51,576 nt of DNA. Origin: Nemertoderma westbladi. Lineage: Eukaryota > Animalia > Xenacoelomorpha. This document shows, piece after piece, positions 1-51,576 of this stretch (position 1 is the first letter of the stretch; the number at the start of each line of letters is the position of its first letter). Position numbers and translations under genes: made by a program. The notes beneath the pieces were generated by a model, which saw only the letters and a list, made by a program, of their open reading frames with translations, did no database searches and was not told the origin of the DNA. Where the stretch lies: NCBI GenBank assembly GCA_032718475.1, contig JAUCBJ010002662.1, positions 1-51,576 on the forward strand, given 5' to 3'.

Positions 1-36
1 TCTCAATCACGTTGTTTAGCATACTACTCAAGGGCC

Positions 37-1558
37 GTGGATATATTTATTAATACCCCACTTACAGGGACCGCACGACAGACCCGAAACTGGTGTGACC
101 GTACGGGCGGTGGGGGTAATAATAATACTACAGTAGACGACGTTAATATTAATGGTACCGTATCGGATAATCCTAACCAAGCTTATATTGCAGGAAATAC
201 TTTGCCTGGTAGTAGTGATTTGAATTTAAATACAAATAATCTAAATAATAATTTCAATTTAAACGTGCAAAATAATCCGAATAATAATTTAAATTTAGAA
301 AATAATAATAACTCAAATAATTTAAATAATGATCCAAGCCCGAATTTACAAAATAATTCAAATAGTGTAGTCACGCAAAATAATCCAAATGATTCTATTT
401 CGAACGAACAAAATTATTCCGTTTCTAATATAGGTGCTATTAACGCGAACGTGTCGGACGTGTATAACCCGACAGACGGCGGCCTGGTAGGCCACGTAGT
501 TAGTAGGCAGGAGGTGGCGGGGTTGAGTCGACCCCACGGCGGCCTGGTAGGCCACGTAGTTAGTAGGCAGGGGGTGGCGGGGTTGAGCCAACCCGGAGTA
601 GACCCGATAGGCCAAGTAGTAGTGGAGAGAGAGGCAGGGGTAAGCGAACCCAGCCGCAGTAGAAATATTGTGTCGACTGGAGAGGGGTGTGAAAGAGAAG
701 TAAGAGGTAGCGGTGTGATATGTGGCGAGTGGGGGGGCTACAGGAGCCCCGCAACGAGAAGTTAGTGGCGAGTGGGGGGGGGGGGGGGCTACAGGAGCCC
801 CGCAACGAGAAGTTGGTGGCGAGAGGGGGGGGGGGGGGCAGAGAGTGTCCCACAGGCGTCGGCGGATAATGCGCGGGCCGAATCAGGTAAACCGCAACAC
901 CCGGCGACAGAGAGTAATAGGGGGATTGCGAGTATCCCCAGCGGCGTGCGATCGAGCAGAGGGAGGCAGGTTGACGTCGCGAGAGGGCGGACGAAGCGTC
1001 GAGCCCGATCAGAAGAGGGAAGAAGAACAGTGGAGTTTAATCGGGAGGTCGACGAGAGATCTCACGAGCGGGAATACTGCACTGAAAGGAGAAGAAGAGA
1101 AGACAGCAGAAGAAGTATCGCCGCGAACGACAGGAGAGTGAGGACGGATAGCGAGCCGTCGGTGGTCGAGATGGAAAGGGAGAGTCGGTGGGGTCGAACT
1201 TCGGGAGATTGCCGTCGTCCCGGAGAGACGCGACCTGACGAGACGCGTTACGCGTCGAGAGAGGGGTACACGATGTACCGGCACGAAGACGAGAGTAGTA
1301 GAGGGGGTCGAAGAGAAACTTTCCGACGGGATATACCTAAAGATTGAGAGTACGGTAGCCGCGGGGAGGATTATTCGAGAAGAATAAACTTCAATCCCGA
1401 GCAACACATACAGACTGTAGGACATACTGTAGGCCTTACTGCACATACCATAGGCCATGCTGACAGGAATAATGTAGGCGATAGGATAGCGCGGATGACG
1501 GAATTAAACCCGGAAGTCGCGGAGTACATACCGGCAGGTAGGCCAGAAGCTGATAGGC
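37..1558 (+). pseudogene. gag: Element A gag, N-terminal low-complexity part (Asn-rich, Arg/Glu-rich), frameshifted
   Basis: ORFs 37-765 and 772-1347 broken at poly-G runs; 60-bp duplication 478-597; LNPEVAEYIP motif just before the B insertion; frame continues at 13252. Confidence 0.6.
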
Positions 1559-2804
1559 TGTTCGCGCTTTTAAGACCTTTGGCAGTTTAACCCGCCAAAT
1601 CTATATGTCTTCTAGGTTATAAATCTACTCCAGCCTATGACAAGTATTGAACACCTATAATAATTCTAACATTAGCCGAAGCCAGTCTGTGCGCGACCAT
1701 TCACCCGCTGGATATACCCGGGAGACTGGATTCGGATGCTTTAATTTGATTGCGGTGCAGGCCTACCGTACTATTCGATTGATCGTTAATATATAATCTC
1801 TGACAAATATTATTCACTTTCGGGAAATATTAGCAGTTCCTTTAGGACGTGGCGCTCTATCTATTTAAACAGAGCTATGACTTACACTATACACAACGGT
1901 ATGTCTTATAGATCACCAAAGTGCATTCTTTAGGAAATGCTTTGTTACTCGGTCAAGCACACACAGACTATTGCACACAAATGCACACTGAATTGCCGAT
2001 ATTCACTGATTTTAATCATATATAAAGAGAACAGCAACCAACATTTGTAGGGCCTATTAAGTAGCATTGAACTCACTACAAACCACGATAATGTATGTCG
2101 TAAATTGTTATATGTAACCGGTCTCTCTAACCTTAGTGTATCAAGAAGATTGGGTTTTCGGATCGTTATCAATATTCTTCCCAATAATAATATGTAAACG
2201 AATGATACAATTAACAACAAAGTAAATAGCAGTAAATAATGCGGCGAAAAGCAGTTTACGTCAGGGTGCTTAATCAGATGCCGAGTTTACCAAGACCGAG
2301 ACCGAGACCGAGACCGAGGCCGAGATAACAGTTTGATGATCTTATAATTAAAGACGCTCTAATGTCAGAAAACATTCCCTGGCCGGTGTTCTAGGCGTGG
2401 GGGAAACGTCAGTACTGAATCCTGTAATTCTGCTGTACAGCTTTTACACAAAGAGGGAATCTCTGATTGGTCAAATGGCAAAAAGCTCCACGTGGAAACA
2501 GCTGATAGATGTCGTCATTTTGAGCTGAGCAGAACAAAGAACCAAGGCAAGGCTCCGGGCAAGCTACACGTGTAAAGCTCAGCCGTTAGCTGTCGTCATA
2601 GTAACGACACTGTTTCAAGAGGATCTAGGGCGTTGCGTAATAGAATTGCTAATTATGTCCTCTAAAGTACACATACAGAAGAAATAGCTTTTATGTCCCC
2701 TAAAAACACCGGTACAGCAATGACACGGCCTTTTATGCCTGCTAAACCAACTACAGAGCACTTTACGGGGAAAATAACCGGGCAATTCCGCAAAAGCTTT
2801 TACA
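1559..2804 (-). repeat. Element B 3' LTR (1246 bp)
   Basis: Direct repeat of 12030-13246; about 10 substitutions by eye plus 6-bp and 23-bp indels. Confidence 0.95.
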
Positions 2805-2812
2805 CCGCTCCC
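2805..2812 (-). promoter_or_regulatory. Element B polypurine tract (GGGAGCGG)
   Basis: Immediately upstream of the 3' LTR on the minus strand; identical to 44702-44709 in element C. Confidence 0.7.
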
Positions 2813-5799
2813 AGAAAATGGGATTTAGTCTATAAAATATAAAAATCACAGTTTCTAAAATATAAAGATACTCTAAACAGTTAGTTTTTCTTGCGCGGAC
2901 GGCGTTTACGCAGTTTCTTGAGACTAGCAAGAGTCCTTTTCTCTTTGGGGCGAGCCATTTTACTAGGAGGGCTATAACTCCTGGGTGAAGGGTGCAATAC
3001 AATTGCATCAGAAGGTTTAGGGTTACGGTCAGTGTCTCGTCCATTTCGATCTGCTTCTCCTCGAGCTGATTTTCCTCCGCTTGTCGTTGGACACGCTCGT
3101 CCAAAACTCTCGCAGAGAATAGGGTTGTCTAAGCTCGATATCTTCTTAGAGATTCAAGATTTCCCAATCGAACTGAGATAAAGCCAATTCGTTTACCGCT
3201 TGGACTTGCTGTTATAACTTACGTTTATCTGAACAAACGCAGGTTTCCTTTCTGATCTTTGTAGAATAGCGTTTAACTCGTTTTGTACAACGCTCTCCTT
3301 CACCTTGATGAAGGGTTGTATCGCGTTAAACTGGGACGACCATACGGTTTAATGGTGATATTAGGTGTCCGCGTCCCAATACGGCTAGGTAAGATGGGAG
3401 GCTAGCTAGAGCTCGTTGCCGGAGTGTTACCGATTAATTGTTAGGGTAGCACTAGATCTTTGAACAGTGAATACAGCTTGTGAGGATCCGGGATGCCATC
3501 AGAATCGAAAGTCTGAGGTCTAATCAAGGAACGAGGTGGTCTGACCGAGTATTCCGGAACTATGATCGTAGGTTTACTCAAGGATCGTCTGAGTCGAGTG
3601 AGCGTAGGTGATATGTCAAACAAGTTTTGGTTTCCGTTTATTAGTTGGGTCTAGGGCATTTATCGTAATAATACCAAAGACGCACGTCTGGTAGGGGAAA
3701 CGCGGATGATATTTATTTGTTGTTACAATGCTTCTATCAAGAATTCCAAATATACGTTAGAGTTACCGCGTCCATTCGTCTCTCTAATGTCTTTTCTTTC
3801 GAGTCGATTTCAAATAGAATTTTCGCATTCGAATTTCAGTTTATCGTTCCGACTCCGCTGGGTAGGATATATGTTCGACATAGTCCGTATCGTGTGAATC
3901 GATAGAATGGCCAATGGTTAAGAAGTCCATATACGTACTATTACGATGCGTGTAGCGAGCGGTGAATTTTCCATAGTCCAATTCACGCGTAAGTTGCTTC
4001 GAGGAAATCGTCGGTTCGATATAACAACCATCGACCTCCGTAGTAGTTGGACTAGCGTCGCCGCGTATCAAACTATCAACAAACACTTGTAAAGGTAGAG
4101 TATATTGCTCCCCGATACCAAGACCATCTTCTATCAACTCCGTTATATCTGCTATATATGAGTTTATTAATATTACAATGAGCTTATAATTAGGCTAGCG
4201 AGCGTCGCTGCCTACCCCAATCAGCCCCCGGACAGTGTACGATCCTCAGCGCAAATGTATCGTCATCGCTGTGTTTTCCGCCAACGTGTAGCTACACAAC
4301 GACAACGACACTAGCACGAGTCACTCCACTGTCCGTCCCAAAGGCTTAGATACACTTCAGGTTTTTACTGGAGAGTTAGGGTTACTTTCACAATTGCGAC
4401 TCGCTACTGTAAACACACCTTAGTAGTAACATTCGCCTATAAACTCACAAACTCCACACACACAACTGTCACAAATTGATTGCACACACTCGGGCCATTT
4501 GTCCGTTAGTCAGTGCCTTCCAGAATGCCACGTTATTATTATGTATCCTTGGATACTAGCAGTGCGCTATTTATTTCTTACTCTATGCAATGGGCAAGTT
4601 TTTATTGTTCCCTTTAACTTGCTTCTAATTCTAGCGTGGGTGTTACTATGGTGACATTATGGAAAGCTAGCGGTAGAATTAGGGTAATTCCAATGCATAC
4701 AGATCTGGGATGCTATTTAATATTAATTCTTTAATGGTCCATATCCCGTTTATACATGATTTTATAAATTTTATCGGCTATTGACTTATACATTAGAGAT
4801 TCTCACACTCTAACACACTTAATAGGATGAATCTCCGCTCCCGTGATCTATTAATTAATGGGATTTTGGGAATGTTATAAATTGCATAAAATTGCAATTT
4901 ATTAAATTCATTAAAATATGAACTTAAATTTATTCCCGGAAATTTTATTATTTGATAGTTAAATTGAGACAATTTGATTCCAGAGCAGGTCTGGGGACAT
5001 AGGATCCTTAATTCTATAAAAATTGTCTTTCAAGAGTATCGGTAAGTGCTACGATATCTTAATCGACTAGAATTGTTAAAGGATCTGAATTTTACAGATT
5101 TTGATTTATAGATTTATAAATATTAAATAATTAATATTTGAGATGGGCACCAATTTATTCCAGAACTTGTCTGGGAACGTTAACCACTGATTCTAGAATT
5201 TGTCTTTCAAGTATATCGGTGGGTGCCGCGATATCTTAATCGACTAGAATTACAGATGGTCAAAAGGTTTAACAGATTTATTTGCGTTTCACGCTACTGT
5301 TAGAGGGACATCACGCTACTATATGTATTATTATATATGGTATGAGAGCAATATCGCACGAAGCAATGTCAGTGTGAAGAGGCAAGTTGTTTCCAAGGTT
5401 TACCCAGAGCTTGGTTTAGCCGAGACACGAGGATCTGAACTTTGCATTCCTAATACTCTGCCTACCAATAATACTTGAATATAGTAGTGGCTTTATTGTA
5501 CTTTAATAAGTACGGACATTTCATCTTACTGTAGTCACGTATTTATAATATGATACGGACAGTAAGGAAAGAGAAAAAATAATTATTTCTCGCCGTCGCA
5601 CTAAATATATATTATAAGTAATTACGTACGTAATAAACACTAATATATTGCACTAATCTACTAAATAATCACTAAAATAACATTCTACTAAATAAAATTA
5701 AAGAAAACGATTATAATAAAATTACATAATAATACATACATAAATATAAAATAAAAACAAATATAAAATGATATAGTCACACGCCCACTCCATATGTTA

Positions 5800-8700
5800 T
5801 TATGTTATGGAGTCCCTAGATATTTGTCGGATTAGGGAAGTGGTTGTAGGAAGAGTATCTTGCCTTCCATAGTTTCCGGACAGTTTTTGGTCTCTTTCCA
5901 GTAAACATAAACGACCAGCTGGGCGATTGAGTTGTTGTGTTACTTTCTCCGCTCCCTTGGCCTGTCTAATCTCCGCCGTGGTAAGATGAGGAGGCCATTC
6001 TTCTTCTTCTTTACTTAAGAAGTCGGATCCACCTAACCAGCCTGGAGTATCTATCAGTTCTTGAGGAGTTGCTCCTCTGGAAGCAATATCGGTTGGATTA
6101 ATCGTCCCAAGGCAATGTCTCCATTGATCTACATTGGAGTTAATATCGTCATTATCTGAGGAGTATGGTGTTCCCTCAGTTGGGTCGTCCACCTCACTGC
6201 TCTCCACTTCCCATTCCTTTACTTGGTATACCTGTTGTTGAGGTAATCTCTCTTTGAGAATTCTACGGGAAGGGCCAGTGAAGTACCAACCTACTCTAGT
6301 TCTTACCGCATAGGTTTGTAGTGGCTGTGGTTGAGCAGGCCGTTTCTCCAATGTCTCTAGCGCCTCATGCGCGTTTTGGCCGATGAGTATTTGCACTCCA
6401 GGATAATCTGTGTGAAATCGAGGTATCTTAAGCTGCTGGATGCTCTCGTCCTCGTCCCAGTTATAAGGTTCTACTTGGGTAGTAGCGAAGTTCTTTATAG
6501 CCACCATTTTTACTGACCTTATACTTTGTTCTCCTAATTTATCCTGGGGGGTGGACAACGCACCTACATAGTAATCTGCCGTTATGGTAGATTTCCAAAC
6601 CTGCATAATTCCTGACATATTCAACTTAGTTCGGAATTTGGGTTGTTCGATGATATGTTATTCTTGATCGATGAATGTTCCTGTGCTGCCGGAGTCAAGG
6701 AGGGCGTTCACTATGCAACTTTTGTTAGGACCGTGAACTCTTACCTGCACCACAGGGAATTCTCTGATTCCTACGTTGGAAGTTGGAGGTTTCCAAGATG
6801 GTTGTCTGTCAAAGGTAGTTGGGGGGAACTCATTGTCGGTGTCCTTTTCATACGTAAGTGCTCGATACACTGCGGTATTTATTAGGTAACATGATTCGTT
6901 GGCGTCAGAGAATTCGTCCGTATAGAATCCTTCCATCTCAGATTCTTGATCAGTGTCATTTACATCACTGAATTGGACATGTAGTTCGGGCTCACTTACC
7001 TGACTCGGGTTGTTTCGTTCGAATTCACTGTGTAACAAGATGTGATGTTTCGCACCGCACTTTGCACACCTTAAGTCGGAGTAACAGGTTCGCCGTTGGT
7101 GTCCTTGTCTGAGGCAATTATAGCATAACCGCTTATCCCACATGACTTCACGTCTGTCTACCAGGGATTTCTTTAGGAATTCAGCACACACACTCAAACG
7201 GTGGGGCCCGTCGCACAGCGCACATTTTGGTTTGATGTTACTCACTTTACCTTGGGCAACGTTATGCACTCTCGTTCTTTCTTTGGGCTTTCTTCCGTGA
7301 ATTATCTTAGGAGACGTAGGAGGAGTTGTTGTTACCTGTTCTCTCCTGTCCCTGGTTCGAGGATTATATATACTTACGTCTTTATAGGTCTTGTTATCAT
7401 AGTAAGATTTTGCTGTGTCTTTCCCGCTGTCCTCTTCCTGAGAGACTTGGCTTTCGCCGTCGTCAGTATAACAAACTGGTGTTACCCTTCTCCTAGAAAC
7501 GGGTTTCTCACTTACCTTATTTTCCGATGTTTTCTCTCTGGACTGCTTTATGAGTTGTAATTTTACTTCACTATCTAAGAAGGACATGAGATCAGCCATG
7601 GTAGGGTCTCGTTGTTGTTGTTCCATCATATATAACACTTTCTTGTCCCAGCGTGTACCTACTCCACCCTTTGGTAAAGTAGATGCTAAGGCTCCTACAA
7701 CCATAGAGTTCTGGTATTCATGAGACTTACCTAACCAATCTAGTTGTCTACAGATCTCCTGAATCTCATCGGAAAAATCTATAATCCCGCTGCTAAGAAA
7801 CTTTCGGGGCGCCATTAATTTCGCATATAAATACCTAGCTATGTTAGTCCTATTACCATACCTGATGTTTAATGTATCCCAAACTTGTCTTAATCCATCT
7901 GGATGTCCAATAAACTTTAACGCCATTAACTTGGGAGGTCCTTCCAAGCACTTGATGAGGAATCTAAGTTTCTCTCCGTTAGATAGTACAGAGTTCTGTA
8001 TGCCATCTTTGTAATATTCATTGAAAGGTAACCATTTTATCTCATCTCCATTGAATTTGACGATTTCTCCCACTTTGACCGCTTGGCGGGCTTCTGTTCT
8101 AGCCATCTGACGCGTAAAGCTTTCTTGGGCCATCGTATTATTTAATATCGAATTATCGGTATATAAATTTCTCGGATTATTATCAGGTCTATAGGGAATA
8201 TCATTAACAACAGGTTTATAATCACCCTTAATAGGGTTTGCTATAGGAGTTTCTACTTCACTAGCAGTATAGATGCATGTAGGCTCCACACCTTGCGCAT
8301 GTAATACTTCAGACCTAACAGGTTGACACAATGTTACAGGGGGTATTGGTATACCCTTTTGTATATTGACTAATTTGTCGCGTTCTAGCGCGATGCTTTG
8401 CTGCACTTCTTGCAATTCTACCCTACTTTCCCTTACTGTTCCCTTAAGTTGGTGGACAGTCTCCTGCATCTGTCTGAGCAGGAGATTTATCCCCCGCCGT
8501 CCCTCCTCTACCCACTCGACCGCCGAAGCGGGAGTCGCCAACATTGTAGCGGGCCGACGCGGGACGATGGGAGACAAATCTTTGATTTCTCTCTCAGCGT
8601 CCAGGACAGGGATTTTCTCATAGATTGTTCTACCGGGTACAGGCAGTGTAGTACTGTGTAAAGGGAATTTAGAGTTAAGCTCTGGAAGTACAGGGGTCTC

Positions 8701-9840
8701 TAGCACAGGAGTGGCTTTGGGAACGACAGGCCTAATTATTTCAGGCTCATCGACTATCGTAGGGAGTCTTTTGACCTTAATAATTTGGTCTGTGGGTTCT
8801 GTACTACCTAAGTCTGTGCTAGCTAGTTGTCTTCTAACAGCTGGGGGCAAATCAGGCAATTTGTGACGGTGAGATGTTTTTCTACGCCTGCTTAGACGAG
8901 ATCTATTTCCTCCGCCTTCAGGATCGGTGGTCTCGCCTTCCTCCGATGATGTTTATCCCTGGTGTTTGGGAGTAGATCGACTCATCATCTGCATTTGACT
9001 AGCAGTTAATTGTTTATTTATGTTGTCTTGCGTCTCTTGCAGATTTTCCAACTCCAGTTGGGTAGTCTCCTCAGACGCTCTCCGTTCTGCTTCTGCCACT
9101 GCCTTTGCCGCCTTTCTTTCCACTTCTGCTTCTGCCATTGCCGCTGCCTTTTGGTCCTCTATCCGTCTTTTCTTTACTTGTTCTTCTTGGACTCTAGCGA
9201 GGCGGAGTTTTTCATCAAATTTAGCTTGGTTTGCAGCTAACATTTCCGCATCGATTGCGTCCAACACAAGCTTTGTTCCTTCACTATTAGGGCGAAGTCC
9301 AGACAGTTGTCTCCTCAACTCTTTGTCTCCTAGGAATCGCTGATAGTCTGACAGATAGATGTCAATGGCGTCTCTAGTTCGCGGCTTCTCTGCTGCTGTT
9401 AATTCGCTTTCCACTTCGCTTTCCACTTGAGAAGAAGTGGCGTCGGTTGATTCTTCATAGGTTGGCCGCTCATCATAAACCGTATCCGCCATCTTCGCTC
9501 CGCGTTCGGGCGTCCACTCAACAGTATCCGAACTACTGGAGCTATCGGGCCGCTGAGAACTAGGTTCTTGGCTAGGAGGTTGCTGCTGTTTTATAGCTGC
9601 TTCTTGATCCCGCTTGACTTGGGCCTGAGTGCCTATGGCAGACCAACGGCGCTTCACTAACTTCGCAAATTGTGAAATCGCTTCTACCAACCTAGGTTCT
9701 GACACAACCACTGCAGGGGTTGCCCTTCTTACAGTATGAGGGGTTTCAGACCTCGGTCTGGGATTCTCTACACTTTGATCTGAGAAACAGGCTGTTGTTT
9801 CTAGGAGACTATCTGACAGAGTTTGCCTTGTGTCAGCCAT
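5800..9840 (-). pseudogene. gag: Element B gag-protease polyprotein with RNase H C-terminal remnant; two in-frame stops
   Basis: ORFs 8953-9840, 6658-8859 and 5800-6624 are one frame. Motifs: KFNGDEIKWLPF (DUF1759-type capsid), CALCDGPHRLSVC / CYNCLRQGHQRRTC / CAKCGAKHHILLH knuckles, ALLDSGS protease, TRVGWYFTGP, then directly QWRHCLGTINPTDIASRG…WP. No YVDD RT and no integrase. Confidence 0.9.
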
Positions 9841-12018
9841 TTTTGATTGTACAGTTGAATGCCTACTGCTATATTACAGTTAAAGCAAGTCTAGTAATTC
9901 AGTATTACTGTTAGCCTAACAATTAATTACCGATACTGCTACTCAGTGTAGCGTGATATATATAATATATTAGAATACCGGTATGCTTATAGTAGATATA
10001 TAAGTATTATTACAGACTAGATTTGTCACAGAATACCGGTATATAATTTTAGCACAAATATATATAAATATATAATAGGCCTATCGTGAATACCGGTATA
10101 CAGCTGACACTTATAGTATATATAAGTATAATTATTACAGACTAGAGTTAATTACAGAATACCGTTATGATTTCAGCCTAAATTTATAGAAATAAATATA
10201 ATAAGCCTATTGTAAATACCGGTATGTCAATTATTTTAAAATAATTGAATTGCTGAAGGTTAGGGGTTACTTGGTTACTTTACTTACTTTATTACCGTTA
10301 TTTGAGCAGCTGTCCAACTGATATTAAGACCTAAGTGTTGTATAACAGGCCTACTATTTTATTAATAGATTTAGTGGATTTATATGTACCCGTATGAGGG
10401 GTTTTGTTACAATATTGAAATAGATGTTACTATTTCTGGGAAATAATCACTACACAGAAGCTGTGCGCTCTCAGTGAAGTGCTACTTATTGGACACTAAA
10501 ACAGATAATTCTACTTCCTAAGTTACTTAATACTACAATAACGTACAATTCGGGATGAGATTACAATTTCTAAATAAATACAAAAAATTACAAAAAACAC
10601 AAATACGAATTTTTAGGGTAATTTTACAAGAAGTCTACAAACCAGCCTAACAAAGGGTTAGAAATCTGGTTATTACAAATGGACAGGATACTACGGTATT
10701 TGAAAATAATAAGTAGTAGTAAATACACTGCGTTGTCCAGATAGGAAAATACCACCACCTGACGACCTATAGCCGTATCGCTATAGGTACTACGTTATGT
10801 ATCACGGAGTGTCCCTACCTAGAAGTTAATTACCGCGGTCTACCAGAACCAACGTGCCTATTAACCACTTTACAACACAAATATACTGCCTACACACTAA
10901 TTACCTTCGGAAAGCACTGTACACTAAACCCTAAATTAGGTACAAGTACTTGTACAACAAATAATCAGTAGTTAAAAATACTTGAACAGCTAAAAGAACC
11001 ACGGCATCTGCTGGAGTGACCGGTGCACAAAATCACCAGTCTTTACCTACGCCAAGCAGCCCGTGTAGTACCGGGGTTAATTTAACTATAACGGTATATA
11101 TAACAAGCACAATTACTGTAGGAATAAACTTAGGGATATGAATGTTGCGAATAATCGCATAAACTCTGAATAATAAATATTACGCTACCCGTACAGAATA
11201 CTCAAACAAAATACAAACTAAACGCTGGCAGACTACCATCAAGCCTAAATAAACTACAGTATGTGCAGATTCCAAAATGGTTAGTTAGTATGCGTTCTAA
11301 CACGGTAGTACGACTTATTCTTTAGGAGGGGGTTGACCTTACAACTCAAGATGCCCCAACTTACTAACTGGCACTTTATCGGACAGACTCTACACACGCA
11401 GCAATCTCTTCAGACCTAATAACAGCTAGACAACAATCCAGCCTACAAAATATCTGAGTAATAACTATTACGGTACCTGAACAGACCACACAAACAAACA
11501 CAGGCTAAAACGCTGGCAGACTACTATCAAGCCCAAATAAACTACAGGACATGCAGACTCCGAAATGGTTAGGTAGTATGCGTTCTAACCTAGTAGTACG
11601 ACTTATTCTTTAGGTGGGGATTTACCTTACAGCTCTGGCTGCCCCTACTTCCTAACCGTTCTTTATTGGACATACACTCTACATGCACTGCAATCCGTTC
11701 AGACTTAACAACAGTCAGAACAACAGTTCAGCCTACAAATTATCTGTACAATCTGAGCAGGGTTACACGCCTTCTGCTCAATATTAGCCTACTAGTAAAT
11801 AAAACTGACAGAAATAAGTAAAAATCCCAATAAAAAACCAGGGCTGCAGTCCCCGATTTAATATCAAGACCTACCGGTATATAATTATCAAAATCGAATA
11901 ATACTGCTGTACCTGTACTGTTGTAAGTACCGGTCCGGATGAACAGGCAGTCAGGCCTACTGGTTACCGGTCGACCGGTACTTTAGTCTTGATCGCTTAT
12001 GCCGCAATCAAGATCCTA

Positions 12019-12029
12019 CAAACTGTTAT
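12019..12029 (-). promoter_or_regulatory. Element B PBS-position sequence ATAACAGTTTG (not tRNA-type; complementary to LTR 12790-12800)
   Basis: Directly follows the 5' LTR on the minus strand; no TGG; exact 11-nt reverse complement lies inside the LTR. Confidence 0.7.
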
Positions 12030-13246
12030 TGTTCGCGCTTTTAAGACCTTTGGCAGTTTAACCCGCCAAATCTATATGTCTTCTAGGTTATAAATCTACT
12101 CCAGCCTATGACAAGTATTGAACACCTATAATAATTCTAACATTAGCCGAAGCCAATCTGTGCGCGACCATTCACCCGCTGGATATACCCGGGAGACTGG
12201 ATTCGGATGCTTTAATTTGATTGCGGTGCAGGCCTACCGTACTATTCGATTGATCGTTAATATATAATCTCTGACAAATATTATTCACTTTCGGGAAATA
12301 TTAGCAGTTCCTTTAGGACGTGGCGCTTTATCTATTTAAACAGAGCTATGACTTACACTATACACAACGGTATGTCTTATAGATCACCAAAGTGCATTCT
12401 TTAGGAAATGCTTTGTTACTCGGTCAACCACACACAGACTATTGCACACAACTGCACACTGAATTGCCGATATTCACTGATTTTAATCATATATAAAGAG
12501 AACAGCAACCAACATTTGTAGGGCCTATTAAGTAGCATTGAACTCACTACAAACCACAATAATGTATGTCGCAAATTGTTATATGTAACCGGTCTCTCTA
12601 ACCTTAGTGTATCAAGAAGATTGGGTTTTCGGATCGTTATCAATATTCTTCCCAATAATAATATGTAAACGAATGATACAATTAACAACAAAGTAAATAG
12701 CAGTAAATAATGCGGCGAAAAGCAGTTTACGTCAGGGTGCTTAATCAGATGCCGAGTTGACCAAGACCGAGACCGAGACCGAGGCTGAGATAACAGTTTG
12801 ATGATCTTATAATTAAAGACGCTCTAATGTCAGAAAACATTCCCCGGCCGGTGTTCTAGGCGTGGGGGAAACGTCAGTACTGAATCCTGTAATTCTGCTG
12901 TACAGCTTTTACACAAAGAGGGAAAAGCTCCACGTGGAAACAGCTGATAGATGTCGTCATTTTGAGCTGAGCAGAACAAAGAACCAAGGCAAGGCTCCGG
13001 GCAAGCTACACGTGTAAAGCTCAGCCGTTAGCTGTCGTCATAGTAACGACACTGTTTCAAGAGGATCTAGGGCGTTGCGTCATAGAATTGCTAATTATGT
13101 CCTCTAAAGTACACATACAGAAGAAATAGCTTTTATGTCCCCTAAAAACACCGGTACAGCAATGACACGGCCTTTTATGCCTGCTAAACCAACTACAGAG
13201 CACTTTACGGGGAAAATAACCGGGCAATTCCGCAAAAGCTTTTACA
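12030..13246 (-). repeat. Element B 5' LTR (1217 bp)
   Basis: Direct repeat of 1559-2804, followed by TSD TAGGC. Confidence 0.95.
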
Positions 13247-13251
13247 TAGGC

Positions 13252-14815
13252 CTATACTGGTACCAGTACAGCAGTATGACTACAGCATGCAAGGACATAA
13301 CATATACCCAGGGGAGGGGGGAATCATTGCGGATAGATGCATGGGCCCCAATATATTAACATCAACCCCAGTACCAAGCATACCGGTGGGGGGGGGGGCA
13401 GGGTGATATTCCCCCATATCAACAATATACCCCGATAGGAGCAAGAACAACGAGACCCTTGGATGGAAATAGGTCATGTGACACAGAAATATGGAGGGGG
13501 CCGCTACCCCCAATGACATATCCAAGCCAAAGAAAGGCAGAAAATAGGACGGGCGGACCACACCCAACAGGAGAAACTATACAACATCCATCGAATCCAT
13601 TGGAAGCGCAGGCGATGGGGATGGCCACGTTGATCGATGCATTAAAAACAAGGATCGAATTACCACCCGTGGAACCATTCAAATTCGATGGGAGTAGGCC
13701 GGAAGAATATCTCCAGTTTTGGCGTATGTATAGTAACGAAATACTAACAAAGAACTTGACGCAGGCGGAGTGCTTAAAGTATCTGCAAGTATACACTGGA
13801 GGCCCAGCATACGACATCGTGAGGCAATATCAGGGCATAGAGGGCGGCTTCACGACGGCATGGCGGGCACTGGACAGGGAATACGGGCACCCGGCAAGAT
13901 CATCAGGCAGACCAGACCCTGAGAGGCATAACATCGGGTGGTCTACAGGATAATCCCGTTAGCATTAAGACACTCGCGAACAAGGTCGAGAAGGCGCTAA
14001 TCGTGTTAAAGATGCTAGACGCGCCATACGAACTCAACGCGTCCAACAACATCACCACGATAGCGCAGGCGCTACCGATGTGGTTGCGCAACAAGTGGAG
14101 GAAAATCGCTTTCTCCACTCGAGATAGGAAGGGTGCGGAACCGGTTTAGAAGAAATGTCAAGCTTCTTAAACTACGAAGCTGAACTAATAACCGACCCAG
14201 TCTATAGCGAAAATAGCCTGGGAAAGGGACCGAAGACGGATTACCATAGACCGAAACCAGAGCACAATACGTCAAACGCATTACCGAAGCTCAGGCAATC
14301 ACTGCCATATGCAGCGACGCAGAGGACTGCAAGTCCACAGGTAGCCGAAGGTAAGACCACACCATGGAACGGACAGGGGAACAATAACAACACGAATAAA
14401 TATAACCCCAGTACGTCCAGTAGGCCGAACCCAAACAATAAGAATAGTAGGGACTTTGGTACAAATGCAGCTGCGATACGCAATGCACTGTATAGTGTAT
14501 AATGAGGGCTACGACCCAAAGAGCAAATGCCAGCTACATACAAATGCGCTTCATCAAACCATGAACTGCAGGTACTGGCAAGCGCTACCCAGGGAAGATC
14601 AGGTAGAATATGCGGCGAGGAATGAGATCTGCTCGCGATGTGTGATGAGTGGACATAGAGCTAGGCAATGCAAGGAGACGCCAGTCAAGTTCGGTCAAAG
14701 GAAAGGCCAAACGATGGCAACGAGCACAGTAGGGGCGAAGAAGAGAGGAACGGTGCTACTTGGGGTAGTACCTGTGCGAGTGATTGGAGAAGGCAATTGA
14801 TCAGTAACAACACTA
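13252..14815 (+). pseudogene. gag: Element A gag, capsid and zinc-knuckle region, frameshifted
   Basis: ELPPVEPFKFDGSRPEEYLQFW…AWRALDREYGHP (DUF1759-type), CQLHTNALHQTMNC and CSRCVMSGHRARQC knuckles, spread over several frames. Confidence 0.85.
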
Positions 14816-17800
14816 ATGCTGGTTGATAGTGGAGCTGCCTTCACATTAGTCGAGGATTGGGTGGCCGAAGAAATTGGATTGAGAACGAGGCCAAGTAGAA
14901 TGGCGGTAACAACCATCTCCAGCAAAGATGAGGTCCTGGAGATGAGAACCGGACGGTGCACCATTGCAGCAATAGCGCCAGGATGCGACTATGGGGCGAG
15001 CATCGACCCCATCCAAGTGATAGAGTCAATAAACATCAATGCCAGACGGCCAACCAACATCGAGGTCAAACAATATAAATTTCTGGATGATATCGACTTC
15101 TCAATCCCAGAGGTGGACGTTAGGAAGGTATCCATCATAGTAGGAATGGACTGCCCAACGGCCCACGAAAGAATGCAAACGGTCTTCGGCGAAGACAAGC
15201 AGTGTGACCCGGAGGCGATACTGACACCATTCGGGTGGACGCTGAGTGGCCCAATCAAGAGCAAGATACCATTTAGGATGTCGGAGACATCAGGATGCAT
15301 GTTCGCAGGAACTATGCAGGAAATGAGTGATGAGAGAGCAGAGGAGCAGCTTAAAAGACTGCTCAGACAGGATTTTGAAGGGTTAAAGGAGACTGGGGTC
15401 GGGACCTCGGTGGAAGACAAACAGGCTCAGCAGAGCGTAGCGGAGTCTATGAAATGCGACGAGGGGCGGTACACCATAGGAATGGTATGGAAGCTACCAA
15501 AGCTACCACTGCCCGATAATAGAGGGATGGTACTCACGAGGCTCCGCAAGCTGAAGCAGACACTAAAACGGAGCCCCGAGAAGAATGAGTACATCCACAG
15601 AACGATTAAGAAGTACGTCGAGAAAGGATGGGCCGTGGAGTTACCGGTCGACGAACCAAACACAGACAGGACATATTACCTGCCACTCCACGTGGCTTTA
15701 GACCCAAAGAAAGGTAAACTGCGGATGGTAGTTGACGCATCGGCAAAGACCAACGGAAAATGCTTAAACGACAATTGACTAGAAGGTCCGAACATATACA
15801 ACTCAGGGATAGAGGTCCTACTTAGATTTAGAAATGGGAAACATGCCTTCACGTGTGACATAGAAGGCATGTTCAACCAAGTCCGTGTAACGGAGGAAGA
15901 TAGCGACAGTCAACGCTTCTTGTGGTACAACGGTGACAAAGAACCGTCGATAATACCGACGTACAAGATGGTAGTACAGAACATGGGAGCCAAGTTGTCT
16001 TCATTTACGACGACTATGGCAGTAAGAGATACAGTGAAGGGGAAGGAGGATAGATACAGCACTAGGGCCGTCGATATGATTCGACGCGGCTTCTACGTAG
16101 ACGACGGAATGGAGTTTGGAAATACGGTTAAGGAGATACTGGACACAGGGCGCGAGGTTCGCGACATCCTAAAAGGATCCGGCTTTAACCTGACCAAATT
16201 CCAATCCAGTTTGGAGGAATTTATCAAGGCGATAGGGGACGAGAGACCAGAATCGACCATGGATAATCCCACAACAGCCAAAGGGCAGGACATGGCGAAC
16301 AAGAGGACAGAATCTCAACAGAAGGCACTGGGAATCGTGTGGAACAGAGAGACAGATGAACTGAAGTACCAGCTGAGCCAGGAGGGCGCAGACATCCACA
16401 CAAAGAGAGGCTATGTGTCATACATAGCAAGAATATACGATCCCCTAGGTCTAGCATCCCCACTATTAGTCACGGGGAAACAGATACTCAAGAGAGTATA
16501 CAAACTGAAGGATGAGTGGGACGTAGAGGTACCAGAGGAGATCAAGAAACAGTGGTGTAAGTGGAAAGAAGGTTTGGAGAAGATGGGAACATACAACATG
16601 CCGAGAGTGTATTTCCCGGATGGGAACATGACGAATCTGGACTTACACATGTTCTCCGATGCGTCGTTGGAGGCGTACGGAGCGGCACTCTATTTAGTAC
16701 AACGAGAGGGGGCTCACAAGCCCAGACTGGCCTTTAGCAAAGCTAAGTCAACGCCGCCAGATTCAGCATCAGTTCCCAAACTAGAATTGACAGCTGCCAG
16801 ACTAGGAGTTAGGGCCACAGCCTACCTAGTGGATACTATTCCCAACATAGTGGAGACACACTACTGGACGGATTCCATGGTAGTGCTTGGTTGGCTACAT
16901 AACGAAAGGACGAGATACCCTATATTCGTCGCAAATAGGGTGGATGAGATAAGGGCGACCACAGAATTGGAAAGGTGGCACTACTGCCCAACGGACGAGA
17001 ACCCAGCGGACTTGTTATCAAGGGGCGTGGCACGCCACACTTTCTTAAAAAGGGAAGGATTGTGGCAACACAGGCTGCAGTTTCTGAGCGACAAGGAGGC
17101 CTGGCCGCCGATGAGAAAGATGGACCCAGGCTCAGGAGAGGTAGTGTCAGAAGGAGAAGAGGGAGATTCAGAGGGAGAAGAGACATACTCCCAGATGGTG
17201 AGGGAGATAAGGGACGTGCAACCTAAGCCAGAAGAACTGTGCGATAACCCGACGGTTAAACTCCTCAGCTACAGCTCTAGTTGGTACAAGACCAAGAAAC
17301 TAGTGGCGTACTGGAGAGCCTTCGGGAATTTCCTTGCGGGAGTTGGCAAATGTAAGAAGATCAGGACAACAATAGATCTGTAAGAAGCCGCCAAAGCAGT
17401 AATCCGCTATGAACAACGGAAGAGCTATGGCGACAAGGTGGAACGCGTCGGTAAACAACAGCACCTTCGACGGGACAGCGAGCTGATCACGCTGTCGCCA
17501 CAACTTAATGACGACAGGATTCTAGTAATGAATTCTAGGGTGGGATACAACAACAGCATAGTCGTACCACCGAAACCCATCATCATTCCCACAGGATCGC
17601 CAATAGTTCACCAGATTATCTGGGACTCCCACAAGTCGATATTGCACGGGGGCACCAACCGAACTCTTATGGAGATACGGAGGACCTTTTGGGTCAAGCA
17701 GTTGAGGAAGAAGGTAAAAGCAGTAGTGGGGCAGTGCCAGACCTGCCGACGAGCGAAGAAGGAGCGAGCCATACAAAAGATGGCACCACTACCAGCGAGT

Positions 17801-18710
17801 AGAGTAAGACAGCACGACCCGCCATTTACACATTGCGGTGTGGACATGTTCGGGCCGATAAAGATCAAGGTGATGCGGCACACGGAGAAACGCTACGGTA
17901 TTATCTTCGTATGTAACAACACGCATCAGCATCACGCAACAACACCCAAGATGCAACCGCATCAGCATTTATTAATGCATTAGAAAGGTTCAGAGACCGC
18001 AAAGGTGGGACGATCGCAGTAATGTACTCCGACAGCAGAACCAACTTTGTGGGAGCAGAGAACGAGATGGCAGAGGCCTTGGACATCCTGGAAGGGGAGG
18101 AAGTCAGGGCAGCCATGAGACGACGACAAGTAAAGTGGGAGAGAAGGACGCCGTATGCACCACATACACTAGGATGCGTCGAGAGACTGGTGGGCAGTTT
18201 GAAGCGTCTCATGACGAAGTTAATGAACACCCACATGGTCACGGAGGACGTCTTGAGAACAGTACTTGCGAAGTGCGAGGGTATCATTAATAGCAGACCG
18301 CTATATCCGGAGAATGATGACCCTGAGTCATTAGATGTGCTGACGCCCAGCCATTTTCTAATGGAAAGGCCAGCGACCATCAATATGCGGGGTGTAGACC
18401 CAGATGACATACACTCCCGCCAGAGTTGGAAGGTCGCTAAAGCGATAAGCGCAGAGTACTGGAGAAGGTTGGTTGAGGAATACCTACCCACGCTTCACAA
18501 AAGAAGCAAGTGGAGGAAGTCGAATAGGGAGTTAAGAGAGGGAGATCTCGTAATCGTTACGGATGATACTATCATCAACAACCAGTGGCAGATGAGGACG
18601 GAAGAGTCCGATCGGTAGAAGTGCGGATAGGTGGCAAGATAGGTGCGAAAGACAGAAAAACCTACAGGAGAGCTGTAGGGAAATGCTGTCTATTAGAAGG
18701 GACACCTTAG
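14816..18710 (+). pseudogene. pol: Element A pol: protease, RT, RNase H (peptidase A17-type region), integrase; stops and frameshifts
   Basis: LVDSGA; YYLPLH…KLRMVVDAS; FYVDD; LHMFSDASLEAYGA; WHYCPTDENPADLLSRG; HKSILHGG…CQTC; GVDMFGP; SDSRTNF; LTPSHFL; EYLPTLHKRSKW; in-frame stops at 15776-15778 and 17381-17383. Confidence 0.93.
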
Positions 18711-18847
18711 GGTGGAGTTAGAGTGTAGTTTAGTCGTCCAAGTTTTGGACTGAGGGGGGTGGGACTGAGGGCGAGACGCCCTTCCCACACATAAAATAAA
18801 AATAAAATAAAAAATAATTAGAGTTAGAATTTGTTAGTTAGTTAGGA

Positions 18848-19287
18848 GGTACGTAGTACTGAAAATAGTTAGTTAGTTAGAAGGTACATAGTACCGAAAG
18901 TTAGAGTTGGAAGTTAGTAAGAGGGTACGTAGTACCGATAGTTAGTGGAGTTAGAGGTTAGTAAGAGGGTACGTAGTACCGGTTAGTAAGAGTAGAGTTG
19001 GAAGTTAGTAAGAGGGTACGTAGTACCGATAGTTAGTGGAGTTAGAGGTTAGTAAGAGGGTACGTAATACCGGTTAGTAAGAGTAGAGTTGGAAGTTAGT
19101 AAGAGGGTACGTAGTACCGATAGTTAGTGGAGTTAGAGAGTAGTAAGAGGGTACGTAGTACCGTTAGTGGAGTTAGAGTAAGAGTTAGAGGGTACGTAGT
19201 ACCGCTAGTTAGGGAGAGAGAGTAAGAGTTAGAGGGTACGTAGTACCGCTAGTTAGTTGGAGGTTAGTAAGAGGGTACGTAGTACCG
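18848..19287 (+). repeat. Array of ~11 GGTAC-GTA-GTACC mini-hairpins in 35-47-bp purine-rich units
   Basis: Core gagggtacgtagtaccg repeated with related gttagt/agagt spacers, directly after pol. Confidence 0.9.
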
Positions 19288-19418
19288 ATTAGTAAGAGAT
19301 AGAGGTGGAAGGGTATATATAGTATAGATATTTGTCAGTAGTTAGTAGCGAGAGGGGGGCATATGAGTACAGTTGGATAGATCGTGTAGGCCACGCGACA
19401 TATACTGCTGTACTGCAC

Positions 19419-20576
19419 GGTTCCATGTAAATTGAACCAACGTCAATTGAACCACGTCAATTGAAACACGTCAATTGAACCATGCGTCAATTGACCCAGC
19501 GTCAATTAAACCAGCTGCAATTGAACCAAGCGTCAATTGAACCAAGTGTCAGTTGAACCAAGTGGCAATTGAACCAAACGTCTGTTGAACCAAACGTCAA
19601 TTGAACCAAATGTCAATTGAACCAAACGTCAATTGAACCACGTCAATTGAAACACGTCAATTGAACCATGCGTCAATTGACCCAGCGTCAATTAAACCAG
19701 CTGCAATTGAACCAAGCGTCAATTGAACCAAGCGTCAATTAAACCAAGCGTCAATTGAACCAAGTGTCAGTTGAACCAAGTGGCAATGGAACCAAACGTC
19801 TGTTGAACCAAATGTCAATTGAACCAAACGTCAATTGAACCAAGCATAAATAAACCCATAATCAAATAAAGAATCAATGAAATTAATTCCTATCAGTGTT
19901 GTGAAAAATACACTACAAATATAGAAAAATAATTCTATTAAAAACTATAGTGATTAAAAATTAAGATTCTAGAATCTTAAAAAAGCATAGTTGAACATTT
20001 CACTAAAATATAAAAGAGTGAAAAGAGTTATTACGTGCAGACAAAATAAAATAATCAATGGAAAACTACAAGTCGGAGCGGGGTGGCGAAGTTGTAAGTT
20101 ATAATGGGTACGAATATATAGTAAGAGTGAAAAAGATGGAATGAAAAACTGGAGGAGTAGAGCCTATCGAAAATACAAATGCAAAGCTACCATGATAACA
20201 AAAGGCAAGGATATAAAAAAAGAATCTGGTGAACACTCACATAGTGCCAAATCAAAAATTTGCAATAATTATTATTTTGTTGGTTAAATTAACATTTCAT
20301 TAAATTGATGCTTGGGTCAATTGACGCATGGGTCAATTGATGCATGGGTCAATTGACGCTTGGTTCAATAGACGCTTGGTTCAATTGACACTTGGTTAAA
20401 TTGACATTAGGATCAATTGATGGGTGATAAACTTTGGTTCTAATGACGTATGGTTCAATTGACGTTTGGTTCAATTGACGTTGGTTCAATTGACACAATG
20501 TTAAATTGACGTTGGTTCAATTGACGATGTTCAATTGACGTGGTTCAATTGACTTTGGTTCAGTTGACGTGTCACC
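19419..20576. mobile_element. Foldback-type non-autonomous DNA transposon, probably Mutator-like
   Basis: 9-bp TSD GTACTGCAC (19410-19418 and 20577-20585), GG…CC termini, long inverted arms built from ~14-16-bp tandem units (cgtcaattgaaccaa / ttggttcaattgacg), AT-rich core. Confidence 0.85.
20058..20242 (+). pseudogene. FLYWCH zinc-finger remnant (N-terminus of a MULE-type transposase)
   Basis: Manual translation with one frameshift: MENYKSERGGEVVSYNGYEY…SEKDGMKNWRSRAYRKYKCKATMITKGKDIKKESGEHSH; fits the FLYWCH pattern (GY.Y…WrC…C.A…H.H) with the first Cys changed to Ser. Confidence 0.7.
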
Positions 20577-20938
20577 GTACTGCACAGGCCCATAGAATAG
20601 GTCAGAATGTGGATTATGGAATAGAATAATCCATAAACAGTAAAGTAGTAGAATTAAGTTAAATTAAAAATAAATATAATAAATAGGGCTAAATATTACA
20701 AATTATAGTAACAAGCGGGGAAATTATTCTGGAACATAATTAAAGCAACGGACAGAAATTGTAAATAGGGTACATTTGTTAGCTACAAAATTAGGTAATA
20801 GGAATTTAGGCTAAAAGGCGTAGTTAGATAGGAAATAAGCCATTCTCGAACTGTGCAGACCATCAGAAACGTATCACTCATCTGTATTGCGCCTTGGTAA
20901 GGCACCACCTTACAGGTGAGCGAGTGAGAGTGTTCGGA

Positions 20939-23488
20939 ATGGCGGGAAAACTGATCAGAAAGAGAAAGGCGGAACAAGGAGGAAAGTAGATACTGGTGGA
21001 TTTCACCAAGAGGCATCCGGAAGAGAAGACGAGAGGATACTACGAGAGGTTGGAAAAGGGTCACGCGGCACGAGCGCTGCAGGACCACTTCCAGGAGATG
21101 CACGAACAGCGGCTGGTCGGGACCTACGGGACGCCGTCGCTGGACAACGCAATCTTCCAACACTTCCACTACGTGGTGAAAGGGGACGAGGCGAAGTTCG
21201 GGATTCCGAAGTACCCGAGGGAGTCGCCGAAGAAGGATTGGAAGAGGTTTATAGAGTCCGTCAACAGGGGAGGATATATGATCCTAGATGATGAGGGAAC
21301 CGTGGAAGACGAGGAGGGTTCGAGACGAGGATCAGCGGGGTCGGCCAGGACCATACTCCTACATTTGGCCGCGCCAAATGGGGACATTTTCTTATTCGAT
21401 CTAGGAACGTATGGGAAAAGGGACGGGCCGAAATTAAACCGGTTGCCGAAAGCGGTGCAAGTCCTGGTAAGAGAGAAGTCGACGACGAAGGTAGGATCGG
21501 CGATTCGCGACGACGCGGAGAGAATCATCGGTCCGGACACCCCCAACCTTCTGGACATGCAGGTGGTCTTCATGGCTATGACAGCACCGGACGGGTTAGA
21601 AGTAGTGGAGAACACAGGCCAGTGCGGAGCGGTGGCGATGGGCCAGCTATTGGGGCTCGTGTGTCATAAGTCGACGGACTGGGGAAAGTTCAGAGAAGAG
21701 TACGGATCAGAGTTGGCGAACTCGCTGAAGTGGGGAGCGAGGCCAGGAAAGCAAGAGGTGTATCAATTCCGAAGAGGAGCGATAAAGGTATATCAGAAGC
21801 AATATATCCTGCAGGAAGATTGGATAATGATAAGTTTGCTTAACTTATTCATGACCGTGGTTATCGAGAGGGAACCAGCGGCATTTCTGTTATCGGGATC
21901 ACCCCTAAGCTACAGGAGAGCCTTTAAGACGGCCTTTGACGGTCTGGTAGACCACCTGGGGCTGAAGGGCGAGTCGGTGTACTACAACAGCCGACATCTG
22001 ATAGACGGGGAGATAGATACGCCGTATCAGAGATGGGAGCAGCTAGAGACGGATAGACGAGAGGCAAAGCAACTGGAAGAAGTCGCGAGACGGGAAAGGA
22101 TAGAAGCAGAGGAGAGGGAGGAGGAGGCCAGGACGCATAGTTACGGCTTCGAGGAACAGGCAGGCTTAGACGAACTTCGTTGGACTTCATCAGGGAGTTC
22201 GGGGGAGTCTCTAGGGCGAGAACTGGGATGGACGGTGGGATCGCCGAAACAGTCGACGTTGGGGTTGCAAGCGATGCCCATACCAGCGGGCGCCGAAGGC
22301 GACCAACCGCCAAGGAAGTTAGGGGAGCTAGAGGGATGGAGAGCTACGGGCGAGAGCCAGGGTGGGAAGGGACATAGTGGATCCATCGGGAAAGCGGGGT
22401 TGGAGCCACTGCCAGAGGAGGACAAAGACGACGACGAGTTCGGAGAGATGCCGCCCATCGAGAGGATTGGCCACTCGGACACGGACTGGGTTGGCGGGAG
22501 GGTGGTGACGGCCAGTGGAGCGAGGGCCTTCTGGGATAGACCCGGCAAGCGGGCCTGGGTGCACGAGGAGCCGGCGATGGATTTCGCGGGGAGCACTATC
22601 AGGTTGGGCGAGCAACCGGGGACGGCACCACGGGTAGTATTCGCGGAGACGATGCCCGAGAGGGGCGAGGAGATCGACGTAGACAGGGACACTAACGTGC
22701 AGAAGTTCGCCTACCAGCGACTCCACAGACCGCGGAGATAGCTTGGGACGAAAGGTACTTGGTTACTCGGTTGCGATTACTGTGGGAGACAGACCCACCA
22801 GGAAAGGAGCTGTTTGTACCGATTCCAAAAGGGGACCTTTTGTCTCTACTGCCGCGAGTTGAGCCACAGGATGGGGGCATGTCCACGGTTGCATAACCGA
22901 TGTCCGAAGTGTAACTTTCGAGGACACTACGGACGCCAGTGCGACTGGATGGACGATGAAGAAAAGTTCAAAATCTTCAAGGAGTGGGCTGACGTCGGGG
23001 CCATGACGCGGCAACGCATGAAGGCCCAGGAGTTCAAGTGGGGTTTTTTCCTTATCAATCAGGAGGCTCACTTGGAAATCATAAAGCGGAGGTTACCGTT
23101 TACCTATCAAGAGGTAGCAACGGCGGCGTCGTATGCCGGAGTGATAAATACACAAAGGTATTTGGACAGGTGGACGCCACAGAACCGAGGGGAGTTTAGG
23201 GATTTCTTGGCGGAGCATGTGCCGTGAGCAATGAAGATGATCTTATGGGACGCCACCAGGGGGAGACAACAGGGCCATTCGGAGGGGCCACCCGCGAAGC
23301 GATATCGGGAGCTGATAACACCAGCACCCAAGGAGCCAACGACCGGGATCAGTAAGGAGGTGGCGGCGAGAGTCCGAAGACAGAAAGCGGATCCCAGGGG
23401 AGCGGTAGTGACCAGGAAACGACCCAGGGAGGAGGACGGCAAAGGGAAAGACTTGAGGTGGTTCCCGAAGTCAGGAGGGATAGACTGA
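20939..23488 (+). pseudogene. Accessory ORF of element A: DEDDy (RNase D/WRN-like) 3'-5' exonuclease-like domain, acidic linker, 3x CCHC knuckles, basic tail
   Basis: ATG 20939 and ORFs 20996-22741, 22814-23227, 23231-23488 are one frame with stops at 20987-20989, 22739-22741 and 23225-23227. Motifs YMILDDEG, ILLHLAAPNGDIFLFDL, LPKAVQVLVREKSTTKVGSAIRDDAERI, LLDMQ, QKQYILQED; CDYCGRQTHQERSC, CLYCRELSHRMGAC, CPKCNFRGHYGRQC. Confidence 0.75.
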
Positions 23489-24189
23489 GGCTTCGATGTG
23501 GTACACCTGGAAGGCACCACGGGAGACGTGCGAACTATTAAGTACAAATTCAAAATGATGCAAATAATCAAATAAGTGCAATTTGTATGTACGTACGTAG
23601 TAATCAGTAGTTTAGTAATGAAATATACGTTCGAAGTAAGTACTATAGTCATTCAACCTTTCTCAATTAGCTACTGGGACTGGGGGGCTAACTGACTATG
23701 GTACTATGGACGAGACACCAGACGATTTCACACTTCTTGAGTGCGACGGCACAGGAGGGGGGGTGAGATTCGTCAGAAGGGATGAGATAGTCAAAGAGGG
23801 GTTGAGTAAAGGTGATAGTGCGGAGTGCGGAGAGAGTGCGGATGCAATTCAAGTGTGGGGGGGGGGAGAATAAGAGGCTGAGTGAGGGACAGGGAAGTCC
23901 GAGAGTTAGAGCGGTAGTGAGGAGAAGTAGAGGAGAGTCAGGGTGAGAACAGTGTGGAGTTAAAGTGGCAAAAGTGTTGGGGAAACAAAGGTCGTGTGAG
24001 AGGAGCGCACAATCGGCCCGACATGGGATGCCAGGCGAACTGGGTAGCATTATCATACCCATAGGGAGCGGCCTGGAAAGCCGGCTCCGAGAGAAAATAG
24101 TTCCACCCCACACCCAATGCTAGATCGGGATCCAGCGGAATTGTAGCGCACTTTAGGAGGATGCTATCCTCTCACCGGGAAGATATCAT

Positions 24190-24198
24190 AGGGGGGAG
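24190..24198 (+). promoter_or_regulatory. Polypurine tract AGGGGGGAG of element A
   Basis: Purine run immediately before TGTTAG, the usual arrangement in front of a 3' LTR. Confidence 0.7.
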
Positions 24199-24733
24199 TG
24201 TTAGCGTATTCAATTCCGCTAACACAAACCCATAAAGTAAGCCGTTAAGCAATGTTGGGGGCCACGAGGTTGATTACCCAATGTCGTGCCACCCCAATAA
24301 AATGGGAAGGAGAAACACACAATAAGGGTCAGGGGCCACACCCCTGACCAAGAGAGAATAGCAGGAGTGAGGGGAAACACTCCAAAGGGCGCCAACAGGG
24401 ATATTCGCCAATGGGAGGGAGGCACCGGCTAGGTACAGTAACAAGGCCAACCTGTGCAATATAACCAATTGACAGTAATCAGTTATTTCAGTTATCTCAT
24501 TGTGTTGGTCGGTTTAGCTAGGATAGGACCGGAACTTTAATTACCGTTGCGTAACCACTGTGCAGACATCCTATTCCATATCTATACTATTATACTTTAT
24601 ACATAGGACTTTATACAGCAATCAACAACCATCCACCTTTTACACACACACGGCGGGAACGCGTAAATCAAAAACCGGATAAACCAGGATCCTTTGTGGA
24701 TCCCGTCACAAACCGTAAGAGAATCAACTAACA
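24199..24733 (+). repeat. Probable 3' LTR of element A (535 bp)
   Basis: Starts TGTTAG after the PPT, ends CTAACA (6-bp inverted termini); contains AATAAA, CCAAT and a TATA-like AATATAA. Partner LTR not in window. Confidence 0.65.
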
Positions 24734-25131
24734 CAACTAACTAATAATGAGTGATTACAAGAGTTATATCATTGACACATATTGGTTTTAGCCCTACACT
24801 ACTGGGTGGCCTCTAATATCCAACGGATGCGCTCTTGTCCTCCCCAACGTGCTTCCCTGCCCGCTATTGGCTTAAATACTAATTGTCACTTCGCCACTCC
24901 CTGTTGGTGTTACCCCCTGGTGCTAGCCTCACTAGCTGGTTTCTCCCTATGAGGTGGTTTGACCTCTCACCTCTCTCTGTGGCTTTATGGCGTGTATCCC
25001 CCCCCCCCCCCCCCCCCCCAGTTGGTTATGAGGTGAGATTATTAATGGTAATCTCACATCGCCAACTATATTGGTAAAATGTCACTAGTCCCATTCTCGG
25101 TGGGTAGTGCTCGGAATTGAATCCGCTTTCA
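24734..25131 (-). repeat. Fragment of a related LTR in opposite orientation, interrupted by element A
   Basis: Minus strand from 25131 reads TGAAAGCGGATTCAATTCCG, 17/20 identical to the A LTR start TGTTAGCGTATTCAATTCCG; shared ccaacaggg and gccaat motifs further in. Confidence 0.5.
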
Positions 25132-25673
25132 TACACTGCAGTTATTCTTCTACCTTGTAGCTGTTTGTTTGTACCAATGGAAAGCTGATACAAATATAGG
25201 ATTACAAATATATAAAACAATTTGAATTTTGTTGAAAAATAGCTAAGATATTGGCGTTCAGATGTTGCATGGTTATGCACCTGCGCGAGGCTATTTTATT
25301 CTATTTAAAAAATGCATCATAATCTGGAATATTTTGTTTATCCAAATACGTAGCTGGGCAACAATGCATTACATCTTTAATCATAATATTACGTAGCTAT
25401 TCATACATTTAAAAAATGTTCCAGAATATGGTTTATTTATTAATATAATAAAATAGCCTAGCGTCTTTGCAAAACCATGCAACATTTGAACGCTAATATC
25501 TCAGCTATTTTTCAACGAAATTCAAATTGTGTTACATATGTGGAATCCTTGCATGGCCAGCTTTCCATTGGTACCAACAAACAGCTTTAAGGTAGAAGAA
25601 TAACCTGCGGTGTAACTGGTGAAATATTGCTGGAGACACTTTTTTTAAAACACCTTTTTTCTGGGACATGGTG
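25132..25673. mobile_element. Palindromic MITE (Tc1/mariner-like), left end cut off by the LTR insertion
   Basis: 25132-~25300 is an imperfect inverted repeat of ~25445-25615; the right arm continues to …ttttctgggacatggtg followed by TA. Confidence 0.65.
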
Positions 25674-26042
25674 TAATTATTATCAATAACCGAGAGAAAG
25701 CCGCCCCAATATTAGATTATTACAACAACATATCCATTGGGTAAGAAAGTGGAGGAGAGCCAGCCCGTCTCTTAATTTTTTACTTTATATTACGCGATCA
25801 ATTTTCACTCATCTCGTCATGAACCCAACATGTATGTAACCTTTTGTTAAATTTGTTGGCTATGCGTTTGCGGTTGTTTGGGCGGTGTGTGGTAGGCCTA
25901 CACTTTTCACACTTAAATATTTTGGTTGTGAAATGTTACAGGGCATAGCGATCTGAGATATTTCATTTATATTTTATTATGAGAGGAAGAAGAACATACA
26001 ACGTTATTTACTATGTAACAAAATAATTGTTTTCGGGTTTAA

Positions 26043-28370
26043 CTTGGAAGCCTCCCCAAATAGTTGATATACAATTATATTTATAATTATTTCCATGGTC
26101 ATGGTCATTCACCCGTCTTTAGTTAGAAATTTGTTTGCATGAAAGACAGTTTAGTTTAGTTTTTACTGAGTTTTTTACTTAGTTTTTAGTTTTTAATTGT
26201 GTGGTCCAATTGTTATTTGATTTCTATGTATTATTTAAAGTGCATTTAATATCACACTGGTTTTTAGAATATTATACTATACAACCTTATGTTTTATTAA
26301 TTTACCCAATCGAAGCCTCATAAGGGCCGGTTATTTGTACGCATATCCCCTAATGCGCTCAGTAAGGTTCAAACAACATATTAATATGAAAATAAAGTAT
26401 CTGCAAAGAAAATAACCCAATACTATATAATTTGACCTTATTAAAAAATTTGCACATTTGCACACTTATTTGTACAAATGCACTTTAGCAGATCGTAATG
26501 GTGGCTCTTATTTAACAAACTTATGTTTATCCTCTACCGATCTACGATGGTGTATGATCAAGTGTCAGTCGCTAAAAGTGTCAAAAATCCAATTTAATAA
26601 ATCTGGATTTGCGATTTTGGACCATATTCATGGACATTTTAAGTCACTTTATAGACATAAAAAGTTAAACAAATGTTACGATTATAGTTAGAAATCATTA
26701 CAAACTACATTTTAATCCAAAAAATAACATTCTACGATGAATAGAACTGGAAATAATAGTGTTTGAAATATCGAAAAAATGTTCACTATTTAAGTGCATT
26801 TTGCACTAAGTGCACATAAGTCTTTTCCCAAGTTTTATCCTATTTCACACACTACGATCTATTCTCTATCCAATGAAAAGTTTCAGATTAAACGGCCCTG
26901 TAGAACCGAAGTTAATTATGTTTAAAAATAGTCACTCGAAAATTTCAAATTCTCTTGGTCACATAGTCTAGTGGTTATCAATCACGTTAATGAAACCTAA
27001 GTTCGCGGGTTCGAAATCCAATATTGACCTGACCATTCTTAATTTTTTTGCAAAAAAAATTATTTTTATTTTTTCACTAAAATCGCTCTAACTTCGGTTC
27101 TGGTGGTCCAAATTCAATAAAATTGGTATTATTCTTTGCCGTAATTTTTTTCTTAATCTTTTGAGAAGGGGTTATTTTTGGCCCCAAAAAAATTTAAAAA
27201 AAGGGCCAAAATAACGCGATATTTTTCGACCCTTAAAATTCGTAAATTTAATTATATATGTTAAGATAAAAGATAGCGGAGTTAATTTGATACTTTTTAC
27301 AGGTACTTTTGGCGCAATACGCTAAATTATAATGGAATAGCGATTTGTTAAAAAAAAAAATTTTCGTCCCTTTTTATAAATATTATATTTCACACGATCG
27401 CCTGCCGCTCCAGTTTTATAATACCTCCGGCGCTGTGATTAACGCTGTTAGATAGATAATTTAACGCACTATACGTCTGTGTAAACAAATCTCCCGTAAG
27501 TTAAGTAGTTTTCGAGCTAGACGATTTCCCGCGAAGCAAGTTTGAAGCGCGAAATTATAATTTTGGCCCTCCTTTTTTTAATATCATCCTTGGAGCAAAA
27601 CCGATAGCATATTTGAATTCCCCGTATGGATATTGACTGTATAGAATGTACCTTAACCAACTAAAGTTAAAAATAAAAAATTATTCGATAAAAACTACTT
27701 TACAAATTCTGGCCCTTTTTGGCCCCTATTGCCGACATATTTTTTGTACCCCCATTCGATAGGAACGTAGCCCCAATGGTCTTCTACGAGTTTCATAAAA
27801 GAATTAGTGGATTCCTACCCGCGTTGTCGAATTAAACATTTCGGAAATAAGTTTTCCAAAAAAGACGGACAAAAACGTACAAATTTACAGCCCCTTTTTC
27901 CACCCGAAATTTTAATAAATATCTTACCCCCATTCGATACGAAGGTAGTACCACTCTTCCCCTTTCCAACCGCGTTACTTTCGTCCACGTACGATTAATA
28001 TTAGCCGAGTTATAGCGGATCCCGCAAAGTTATTTTGTCCGTTTTTTCAACTTTGACGGACATTTTCGGAAAAAAGGCGTGGTAATCTTTTTTGAAAAAA
28101 AAAACGAATTCACTAATTAATCCCTTCTATCGTATTCCGGCGTCGGCTAAGCAATAACCTAGGGTTTTTTCGAGCCACTGTAGAGCGCCTTTCAAAAAAA
28201 ATTTTAAAATTGTCGAAAAAATGACGGTTTTTTGTCCGCCGTGTCCGTCGAAGGGTTAGATTTAATAATGTTCGAGTTGCTAATATCTTAGAATTCCGAC
28301 CTGCTCCCCTGGTGAGAAAATAAAAAAATTTGGTCAGTTCCTTCATCGAAAAGTCTCCCAGAATCCCAAG
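26043..28370. mobile_element. Possible old TTAA-flanked non-autonomous DNA element
   Basis: TTAA at 26039-26042 and 28371-28374 with weak inverted termini (CTTGGAAGCCT vs CTTGGGATTCT, 8/11); internal short inverted motifs (agaaccgaagtta / taacttcggttct). No coding support. Confidence 0.25.
26957..27030 (+). pseudogene. Degenerate tRNA-like sequence (tRNA pseudogene or SINE head)
   Basis: GGTCA…TGACC acceptor-like pairing ~73 nt apart, A-box TAGTCTAGTGG, B-box GGTTCGAAATCC; D and anticodon arms do not pair well. Confidence 0.4.
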
Positions 28371-28887
28371 TTAACCTATATAGTTAGCGATGGCCTGCGG
28401 CTTTAGGAGCGGCCGCGGTATTCACCTCCCTCATAGCGGCCGCGGCGGTGTTGCGTCAAATGGAGAAATATTTATCCAACCAAGTATGATGCATAATAAT
28501 GGTTTCCTATTTTATGGTAAAATTAATTGAATAATATCTATAGAAAATGTAACATTAGGGGCCAACCACCAGAAAATGATAAAACTTGAACATTTATTTA
28601 TTACAATAGTACATGCTAACTTAATATAAACATATGTAACTACGACTATAAGTTAGTTATGAGTCGTATGATATAGAAAGTATAAAAAGTTGCGAATATT
28701 CAGAATAAATATAAAAATATATAAATAAATAAATGTGCATGTAGAGTAAGTTAACGAAAATAAATTTTATTTATTCCAGAAAATTGCTATTTAACCGATT
28801 TATAACCAACTTTTGAGGAATTTGATTGAATTATTATTTTTTCCTATAAATATATTATGGAAATGAAAGAAAAGTAAATCATTTTCC

Positions 28888-29460
28888 TAAAATGGATGAT
28901 GTTCACTATAAAATGAATGATGTTCACTATAAAATGGATGATGTTCACTATAAAATGGATGATGTTCACTATAAAATGGATGATGTTCACTATAAAATGG
29001 ATGATGTTCACTATAAAATGGATGATGTTCACTATAAAATGGATGATGTTCACTATAAAATGGATGATGTTCACTATAAAATGGATGATGTTCACTATAA
29101 AATGGATGATGTTCACTATAAAATGGATGATGTTCACTATAAAATGGATGATGTTCACTATAAAATGGATGATGTTCACTATAAAATGGATGATGTTCAC
29201 TATAAAATGGATGATGTTCACTATAAAATGGATGATGTTCACTATAAAATGGATGATGTTCACTATAAAATGGATGATGTTCACTATAAAATGGATGATG
29301 TTCACTATAAAATGGATGATGTTCACTATAAAATGGATGATGTTCACTATAAAATGGATGATGTTCACTATAAAATGGATGATGTTCACTATAAAATGGA
29401 TGATGTTCACTATAAAATGGATGATGTTCACTATAAAATGGATGATGTTCACTATAAAAT
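28888..29460. repeat. 21-bp minisatellite (TAAAATGGATGATGTTCACTA) x ~27
   Basis: Near-perfect tandem array, one variant unit (atgaatg) near the left end. Confidence 0.97.
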
Positions 29461-29656
29461 CCATTGGATGGATAACAAATCGGCTGAATCATTTCCCTAC
29501 CAAACGATACATACGTTCCTGTATACCGGATAGACTTATCATCAGCCAGTAACCACAATTCGTTGTATTTGTAGAGTTTAGGGGTTAATGGTACTGTGAG
29601 ACAGATATCCAACGTCTAGCGGTACTAAACCTACCAGAGGCGTAGCAAGACCTTAT

Positions 29657-29854
29657 ATACTACTAGGATCGGCATACCGCATTGCAGCTGCATTTTTAAG
29701 AATGCTGTGCCAGCTTGTCAACAAAATTGCGCCGCCACAACTCCCTATCACCCATGACATTTGCTAGATCATCCGCATCTTCAAGGCCAGTGTCCTTTAA
29801 GATGCGTCTCAAGAAAGTCATGGGCTGTCCACCATGCTTATTCACCCCATGAGC
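29657..29854 (-). mobile_element. RTE-clade LINE 3' fragment
   Basis: Reverse complement of ~30266-30463; encodes HGVNKHGGQPMTF…MGDRELWR; (TAG)n tail; TSD CCTTAT (29651-29656, 29855-29860). Confidence 0.8.
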
Positions 29855-30077
29855 CCTTATGGCGCCCAGGGGAATGAAGCTGAGACAGCACCCCAACCCC
29901 CCCCCCCCCCCCCCCCCCTCCAATAATTTTAACTTTTAATTTCTAACGTATTTTTAATTATACTGTATATCTAACAGTATATTACTATTACTATATCACA
30001 TTGATTATACACTAGTTTGATGTAGTGAGTGCACTTATGATATATTGAATGGCGAGCCAAGCGAGCAGATAAAATTT

Positions 30078-31083
30078 GGCTGAGGGGAACGTGCCCCCCG
30101 TCGCTACGCCTTTGGGTGAGTGCGGCCGAGGGGAACGTGCCCCTGCCCCCTCGCTACGCCTCTAGGTGAGTGCAGCCTAGAACTAGAACAAAATCGCCTC
30201 CGCTTTGCAGGACATTGCTTTCGCCGTGAGGACCAGCCAGTGCATAATCTTGTACTTTGGCAGCCTCATGGAGTGAATAAGCATGGTGGACAGCCCATGA
30301 CTTTCTTGAGACGCATCTTAAAGGACACTGGCCTTAAAGATGCGGATGATCTAGCAAATGTCATGGGTGATAGGGAGTTGTGGCGGTGCAATTTTGTTGA
30401 CAAGCCGGCAAAGCATTCTTAAAAATGCAGCTGCAATGCAGCATGCCGATCCTAGTAGTAGTAGAGTGCAGCCTAGGGGAACGTGCCCCCCGTCACTACA
30501 CCTCTGGGTGAGTGCGGCCGAGGGGAACGTGCCCCTGCCCCCTCGCTACGCCTCTAGGTGAGTGCGGCCGAGGGTAATGTGCCCCACCCTCGCTACGCCT
30601 CTGGGTGAGTGCGGCCGAGGGGAACGTGCCCCTGCCCCCTCGCTACGCCTCTAGGTGAGTGCGGCCGAGGGTAATGTGCCCCACCCTAGCTACGCCTCTA
30701 GGTGAGTGCGGCCTAGGGGAACGTGCCCCCCGTCACTACACCTCTAGGTGAGTGCGGCCTAGGGGAACGTGCCCCCCGTCACTACACCTCTGGGTGAGTG
30801 CGGCCGAGGGGAACGTGCCCCTGCCCCCTCGCTACGCCTCTAGGTGAGTGCGGCCGAGGGTAACGTGCCCCTGCCCCCTCGCTACGCCTCTAGGTGAGTG
30901 CGGCCGAGGGTAATGTGCCCCACACTAGCTACGCCTCTAGGTGAGTGCGGCCTAGGGGAACGTGCCCCCCTGACTACGCCTCAGGGTAAGTGCGGCTGAG
31001 GGGAACGTTCCCATGCCCCCTCACTACGCCTCTAGATGAGTGCAGCTGAGGGGAACGTGCCCCCCTTGCTATGCCTCTGGGTG
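30078..31083 (+). repeat. GC-rich ~46-52-bp satellite, left part
   Basis: Units ggtgagtgcggccgaggggaacgtgcccc(tgccc)ctcgctacgcctct(a/g). Confidence 0.95.
30181..30463 (+). mobile_element. RTE-clade LINE 3' fragment
   Basis: RLRFAGHCFR…LVLWQPHG…DTG…MGDRELWR is the typical RTE ORF C-terminus; (TAG)4 tail; 13-bp TSD GAGTGCAGCCTAG (30168-30180, 30464-30476). Confidence 0.85.
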
Positions 31084-32244
31084 TGTAAAAGCTTTTGCGT
31101 AATTAGCCGGTTATTATCCCTGTAAAGTACTCTGTGGTTGGTTTACCAGGCATAAAAAGGCCGTGTCCTTGCTGTACTGGTGTTTTAGAGGACATAAAAG
31201 CCATTTCTTCTGTATTTGTACTTTAGAGGACATAATCCGCAATTTCGTGACGCAAAAAGCTCGATACTCTTGAAAACAGTGTCGCTACCATGACGACGGC
31301 TAACAGCTGATATTGCCACGTCGACATTTCTTTGTTTCTTTGTTCTCTCGTTGTTCGGTCGACCAATCAGAGCGTTTTTTGTCTCTGTGTTGGAGGTGGA
31401 TACAGAAACTCAGGAATTCAGTGTTATGTTTTTGCCCAGAGCCTAAGAACACCGGCTTTTGGCACCTCCGTGTTTCAGTCTTTAGTCTTACATTAGTAGG
31501 CTTAATTATAGAACGTATATCTGTTATCAATGCAATTCATATCTCAACTAACTAAACATATCATGCATATCTTACTTAACATTACTGCTTTTGCTGTCGG
31601 TTATTCATTATATTTGTTGATGGAAGATTATATTTGGAATACTGATCAATAGTCAGACACCCCAATCTTCTTGATATACTAAAGGTTAGAGAGACCGGTT
31701 ACAGATAAACGATTGCGACTTATGTTAAGTGTCGTGAAGTGAATCTAATGCTATTTTATAGGCCCTACATGCATTGTCTGTTATTCTCTTTGTATGTGAC
31801 TAAAATTAGTGAAGGTCGGCAGATTGGTGTGCAGCATTGTGCAGCATTGTGTATGATTGTGACTGATAACAAAGCATCTCCTAAAGAATGCGCCATATAC
31901 GTGAATCTATAGCCATCTCATTGCGTCTAGTTTAAGTCATAACTCTGTTTACATATTTAGAGCGCCACGTCCTAAAGGAACTGTTAATATTTCCCGAAAG
32001 TGAATAATATTTGTCAGAGATTATATATTACGATCAGTCGAATAATACGGTAGGCTTACACCATCAATCATTAAGCTTCCGAATTCAGTCTCCCGGGTAT
32101 ATCCAGCGGGTGAATGATTGCGCATAGACTGGCTTCGGCTAATGTAGTGTATCAAATACTCGTCATAGGCTAAAGACTATATATCATCTAAAAGACATCC
32201 TAATTTGGCAGGTTAAACTGTCAAAGGTCTTAAAAGCGCAAACA
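31084..32244 (+). repeat. Element C 5' LTR
   Basis: TGTAAAAGC…GCGCAAACA; direct repeat of 44710-45870. Confidence 0.95.
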
Positions 32245-32255
32245 ATAACAGATAT
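32245..32255 (+). promoter_or_regulatory. Element C PBS-position sequence ATAACAGATAT (complementary to LTR 31517-31527)
   Basis: Directly follows the 5' LTR; no TGG; exact reverse complement ATATCTGTTAT lies inside the LTR. Confidence 0.7.
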
Positions 32256-34165
32256 TGCTTCTGGATTGCGGTGTAAGCAATCTAGTCGAAAGTACCGGTC
32301 GACCGGTAATCTGTAAGCCTGACTGCCTGATCATCCGAACCGGTACTTACAGTACAGGTACAGCAGTATTGTTCGATTTTTATAATTATATACCGGTAGG
32401 CCTTAATAATTAATCAGGGACGGCCGCCCTGGTTTTTTATTGAGATTTTACTTGTTTCTGTCAAGTTTTATTTATTTGTAGGTTAATATTGAGCAGAAGG
32501 CGTGTAAGCCTGCTCCGATTGTACAGATAATTTGTAGGCTGGACTGTTGTCTAACCGTTGTTAAGTCTGAACGGATTGCAGTGTGTGTAGAGCATCTGTC
32601 CGATAAAGTGCTAAGTTAGGAAAGTAGGGGCTTCAAGTGCTGTGAGGTAAACCCCCTGTGAAAGAATAAGTCGTACTACTGGGTTAGAACGCATACTAAC
32701 TAATCATTTCGGAGTCTGCATATACTGTAGTTTATTTAGGCTTGATAGTAGTCTGCCAGCGTTTGGTCTGTACTTTGTTTGTGTAGTCTGTACGGGTAGC
32801 GTATAATTTTATTTAGATAATTTGTAGGCTGGATAGTTGTCTGGCTGTTGTTGGGTTTGAGGAAATTTCGGTGTGTGTAGAGCATCTGTCCGAAAAAGTG
32901 CTAGTTGGGAACGTAGGGGCTTCAAGTGCTGTGAGGTAAACCCCCTGTGAAAGAATAAGTCGTACTACTGGGTTAGAACGCATACTAACTAATCATTTCG
33001 GAGTCTGCATATACCGTAGTTTGTTTAGGCTGGATAGTAGTCTGTCAGTATTTGGTCTGCATTTTGTTTGAGTGGTTTGTACGCGTAGCGTAATATTTAT
33101 TATTCAGAGTTTATGCGATTATTCGCAACATTCATATCCCCAAGTTTATTCCTACAGTAATTGTGTTTGTTATACATACCGTTATAGTTAAACTAACCCC
33201 GGTACTACATCAGGGCTGCTCGGCGTAGGTAAAGACTGGAGATTTTATGCTTTGGTCACTCCGGCAGATACCGTGGTTCTTTTAGCTGTTCAAGTATTTT
33301 TAACTACTAATTATTTGTCGTACAAGTACTTGTACCTAATTTAGGGTTTAGTGTACAGTACTTTCCGAAGGTGATTAGTGTGTAGGCAGTATATTTGTGT
33401 TGTAAAGTGGTTAATAGGCACGTTGGTTCTGGTAGACCGCGGTAATTAATCTCTAGGTAGGAACACTCCGTGATACATAACGTAGTACCTATGGCAATAC
33501 GGTTATAGGTCGTCAGGCGGTGGTATTTTCCTATCTGGACAACGCAGTATATTTACTACTACTTATTATTTTCAAATACCGTAGTAACCTGTCCGTTGTA
33601 ATAACCAGATATTCTAACCCTTTGTTAGGCTGGTTAGTAGACTTCTTGTAAAATTACCCTAAAAATTTGTATTTGTGTATTTGTAATTAAATTTTTTGTG
33701 TTTATTTAGAGATTGTAATCTCAACCCGAATTGTACGTAATTCGTAGTATTAAGTAACTTAGGTAAATTAGAATTATTTGTTTTAGTGTCTAATAAGTAG
33801 CACTCCACTGAGAGCGCACAGCTTATGTGTAGTGACTCCCCCAGAAATAATAACATTTATTTCAAACATTGACAAAACCCATTAAACAGGTATATATATA
33901 TATTATAAATCAACTCAAACGATTTATAAATAGTAGGCCTGCCATACAACAATTAGGTCTCAATATCAGTTGGACTACTGCTTAAATAACGGTAATAAGT
34001 AAGTTAAAGTAACCAAGTAACCCTTAAAATTCAGAAATTCAATTATTCTAAAATAATTGATATACCGGTATTTACAATAGGCTTATTATCTTTATTTTTA
34101 TAAATATAGGCTGAAATTATACCGGTATTCTGTAATTAATTCTAGTCTGTAATTATACTTATATA

Positions 34166-34854
34166 CAGTACAGGCCACCAGAAAACGCAGATTTGTACAA
34201 TTGTGAACACATTTTATCAAATGTGTACCAGTGTAATGTAATGTTGTTGAACGGGACAATTGAACATAATTGAAATGGCAACAACCAAAATTTTTTCGCC
34301 AAAGGATACAATTGAATACTTTTGAAACGCTTAGTAATCTGGAAACTCTCTGTAGTTTGCCGCCAACTGTCACTCACTGCAGCTGGAAATGCGATAAGGA
34401 TTTTGTTTACCTTTATAGTGTGCGGTTAATAGTGTCTAGTAGGCAGGCCTATAGTTAGTGATATTAAGGCATCTTCTGGTGTTTCTCTGTGCCCTCTCGG
34501 TGTCAGACTAATGGCGCGACATCTCCCTGCACTAAATTAACTTTTCAATGGTCTAGGCTCCTCCATCCACATACCCATACACTCCATGAACCTCCATGTG
34601 GTCTTGTATGTAGTTCTCTCTCTACCAATACAGGCCCATGTCCGCAATGTTACGCCCTGGGGGCTCTCTCATCTACCTGATATCAGACATATAAGCGCAC
34701 CACACACAAAGCCTTTGTCGGTCCCAGCAAGTTAGCCTTCTGCTGTGTGATCTAGAAGATAACTCGCCATAACCTGCCAATCAGATGACTTGAACAAATG
34801 TGTTCACATGTGATCACATTGGATGAAATCTGCTTTTTCTGGTGGCCTGTACTG
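34166..34854. mobile_element. Tc1/mariner-like MITE (689 bp)
   Basis: 29-bp TIRs CAGTACAGGCCACCAGAAAA(C/A)GCAGATTT (28/29), TA at both sides, absent from the homologous site of element B. Confidence 0.9.
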
Positions 34855-35310
34855 TATATACATAAAAAGTGTAAGCTGCATACCGGTATTCACGATAGGC
34901 CTATTATATATTTATATATATTTGTGCTAAAATTATACCGGTATTCTGTAACAAACCTAGTCTGTAATAATACTTATATATACTATAAGCATACCGGTAT
35001 TCTAATATATTATATATATATCACGCTACACTGAGTAGCAGTTTCGGTAATTAATTATTAGGCTAACAGTGATACTGAATTACTAGACTTGCTTTAACTG
35101 TATTTATAGCCGTAGGCATTCAACTGTGTAAACAAACATGTCTGACACAACCCAATCACTGTCGGATAGTCTCCTAGATAGTGTTAGAATGACTGTTAGA
35201 CAGTGTCTTAAAAAGATCAGTGACATCCTAGCCAAGAACCTAGTTTTCAGCGGCCCGATAGCTCCAGTAGTTCGGATACTGATGAGCGGACGCCCGAACG
35301 CGGAGCGAAG

Positions 35311-37121
35311 ATGGCGGATAAGGTTTATGATGAGCGGCCAACCTATGAAGAATCAACCGACGCCACTTTTTCTCAAGAAGAAAGCGAAGTGACAGCAGAG
35401 AAACCGCATAAGAGGGATGCTATTGACATCTATCTGTCAGACTATCAACGCTTTGTAAGAGATGAAGAGTTGAGGAGAAGGTTGGAGGGGCTTAGCCCTA
35501 ATAGTGAAGGAACCAAGCTTGTGCTGGACGCAATCGATGCGGAAATGTTAGCTGCGAACCAAGCTAAATTTGATGAACTCCTCCGCATCACTAGAGTCCA
35601 AGAAGAGCAAGTAAAGAAAAAACTTATAGAAGACAGAAAGAAAATAGCAGCGGCAGCGGCAGCGGCAGAGGCAAAAGCGGCAGAAGCAAAAGCGGCAGCA
35701 GCGGCAGAAGCGGAAAGAAAGATAGCGGTGGCAGAAGCAGAACGGAGAGCGGCTGAAGAGATCGCCCAATTAGAATTGGAAAACATTCAGGAGAATCAAG
35801 ACTGCATAAATAAACAGTTAACAGCTAGTAATATGCAGATGATGAATCGATCTACTCCCAAAAGACAGGGATATACATCATCTGAGGAAGGCGATACCAC
35901 CGATACTGAAGGCAAAGGAAATAGATCTCGTCTAAGCAGACGTAGAAGAACATCCCACCGTCAGAAATTGCCTGATTTGCCTCCAGCTGTTAGAAGGCAA
36001 CTAAATAACACAAACTTAGGTAGTACAGAACCCACAGACCAAATAATTAAAATAGAAAGACTCCCTACTATAGTAGATGAGCTTGAAATAATTAGGCCTG
36101 TTCCCAAAGCCACCCTTTCGGTGGTAGAGACACCTGTACTCCCTGAACCTACCTCTAAATTCCCTTTGCACAGTACCAAGCTACCTGTGCCCAGCAGAAC
36201 AGCCCATGAGACAGTTCATGCCCTGGACTCCGAGCGAAATATTCATGATTTGTCGCCCGTTGTCCCTCGTCTGCCCGCTACAACGTTGGCGACTCCCGCT
36301 TCGACGGTCGAATGGGTGGATGAGAGACGGCGGGGGATGGATCTCCTGCTCGGGCAGATGCAGGAGACTGTTCAGCAATTCAAGGGCACAGTAAGGGAAA
36401 GTAGGTTAGAGTTGCAAGAAGTGCAGCAAAGTATCGCGTTAGAACGCGATAAATTAGTAAATACACAAAAGGGTTTACCACCACCCCCGGTAACAATGTG
36501 TCAACCTGTATCTCATGCGCAAGGTGTGGAGCCTACACGCATATATACTGCTAGCGAAGTAGAAACTCCTATAGTGAACCCTATTAAGGGTAATTATAGA
36601 CCTGTTGATAATGATATTCCCTATAGACCTGATCATAATCCGAGAAATTTATATACCGATAATTCGATATTAAATAACACGATGGCCCAAGAAAGTTTTA
36701 CGCGTCAAATGGCTAGAACCGAAGCCCGGCAAGCGGTAAAGGTGGGAGAGATCGTCAAGTTCAATGGAGATGAGATGAAATGGTTACCTTTTAATGAATA
36801 TTACAAAGATAACATACAGAACTCTGTGCTATCTAATGGAGAGAAACTTAGATTCCTCATCGAGTGCTTGGAAGGATCTCCCAGTTTAATGGCGTTAAAG
36901 TTTATTGGACATCCAGACGGATTAAGACAAGTTTGGGATACACTAAACATCAGGTATGGTAATAGGAATAACATAGCTAGGTATTTGTATGCAAAATTAA
37001 TGGCGCCCCGAAAGTTTCTTAGCAGCGGGATTATAGAGTTTTCCGATGAGATTCAGGAGATCTGTAGACAATTAGATTGGCTAGGTAAGTCTCACGAATA
37101 CCAGAATTCTATGGTTGTAGG
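35311..37121 (+). pseudogene. gag: Element C gag, 5' part (interrupted by LINE; original ATG probably 35138)
   Basis: Homologous to element B gag up to HEYQNSMVVG; MSDTTQSLSDSLL at 35138 matches the B N-terminus but is out of frame after a deletion/replacement. Confidence 0.9.
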
Positions 37122-39549
37122 TGTTTCCAAAAGGTAGATATGGATAAATTTATATCCAAAATGGAAAGAATTGACCCCCCCATAGTTACAGAGGACAATT
37201 TAAATCAACAGGACATACAAAGAATCATAGATGAATGGTTTAATACTGTGGATGACACCGCAAGTGAATGCAGCCTACTGCTTGATGATAAGCGCATTAG
37301 AAACCAGGATCCAAATATTTCCCGTTGGATAAAACTTCTAACCTCCCATGATAGCAAAGAAATATGGAATGCTTTAGACTGGAACGGTTGTATAGATGAA
37401 GTTAATAAACCAGTGGGTGAACAACATGATAGTCCAAGCGACGATCAGTTCAAACATCATTTCGAAACACTCTTAAATCCAGATAATGAGTCGATTGGCA
37501 TGGACGAGGTGGATACATCAGATGGACCTTTCATTCCTTTATTAGACAACCCCTTCTCGGAAAGAGAGCTAGCGGAAAGTCTCGCGGATCTGAAACCTGG
37601 GAAAGGCTATATCGGCGTTAGTCCAGGTCTTATTACGCGTCTACCAGGATCCTGGTTGTTATTTATTCTCTCTATGTTTAACGCAATATTCTTAAATACG
37701 GTTTTTCCTGCAACATGGGCAATCAGCAAACTTATCGTATGCTTCAAATCTGGTACACGATCCGAGTGCGGTAACTACCGTGGATTAAGTATTATGTATA
37801 CACTTGCTAAGTTATTTGATATACTTTTATACAATCGTTTAAGGGTATGGGTTAATATAGATAAATGCCAAGCTGGAGCGCAAAAAAATAGAGGTTGTCT
37901 GGAACAGATAATGAGTCTACGCCTTTTGATAGACTTCGCTAAGTTTAAAAAGTGTAAATTGTTTATAATATTCATTGATTATAGCAAAGCCTATGATCGG
38001 GTACCGAGACAAAAATTAATAGCGGAACTCAAACTACTGGGATGCGGAGCTGTAATGTTATCAATAATAAAGGCCCTGTATTCTGGGACAAAATCAATAC
38101 TGAAATCAACAGTGATTTTTACAGCGATAGGAGTAAGGCAAGGTGCTCCGACTAGCGGACTGCTATTTTGCTTATATCTTAACAGACTAATTAGAATGTT
38201 AAAAGATGCAGTCCGACAAGATGGCTTTTTGGGGGGATTAGTGGCTCTCCTGTTTATGGATGATACAGTAATTCTTTCAACAACTCGAGATATAAGTGTA
38301 ATTAAATTAAAACGGTTGGCAAAATTTTGTAGAATTTCAGGGATGGTAGTAAATGAAAAGAAAAGTAAATTTTTTGTAATAAATGGGAATAACTCAGATA
38401 GATTACCGTTTCAGATGGATAATTTTACTATTCGTGCATGTGAATCTTATGTATATTTAGGGTCTATATTTTCAGCAGATGGTAGAATTTCTACAGTATT
38501 AAAGCTACATGAAATCAAATGCGAGCACATTGTAAATAAATTTACCATATTTTGTATGAGAAATTCCGAAATACCTTTTGCATTAAAGAGACGAGTTTTT
38601 GATGCTTGTGTAGTTAGCGCTCTTTTATATGGTTCTGAGTCATGGTTAAGTAATAATTTGAGAAATATTGAGAAACTATATAATAGACTAGTTAGGATAT
38701 TACTTTCTGTGCGTACACAAACCCCAATAGATATATGTTTAATAGAATCAGGTATCCCGCCATTGAAACACTGGATTTTAACAGCTCGTAAACGTTATGT
38801 GAAACAACTATTATTATTATGTGACAATGAATTACCCATAGTTAAGGTTTTTAATATGTGCAATATGAATAACACCCCTGGTTATAAATTACTAATGGAA
38901 TCCCTCGACTATAATAATAAGGACCCTCTAGATACTGTTAGGACGAGGATAATAAATAAGCCAATGACAGCGACTAAATTTAATACGTACAGAACTACAA
39001 TGAACCCCGACTTGAAACCACACCCCATTTACTCCTGTTTAAATCCGCTGATCCCCGACCACAACAGAAAACATTTCACTAAATTGCGTCTAATGTCCCA
39101 CAGACTTAAGGTTGAAACGGGTCGTTGGAGTCGCATCCCTCCTGAGCAACGTATCTGCTGCTGTAACACTAACCTAGTACAAGACGAGCCTCACGTACTA
39201 TTATTTTGTCACCTGACGGATGATATACGAATAGAATACGGACTAAAATATAATAGTTTGATAGACTTGTTTAAAGAAACGTACAGTGCACCGGTACTAC
39301 TATGTAAATTTATTGAAGCAGTATTAAAAGTTTTTTCGAATAATTAATTAATAAATTAGAAATAATAATATTAGTAAGTGTTATTTACTTTTATATTTAC
39401 TTAGTTTGTGCAAAAATATACTGAGTATATTAATATTGCTGTTTGTTGCGATCGTAATACATTACTATTACGCTATACTGTAGTGTGCAAAATATGATTT
39501 GGCGAAAATTAAAGGCTGAACGGGCCAGTAAACCGTTCACTACTACTAC
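37122..39549 (+). mobile_element. 5'-truncated non-LTR retrotransposon (LINE; RTEX/CR1-group-like)
   Basis: Absent from element B; flanked by TAGG (37118-37121, 39550-39553); 3' stem-loop TGAACGG…CCGTTCA followed by (TAC)n tail; no endonuclease domain left. Confidence 0.9.
37140..39347 (+). CDS. Non-LTR reverse transcriptase with C-terminal Cys/His motif (735 aa, uninterrupted, N-terminally truncated)
   Basis: GNYRGLSI, QAGAQKNRGC, FIDYSKAYDRV, GVRQGAPTSGLLF, LLFMDD, YVYLGS, and HRLKVETGRW…RICCCN…QDEPHVLLFC. Confidence 0.9.
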   Translation: MDKFISKMERIDPPIVTEDNLNQQDIQRIIDEWFNTVDDTASECSLLLDDKRIRNQDPNISRWIKLLTSHDSKEIWNALDWNGCIDEVNKPVGEQHDSPSDDQFKHHFETLLNPDNESIGMDEVDTSDGPFIPLLDNPFSERELAESLADLKPGKGYIGVSPGLITRLPGSWLLFILSMFNAIFLNTVFPATWAISKLIVCFKSGTRSECGNYRGLSIMYTLAKLFDILLYNRLRVWVNIDKCQAGAQKNRGCLEQIMSLRLLIDFAKFKKCKLFIIFIDYSKAYDRVPRQKLIAELKLLGCGAVMLSIIKALYSGTKSILKSTVIFTAIGVRQGAPTSGLLFCLYLNRLIRMLKDAVRQDGFLGGLVALLFMDDTVILSTTRDISVIKLKRLAKFCRISGMVVNEKKSKFFVINGNNSDRLPFQMDNFTIRACESYVYLGSIFSADGRISTVLKLHEIKCEHIVNKFTIFCMRNSEIPFALKRRVFDACVVSALLYGSESWLSNNLRNIEKLYNRLVRILLSVRTQTPIDICLIESGIPPLKHWILTARKRYVKQLLLLCDNELPIVKVFNMCNMNNTPGYKLLMESLDYNNKDPLDTVRTRIINKPMTATKFNTYRTTMNPDLKPHPIYSCLNPLIPDHNRKHFTKLRLMSHRLKVETGRWSRIPPEQRICCCNTNLVQDEPHVLLFCHLTDDIRIEYGLKYNSLIDLFKETYSAPVLLCKFIEAVLKVFSNN

Positions 39550-39553
39550 TAGG

Positions 39554-41456
39554 AGCCTTAGCATCTACTTTGCCCAAGGGTGGAGTAGGTACACGCTGGG
39601 ACAAGAAAGTGTTATATATGATGGAACAACAACGACGAGACCCTACCATGGCTGATCTCATGTCATTCTTAGATGGAGAAGTGAAATTACAGCTCCTAAG
39701 GCAGTCCAGAGAGAAGACACTAGGAAACAAGGTAAGTGAGAAACCCGTTTCTAGGAGAAGGGTAACACCAGTGTGTTATACAGACGACGGCGAAAGCCAG
39801 ACTTCTCAAGGAGAGGATAGCGGGAAAGACACTGAAAGATCTTATTATGTCAATAAAACGCCTAAAGACCAGGTAAGTAAATTCAAGTCTCGAACCAATG
39901 ACAGGAGAGAACAGGTAAGAAAAACTCCTCCTACGTCTCCCAAGAGAATTCAGGTGAGAAAGCCCGAGGAGAGAACGAACGTGCACCACACAGCACATGT
40001 TAAAGTAAGTAACATCAAGCCCAAATGTGTGCTGTGCGATGGGCCCCACTGTTTAAGTGCGTGTGATGAATTCCTGAGGAAATCACTAAAGGACAGACGT
40101 GAAGTCATGTGGGATAAGCGGTTGTGTTATAATTGCCTCAGACAAGGACACCAACGGCGAACCTGTTACTCCGACGTAAGGTGTGCAAAGTGCGGCGCAA
40201 AACATCATATCTTGTTGCACACGGAATTCGAACGAAACAGCCCGAGTCAGGTAAGTGAGTCCGAACTACATGTCCAATTCAGTGATGTGAACGACACTGA
40301 CCAATATTCTGAGATGGAAGGATTCTATACGGACGAATTCTCCGACGAAAACGAATCCTGTTACCTAACAAATACCGCAGTGTATCGAGCACTTACGTAT
40401 GAAAAAGACACCGACAGCGAGCCCCCCCTAACTACTTCTGACAGACAACCATCTTGGAAAGCACCACCTTCCAATGTAGGAATCCGAGAATTTCCTGTAG
40501 TACAGGTAAGGGTCCACGGACCTAAAAGGAGTTATGTAGTGAACGCCCTCCTTGACTCCGGTAGTACAGGAACATTCATCGACAAAGAACTAGCCGAAGA
40601 CATCTTTGCTGGACAACCCAAGTTCCGAACTAAGCTAAACATGTCAGGAATTATGCAGGTTTGGAAATCTACAGTAATCACAGATTATTATGTAGGTGCG
40701 TTGTCCACCCCCCAGGATGAACTAGGAGAACACAGCATAAGGTCAGTAAAAATGTTAGCGATAAAGAACTTCGCGACCAGCCAAGTGGAACCTTATAACT
40801 GGGATGAGGACGATTTCACCCAGCAGTTTGAAATACCTAGATTCAACACCGATTACCCTGGAGTCCAAATACTCATCGGTCAAAATGCGCATGAAGCGCT
40901 TGAGACATTGGAGAAACGGCCTGCTCAACCGCAACCTCTACAAGTTTATGCGGGAAGAACTAGAGTAGGTTGGTACTTTACTGGCCCTTCTCGTAGAACT
41001 CTTATGGAAAGATTACCAAAAGAACTGGTATATCAATTAAGTGAACGGGAAGTGGAGAGCAGTGAAGTTGACGACCCAACTGAGGGAACACCATACTCCT
41101 CAGATAATGACGACATCAACTCCAATGTAGATCAATGGAGACATTGCCCCGAGACGATCAATCTAGCCGACATCGCCTCCAGAGGAGCAACTCCTCAAGA
41201 ACTTACAGATACTCCAGACTGGTTAGGTGAACCCGACTTCCTAAGTAAAGAAGATGAACGGCCTCCCCATCTTAACCCGGCGAAGATTAGACAGGCCAAG
41301 GGAGCGGAGAAAGTAACACAACCACTCAATCGCCCAGCTGGTCATTTATGTTTACTGGAAAGAGACCGAAAACTGTCCGGAAACTATGGAAGGCAAGATA
41401 CTCTTCCCACGACCACCTCCCTAATCCAACAAATATCTAGGGACTCCATAACGTAA
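39554..41456 (+). pseudogene. gag: Element C gag-protease, 3' part, with RNase H C-terminal remnant
   Basis: Resumes ALASTLPKGGVG; knuckles, ALLDSGS, QWRHCPETINLADIASRG; removing the LINE restores one open frame 35311-41456. Confidence 0.9.
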
Positions 41457-44400
41457 CAACATACGGAGTGGGTGTGTGACTACATTATTTTATATTTATT
41501 TTATTATTTTATATTATGTATGTATTATTATGTAATTTTATTATAATCGTTTTCTTTAATTTTATTTAGTAGAATGTTATTTAGTGATTATTTAGTAGAT
41601 TAGTGCAATATATTAGTGTTTATTACTTAATTACTTATATATTATATTTAGTGCGACGGCGAGAAATAATTCTTTTTCTCTTTCCTTACTGTTCGTATCA
41701 TATTATAAATACGTGACTACAGTAAGATGAAATATCCGTACTTATTAAAGTACAATAAAGCTCCTACTATATTTAAGTATTATTGGTAAGCAGAGTATTA
41801 GGAATGCAAAGTTCAGATCCTTGTGTCTCGGCTAAACCAAGCTCTGGGTAGACCTTGGAAACGACTTGCCTCTTCACACTGACATTGCTTCATGCGATAT
41901 TGCTCTCATACCGTATATATCAAATAATACATATAGTAGCGTGATGTCCCTTTAACAGTAGCGTACAACGCAAATAAATCTGTTAAACCCTTTGACCATC
42001 TGTAATTCTAGTCGATTAAGATATCGCGGCACCCACCGATATACTTGAAAGACTAAATTCTAGAATCAGTGGTTAACGTCCCCAGACAAGTTCTGGAATA
42101 AACTGGTGCCCATCCTAAATATTAATTATTAATATTTACAAAATCTGTCAATTATCAGATCCTTTAAAATTCTAGTCGATTAAGATATCGTAGCACTTAC
42201 CGATACTCTTTAAAAGACAAAATTCCTAGAATCAAGGATCCCAGTCCCCAGACACGTTCTGGAATAAAATTACGTCTATTTAACATTAAATAATAAAATT
42301 TACGGGAATAAATTTAAATTCATATATTTCAATGAATTTAATAAATTTTCATTTTATACAATTTATAACATTCCCAAAATTCCATTAATTAATAGATCAT
42401 GGGAGCGGAGATTCACTCTATTAAGTGTATTTGTGTGTGAGAATCTCCAATGTATAGTCAATAGCCGATAAAATTCATAAAATCATATATAGAGAGGATA
42501 TTGACAATTAAAGAATTACTATTAAATAGCATCCCAGATCTGTATGCATGAGAATTATCCTAATTCTACCGCTAGCTTTCCATAATGTCACCATGGCAAC
42601 AACCACGCTAGAATTAGAAGTGAGTTAAAAGAACAATAGAAGGCTTGCCCCATTGAATAGCATACGGAATAAATAGCACACCGCTAGTATCCAAGGATAC
42701 ATAATAACACCGTGACATTCTGGAAAGCACTTGACTAACGGACAAATGACCCGAATGTGTGATAGAATGTGTACCATTTGTGACAGTTACGTGGAATTTG
42801 TGCGATTGTAGGTGAATGTTACTACTAAGGTGTGTTTACAGTAGCGAGTCGCAATTGTGAAAGTAACCCTAACTCCAGTAAGAACCTGAAGTATATCTAA
42901 ACCTTTGGGACGGACGGTGGAGTGGCTCGTGCTGGTTGTTGTAGTCGTTGTGCAGCTACGACGTTGGCGATAGGCACATCGGCGTAAGTACACCAGCGCT
43001 GAGGATCTCGCACTGTCCGGGGGCAGAGAGGGGTAGGCAGCGACGCATGCTCGCCTAAATATAAACTCATTATAATATGGATAAACTTATATAGCAGATA
43101 TGATTGAGTTGATAGAAGATGATCTTGGTATCAGGGAGCGATATACTCTACCTTTACAAGCGTTTGTTGATAGCTTGATACGCGGCGACGCTGGTCCAAC
43201 TACTACGGAGGACGATGGTCGTTATATCTAACCGCCAATGGCCCGGGAACAACTTGCGCGTGGGTTGGACTGCAGAAAATTTACCGCTCGCTATACTCAT
43301 CGTAATGGTACGTATATGGACTTCTTAACTACTGGTCATCCTATCGACCTACAAGATACGAACGATATAGACACCAAAAGGGAAATGGTTTATTTAAATA
43401 TCATACCCAGCGGAAGCGGAACGATAAACTGAGACTCGAACACGAAAATTCTATTCGAAACTGACTCGAAAGTGCAGATGTTGAAGAGCCGGATAAACGC
43501 AGCGACTTCACCAAATACCTGGAATTCTTGAGAGAAACCTATCTCGATATTACCAGTCAACAGAATCTAGAAACTCGATATCCTCAAGGTATACATCATG
43601 ACCGCATGGTAGAACTCAAATGGCTCTATTCCACTATGATGTATCTTACCGCCGATCGACCGCTACCTGTTGTACCGGATAGCTTCGAACGGATGGAGGA
43701 ATATTGTAAGCTGGAGAAAGATCACTCGAGTTTCCCCTACAAGACGTGCATTTTTGGTATTATTGCGAGGAATGCCCAAGACCCAACCAACAAACGGAAA
43801 GACATAAACATCCGCGGAGACGTTGCTTTTAACACGGTTTTACTCGCTATACTTGCGGGAGTTTCGAGCGAAACTTGTTCGATGTATCACCTACGCTCGT
43901 CCGACTCAGACGATCCTTAAATAAACCAATGATCAGAGTTTCGGAATACTCGATCAGAACTCCTCATTCCCCAGTGAGACTTCAGACTCTTGATTTGATC
44001 CTATTAGTATGACGGATCCTCCCGAGCTGTACTCACTGCTCAAAGATCTAGTGTTACCTGAACAATTAGTCGGTGGCACCCCAGTTGTGGGCTTCCTAGA
44101 TACTAGCCCATTCTACCTAGCCGGATTGGGACGCGGACATTTAATATCGCCGTTTAACCCTTACCATCGTCCCGTCCCGGCTTAACACGATATAACCTGT
44201 CACCAAAGTGGCGGAGAACGTTGTACCAAACGAGTTAAACGCTATTCTACAAAGATCAGAAAGGAAACCTGCGTTTGTTCAGATAAACGTAAGTTGTAAC
44301 AGCAAGTCCAAGCGATAAACGAATTGTCTTTATCTCAGTTCGATTGTAAAATCCAGAATCTCTAAGAAGATATCGAACTTAGGCAACCCCATTCTCTGCG

Positions 44401-44709
44401 AGAGTTTTTGGATGAACGTATCCAGCTACGAGCGGAGGAAAATCAGCTCGAGGAGAAGCATATCGAAACGGCGGATACCCCGACCATAATCCTACACCTT
44501 CTGATGCAATCATATTGCACCCTTCACCCAGGATTTATAGCCCTCCTAGTAAAGTGGCTCGCCCCAAAGAGAAAAGGACTCTTGCTAGCCTCAAAAAACT
44601 GCGTAAACGCTGTCTGCGTAAGAAAGACTAACTGTTTAGAGTATCTTTATATTTTAGAAACTGTGATTTGTTATATTTTATAGACTTAAATCCCATTTTC
44701 TGGGAGCGG

Positions 44710-45870
44710 TGTAAAAGCTTTTGCGTAATTAGCCGGTTATTATCCCCGTAAAGTACTCTGTGGTTGGTTTACCAGGCATAAAAAGGCCGTGTCCTTGCTG
44801 TACTGGTGTTTTAGAGGAAATAAAAGCCATTTCTTCTGTATTTGTACTTTAGAGGACATAATCCGCAATTTCGTGACGCAAAAAGCTCGATACTCTTGAA
44901 AACAGTGTCGCTACCATGACGACGGCTAACAGCTGATATTGCCACGTCGACATTTCTTTGTTTCTTTGTTCTCTCGTTGTTCGGTCGACCAATCAGAGCG
45001 TTTTTTGTCTCTGTGTTGGAGGTGGATACAGAAACTCAGGAATTCAGTGTTATGTTTTTGCCCAGAGCCTAAGAACACCGGCTTTTGGCACCTCCGTGTT
45101 TCAGTCTTTAGTCTTACATTAGTAGGCTTAATTATAGAACGTATATCTGTTATCAATGCAATTCATATCTCAACTAACTAAACATATCATGCATATCTTA
45201 CTTAACATTACTGCTTTTGCTGTCGGTTATTCATTATATTTGTTGATGGAAGATTATATTTGGAATACTGATCAATAGTCAGACACCCCAATCTTCTTGA
45301 TATACTAAAGGTTAGAGAGACCGGTTACAGATAAACGATTGCGACTTATGTTAAGTGGCGTGAAGTGAATCTAATGCTATTTTATAGGCCCTACATGCAT
45401 TGTCTGTTATTCTCTTTGTATGTGACTAAAATTAGTGAAGGTCGGCAGATTGGTGTGCAGCATTGTGCAGCATTGTGTATGATTGTGACTGATAACAAAG
45501 CATCTCCTAAAGAATGCACCATATACGTGAATCTATAGCCATCTCATTGCGTCTAGTTTAAGTCATAACTCTGTTTACATATTTAGAGCGCCACGTCCTA
45601 AAGGAACTGTTAATATTTCCCGAAAGTGAATAATATTTGTCAGAGATTATATATTACGATCAGTCGAATAATACGGTAGGCTTACACCATCAATCATTAA
45701 GCTTCCGAATTCAGTCTCCCGGGTATATCCAGCGGGTGAATGATTGCGCATAGACTGGCTTCGGCTAATGTAGTGTATCAAATACTCGTCATAGGCTAAA
45801 GACTATATATCATCTAAAAGACATCCTAATTTGGCAGGTTAAACTGTCAAAGGTCTTAAAAGCGCAAACA
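44710..45870 (+). repeat. Element C 3' LTR
   Basis: Preceded by GGGAGCGG (44702-44709), followed by TSD GGGTG. Confidence 0.95.
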
Positions 45871-48043
45871 GGGTGAGTGCGCCCGAGGGGAATGTCCCCC
45901 CTCACTACGCCTCTGTGTGAGTGTGCCCAAGGGTAACGTGCCCCCCCTCGCTATGCCCCGGGTGAGTGCGGCCGAGGGTAACGTGCCCCTGCCCCCTCAC
46001 TATGCCTCTAGGTGAGTGTGTCCAAGGGGAACGTGCCTCCCCTCGCTAAGCCTCAGGGTGAGTCCGGCCGAGGGGAACGTGCCCCTGTCCCCTCGCTAAG
46101 ACTCTAGGTAAGTGCGGCTGAGGGTAACGTGCCCCACCCTTGCTACGCCTCTAGGTGAGTGTGGCCGTAGGTAACGTACCTCGCCTCGCTACGCCTCTGG
46201 GTGAGTGCGGCCGAGGGTAACGTGCCCCTGCCCCCTCGCTATGCCTTTAGGTGAGTGCGGCCGAGGGTAAAGTGCCCCACCCTCGCTATGCCTCTAGGTG
46301 AGTGCGGCCAAGGGGCATGTGCCCCCCTTGCTATGCTTCTGGGTGAGTGCGGCTGAGGGGAACATGCCCCTGCCCCCTCGCTAGGCATCTGGCTGAGTGT
46401 GCCCGAGGGAAAAGTGCCCCCCTCGCTACGCCTCTGGGTGAGTGCAGCCGAGGGGGAATGTACCTCCCCTCGCTATTCCTCTGGGTGAGTGTGGACGAGG
46501 GGAATGTGCCCCCTCGCTATGCCTCTAGGTGAGTGCAGCTGAGGGGAACATGCCCCTGCCCCCTCGCTACGCCTCTACGTGAGTGCGGCCTAGGGTAACG
46601 TGCTCCTGCCCCCTCGCTACGCCTCTGAGTGAGTGTGGCCGAGGGGGACATGCCTCCCCTCACTACACCTTAGGGTGAGTGTGGCCAAGGGTAAAGTGCC
46701 CCTGCCCCATCGCTACTCCTCTAGGTGTGTGCAGCTGAGGGGAACGTGCCTCCCCTCGCTACACCTCAGGGTGAGTGCGGCCGAGGGTAACATGCCCCTG
46801 CCTCCTCGCTAAGCCTCTAAGTGAGTGTGGCAGAGGGTAATGTGCCCCACCCTCAATAAGCCTCTAGGTGAGTGCAGCCGAGGGGAACAAGCCCCTGCCC
46901 CCTCGCTACGCCTCTAGGTGAGTGCAGCCTAGGGTAACGTGCCCCTGCCCCCTCGCTACGCCTCTGAGTGAGTGTGGCCGAGGGGAACGTGCCTCCCCTC
47001 ACTTCACCTTAGGGTGAGTGTGGCCAAGGGTAAAGTGCCCCTGCCCCATTGCTACTCCTCTAGGTGTGTGCGGCTGAGGGGAACGTGCCTCCCCTCGCTA
47101 CTCCTCTGGGTGAGTGTGGCTGAGGGGAACATGCCCCACCCTCGCTACGCCTCTGGGTGAGCGCAGCCGAGAGGAATGTGCCCCCTTGCTATGCCTCTGG
47201 GTGAGTGTGGCCGAGGGGAACGTGCCCCCTTTCGCTAGGCCTCTGGGAGAGTGCGGCCGAGGGGAATATCCCCCCTCGCTACTCCTCTGGGTGAGTGTGC
47301 CCCCATCGCTACACTCTGGGTGAGTGCGGCCGAGGGGAATGTGCCCCCCTCGCTACACCTCTGGGTGAGTATGGCCGAGGGAAACGTTACCCTGCCCCCT
47401 CACTACGCCTCTAGGTGAGTGTGGCCGAGGGGAATATCCCCCCTCGCTATGCCTCTGGGTGAGTGTGCCCGAGGGGAACGTCCACCCATCGCTACGCCTC
47501 TGGGTGAGTGTGGCTGAGGGGAACGCGCCTCCCTCGCTATGCCTCAGGGTGAGTGCAGCCAAGGGTAACGTGCCTCACCCTTGCTACACCTCTAGGTAAG
47601 TGCAGCCGAGGGTAATGTGCCCCACCCTCGCTACGCTTCTGGATGAGTGCGGCTGAGGGGAACGTGCCCCTACCTCCTCGCTACGCCTCTGGGTGAGTGT
47701 GCCCGAGGGGAAAGTGCTCCCCCTCACTAGGCCTCTGGGTGAGTGCGGCCGAGGGGAATGTGCCCCACCCTCGCTACGCCTCTGAGTGAGTGCAGCTTAG
47801 GGGAACGTGCCCCCCTCGCTACGCCTCTGGGTAAGTGCGGCCGAGAGGAATGTGCCCCACCCGCGCTAGGCCTCTGGGTGAGTGCGGCCAAGGGGAACAT
47901 GCCCCCCTCACTACGTCTCTGGGTGAGTGCGCCCAAGGGCGTTCCCCTTGGGTGAGTACGCCCGATGGGAATGTGCCCCCCCTCGCTACACCTCTGAGTG
48001 AGTGCAGCCAAGGGGAACGTGCTCCACCCTCGCTATGCGTCAG
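45871..48043 (+). repeat. GC-rich ~46-52-bp satellite, right part
   Basis: Same unit as 30078-31083, resuming exactly at the TSD of element C; units more variable. Confidence 0.95.
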
Positions 48044-48914
48044 ATACTTGCAATCCAAGTTATAATTAATTTTGTTGATTATCCCTTATGACCCCTAAAT
48101 GAATAATAAATGTATATCCTCTAATGAGTTTTGTAATAAATAGTTATTTATTATATTTTGTTTTATCAATAATTCTCGCTTTTTGTTTATACGTTGCTAG
48201 GGAAACAAACCAGTATTATATCCGTATAATCCTGATTTTGGGTTTACTGTGGAAGATCACCCATCATGTTGTGACCTACTCATTGTAATTATATCTTTTG
48301 TCCTAACCCAACCATATAACCCGCCCCACATCATTTATCTTGTTATTATGCATTGTCCTAACTATAGTTATATATAGATAGGCGGCCCATAGATTCTATG
48401 TTATCTTTTATAAGTGGCTATATTATTATTATATGGATAGAGAGGTATGCCTTAGTATAGTTATACAATGCCCACAGTAATTATCAGCAGCTTTTTAGTA
48501 AACCTTCCCTATTGGCCAACAATCCCATATTACTCAACCAGTGTTTCTCCTTGTGTATTAGGTGTATATCTCTGATTGGCTCACATGCAATGTTTGTTAA
48601 TCTCATATGTACTTTCCAGTGGGATTATATTGCCTTTTTACAATTATTATTATTATTAACGTTACCATATACATTAACATAGTGCATTAATATTTATCTT
48701 GTTATTTTAGTGCTATTTAGAAATGTTATTGAGATTATATTGACAATTATTATTATTATATTTCATTTATATTTTATACATGTTCTTTTCGCTAAGGTTA
48801 GATGCTTACATACATATGACAAGTGACACATCTCAAATGTCCATCCTGTTTCGTTTATTGATTTAGTTTACAAACATATCAACGACCGAGTTGTGCGTTG
48901 ATATTTTTAATACA

Positions 48915-49353
48915 TTAAATAACTCTGGAAGCCCTGTGATTTCTGAGTTGTAACACTGTGTACAAGTTGGGAATAGTAACCCCAATTGTCTCACACTTTC
49001 TAAAGTCACTGGCACTGTCTCCTCAAAAATTACAAGTATTTAACTGTTTCTGTAGGTAGTAACATGAAAAAACGCCGCTTAGAGCCTAAAAACACACTCC
49101 CACCTATTATAATCGAATGTAGTTAAATAACTCTGGAAGCCCTGTGTTTTCTGAGTTGTAACACTGTGTACAAGTTGGGAATAGTAACCCCAATTGTCTC
49201 ACACTTTCTCAAGTCACTGGCACTGTTTCCTCGAAAGTTACAAGTATTTAACTGTTTCTGTAGGTAGTAACATGAAAAAACGTCGCTTATAGCCTAAAAA
49301 CACACTTCCACCTATTATAATCATATGTAGTTAAATAACTCTGGAAGCCCTGT
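48915..49353. repeat. 208-bp tandem repeat (~2.1 copies)
   Basis: ttaaataactctggaagccctgt starts at 48915, 49123 and 49331. Confidence 0.9.
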
Positions 49354-51576
49354 TTTGAACTATGTACGGCTCTGCTAATCATACACGCTCCTTTCTCTGT
49401 CAGAATCCCAACAGAGAGCTAATCGTTCTAATTGATAAGCCAAACAGAACAACCAAAACAATAAATCCGATTTGGCTTCCTAAACTACTTAATATGAGCG
49501 AGGGTGATTTAACACTCGGCGTTCACTTTCCACAGAGAAATACAGGTAGTGGGGCGGATCAATGTCGAATGTGAGAATGTTTTAATATACAAATGTGGGG
49601 TGGGGGTATTAATTTCCTAATGTCGAAACTTTGACCTTGGGCTGATTGAATTCAGCGATTTGTTACTACTGCACTACCCTAGCTACCACTGTCAACCTGC
49701 TGACCCGCTACTTTCAAATAACCGCCTAGCGTTGAATATTCTAAGGTATTTCTAAACGTAATTTACCCAACTATTCTCCGCTATGCAGCGTACAAACCCT
49801 TCTTAATTAATTCTAAGTGCTAAAGTAGATTACAGTGTCTCAAAATACAGAGTTGTGTACTAATTACTAAGTATTCCAGAATTCGTATTACAAATTTATT
49901 ACGTTACTGAGTTATACTAGCAACAGCCTAAATACTGTATTATTTAACCTAACAGCAATTAACAAGCATAAATTAAAAATAGAAAACAATCAAGAGAAAT
50001 AGTGCCTATCTAATCACCACAATCAAGAATCAGGCACTCTTTAAACAACACAACATAAAGTATCGTTAGCAACAACACACCGCCAACAACACCAACAGCG
50101 CTAAAATAGTGCTAGTATGTAGCGCTAGTGTAAATAGCCAAGATCACCCAAGCTAAATACGGTTTTCCTAGCTAAACCCGCTACACTACTTTACTACTGC
50201 AAAGCTGAGACGAAATCTTGATCGTCTGCCCCCAAACGCTGTAATGACAACCAGTCCCCGGTCCTCTACCTGATTCGCCTGACCACAGCTACTGGCCCCT
50301 ACCAGCATTGCCACATATTGGATCCTCCACCTCTCCTTCCGTCGCTTCCAACAGTGCGCCTGCGACGCCTACCGGTACCCTTAGCCCAACATGCTAAAGT
50401 AAGCAATTACCATATCGGCGCAAGCATAACAAACAGTCTGACAGTCGAAAAGAAATCTTTATTAGGATTTGCTACATTGCAAAGATTAAAGAAAACCAAG
50501 AGTCAGTTCAAGGAGTAATCATTATCAAAAGTCACAAATCAAGCAACAGTATCAGCAGAAAATCAGCATTTTCAATCAACGGAAGTACAAAATCATAAGA
50601 AGAATTAATAATTCACAACAACAAAACTGTAAGAATGATGCAATGTCTAAACCATTGGTCGAACAAAATCCTACTGCTATTAAACCAACCTAAGTAGCTA
50701 AACCAATGAGAGAGCCGGATTAAGGCTCTTTGCCTCTCGAAATCCCTAAACCATTTCCATATATGGTAATAAATCTGTCTCGGTGGGCTTATAGGTCCAT
50801 TGCCATAATGTTAATTTGGCGATTATTAAAGCGCAATTTTGGCGTTAATTTAGTACAACATTGATTTATAGAGAAATACAAATGAAATTAATACAAATAC
50901 ACATCAGATTCAAATGATATCAATAAACTGGCAAATTCATATTTATGTTTTATGAAAGTTTGCCACCGTAAATTAATATGCTAAGGTTTTATTATAAAAA
51001 TTACGTAAGTAGGGCTACATACTGTATAAAATCGGTTGAATATAATGAACTTGTATATTTTATTGTCCCTATCTAATTACGGCTATACATCAATACGACT
51101 TATCTAATTATTCTATACTGTATGATGGGTTGTTTTAGTAAACAACGCCATATATCGTAACACCACTCCAAGGGAAACATGTAATGTTTCCCTCCAATTG
51201 TAGAAGAAATAGGGCGATGTGAAATAACAAAATAAAATTTACTTTCAAACAAATCTTACAACTCGCTTCTAATAATTCTAATAATTAGGTACAAATATTG
51301 CCATTGTTATTGCATAATAATGATTACATACAAATTAATACAAAATATTGCCACTGCTATTGCATAATGAGAATTGCATACAAATTAATACAATTTAGAT
51401 TACAAAATATACTTTCTTCCATTTATTTACAAGTTAACAATTTACTTATTGAAATGGAACATGGCTAGGACTAATTCCCCCATTTCCCATCTCAAATTAT
51501 AGAGATCAATAATAACAAAAGAACTAAAATATAAAACGTATTTGAGGCTAATCATTTAACTAAGTATTATTGCATT

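Follow-up and report, generated by a model that had tools for sequence, protein, structure and literature searches.

A predicted DEDDy exonuclease with three zinc knuckles encoded by a probable third gene of a BEL/Pao retrotransposon from Nemertoderma westbladi

The window, which is the whole stretch of DNA analysed, comprises 51,576 nucleotides from Nemertoderma westbladi (contig JAUCBJ010002662.1 of assembly GCA_032718475.1, forward strand). It starts inside a BEL/Pao retrotransposon (element A), the 5' LTR and PBS of which lie upstream of the window. Positions 1-1558 (+ strand) presumably represent the 5' part of its gag region, which runs off the window; a Pfam search gives no match there. 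This assignment is based on a nested element (element B). Because the same 5-bp target duplication occurs on both of its sides, positions 1558 and 13247 are contiguous in element A. The 3' part of gag (13247-14800, + strand) contains DUF1759 (PF03564, E=5.5e-7) and two degenerate knuckle-like motifs. The pol region (14801-18709, + strand, its end read by eye) codes for an aspartic protease (PF13650, 4.6e-5), a reverse transcriptase (PF00078, 1.4e-4, under the cut-off), the Pao RNase H region (PF05380, 4.7e-41), an integrase zinc finger (PF17921, 1.8e-13) and DUF5641 (PF18701, 1.5e-13). The domain order (PR-RT-RNase H-IN) with Pao-type families is that of the Belpaoviridae. Both gag and pol are broken by stops and frameshifts, and a comparison of pol with viral contigs is blank.

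Behind the pol stop lies a non-coding double-hairpin/G-run motif (18727-18785, + strand), recognised by contig depth and by folding (z=-2.0, with 8 of 200 shuffles equally good). It is common to many related families. Summed contig depth in the X1, X2 and X3 bins is 151k-280k for the motif (166k-280k in X1) versus 14k-146k for pol, and loose contig ends before 18727 look like diverged pol ends. Another LTR could begin at ~18751-18759, where TG follows a G-run. When metagenomes were scanned with an 18-base motif taken from downstream of pol, 22 loci came up. Protein similarity is absent from all of them and only two share a short stretch of DNA, at the motif; we therefore regard them as chance matches. 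The motif is followed by a purine-rich spacer of 44-91-bp tandem units (18800-19409, + strand) and by a nested foldback/MITE-like insertion of 1.16 kb with inverted arrays of 16-bp units (19419-20576, unstranded). Since this insertion carries a 9-bp target duplication (19410-19418 and 20577-20585), the spacer between pol and the next gene, ORF3, is contiguous.

Downstream of ORF3, a polypurine tract (PPT, 24190-24198, + strand) directly precedes the TG of a likely 3' LTR (24199-24710, + strand, TG...CA); a PPT of about 10 nt in this position is typical of Belpaoviridae. One contig joins the window exactly at 24199, coming from letters other than the PPT. X2 and X3 have contigs that stop at 24710, and five X5 contigs diverge from the window behind 24710 (agreement 0.57). 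The 3' end of the LTR is thus probably 24710; the end at 24733 given in the earlier note is disfavoured by the contig ends and is kept as an alternative. The 512 bp of this LTR, which is present in the window only as the 3' copy, compare with 0.2-1.2 kb in Belpaoviridae. The length of element A (at least 11.9 kb, nested inserts and missing 5' end excluded) exceeds the ICTV range of 4.2-10 kb (PMC8742986). A tRNA gene search found none, and an Rfam scan gave only two matches, both in repeats and far under the gathering score.

ORF3 (20939-23488, + strand) is a single frame of 849 codons with three internal stops (20987, 22739 and 23225) and zero frameshifts, exactly as read in the earlier note. 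Each of the remaining five frames has 17-48 stops in this interval. Among 2000 base shuffles of ORF3, the fewest stops in the best of three frames was 18, which rules out a chance frame or a sequencing artefact. The purine-rich strand bias that had been seen in both ORF3 and pol is borne out, with a purine share of the + strand of 0.58-0.64 across ORF3 and 0.57-0.63 across gag-pol. Between the N-terminal domain and the zinc knuckles (both described below), a charged helical stretch (aa ~311-400) and an acidic G/P/S-rich linker (aa ~401-600) are recognised by composition (21881-22738, + strand). A Pfam search of this region at E<=10 is blank, and Pfam detects no HRDC domain of the Rrp6 type in ORF3.

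As had been proposed, ORF3 occupies the position of env, between the BEL/Pao pol and the PPT/LTR. Env-like third genes are known from Belpaoviridae (BEL/Pao, Semotivirus; ICTV, PMC8742986; de la Chaux and Wagner, PMC3118150). Element A resembles these Belpaoviridae in its gag-PR-RT-RH-IN organisation, Pao-specific Pfam families, PPT, 0.5 kb LTR and third gene behind pol, but this third gene is nuclease-like and codes for no transmembrane helix; the best 19-residue Kyte-Doolittle mean (1.44) falls within the predicted nuclease domain. An env-like gene is therefore rejected, and a Pfam match is also lacking. A LINE ORF1 or a second gag is rejected as well, because no reverse transcriptase follows, the PPT/LTR comes next and there is no gag match in Pfam.

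The ORF3 family is abundant: contig pieces with 80-100% likeness number in the thousands, and there are deleted derivatives. A domesticated host gene is therefore rejected. At two of the stops, all contig depth reads otherwise (at 20987, 30, 16, 26 and 2 contigs in X1, X2, X3 and X5; at 22739, 36, 26, 18 and 5 contigs, respectively), and these first two stops are private to the window copy. For the selection test, 24 ORF rows were available among the best 40 of 978 variant rows, and the 22 non-stop rows were classed. Among the rows listed, 10 of 10 shared polymorphisms are synonymous (expected share 0.33, p=1.7e-5), compared with 3 of 12 changes private to the window copy (Fisher p=5e-4). No indel row falls inside ORF3 among the best 12 of 90. 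The view that ORF3 is a real extra gene, held in frame by purifying selection among sister copies, is supported.

The N-terminal region of ORF3 is likely to be a DEDDy-type 3'-5' exonuclease domain of the RNase D/WRN/EXD2 type, as judged from profile and alignment comparison (aa 88-314; 21200-21880, + strand). In the window copy, no stop interrupts this domain. The motifs on which the earlier note had based this assignment are in place: ILDDEG (aa 115), LLHLA (140), IFLFDL (150), KVGSAIRDD (184), LLDMQ (204) and the atypical Exo III, QKQYILQED (286). For the latter, the alignment selects E293 as the acid, not D294. The predicted catalytic sites are D117 (21287), E119 (21293), D192 (21512), Y289 (21803) and E293 (21815). 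In Exo I, D117 and E119 fall on invariant DEDDy columns; in Exo II, K184...D192 matches the Asp behind the strand-4 Lys; in Exo III (Y-x3-D), Y289 is kept, with E293 four residues on and D294 next to it. A MAFFT alignment of ORF3 and 38 DEDDy domains has just three invariant columns, which are occupied by D117, E119 and D192; YILQEDWI is placed on YAATDAWI in it. Comparison by hhalign with a profile of 50 DEDDy sequences gives a score of 27.8 (E=9e-4 for one comparison), which is reached by none of 300 shuffles and none of 155 natural decoys. In global mode, the domain is collinear with the profile from Exo I to Exo III, although that run set the D-x-E of Exo I out of register. A de novo alignment with 19 references aligns all five catalytic sites. 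This is achieved by five of 400 shuffles, and none of the 400 reaches the gap-penalised score.

The three zinc knuckles (22772-22942, + strand; aa 612-668) are present as previously read. C-x2-C-x4-H-x4-C starts at aa 612, 635 and 655, and Pfam zf-CCHC_4 matches with E=0.004, under the family cut-off.

The closest counterparts in the literature are the DEDDy ORF3s of the bdelloid LTR elements Juno and Vesta, and the DEDDy ORFs of Athena/Terminon elements (Rodriguez, Kenefick and Arkhipova 2017, PMC5408684). The following comparison is drawn from their published descriptions. The Juno/Vesta ORF3s are likewise RNase D-like, are separate ORFs behind pol in the env position, lack a transmembrane helix and have one catalytic Asp replaced by Glu. 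The tetrad is D-E-D-E here versus DEED in the rotifer ORFs, and the host is a BEL/Pao element here versus the Juno/Vesta lineages. With its 849 codons, ORF3 encodes an extended linker as well as three knuckles of the CCHC type; for the rotifer elements, knuckles are described in gag/pol, and Vesta2/5 have a Cys-His-Cys motif. Copy number and selection also differ: the present family is abundant and shows purifying selection, but those of the rotifers are reported as low-copy, with no significant departure from neutrality. The earlier note knew of no such architecture in BEL/Pao. This still holds for the literature searched, in which we found no report of a DEDDy third gene in BEL/Pao or of one with a knuckle array; for LTR elements in general, the rotifer ORF3s take precedence. 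Three features appear to be undescribed in the searched literature: BEL/Pao as the host lineage, a knuckle array in cargo of this kind and the evidence for purifying selection. The same kind of cargo is now seen in an abundant BEL/Pao family, which makes a probably convergent accessory function testable and widens the third gene of Belpaoviridae beyond env-like proteins.

Among host enzymes, the RNase D of Trypanosoma brucei (TbRND, PDB 7C42/7C45) consists of an exonuclease and a C-terminal zinc-finger domain (PMC7797062). In its layout, with several CCHC-type fingers behind a DEDDy exonuclease, it resembles what is predicted for ORF3, but it is a mitochondrial guide-RNA trimming enzyme of the host with ~350 residues, and its four fingers adjoin the domain, whereas ~300 linker residues separate domain and knuckles in ORF3. 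The PDB sequence search detects no direct homology between the two at E<=10. ORF3 shares its motif order (LxQLA...xFLFxL...KVG..I..D...W...Q..Y...[D/E].W) with the PF01612 enzymes WRN-exo, EXD2 and mut-7 (Nibbler). It differs from them in that it stays under all profile thresholds, has two ~12-residue insertions (flanking the conserved Trp) and has Glu as its last acid.

The means by which animal retrotransposons counter small-RNA silencing are poorly understood, and candidate enzymes encoded by the elements themselves are scarce. We tentatively propose that the ORF3 product is an exoribonuclease that would bind and degrade small silencing RNAs of the host, or their precursors, and would thereby shield the transcripts of the element from host defence. 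Small silencing RNAs as the substrate are a guess, and one that falls somewhat short of an even chance. Counting against this substrate is the 3' methylation of mature piRNAs, which protects them from enzymes of this kind. Catalysis would be of the two-metal type, with Glu as the last acid, and the RNA from which ORF3 is expressed may be a subgenomic one that is spliced or starts internally. The knuckles would serve as an RNA-gripping module by analogy with TbRND, the knuckle domain of which strongly raises RNA binding and the cleavage of small U-tailed RNAs (PMC7797062). DEDDy cargo is found in both LTR elements and the Penelope-like Terminons, which replicate differently (PMC5408684); a role in general counter-defence fits this better than one in some step that only LTR replication requires. 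Suppression of innate signalling is described for the DEDD domain of an arenavirus in a preprint (bioRxiv 10.1101/2021.02.01.429129). A suppressor acting in trans would also benefit copies without ORF3, so selection on it is harder to explain. The strongest version, in which an abundant BEL/Pao family swapped env for a captured, active DEDDy exoribonuclease with a triple knuckle that suppresses the piRNA/siRNA defence, is unlikely to hold in full. If true, the suppressor would explain the expansion of the family, and nuclease-plus-knuckle third genes would be a convergent counter-defence across LTR superfamilies.

An active DEDDy nuclease may instead work in cis within the RNP or particle of the element, with the knuckles tethering it to the genomic RNA while it trims 3' ends of primer, genomic RNA or cDNA. 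We consider this rather unlikely, even though purifying selection on a transposon gene is most easily explained by a benefit in cis. The ORF3 knuckles resemble nucleocapsid motifs, and those in the gag of the window copy are degenerate. The motif pattern that comes nearest to that of ORF3 (KVG..I..D, Y...D.W) belongs to a bacterial group that we class as WRN/EXD2-like; WRN and EXD2 act on DNA. ORF3 is, however, separate and not fused to Gag-Pol, so that packaging is not automatic, and Terminons carry the same cargo yet lack LTR-type priming. The two functions considered here, 3'-end processing and silencing, are also those suggested for the rotifer ORF3s in PMC5408684.

It is more doubtful still that ORF3 has a DEDD fold with little or no catalytic activity, used as an RNA-binding adaptor that localises or shields the element RNA in the manner of EXD1 or Egalitarian. 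The last acid is Glu in the window copy and in copies that differ only synonymously at this codon, and the best fold matches of a circular model (see below) include Egalitarian-RNA complexes. PMC5408684 lists EXD1 and Maelstrom as inactive DEDD derivatives, but judges the rotifer ORF3s, which also swap one Asp for Glu, as possibly active. In ORF3, an acid or Tyr is kept at all five catalytic positions.

A chance motif match in an alpha/beta domain, which would leave ORF3 an uncharacterised nucleic-acid-binding protein, is improbable: eight motifs, including the five catalytic sites, are collinear, and the scores were reached by none of the controls (0/300, 0/155 and 0/400). This explanation draws on the low identity to the references (13-21%) and on the library searches, all of which are blank. 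At E<=10, the domain has no match in Pfam (including PF01612) and NCBIfam, nor does ORF3 in PDB sequences. Word-index searches (proteins of 320-1021 and 146-468 residues) found no homologue, the sole match among 1.84 billion representatives is an unrelated bacterial repeat protein, and plasmids, viral contigs and metagenome contigs are blank. Three tests are weak or negative: HMMER with a 9-sequence profile (35 of 2000 shuffles score equally), hhalign with 17 WRN/EXD2-like sequences alone (not significant, 125 of 300 shuffles equally good) and mafft --add (339 of 400 shuffles and 113 of 147 decoys equally good). The last of these misaligned the real ORF3 sequence and is superseded by the de novo alignment with 19 references. 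An E of ~1e-3 for a family picked after the fact would not survive whole-library correction by itself. A single-sequence fold is unusable (pLDDT 36) and gives no structure match at Z>=5. A model built on DEDDy rows (pLDDT 70, pTM 0.71) matches DEDDy structures, with TbRND having the top TM-scores among the PDB matches listed (TMq 0.55-0.57), but these matches are circular because of how the model was built. Thus, of the Pfam and structure-prediction check suggested in the earlier note, the profile and alignment signal stands, while a Pfam match and an independent fold do not. Given the three weak or negative tests and the lack of an independent fold, DEDDy identity is likely, not proven. We predict that the domain works like a PF01612 member, without formal membership.

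ORF3 very probably belongs to the same element as the BEL/Pao pol upstream. Its codon usage correlates with that of the element A pol (r=0.58) and not with that of other elements (-0.12 and -0.32). It is highly improbable that ORF3 stems from a different, 5'-truncated LTR element, with element A ending in an LTR that starts near 18758. Such an origin would fit the sequence 50-90 bases behind the pol stop, where there are a G-run plus TG and an AATAAA within an A-rich tract, and the great contig depth of the motif there. Contigs were compared with pol and with ORF3 separately, and none bridging the two was seen. However, 24199-24710 has no copy in the interval from pol to ORF3; the deep motif extends to both sides of 18758, and the ends that lead into it are pol-like; the best 24 of 240 rows include no loose end at 18755-18760, with only 27 bases behind it open to comparison; and pol and ORF3 have codon usage and strand bias in common.

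For the leader of ORF3 (20839-20943, + strand), folding predicts a long hairpin that contains the start codon (z=-2.4, with 4 of 200 shuffles equally good). A possible splice acceptor of this leader, a candidate picked by eye from the sequence, ends at 20915.

ORF3 (20939-23488, +), the third-gene candidate of the decayed BEL/Pao element A, is a real accessory gene under selection. It probably codes for a DEDDy exonuclease with three knuckles and is probably the third gene of a BEL/Pao family. The frame is as the earlier note had described it, with 849 codons, three internal stops (20987, 22739 and 23225) and no frameshift. The remaining five frames carry 17-48 stops across the same region, and the best forward frame always held at least 18 stops when the bases were shuffled 2000 times. 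The exonuclease-type motifs are located where that note had placed them, and the three C-x2-C-x4-H-x4-C knuckles were recovered at residues 612, 635 and 655 (numbered from the ATG). Beyond the first domain, the protein has a charged helical stretch followed by an acidic G/P/S-rich linker. Both ends are basic, and no transmembrane helix was found in the protein (best 19-residue hydropathy, 1.44). The region C-terminal to the knuckles (22961-23224) codes for about 80 hydrophobic residues, which are probably helical and may be an extra domain; they have no Pfam match.

Sister copies were sought among the contigs of sequencing runs. Five of six runs contain part of the stretch; they represent one organism and at most three studies, and none is recorded as RNA. 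Two runs (X1 and X2) are from a single sample, which may be the source of the window. Contig pieces match 20590-24990 (9318, 6284, 5799 and 140 per run; 80-100% likeness) and the pol region 17900-18830 (2852, 1509, 1425 and 71 per run), and both parts come from abundant repeat families. At the first two stops of ORF3, the entire contig depth differs from the window, so these breaks are private to the window copy. For the third stop, copies that differ are represented only by loose contig ends in runs X2 and X3. Variants were classed for the 40 best-supported of 978, a non-random set, of which 24 (including two stop positions, which were removed) are in ORF3. Among these, all 10 variants common to the copies are synonymous (expected fraction 0.33; p=1.7e-5), as are 3 of the 12 private to the window copy. 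The share threshold was 0.97, and position 20974 (share 0.968) is borderline; when it is reclassed, the counts are 9 of 9 (shared) and 4 of 13 (private). None of the 12 indels considered (of 90) falls in ORF3; they cluster right before the ATG and after the stop. Internal deletions are present in some individual contigs of the ORF3 region. Synonymous-only shared variants and the lack of ORF3 indels, among the variants considered, argue for a frame kept by selection at the family level and decaying copy by copy.

For the N-terminal domain, library and homologue searches were blank (Pfam, NCBIfam, PDB sequences, and protein, plasmid, viral and metagenome sets), so that the Pfam comparison suggested in the earlier note gave no match, and single-sequence fold prediction yielded no usable model. 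Reference sets were therefore made from PF01612 genes. Against 9 DEDDy sequences, hhalign places Exo I and Exo II in register (P=4.5e-4, for a family picked after the fact, as in all profile tests). Against 50, it scores 27.8, and none of 300 shuffles (mean 12.7) or of 155 natural decoys (160 segments, less 5 from the strand carrying RNase D) scores as high. The global hhalign alignment is collinear through the W-ARP and Q..Y motifs, although Exo I is out of register in it. In a 39-row alignment, D117, E119 and D192 fall on its three invariant columns, and YILQEDWI of ORF3 pairs with YAATDAWI. Against 19 references, all five catalytic sites (D117, E119, D192, Y289 and E293) align, which 5 of 400 shuffles equal, and the gap-penalised score is reached by 0 of 400. 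We consider it quite likely that the domain is of the DEDDy type. An AlphaFold model built on DEDDy rows (pLDDT 69.6, pTM 0.71) matches EXD2, Egalitarian, trypanosome RNase D and giant-virus exonucleases; since DEDDy rows were supplied to the model, these matches indicate only compatibility with the fold.

The earlier note knew of no such architecture in BEL/Pao. This holds for the openly searchable literature (that is, outside Repbase, Dfam and GyDB), in which we found no report of an exonuclease gene in BEL/Pao. The ICTV Belpaoviridae profile gives gag, pol and env-like genes only (PMC8742986), and the word "exonuclease" does not occur in the accessible main text of PMC3118150. DEDDy cargo as such is, however, known from bdelloid LTR elements: the available part of PMC5408684 describes RNase D-like ORF3s (DEED) in Juno and Vesta, and also in Terminons, with putative activity and no significant departure from neutrality. 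PMC6431247 restates this account.

ORF3 would be expressed from a subgenomic RNA, either spliced to an acceptor-like site ending at 20915 or begun internally; its start codon is predicted to lie within a hairpin, one that 4 of 200 shuffles equal. The knuckles may hold single-stranded RNA and pass its 3' end to the predicted nuclease, by analogy with trypanosome RND, whose binding and cleavage drop when the finger domain is removed (PMC7797062, accessible text). As substrate we tentatively favour small silencing RNAs of the host, or the precursors of these, because the same cargo is found on retroelements with different replication modes. A rival role, in which the protein acts in cis and trims the ends of primer, RNA or cDNA, is rather unlikely. 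That the domain is a dead adaptor binding RNA is improbable. The tetrad reads D-E-D-E and the Tyr is retained; the listed copy variant of the E293 codon is synonymous only, so the Glu is, among the variants considered, no lesion private to the window copy. Less probable still is that ORF3 has no DEDD domain at all, although the HMMER test is weak (35 of 2000 shuffles score as well), the WRN/EXD2-like subset alone lacks significance in hhalign (125 of 300 shuffles as good) and the mafft --add test is negative.

Upstream of ORF3, element A codes for gag (DUF1759), protease, RT, Peptidase_A17 (E=4.7e-41), an integrase zinc finger and DUF5641. It spans at least 11.9 kb, compared to genomes of 4.2-10 kb in the ICTV profile (PMC8742986). 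Its pol (+) stops at about 18709 (read by eye) and is followed by a hairpin/G-run motif, tandem repeats, a foldback/MITE-like insertion (19419-20576), a short spacer and ORF3. The insertion has inverted arrays of a 16-bp unit and a 9-bp target duplication, which we take to be of Mutator-like length. The motif adjoining the pol stop (18727-18785) is a non-coding double hairpin with a G-run; its contig depth far exceeds that of pol, and it has no Rfam match. It is reached from many diverged pol-like ends and is a candidate cis element that related BEL/Pao families have conserved.

ORF3 is very likely linked to element A. Its codon usage correlates with that of A's pol (r=0.58; -0.12 with the gag of element B and -0.32 with the LINE RT), and the purine-rich strand bias reported earlier is indeed common to both. 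There is no LTR copy between pol and ORF3, and one diverged X5 contig joins the ORF3 start to the spacer beside the foldback site. That ORF3 sits in a separate element is highly improbable. In favour of this reading, no contig bridging pol and ORF3 was seen among those matched (the two regions were matched separately), and the motif contains both a G-run and a TG, at a contig depth much above that of pol. Against it, the contigs that lead into the motif come from diverged pol-like ends, and the 24 of 240 contig-end positions considered include no loose end at 18755-18760, although contigs cover only 27 bases beyond.

ORF3 is followed by a purine-rich spacer (0.7 kb), a polypurine tract (24190-24198, +) and, directly after it, TG at 24199. 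No second copy of 24190-24760 exists within the window. One X3 contig joins exactly at 24199 from non-PPT letters, contigs end at 24710 in X2 and X3, and five X5 contigs continue past 24710 unlike the window (agreement 0.57). Thus, the LTR probably runs from 24199 to 24710 (TG...CA); the end first proposed, 24733, is less probable, although it would give a longer terminal inverted match. In X1, summed contig depth, which is not copy number, peaks at 183k over 23971-24411 (PPT and LTR start) versus 20-77k across ORF3. This suggests more families or deleted derivatives with the same end than with ORF3. A second foldback-like self-complementary stretch (78% over about 480 bases) lies 3' of the LTR (25132-25614).

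Elements B (1559-13246, -) and C (31083-45870, +) are two copies, about 86% alike, of one LTR element. They code for a long DUF1759 gag and a protease-like end, beyond which no long ORF occurs for about 3 kb, and no RT or integrase of the element itself was found. Their LTRs are about 1.2 kb (pairs 96.9% alike in B and 99.7% in C), and both resemble young, non-autonomous derivatives of BEL/Pao. B splits A's gag, with a 5-bp duplication, and C lies inside a GC-rich satellite. C has an insertion absent from B (37122-39549, +). It contains an RT (RVT_1, E=6e-29) whose codon usage differs from that of A, and it is probably a LINE fragment oriented as C. Satellites occur at 28741-29586, 30078-31086, 45871-48062 and 48915-49330; they comprise a near-perfect 21-bp array, from which the open frames near 28850-29600 arise, a GC-rich 46-50-bp array interrupted by C, and a 208-bp tandem pair.

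Follow-up and report, generated by a model that had tools for sequence, protein, structure and literature searches.

Candidate self-priming of reverse transcription from the LTR of two RT-less BEL/Pao elements in Nemertoderma westbladi

Two RT-less BEL/Pao elements of Nemertoderma westbladi, here termed B and C, are likely to start reverse transcription without a tRNA, using as primer a piece cleaved from the 5' portion of their own RNA. From the pairing patterns described below, we put the probability of this reading at roughly 0.7; when the versions that would draw the primer from the 5' copy and from the 3' copy of the LTR are counted together, self-priming from the element's own RNA appears highly probable. 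Both elements lie in the window, a stretch of 51,576 nucleotides (contig JAUCBJ010002662.1, positions 1 to 51,576) that also holds a third BEL/Pao element, A (Table 1). An earlier reading of the same DNA, the original prediction, had proposed tRNA-independent self-priming in BEL/Pao, with RT and RNase H supplied in trans. This core gains support from concerted changes between B and C, from 13 of 16 related loci and, weakly, from relatives of A. Its Tf1-type detail, in which the RNA begins with the 11-mer itself, loses ground to pairing that extends further 5' and to relatives with predicted spliced primers.

Table 1 Features of elements A, B and C, numbered from the first letter of the window
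Feature	Position	Strand	Remarks
Element B	13246-1559	-	LTRs 96.9% identical; TSD GCCTA
B 5' LTR	12030..13246	-	1217 bp
B predicted self-primer site	12790..12800	-	exact reverse complement of B PBS; LTR positions 447-457
B PBS	12019..12029	-	ATAACAGTTTG; no TGG
B coding region	5800..9873	-	gag, protease, RNase H tail only; in-frame stops
B 3' LTR	1559..2804	-	
Element A	13360..18618	+	BEL/Pao gag-PR-RT-RH-IN, several stops; host of B
A 3' LTR	24199..24710	+	TATAA 24460, initiator-like A 24490, predicted primer site 24536-24544
Element C	31084-45870	+	LTRs 99.7% identical; TSD GGGTG
C 5' LTR	31084..32244	+	1161 bp, TG...CA
C CCAAT box and TCAGT initiator-like word	31362..31423	+	common to the 3' LTR of B; candidate upstream start
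C upstream arm of extension helix	31509..31513	+	pairs with 32259-32263; overlaps TAATTATA motif
C predicted self-primer site	31517..31527	+	exact reverse complement of C PBS; LTR positions 434-444
C LTR arm, leader partner	32053..32077	+	predicted; partner 32256-32279, just 3' of PBS; crosses primer helix, pretzel-like; 8/100 shuffles as good
C LTR arm, LTR-end partner	32118..32123	+	predicted; partner 32236-32241; 30/100 shuffles as good
C PBS	32245..32255	+	ATAACAGATAT; no TGG
C coding region	35224..41456	+	gag (DUF1759), protease, then ~50 aa RNase H tail
C 3' LTR	44710..45870	+	short purine tract just before; second site copy 45143-45153

RESULTS

B and C are young BEL/Pao elements without RT

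B and C are non-autonomous BEL/Pao derivatives, and both are young and lack RT. Each has a 5-bp TSD and LTRs bounded by TG...CA. Pfam identified DUF1759 together with a protease in both elements, and the RNase H tail resembles Pao-type proteins; tblastn with nine homologues and four pieces of A found no RT, integrase or remaining RNase H in either, only this tail of ~50-100 aa. In C, a LINE-type RT ORF (37089-39347) is inserted in gag and splits the coding region. The two elements are homologous, with ~85% identity across long internal blocks; B is inserted in the gag of element A, and C in a satellite. Their gag-PR shares only 22-26% identity with that of BEL relatives, and without RT they have no place on an RT tree; a homologue search with the B gag-PR ORF as query returned no homologues. 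Contigs matching 31300-32500 numbered 8404, 4311 and 1984 in runs X1, X2 and X3, respectively, indicating a very high-copy, variable family. A search for the LTR-end pattern gave no matches in metagenome contigs, and no relatives were found among viral contigs. Rfam gave no matches on 31084-33200, and ARAGORN gave no tRNA genes in the window or in the 23 (of 98) related loci scanned.

The satellite holding C is GC-rich, with a 46-50-bp unit, and occupies 30078-31083 and 45871-48045; a 21-bp tandem array lies at 28741-29586. A tandem duplication of ~290 bp is present in the leaders of both C (32525-33108) and B (11165-11746). The long 3' region of C carries a 151-aa ORF at about 43465-43920, for which there was no Pfam family and atlas gave leads only, the best at 0.83.

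The 11 nt behind the 5' LTR pair with the element's own LTR

Directly behind the terminal CA of the 5' LTR, at offset 0 in B and C alike, begins an 11-nt block that is the exact reverse complement of a site within the same LTR. Both matches had been put forward in the original prediction, and in both the letters and coordinates were confirmed base for base. Also as claimed there, neither PBS starts with TGG, a word absent from the first 8 nt after the LTR in both elements. Seven of the 11 PBS letters are common to B and C, and three of the last four differ, with the LTR partner altered in step, which agrees with the earlier description. Because B and C are homologous, the shared 7-nt core counts as one event, and the three concerted changes form the independent part of the evidence. 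This core may resemble a tRNA anticodon loop. The site falls in the least conserved stretch of the B/C LTR alignment, and its retention is therefore not a by-product of general similarity. The copies readable at both site and PBS number two, B and C; among the run contigs listed for 31300-32500, no piece covers the two together.

Among 3000 dinucleotide shuffles of each LTR, a match of at least 11 nt arose at offset 0 twice for C and twice for B, and 11 (C) and 6 (B) times when offsets 0-5 were allowed. Among other leader positions, an 11-nt match occurred at 1 of 2880 in one element and at 0 of 2880 in the other. Duplex energies were -19.8 and -17.3 kcal/mol for the cognate partners, compared with -14.1 and -8.0 kcal/mol for the swapped ones. 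A published self-primer screen looks for a complement of at least 10 bp whose start lies 0-5 bp behind the LTR, according to the accessible part of its source (PMC6317226); B and C have 11 bp at offset 0. The site lies 717-760 nt from the PBS in B and C, a distance much longer than in relatives. In folding restricted to nested structures without pseudoknots, the probability of the primer helix varied with the start that was assumed, from 0 to 0.33 in C and from 0.15 to 0.85 in B.

C contains a second near-complement of its PBS at 31774-31785, with 11 pairs including one G-U; it is not kept in B, and most of the family depth has G at 31783. A 10-nt spliced primer for C, made by joining the site to a GTTA close to the LTR end, was rejected, the acceptor being missing in B. 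Conserved in the LTRs of both elements are a donor-like AG/GTTAGA, an acceptor-like TTTGTCAG and a branch-like word, within 31685-32017 (C LTR 602-934; B LTR 645-976).

Related BEL loci pair with their own LTRs

Ninety-eight related loci (79 + 19) from other assemblies were gathered via alignment of the RT-RH of A with 25 homologues; 80 of them span at least 4 kb, 37 of these 80 carry a direct repeat more than 3 kb apart, and 16 in which the LTR 3' end could be read were picked by eye. TGG is absent from the first 8 nt after the LTR in all 16. Thirteen pair over 10-13 nt with their own LTR, starting 0-5 nt after it, either contiguously (four loci: L005, L012, L014, L057) or across a predicted GT-AG junction inside the LTR (nine loci: L003, L013, L030, L041, L053, L065, L082, L087, L089). 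The match rule admitted offsets 0-5 and pairing that was contiguous or crossed such a junction. Following a first pass, it had been widened from offsets 0-3 and given a stricter donor pattern; the control was run under the final rule, which 12 of 1800 control positions satisfied in a pool that included B and C. The three loci below 10 nt were L084, in which the repeat does not flank the BEL match, L097 (9 nt) and L085 (8 nt; inspection by eye suggests a junction that includes one mismatch). Because three locus pairs are close kin, the loci amount to ~10 independent lineages. For six further loci of which the LTR start alone is known, 4 of 44 candidate ends reach 10 nt (L009, L090, L031, which equals L030, and a doubtful end in L006). 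The RT-RH tree was a quick version without named BEL clades, and A sits on a long branch in it.

Sister loci L087 and L089 behave like B and C, with the distal three letters of the PBS and the junction changing together. In the nine loci with predicted junctions, only 3-8 paired letters lie on the upstream exon, which implies a longer 5' extension of the RNA. L005 has an acceptor-bearing LTR piece (1-326) at one end and a joined, intron-less form (6703-7103) at the other, and these two LTR forms suggest intron loss as the origin of contiguous sites. The contiguous site of B and C is likely such an intron-lost form of the relatives' splice-junction primer; an intron between site and PBS is possible in the B and C LTRs. 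Across this part of BEL/Pao, self-priming is likely and widespread.

Animal-type BEL/Pao also occurs in 19 contigs filed under bacterial MAGs (L080-L098), probably as host contamination.

Contigs related to element A

The 5' LTR of A lies outside the window, and the letters that follow the LTR end of A were read from contigs of related copies in four runs. Behind this end (24710), the contigs of X1 (7 contigs, agreement 0.63) and X3 (11 contigs, 0.55) begin with the same nine letters, the reverse complement of the predicted primer site of A; these are two of four runs, from two samples. The contigs of X5 (5 contigs) share only the first four of the nine letters, and X2 (18 contigs) gave no signal. 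The 9-mer was present in 37 of 5000 shuffles. The last 35 nt of the A LTR have ~10x the depth of the remainder, and the contigs therefore mix related families and flanks. The relatives of A appear to lend self-priming weak, independent backing. In A itself, the predicted primer site is ~47 nt downstream of a TATAA and TCAGTT pair with 30-nt spacing.

A repeated GTTAT word near 24490 was ruled out as the primer of A, the contigs pairing with 24536-24544 instead, and 24733 was ruled out as its LTR end, which the contigs place at 24710. Between integrase and 3' LTR (20990-23227), A has extra ORFs (583 aa, with exonuclease-like motifs by eye, then Cys/His knuckles), in which no Pfam family scored above cut-off.

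Flanking helices and the transcription start

The pairing runs on 5' of the 11-mer in both B and C, with different letters. It resumes past a mismatch, as originally reported, with 6 bp after a 2x3 loop in B and 5 bp including one G-U plus two marginal pairs in C. Flanking helices with a pretzel crossing topology are predicted at homologous places in the two elements, and 8, 20, 30 and 38 of 100 shuffles equal them. The LTR-end arm shows one U-A/C-G double change between C and B; the other flanking arm does not covary. At most, these predicted helices are compatible with a Tf1-like pretzel.

The CCAAT and TCAGT pair of Table 1, which may mark an upstream start, lies ~80-95 nt upstream of the site. 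A 23-bp CCAAT-bearing segment of the B 3' LTR (~2460-2482) is missing from the B 5' LTR (12925). Neither LTR contains AATAAA, so R is undefined.

The TAATTATA motif 6-8 nt upstream of the site, present as first described, is central to the best-surviving alternative, namely self-priming from the 3' LTR copy. If this motif is a TATA box, transcription would start near 31539, the site would fall in U3 and exist only at the 3' end of the RNA, and the cut would probably be made on the partner RNA of a dimer. This scheme accounts equally well for complementarity and covariation; in C, a TATA-like word at 31508 is followed 31 nt later by an initiator-like TCATATC, and there is no AATAAA to fix R. 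However, B has no matching initiator at that spacing, the TATA-like words fit the consensus poorly, the clearest TATA words of A, L005 and L087 are located well upstream of the site, and the cut would remove the 3' R that strand transfer requires. We regard priming from the 3' copy as rather unlikely. For a primer taken from the 5' part of the RNA, the extended 5' pairing and the spliced relatives favour an internal fragment over the first 11 nt of the RNA.

Other explanations for the complementarity

A host RNA, either a tRNA half or another small RNA, could serve as primer, with the LTR complement acting as a regulatory switch that hides the PBS. Copia elements use truncated tRNAs without TGG, as the accessible parts of PMC6317226 and PMC10886601 describe. 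The PBS of B and C likewise lacks TGG, as in the half-tRNA priming of copia/Ty5 in those parts, and its first seven letters are fixed between the two elements. With a host primer, however, the PBS would be expected to stay constant, whereas B and C, which are 85% identical, differ in 3 of its 11 letters, and these track the LTR. Each of the 13 relatives, moreover, has its own PBS matching its own LTR or predicted splice junction. In our assessment a host primer is very unlikely.

Less probable still, the pairing could have been selected for dimerisation, packaging, splicing or translation control, with priming taking place elsewhere. Helices that span long distances in the 5' UTR are a common feature of LTR elements, and the predicted extension helix and pretzel arms exceed what a primer needs. 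The helix nonetheless starts exactly after the LTR terminal CA in B and C, and within 0-5 nt of it in the 13 relatives, where a primer must define the LTR end, and no TGG site lies nearby. A chance match in AT-rich sequence, to which two homologous copies, LTRs of ~1.2 kb and the second near-complement in C could be credited, is largely refuted by the offset-0 shuffles, the three concerted changes and the proportion of pairing relatives compared with controls.

DISCUSSION

We propose a plausible mechanism by which B and C would be copied from a primer of their own. First, transcription would start upstream of the site, with the CCAAT and TCAGT pair as a candidate or at a closer position. The site would then anneal to the PBS, possibly aided by the pretzel-like flanking helices. 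The LTR site is the most likely primer. The base to which its 3' end pairs is the first one behind the LTR, and priming has to begin there if this LTR end is to result. By analogy with Tf1/Tf2, RNase H of an RT supplied in trans would cut just 3' of the 11-mer, leaving a 3'-OH beside the LTR terminal CA. Minus-strand DNA would subsequently copy U5 and the remaining R and jump to the 3' end. Finally, the primer would be copied into the plus strand, so that every cycle would rewrite the PBS with the sequence of the LTR site. Such rewriting would account for the concerted changes and for a perfect block that ends sharply at 11 nt; the covariation would then be partly mechanical rather than selected, and would still indicate priming. 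At about even odds, we further speculate that a large marine-animal branch of BEL/Pao dropped tRNA priming entirely in favour of an internal primer from the 5' part of its own RNA, spliced within the LTR in most lineages, such that the host spliceosome licenses replication. B and C would be intron-lost, non-autonomous descendants with a PBS rewritten each cycle, and primers would drift freely between families.

The proposed scheme is reminiscent of Tf1, for which self-priming has been shown and in which, as in Tf2, RNase H cuts 3' of the duplex; a three-duplex structure termed the pretzel belongs to Tf1-type self-priming (accessible parts of PMC4600332, PMC5341516 and bioRxiv 2022.12.06.519325, the last for the pretzel). 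As in Tf1/Tf2/Tj1 and Tf1/sushi, to the extent that these sources describe them, the PBS of B and C follows the 5' LTR directly, is ~11 nt long, is complementary to the LTR and comprises no tRNA site. Flanking helices with pretzel topology are predicted in B and C as well, at a level that 8-38 of 100 shuffles equal. By their Pfam domains, however, B and C are BEL/Pao and not members of Tf1/sushi (Ty3/gypsy chromoviruses). Unlike in Tf1, their primer is probably internal, the pairing extends 5' of the core, the site is ~720-760 nt from the PBS, and no RT is encoded in cis; BEL relatives, also unlike Tf1, would build the primer by splicing.

Self-priming has been described for Tf1/sushi and predicted for the plant lineages Tcn1 (gypsy) and TAR/Houba/Osr-1 (copia), according to the accessible part of PMC6317226. 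B and C show the sequence feature behind those predictions. They differ from these lineages in being BEL/Pao, and that part describes no splice-junction form for the plant elements. The ICTV account of Belpaoviridae gives host-tRNA priming, with an 18-nt PBS for tRNA-Arg or tRNA-Gly (PMC8742986). B and C resemble this family in their DUF1759 gag, protease, Pao-type RNase H tail, TG...CA LTRs of ~1.2 kb and 5-bp TSD, but lack the 18-nt tRNA-Arg/Gly PBS as well as RT and integrase. No report of self-priming in BEL/Pao was found in the literature searched, which lay mostly outside subscription journals, Repbase reports and supplements, and an earlier mention is possible. The accessible parts of PMC3601003, PMC5443660 and PMC10886601 mention none, and those of PMC3118150, PMC554778, PMC6238403 and PMC8220671 hold nothing on BEL primer sites.

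If this BEL/Pao branch self-primes, the mechanism would be present in all three LTR superfamilies. It would bear on which came first, self-priming or tRNA-priming, and would account for the failure of PBS-based annotation to detect such elements. With an internal primer, spliced in relatives, the geometry would be distinct from that of Tf1. An element-encoded primer-like RNA has reportedly been seen for the C. elegans BEL element Cer7.

A TTAATTA motif upstream of the B/C site (31501-31511) resembles the predicted primer site of A (24535-24546) and is possibly a relic of an older primer.
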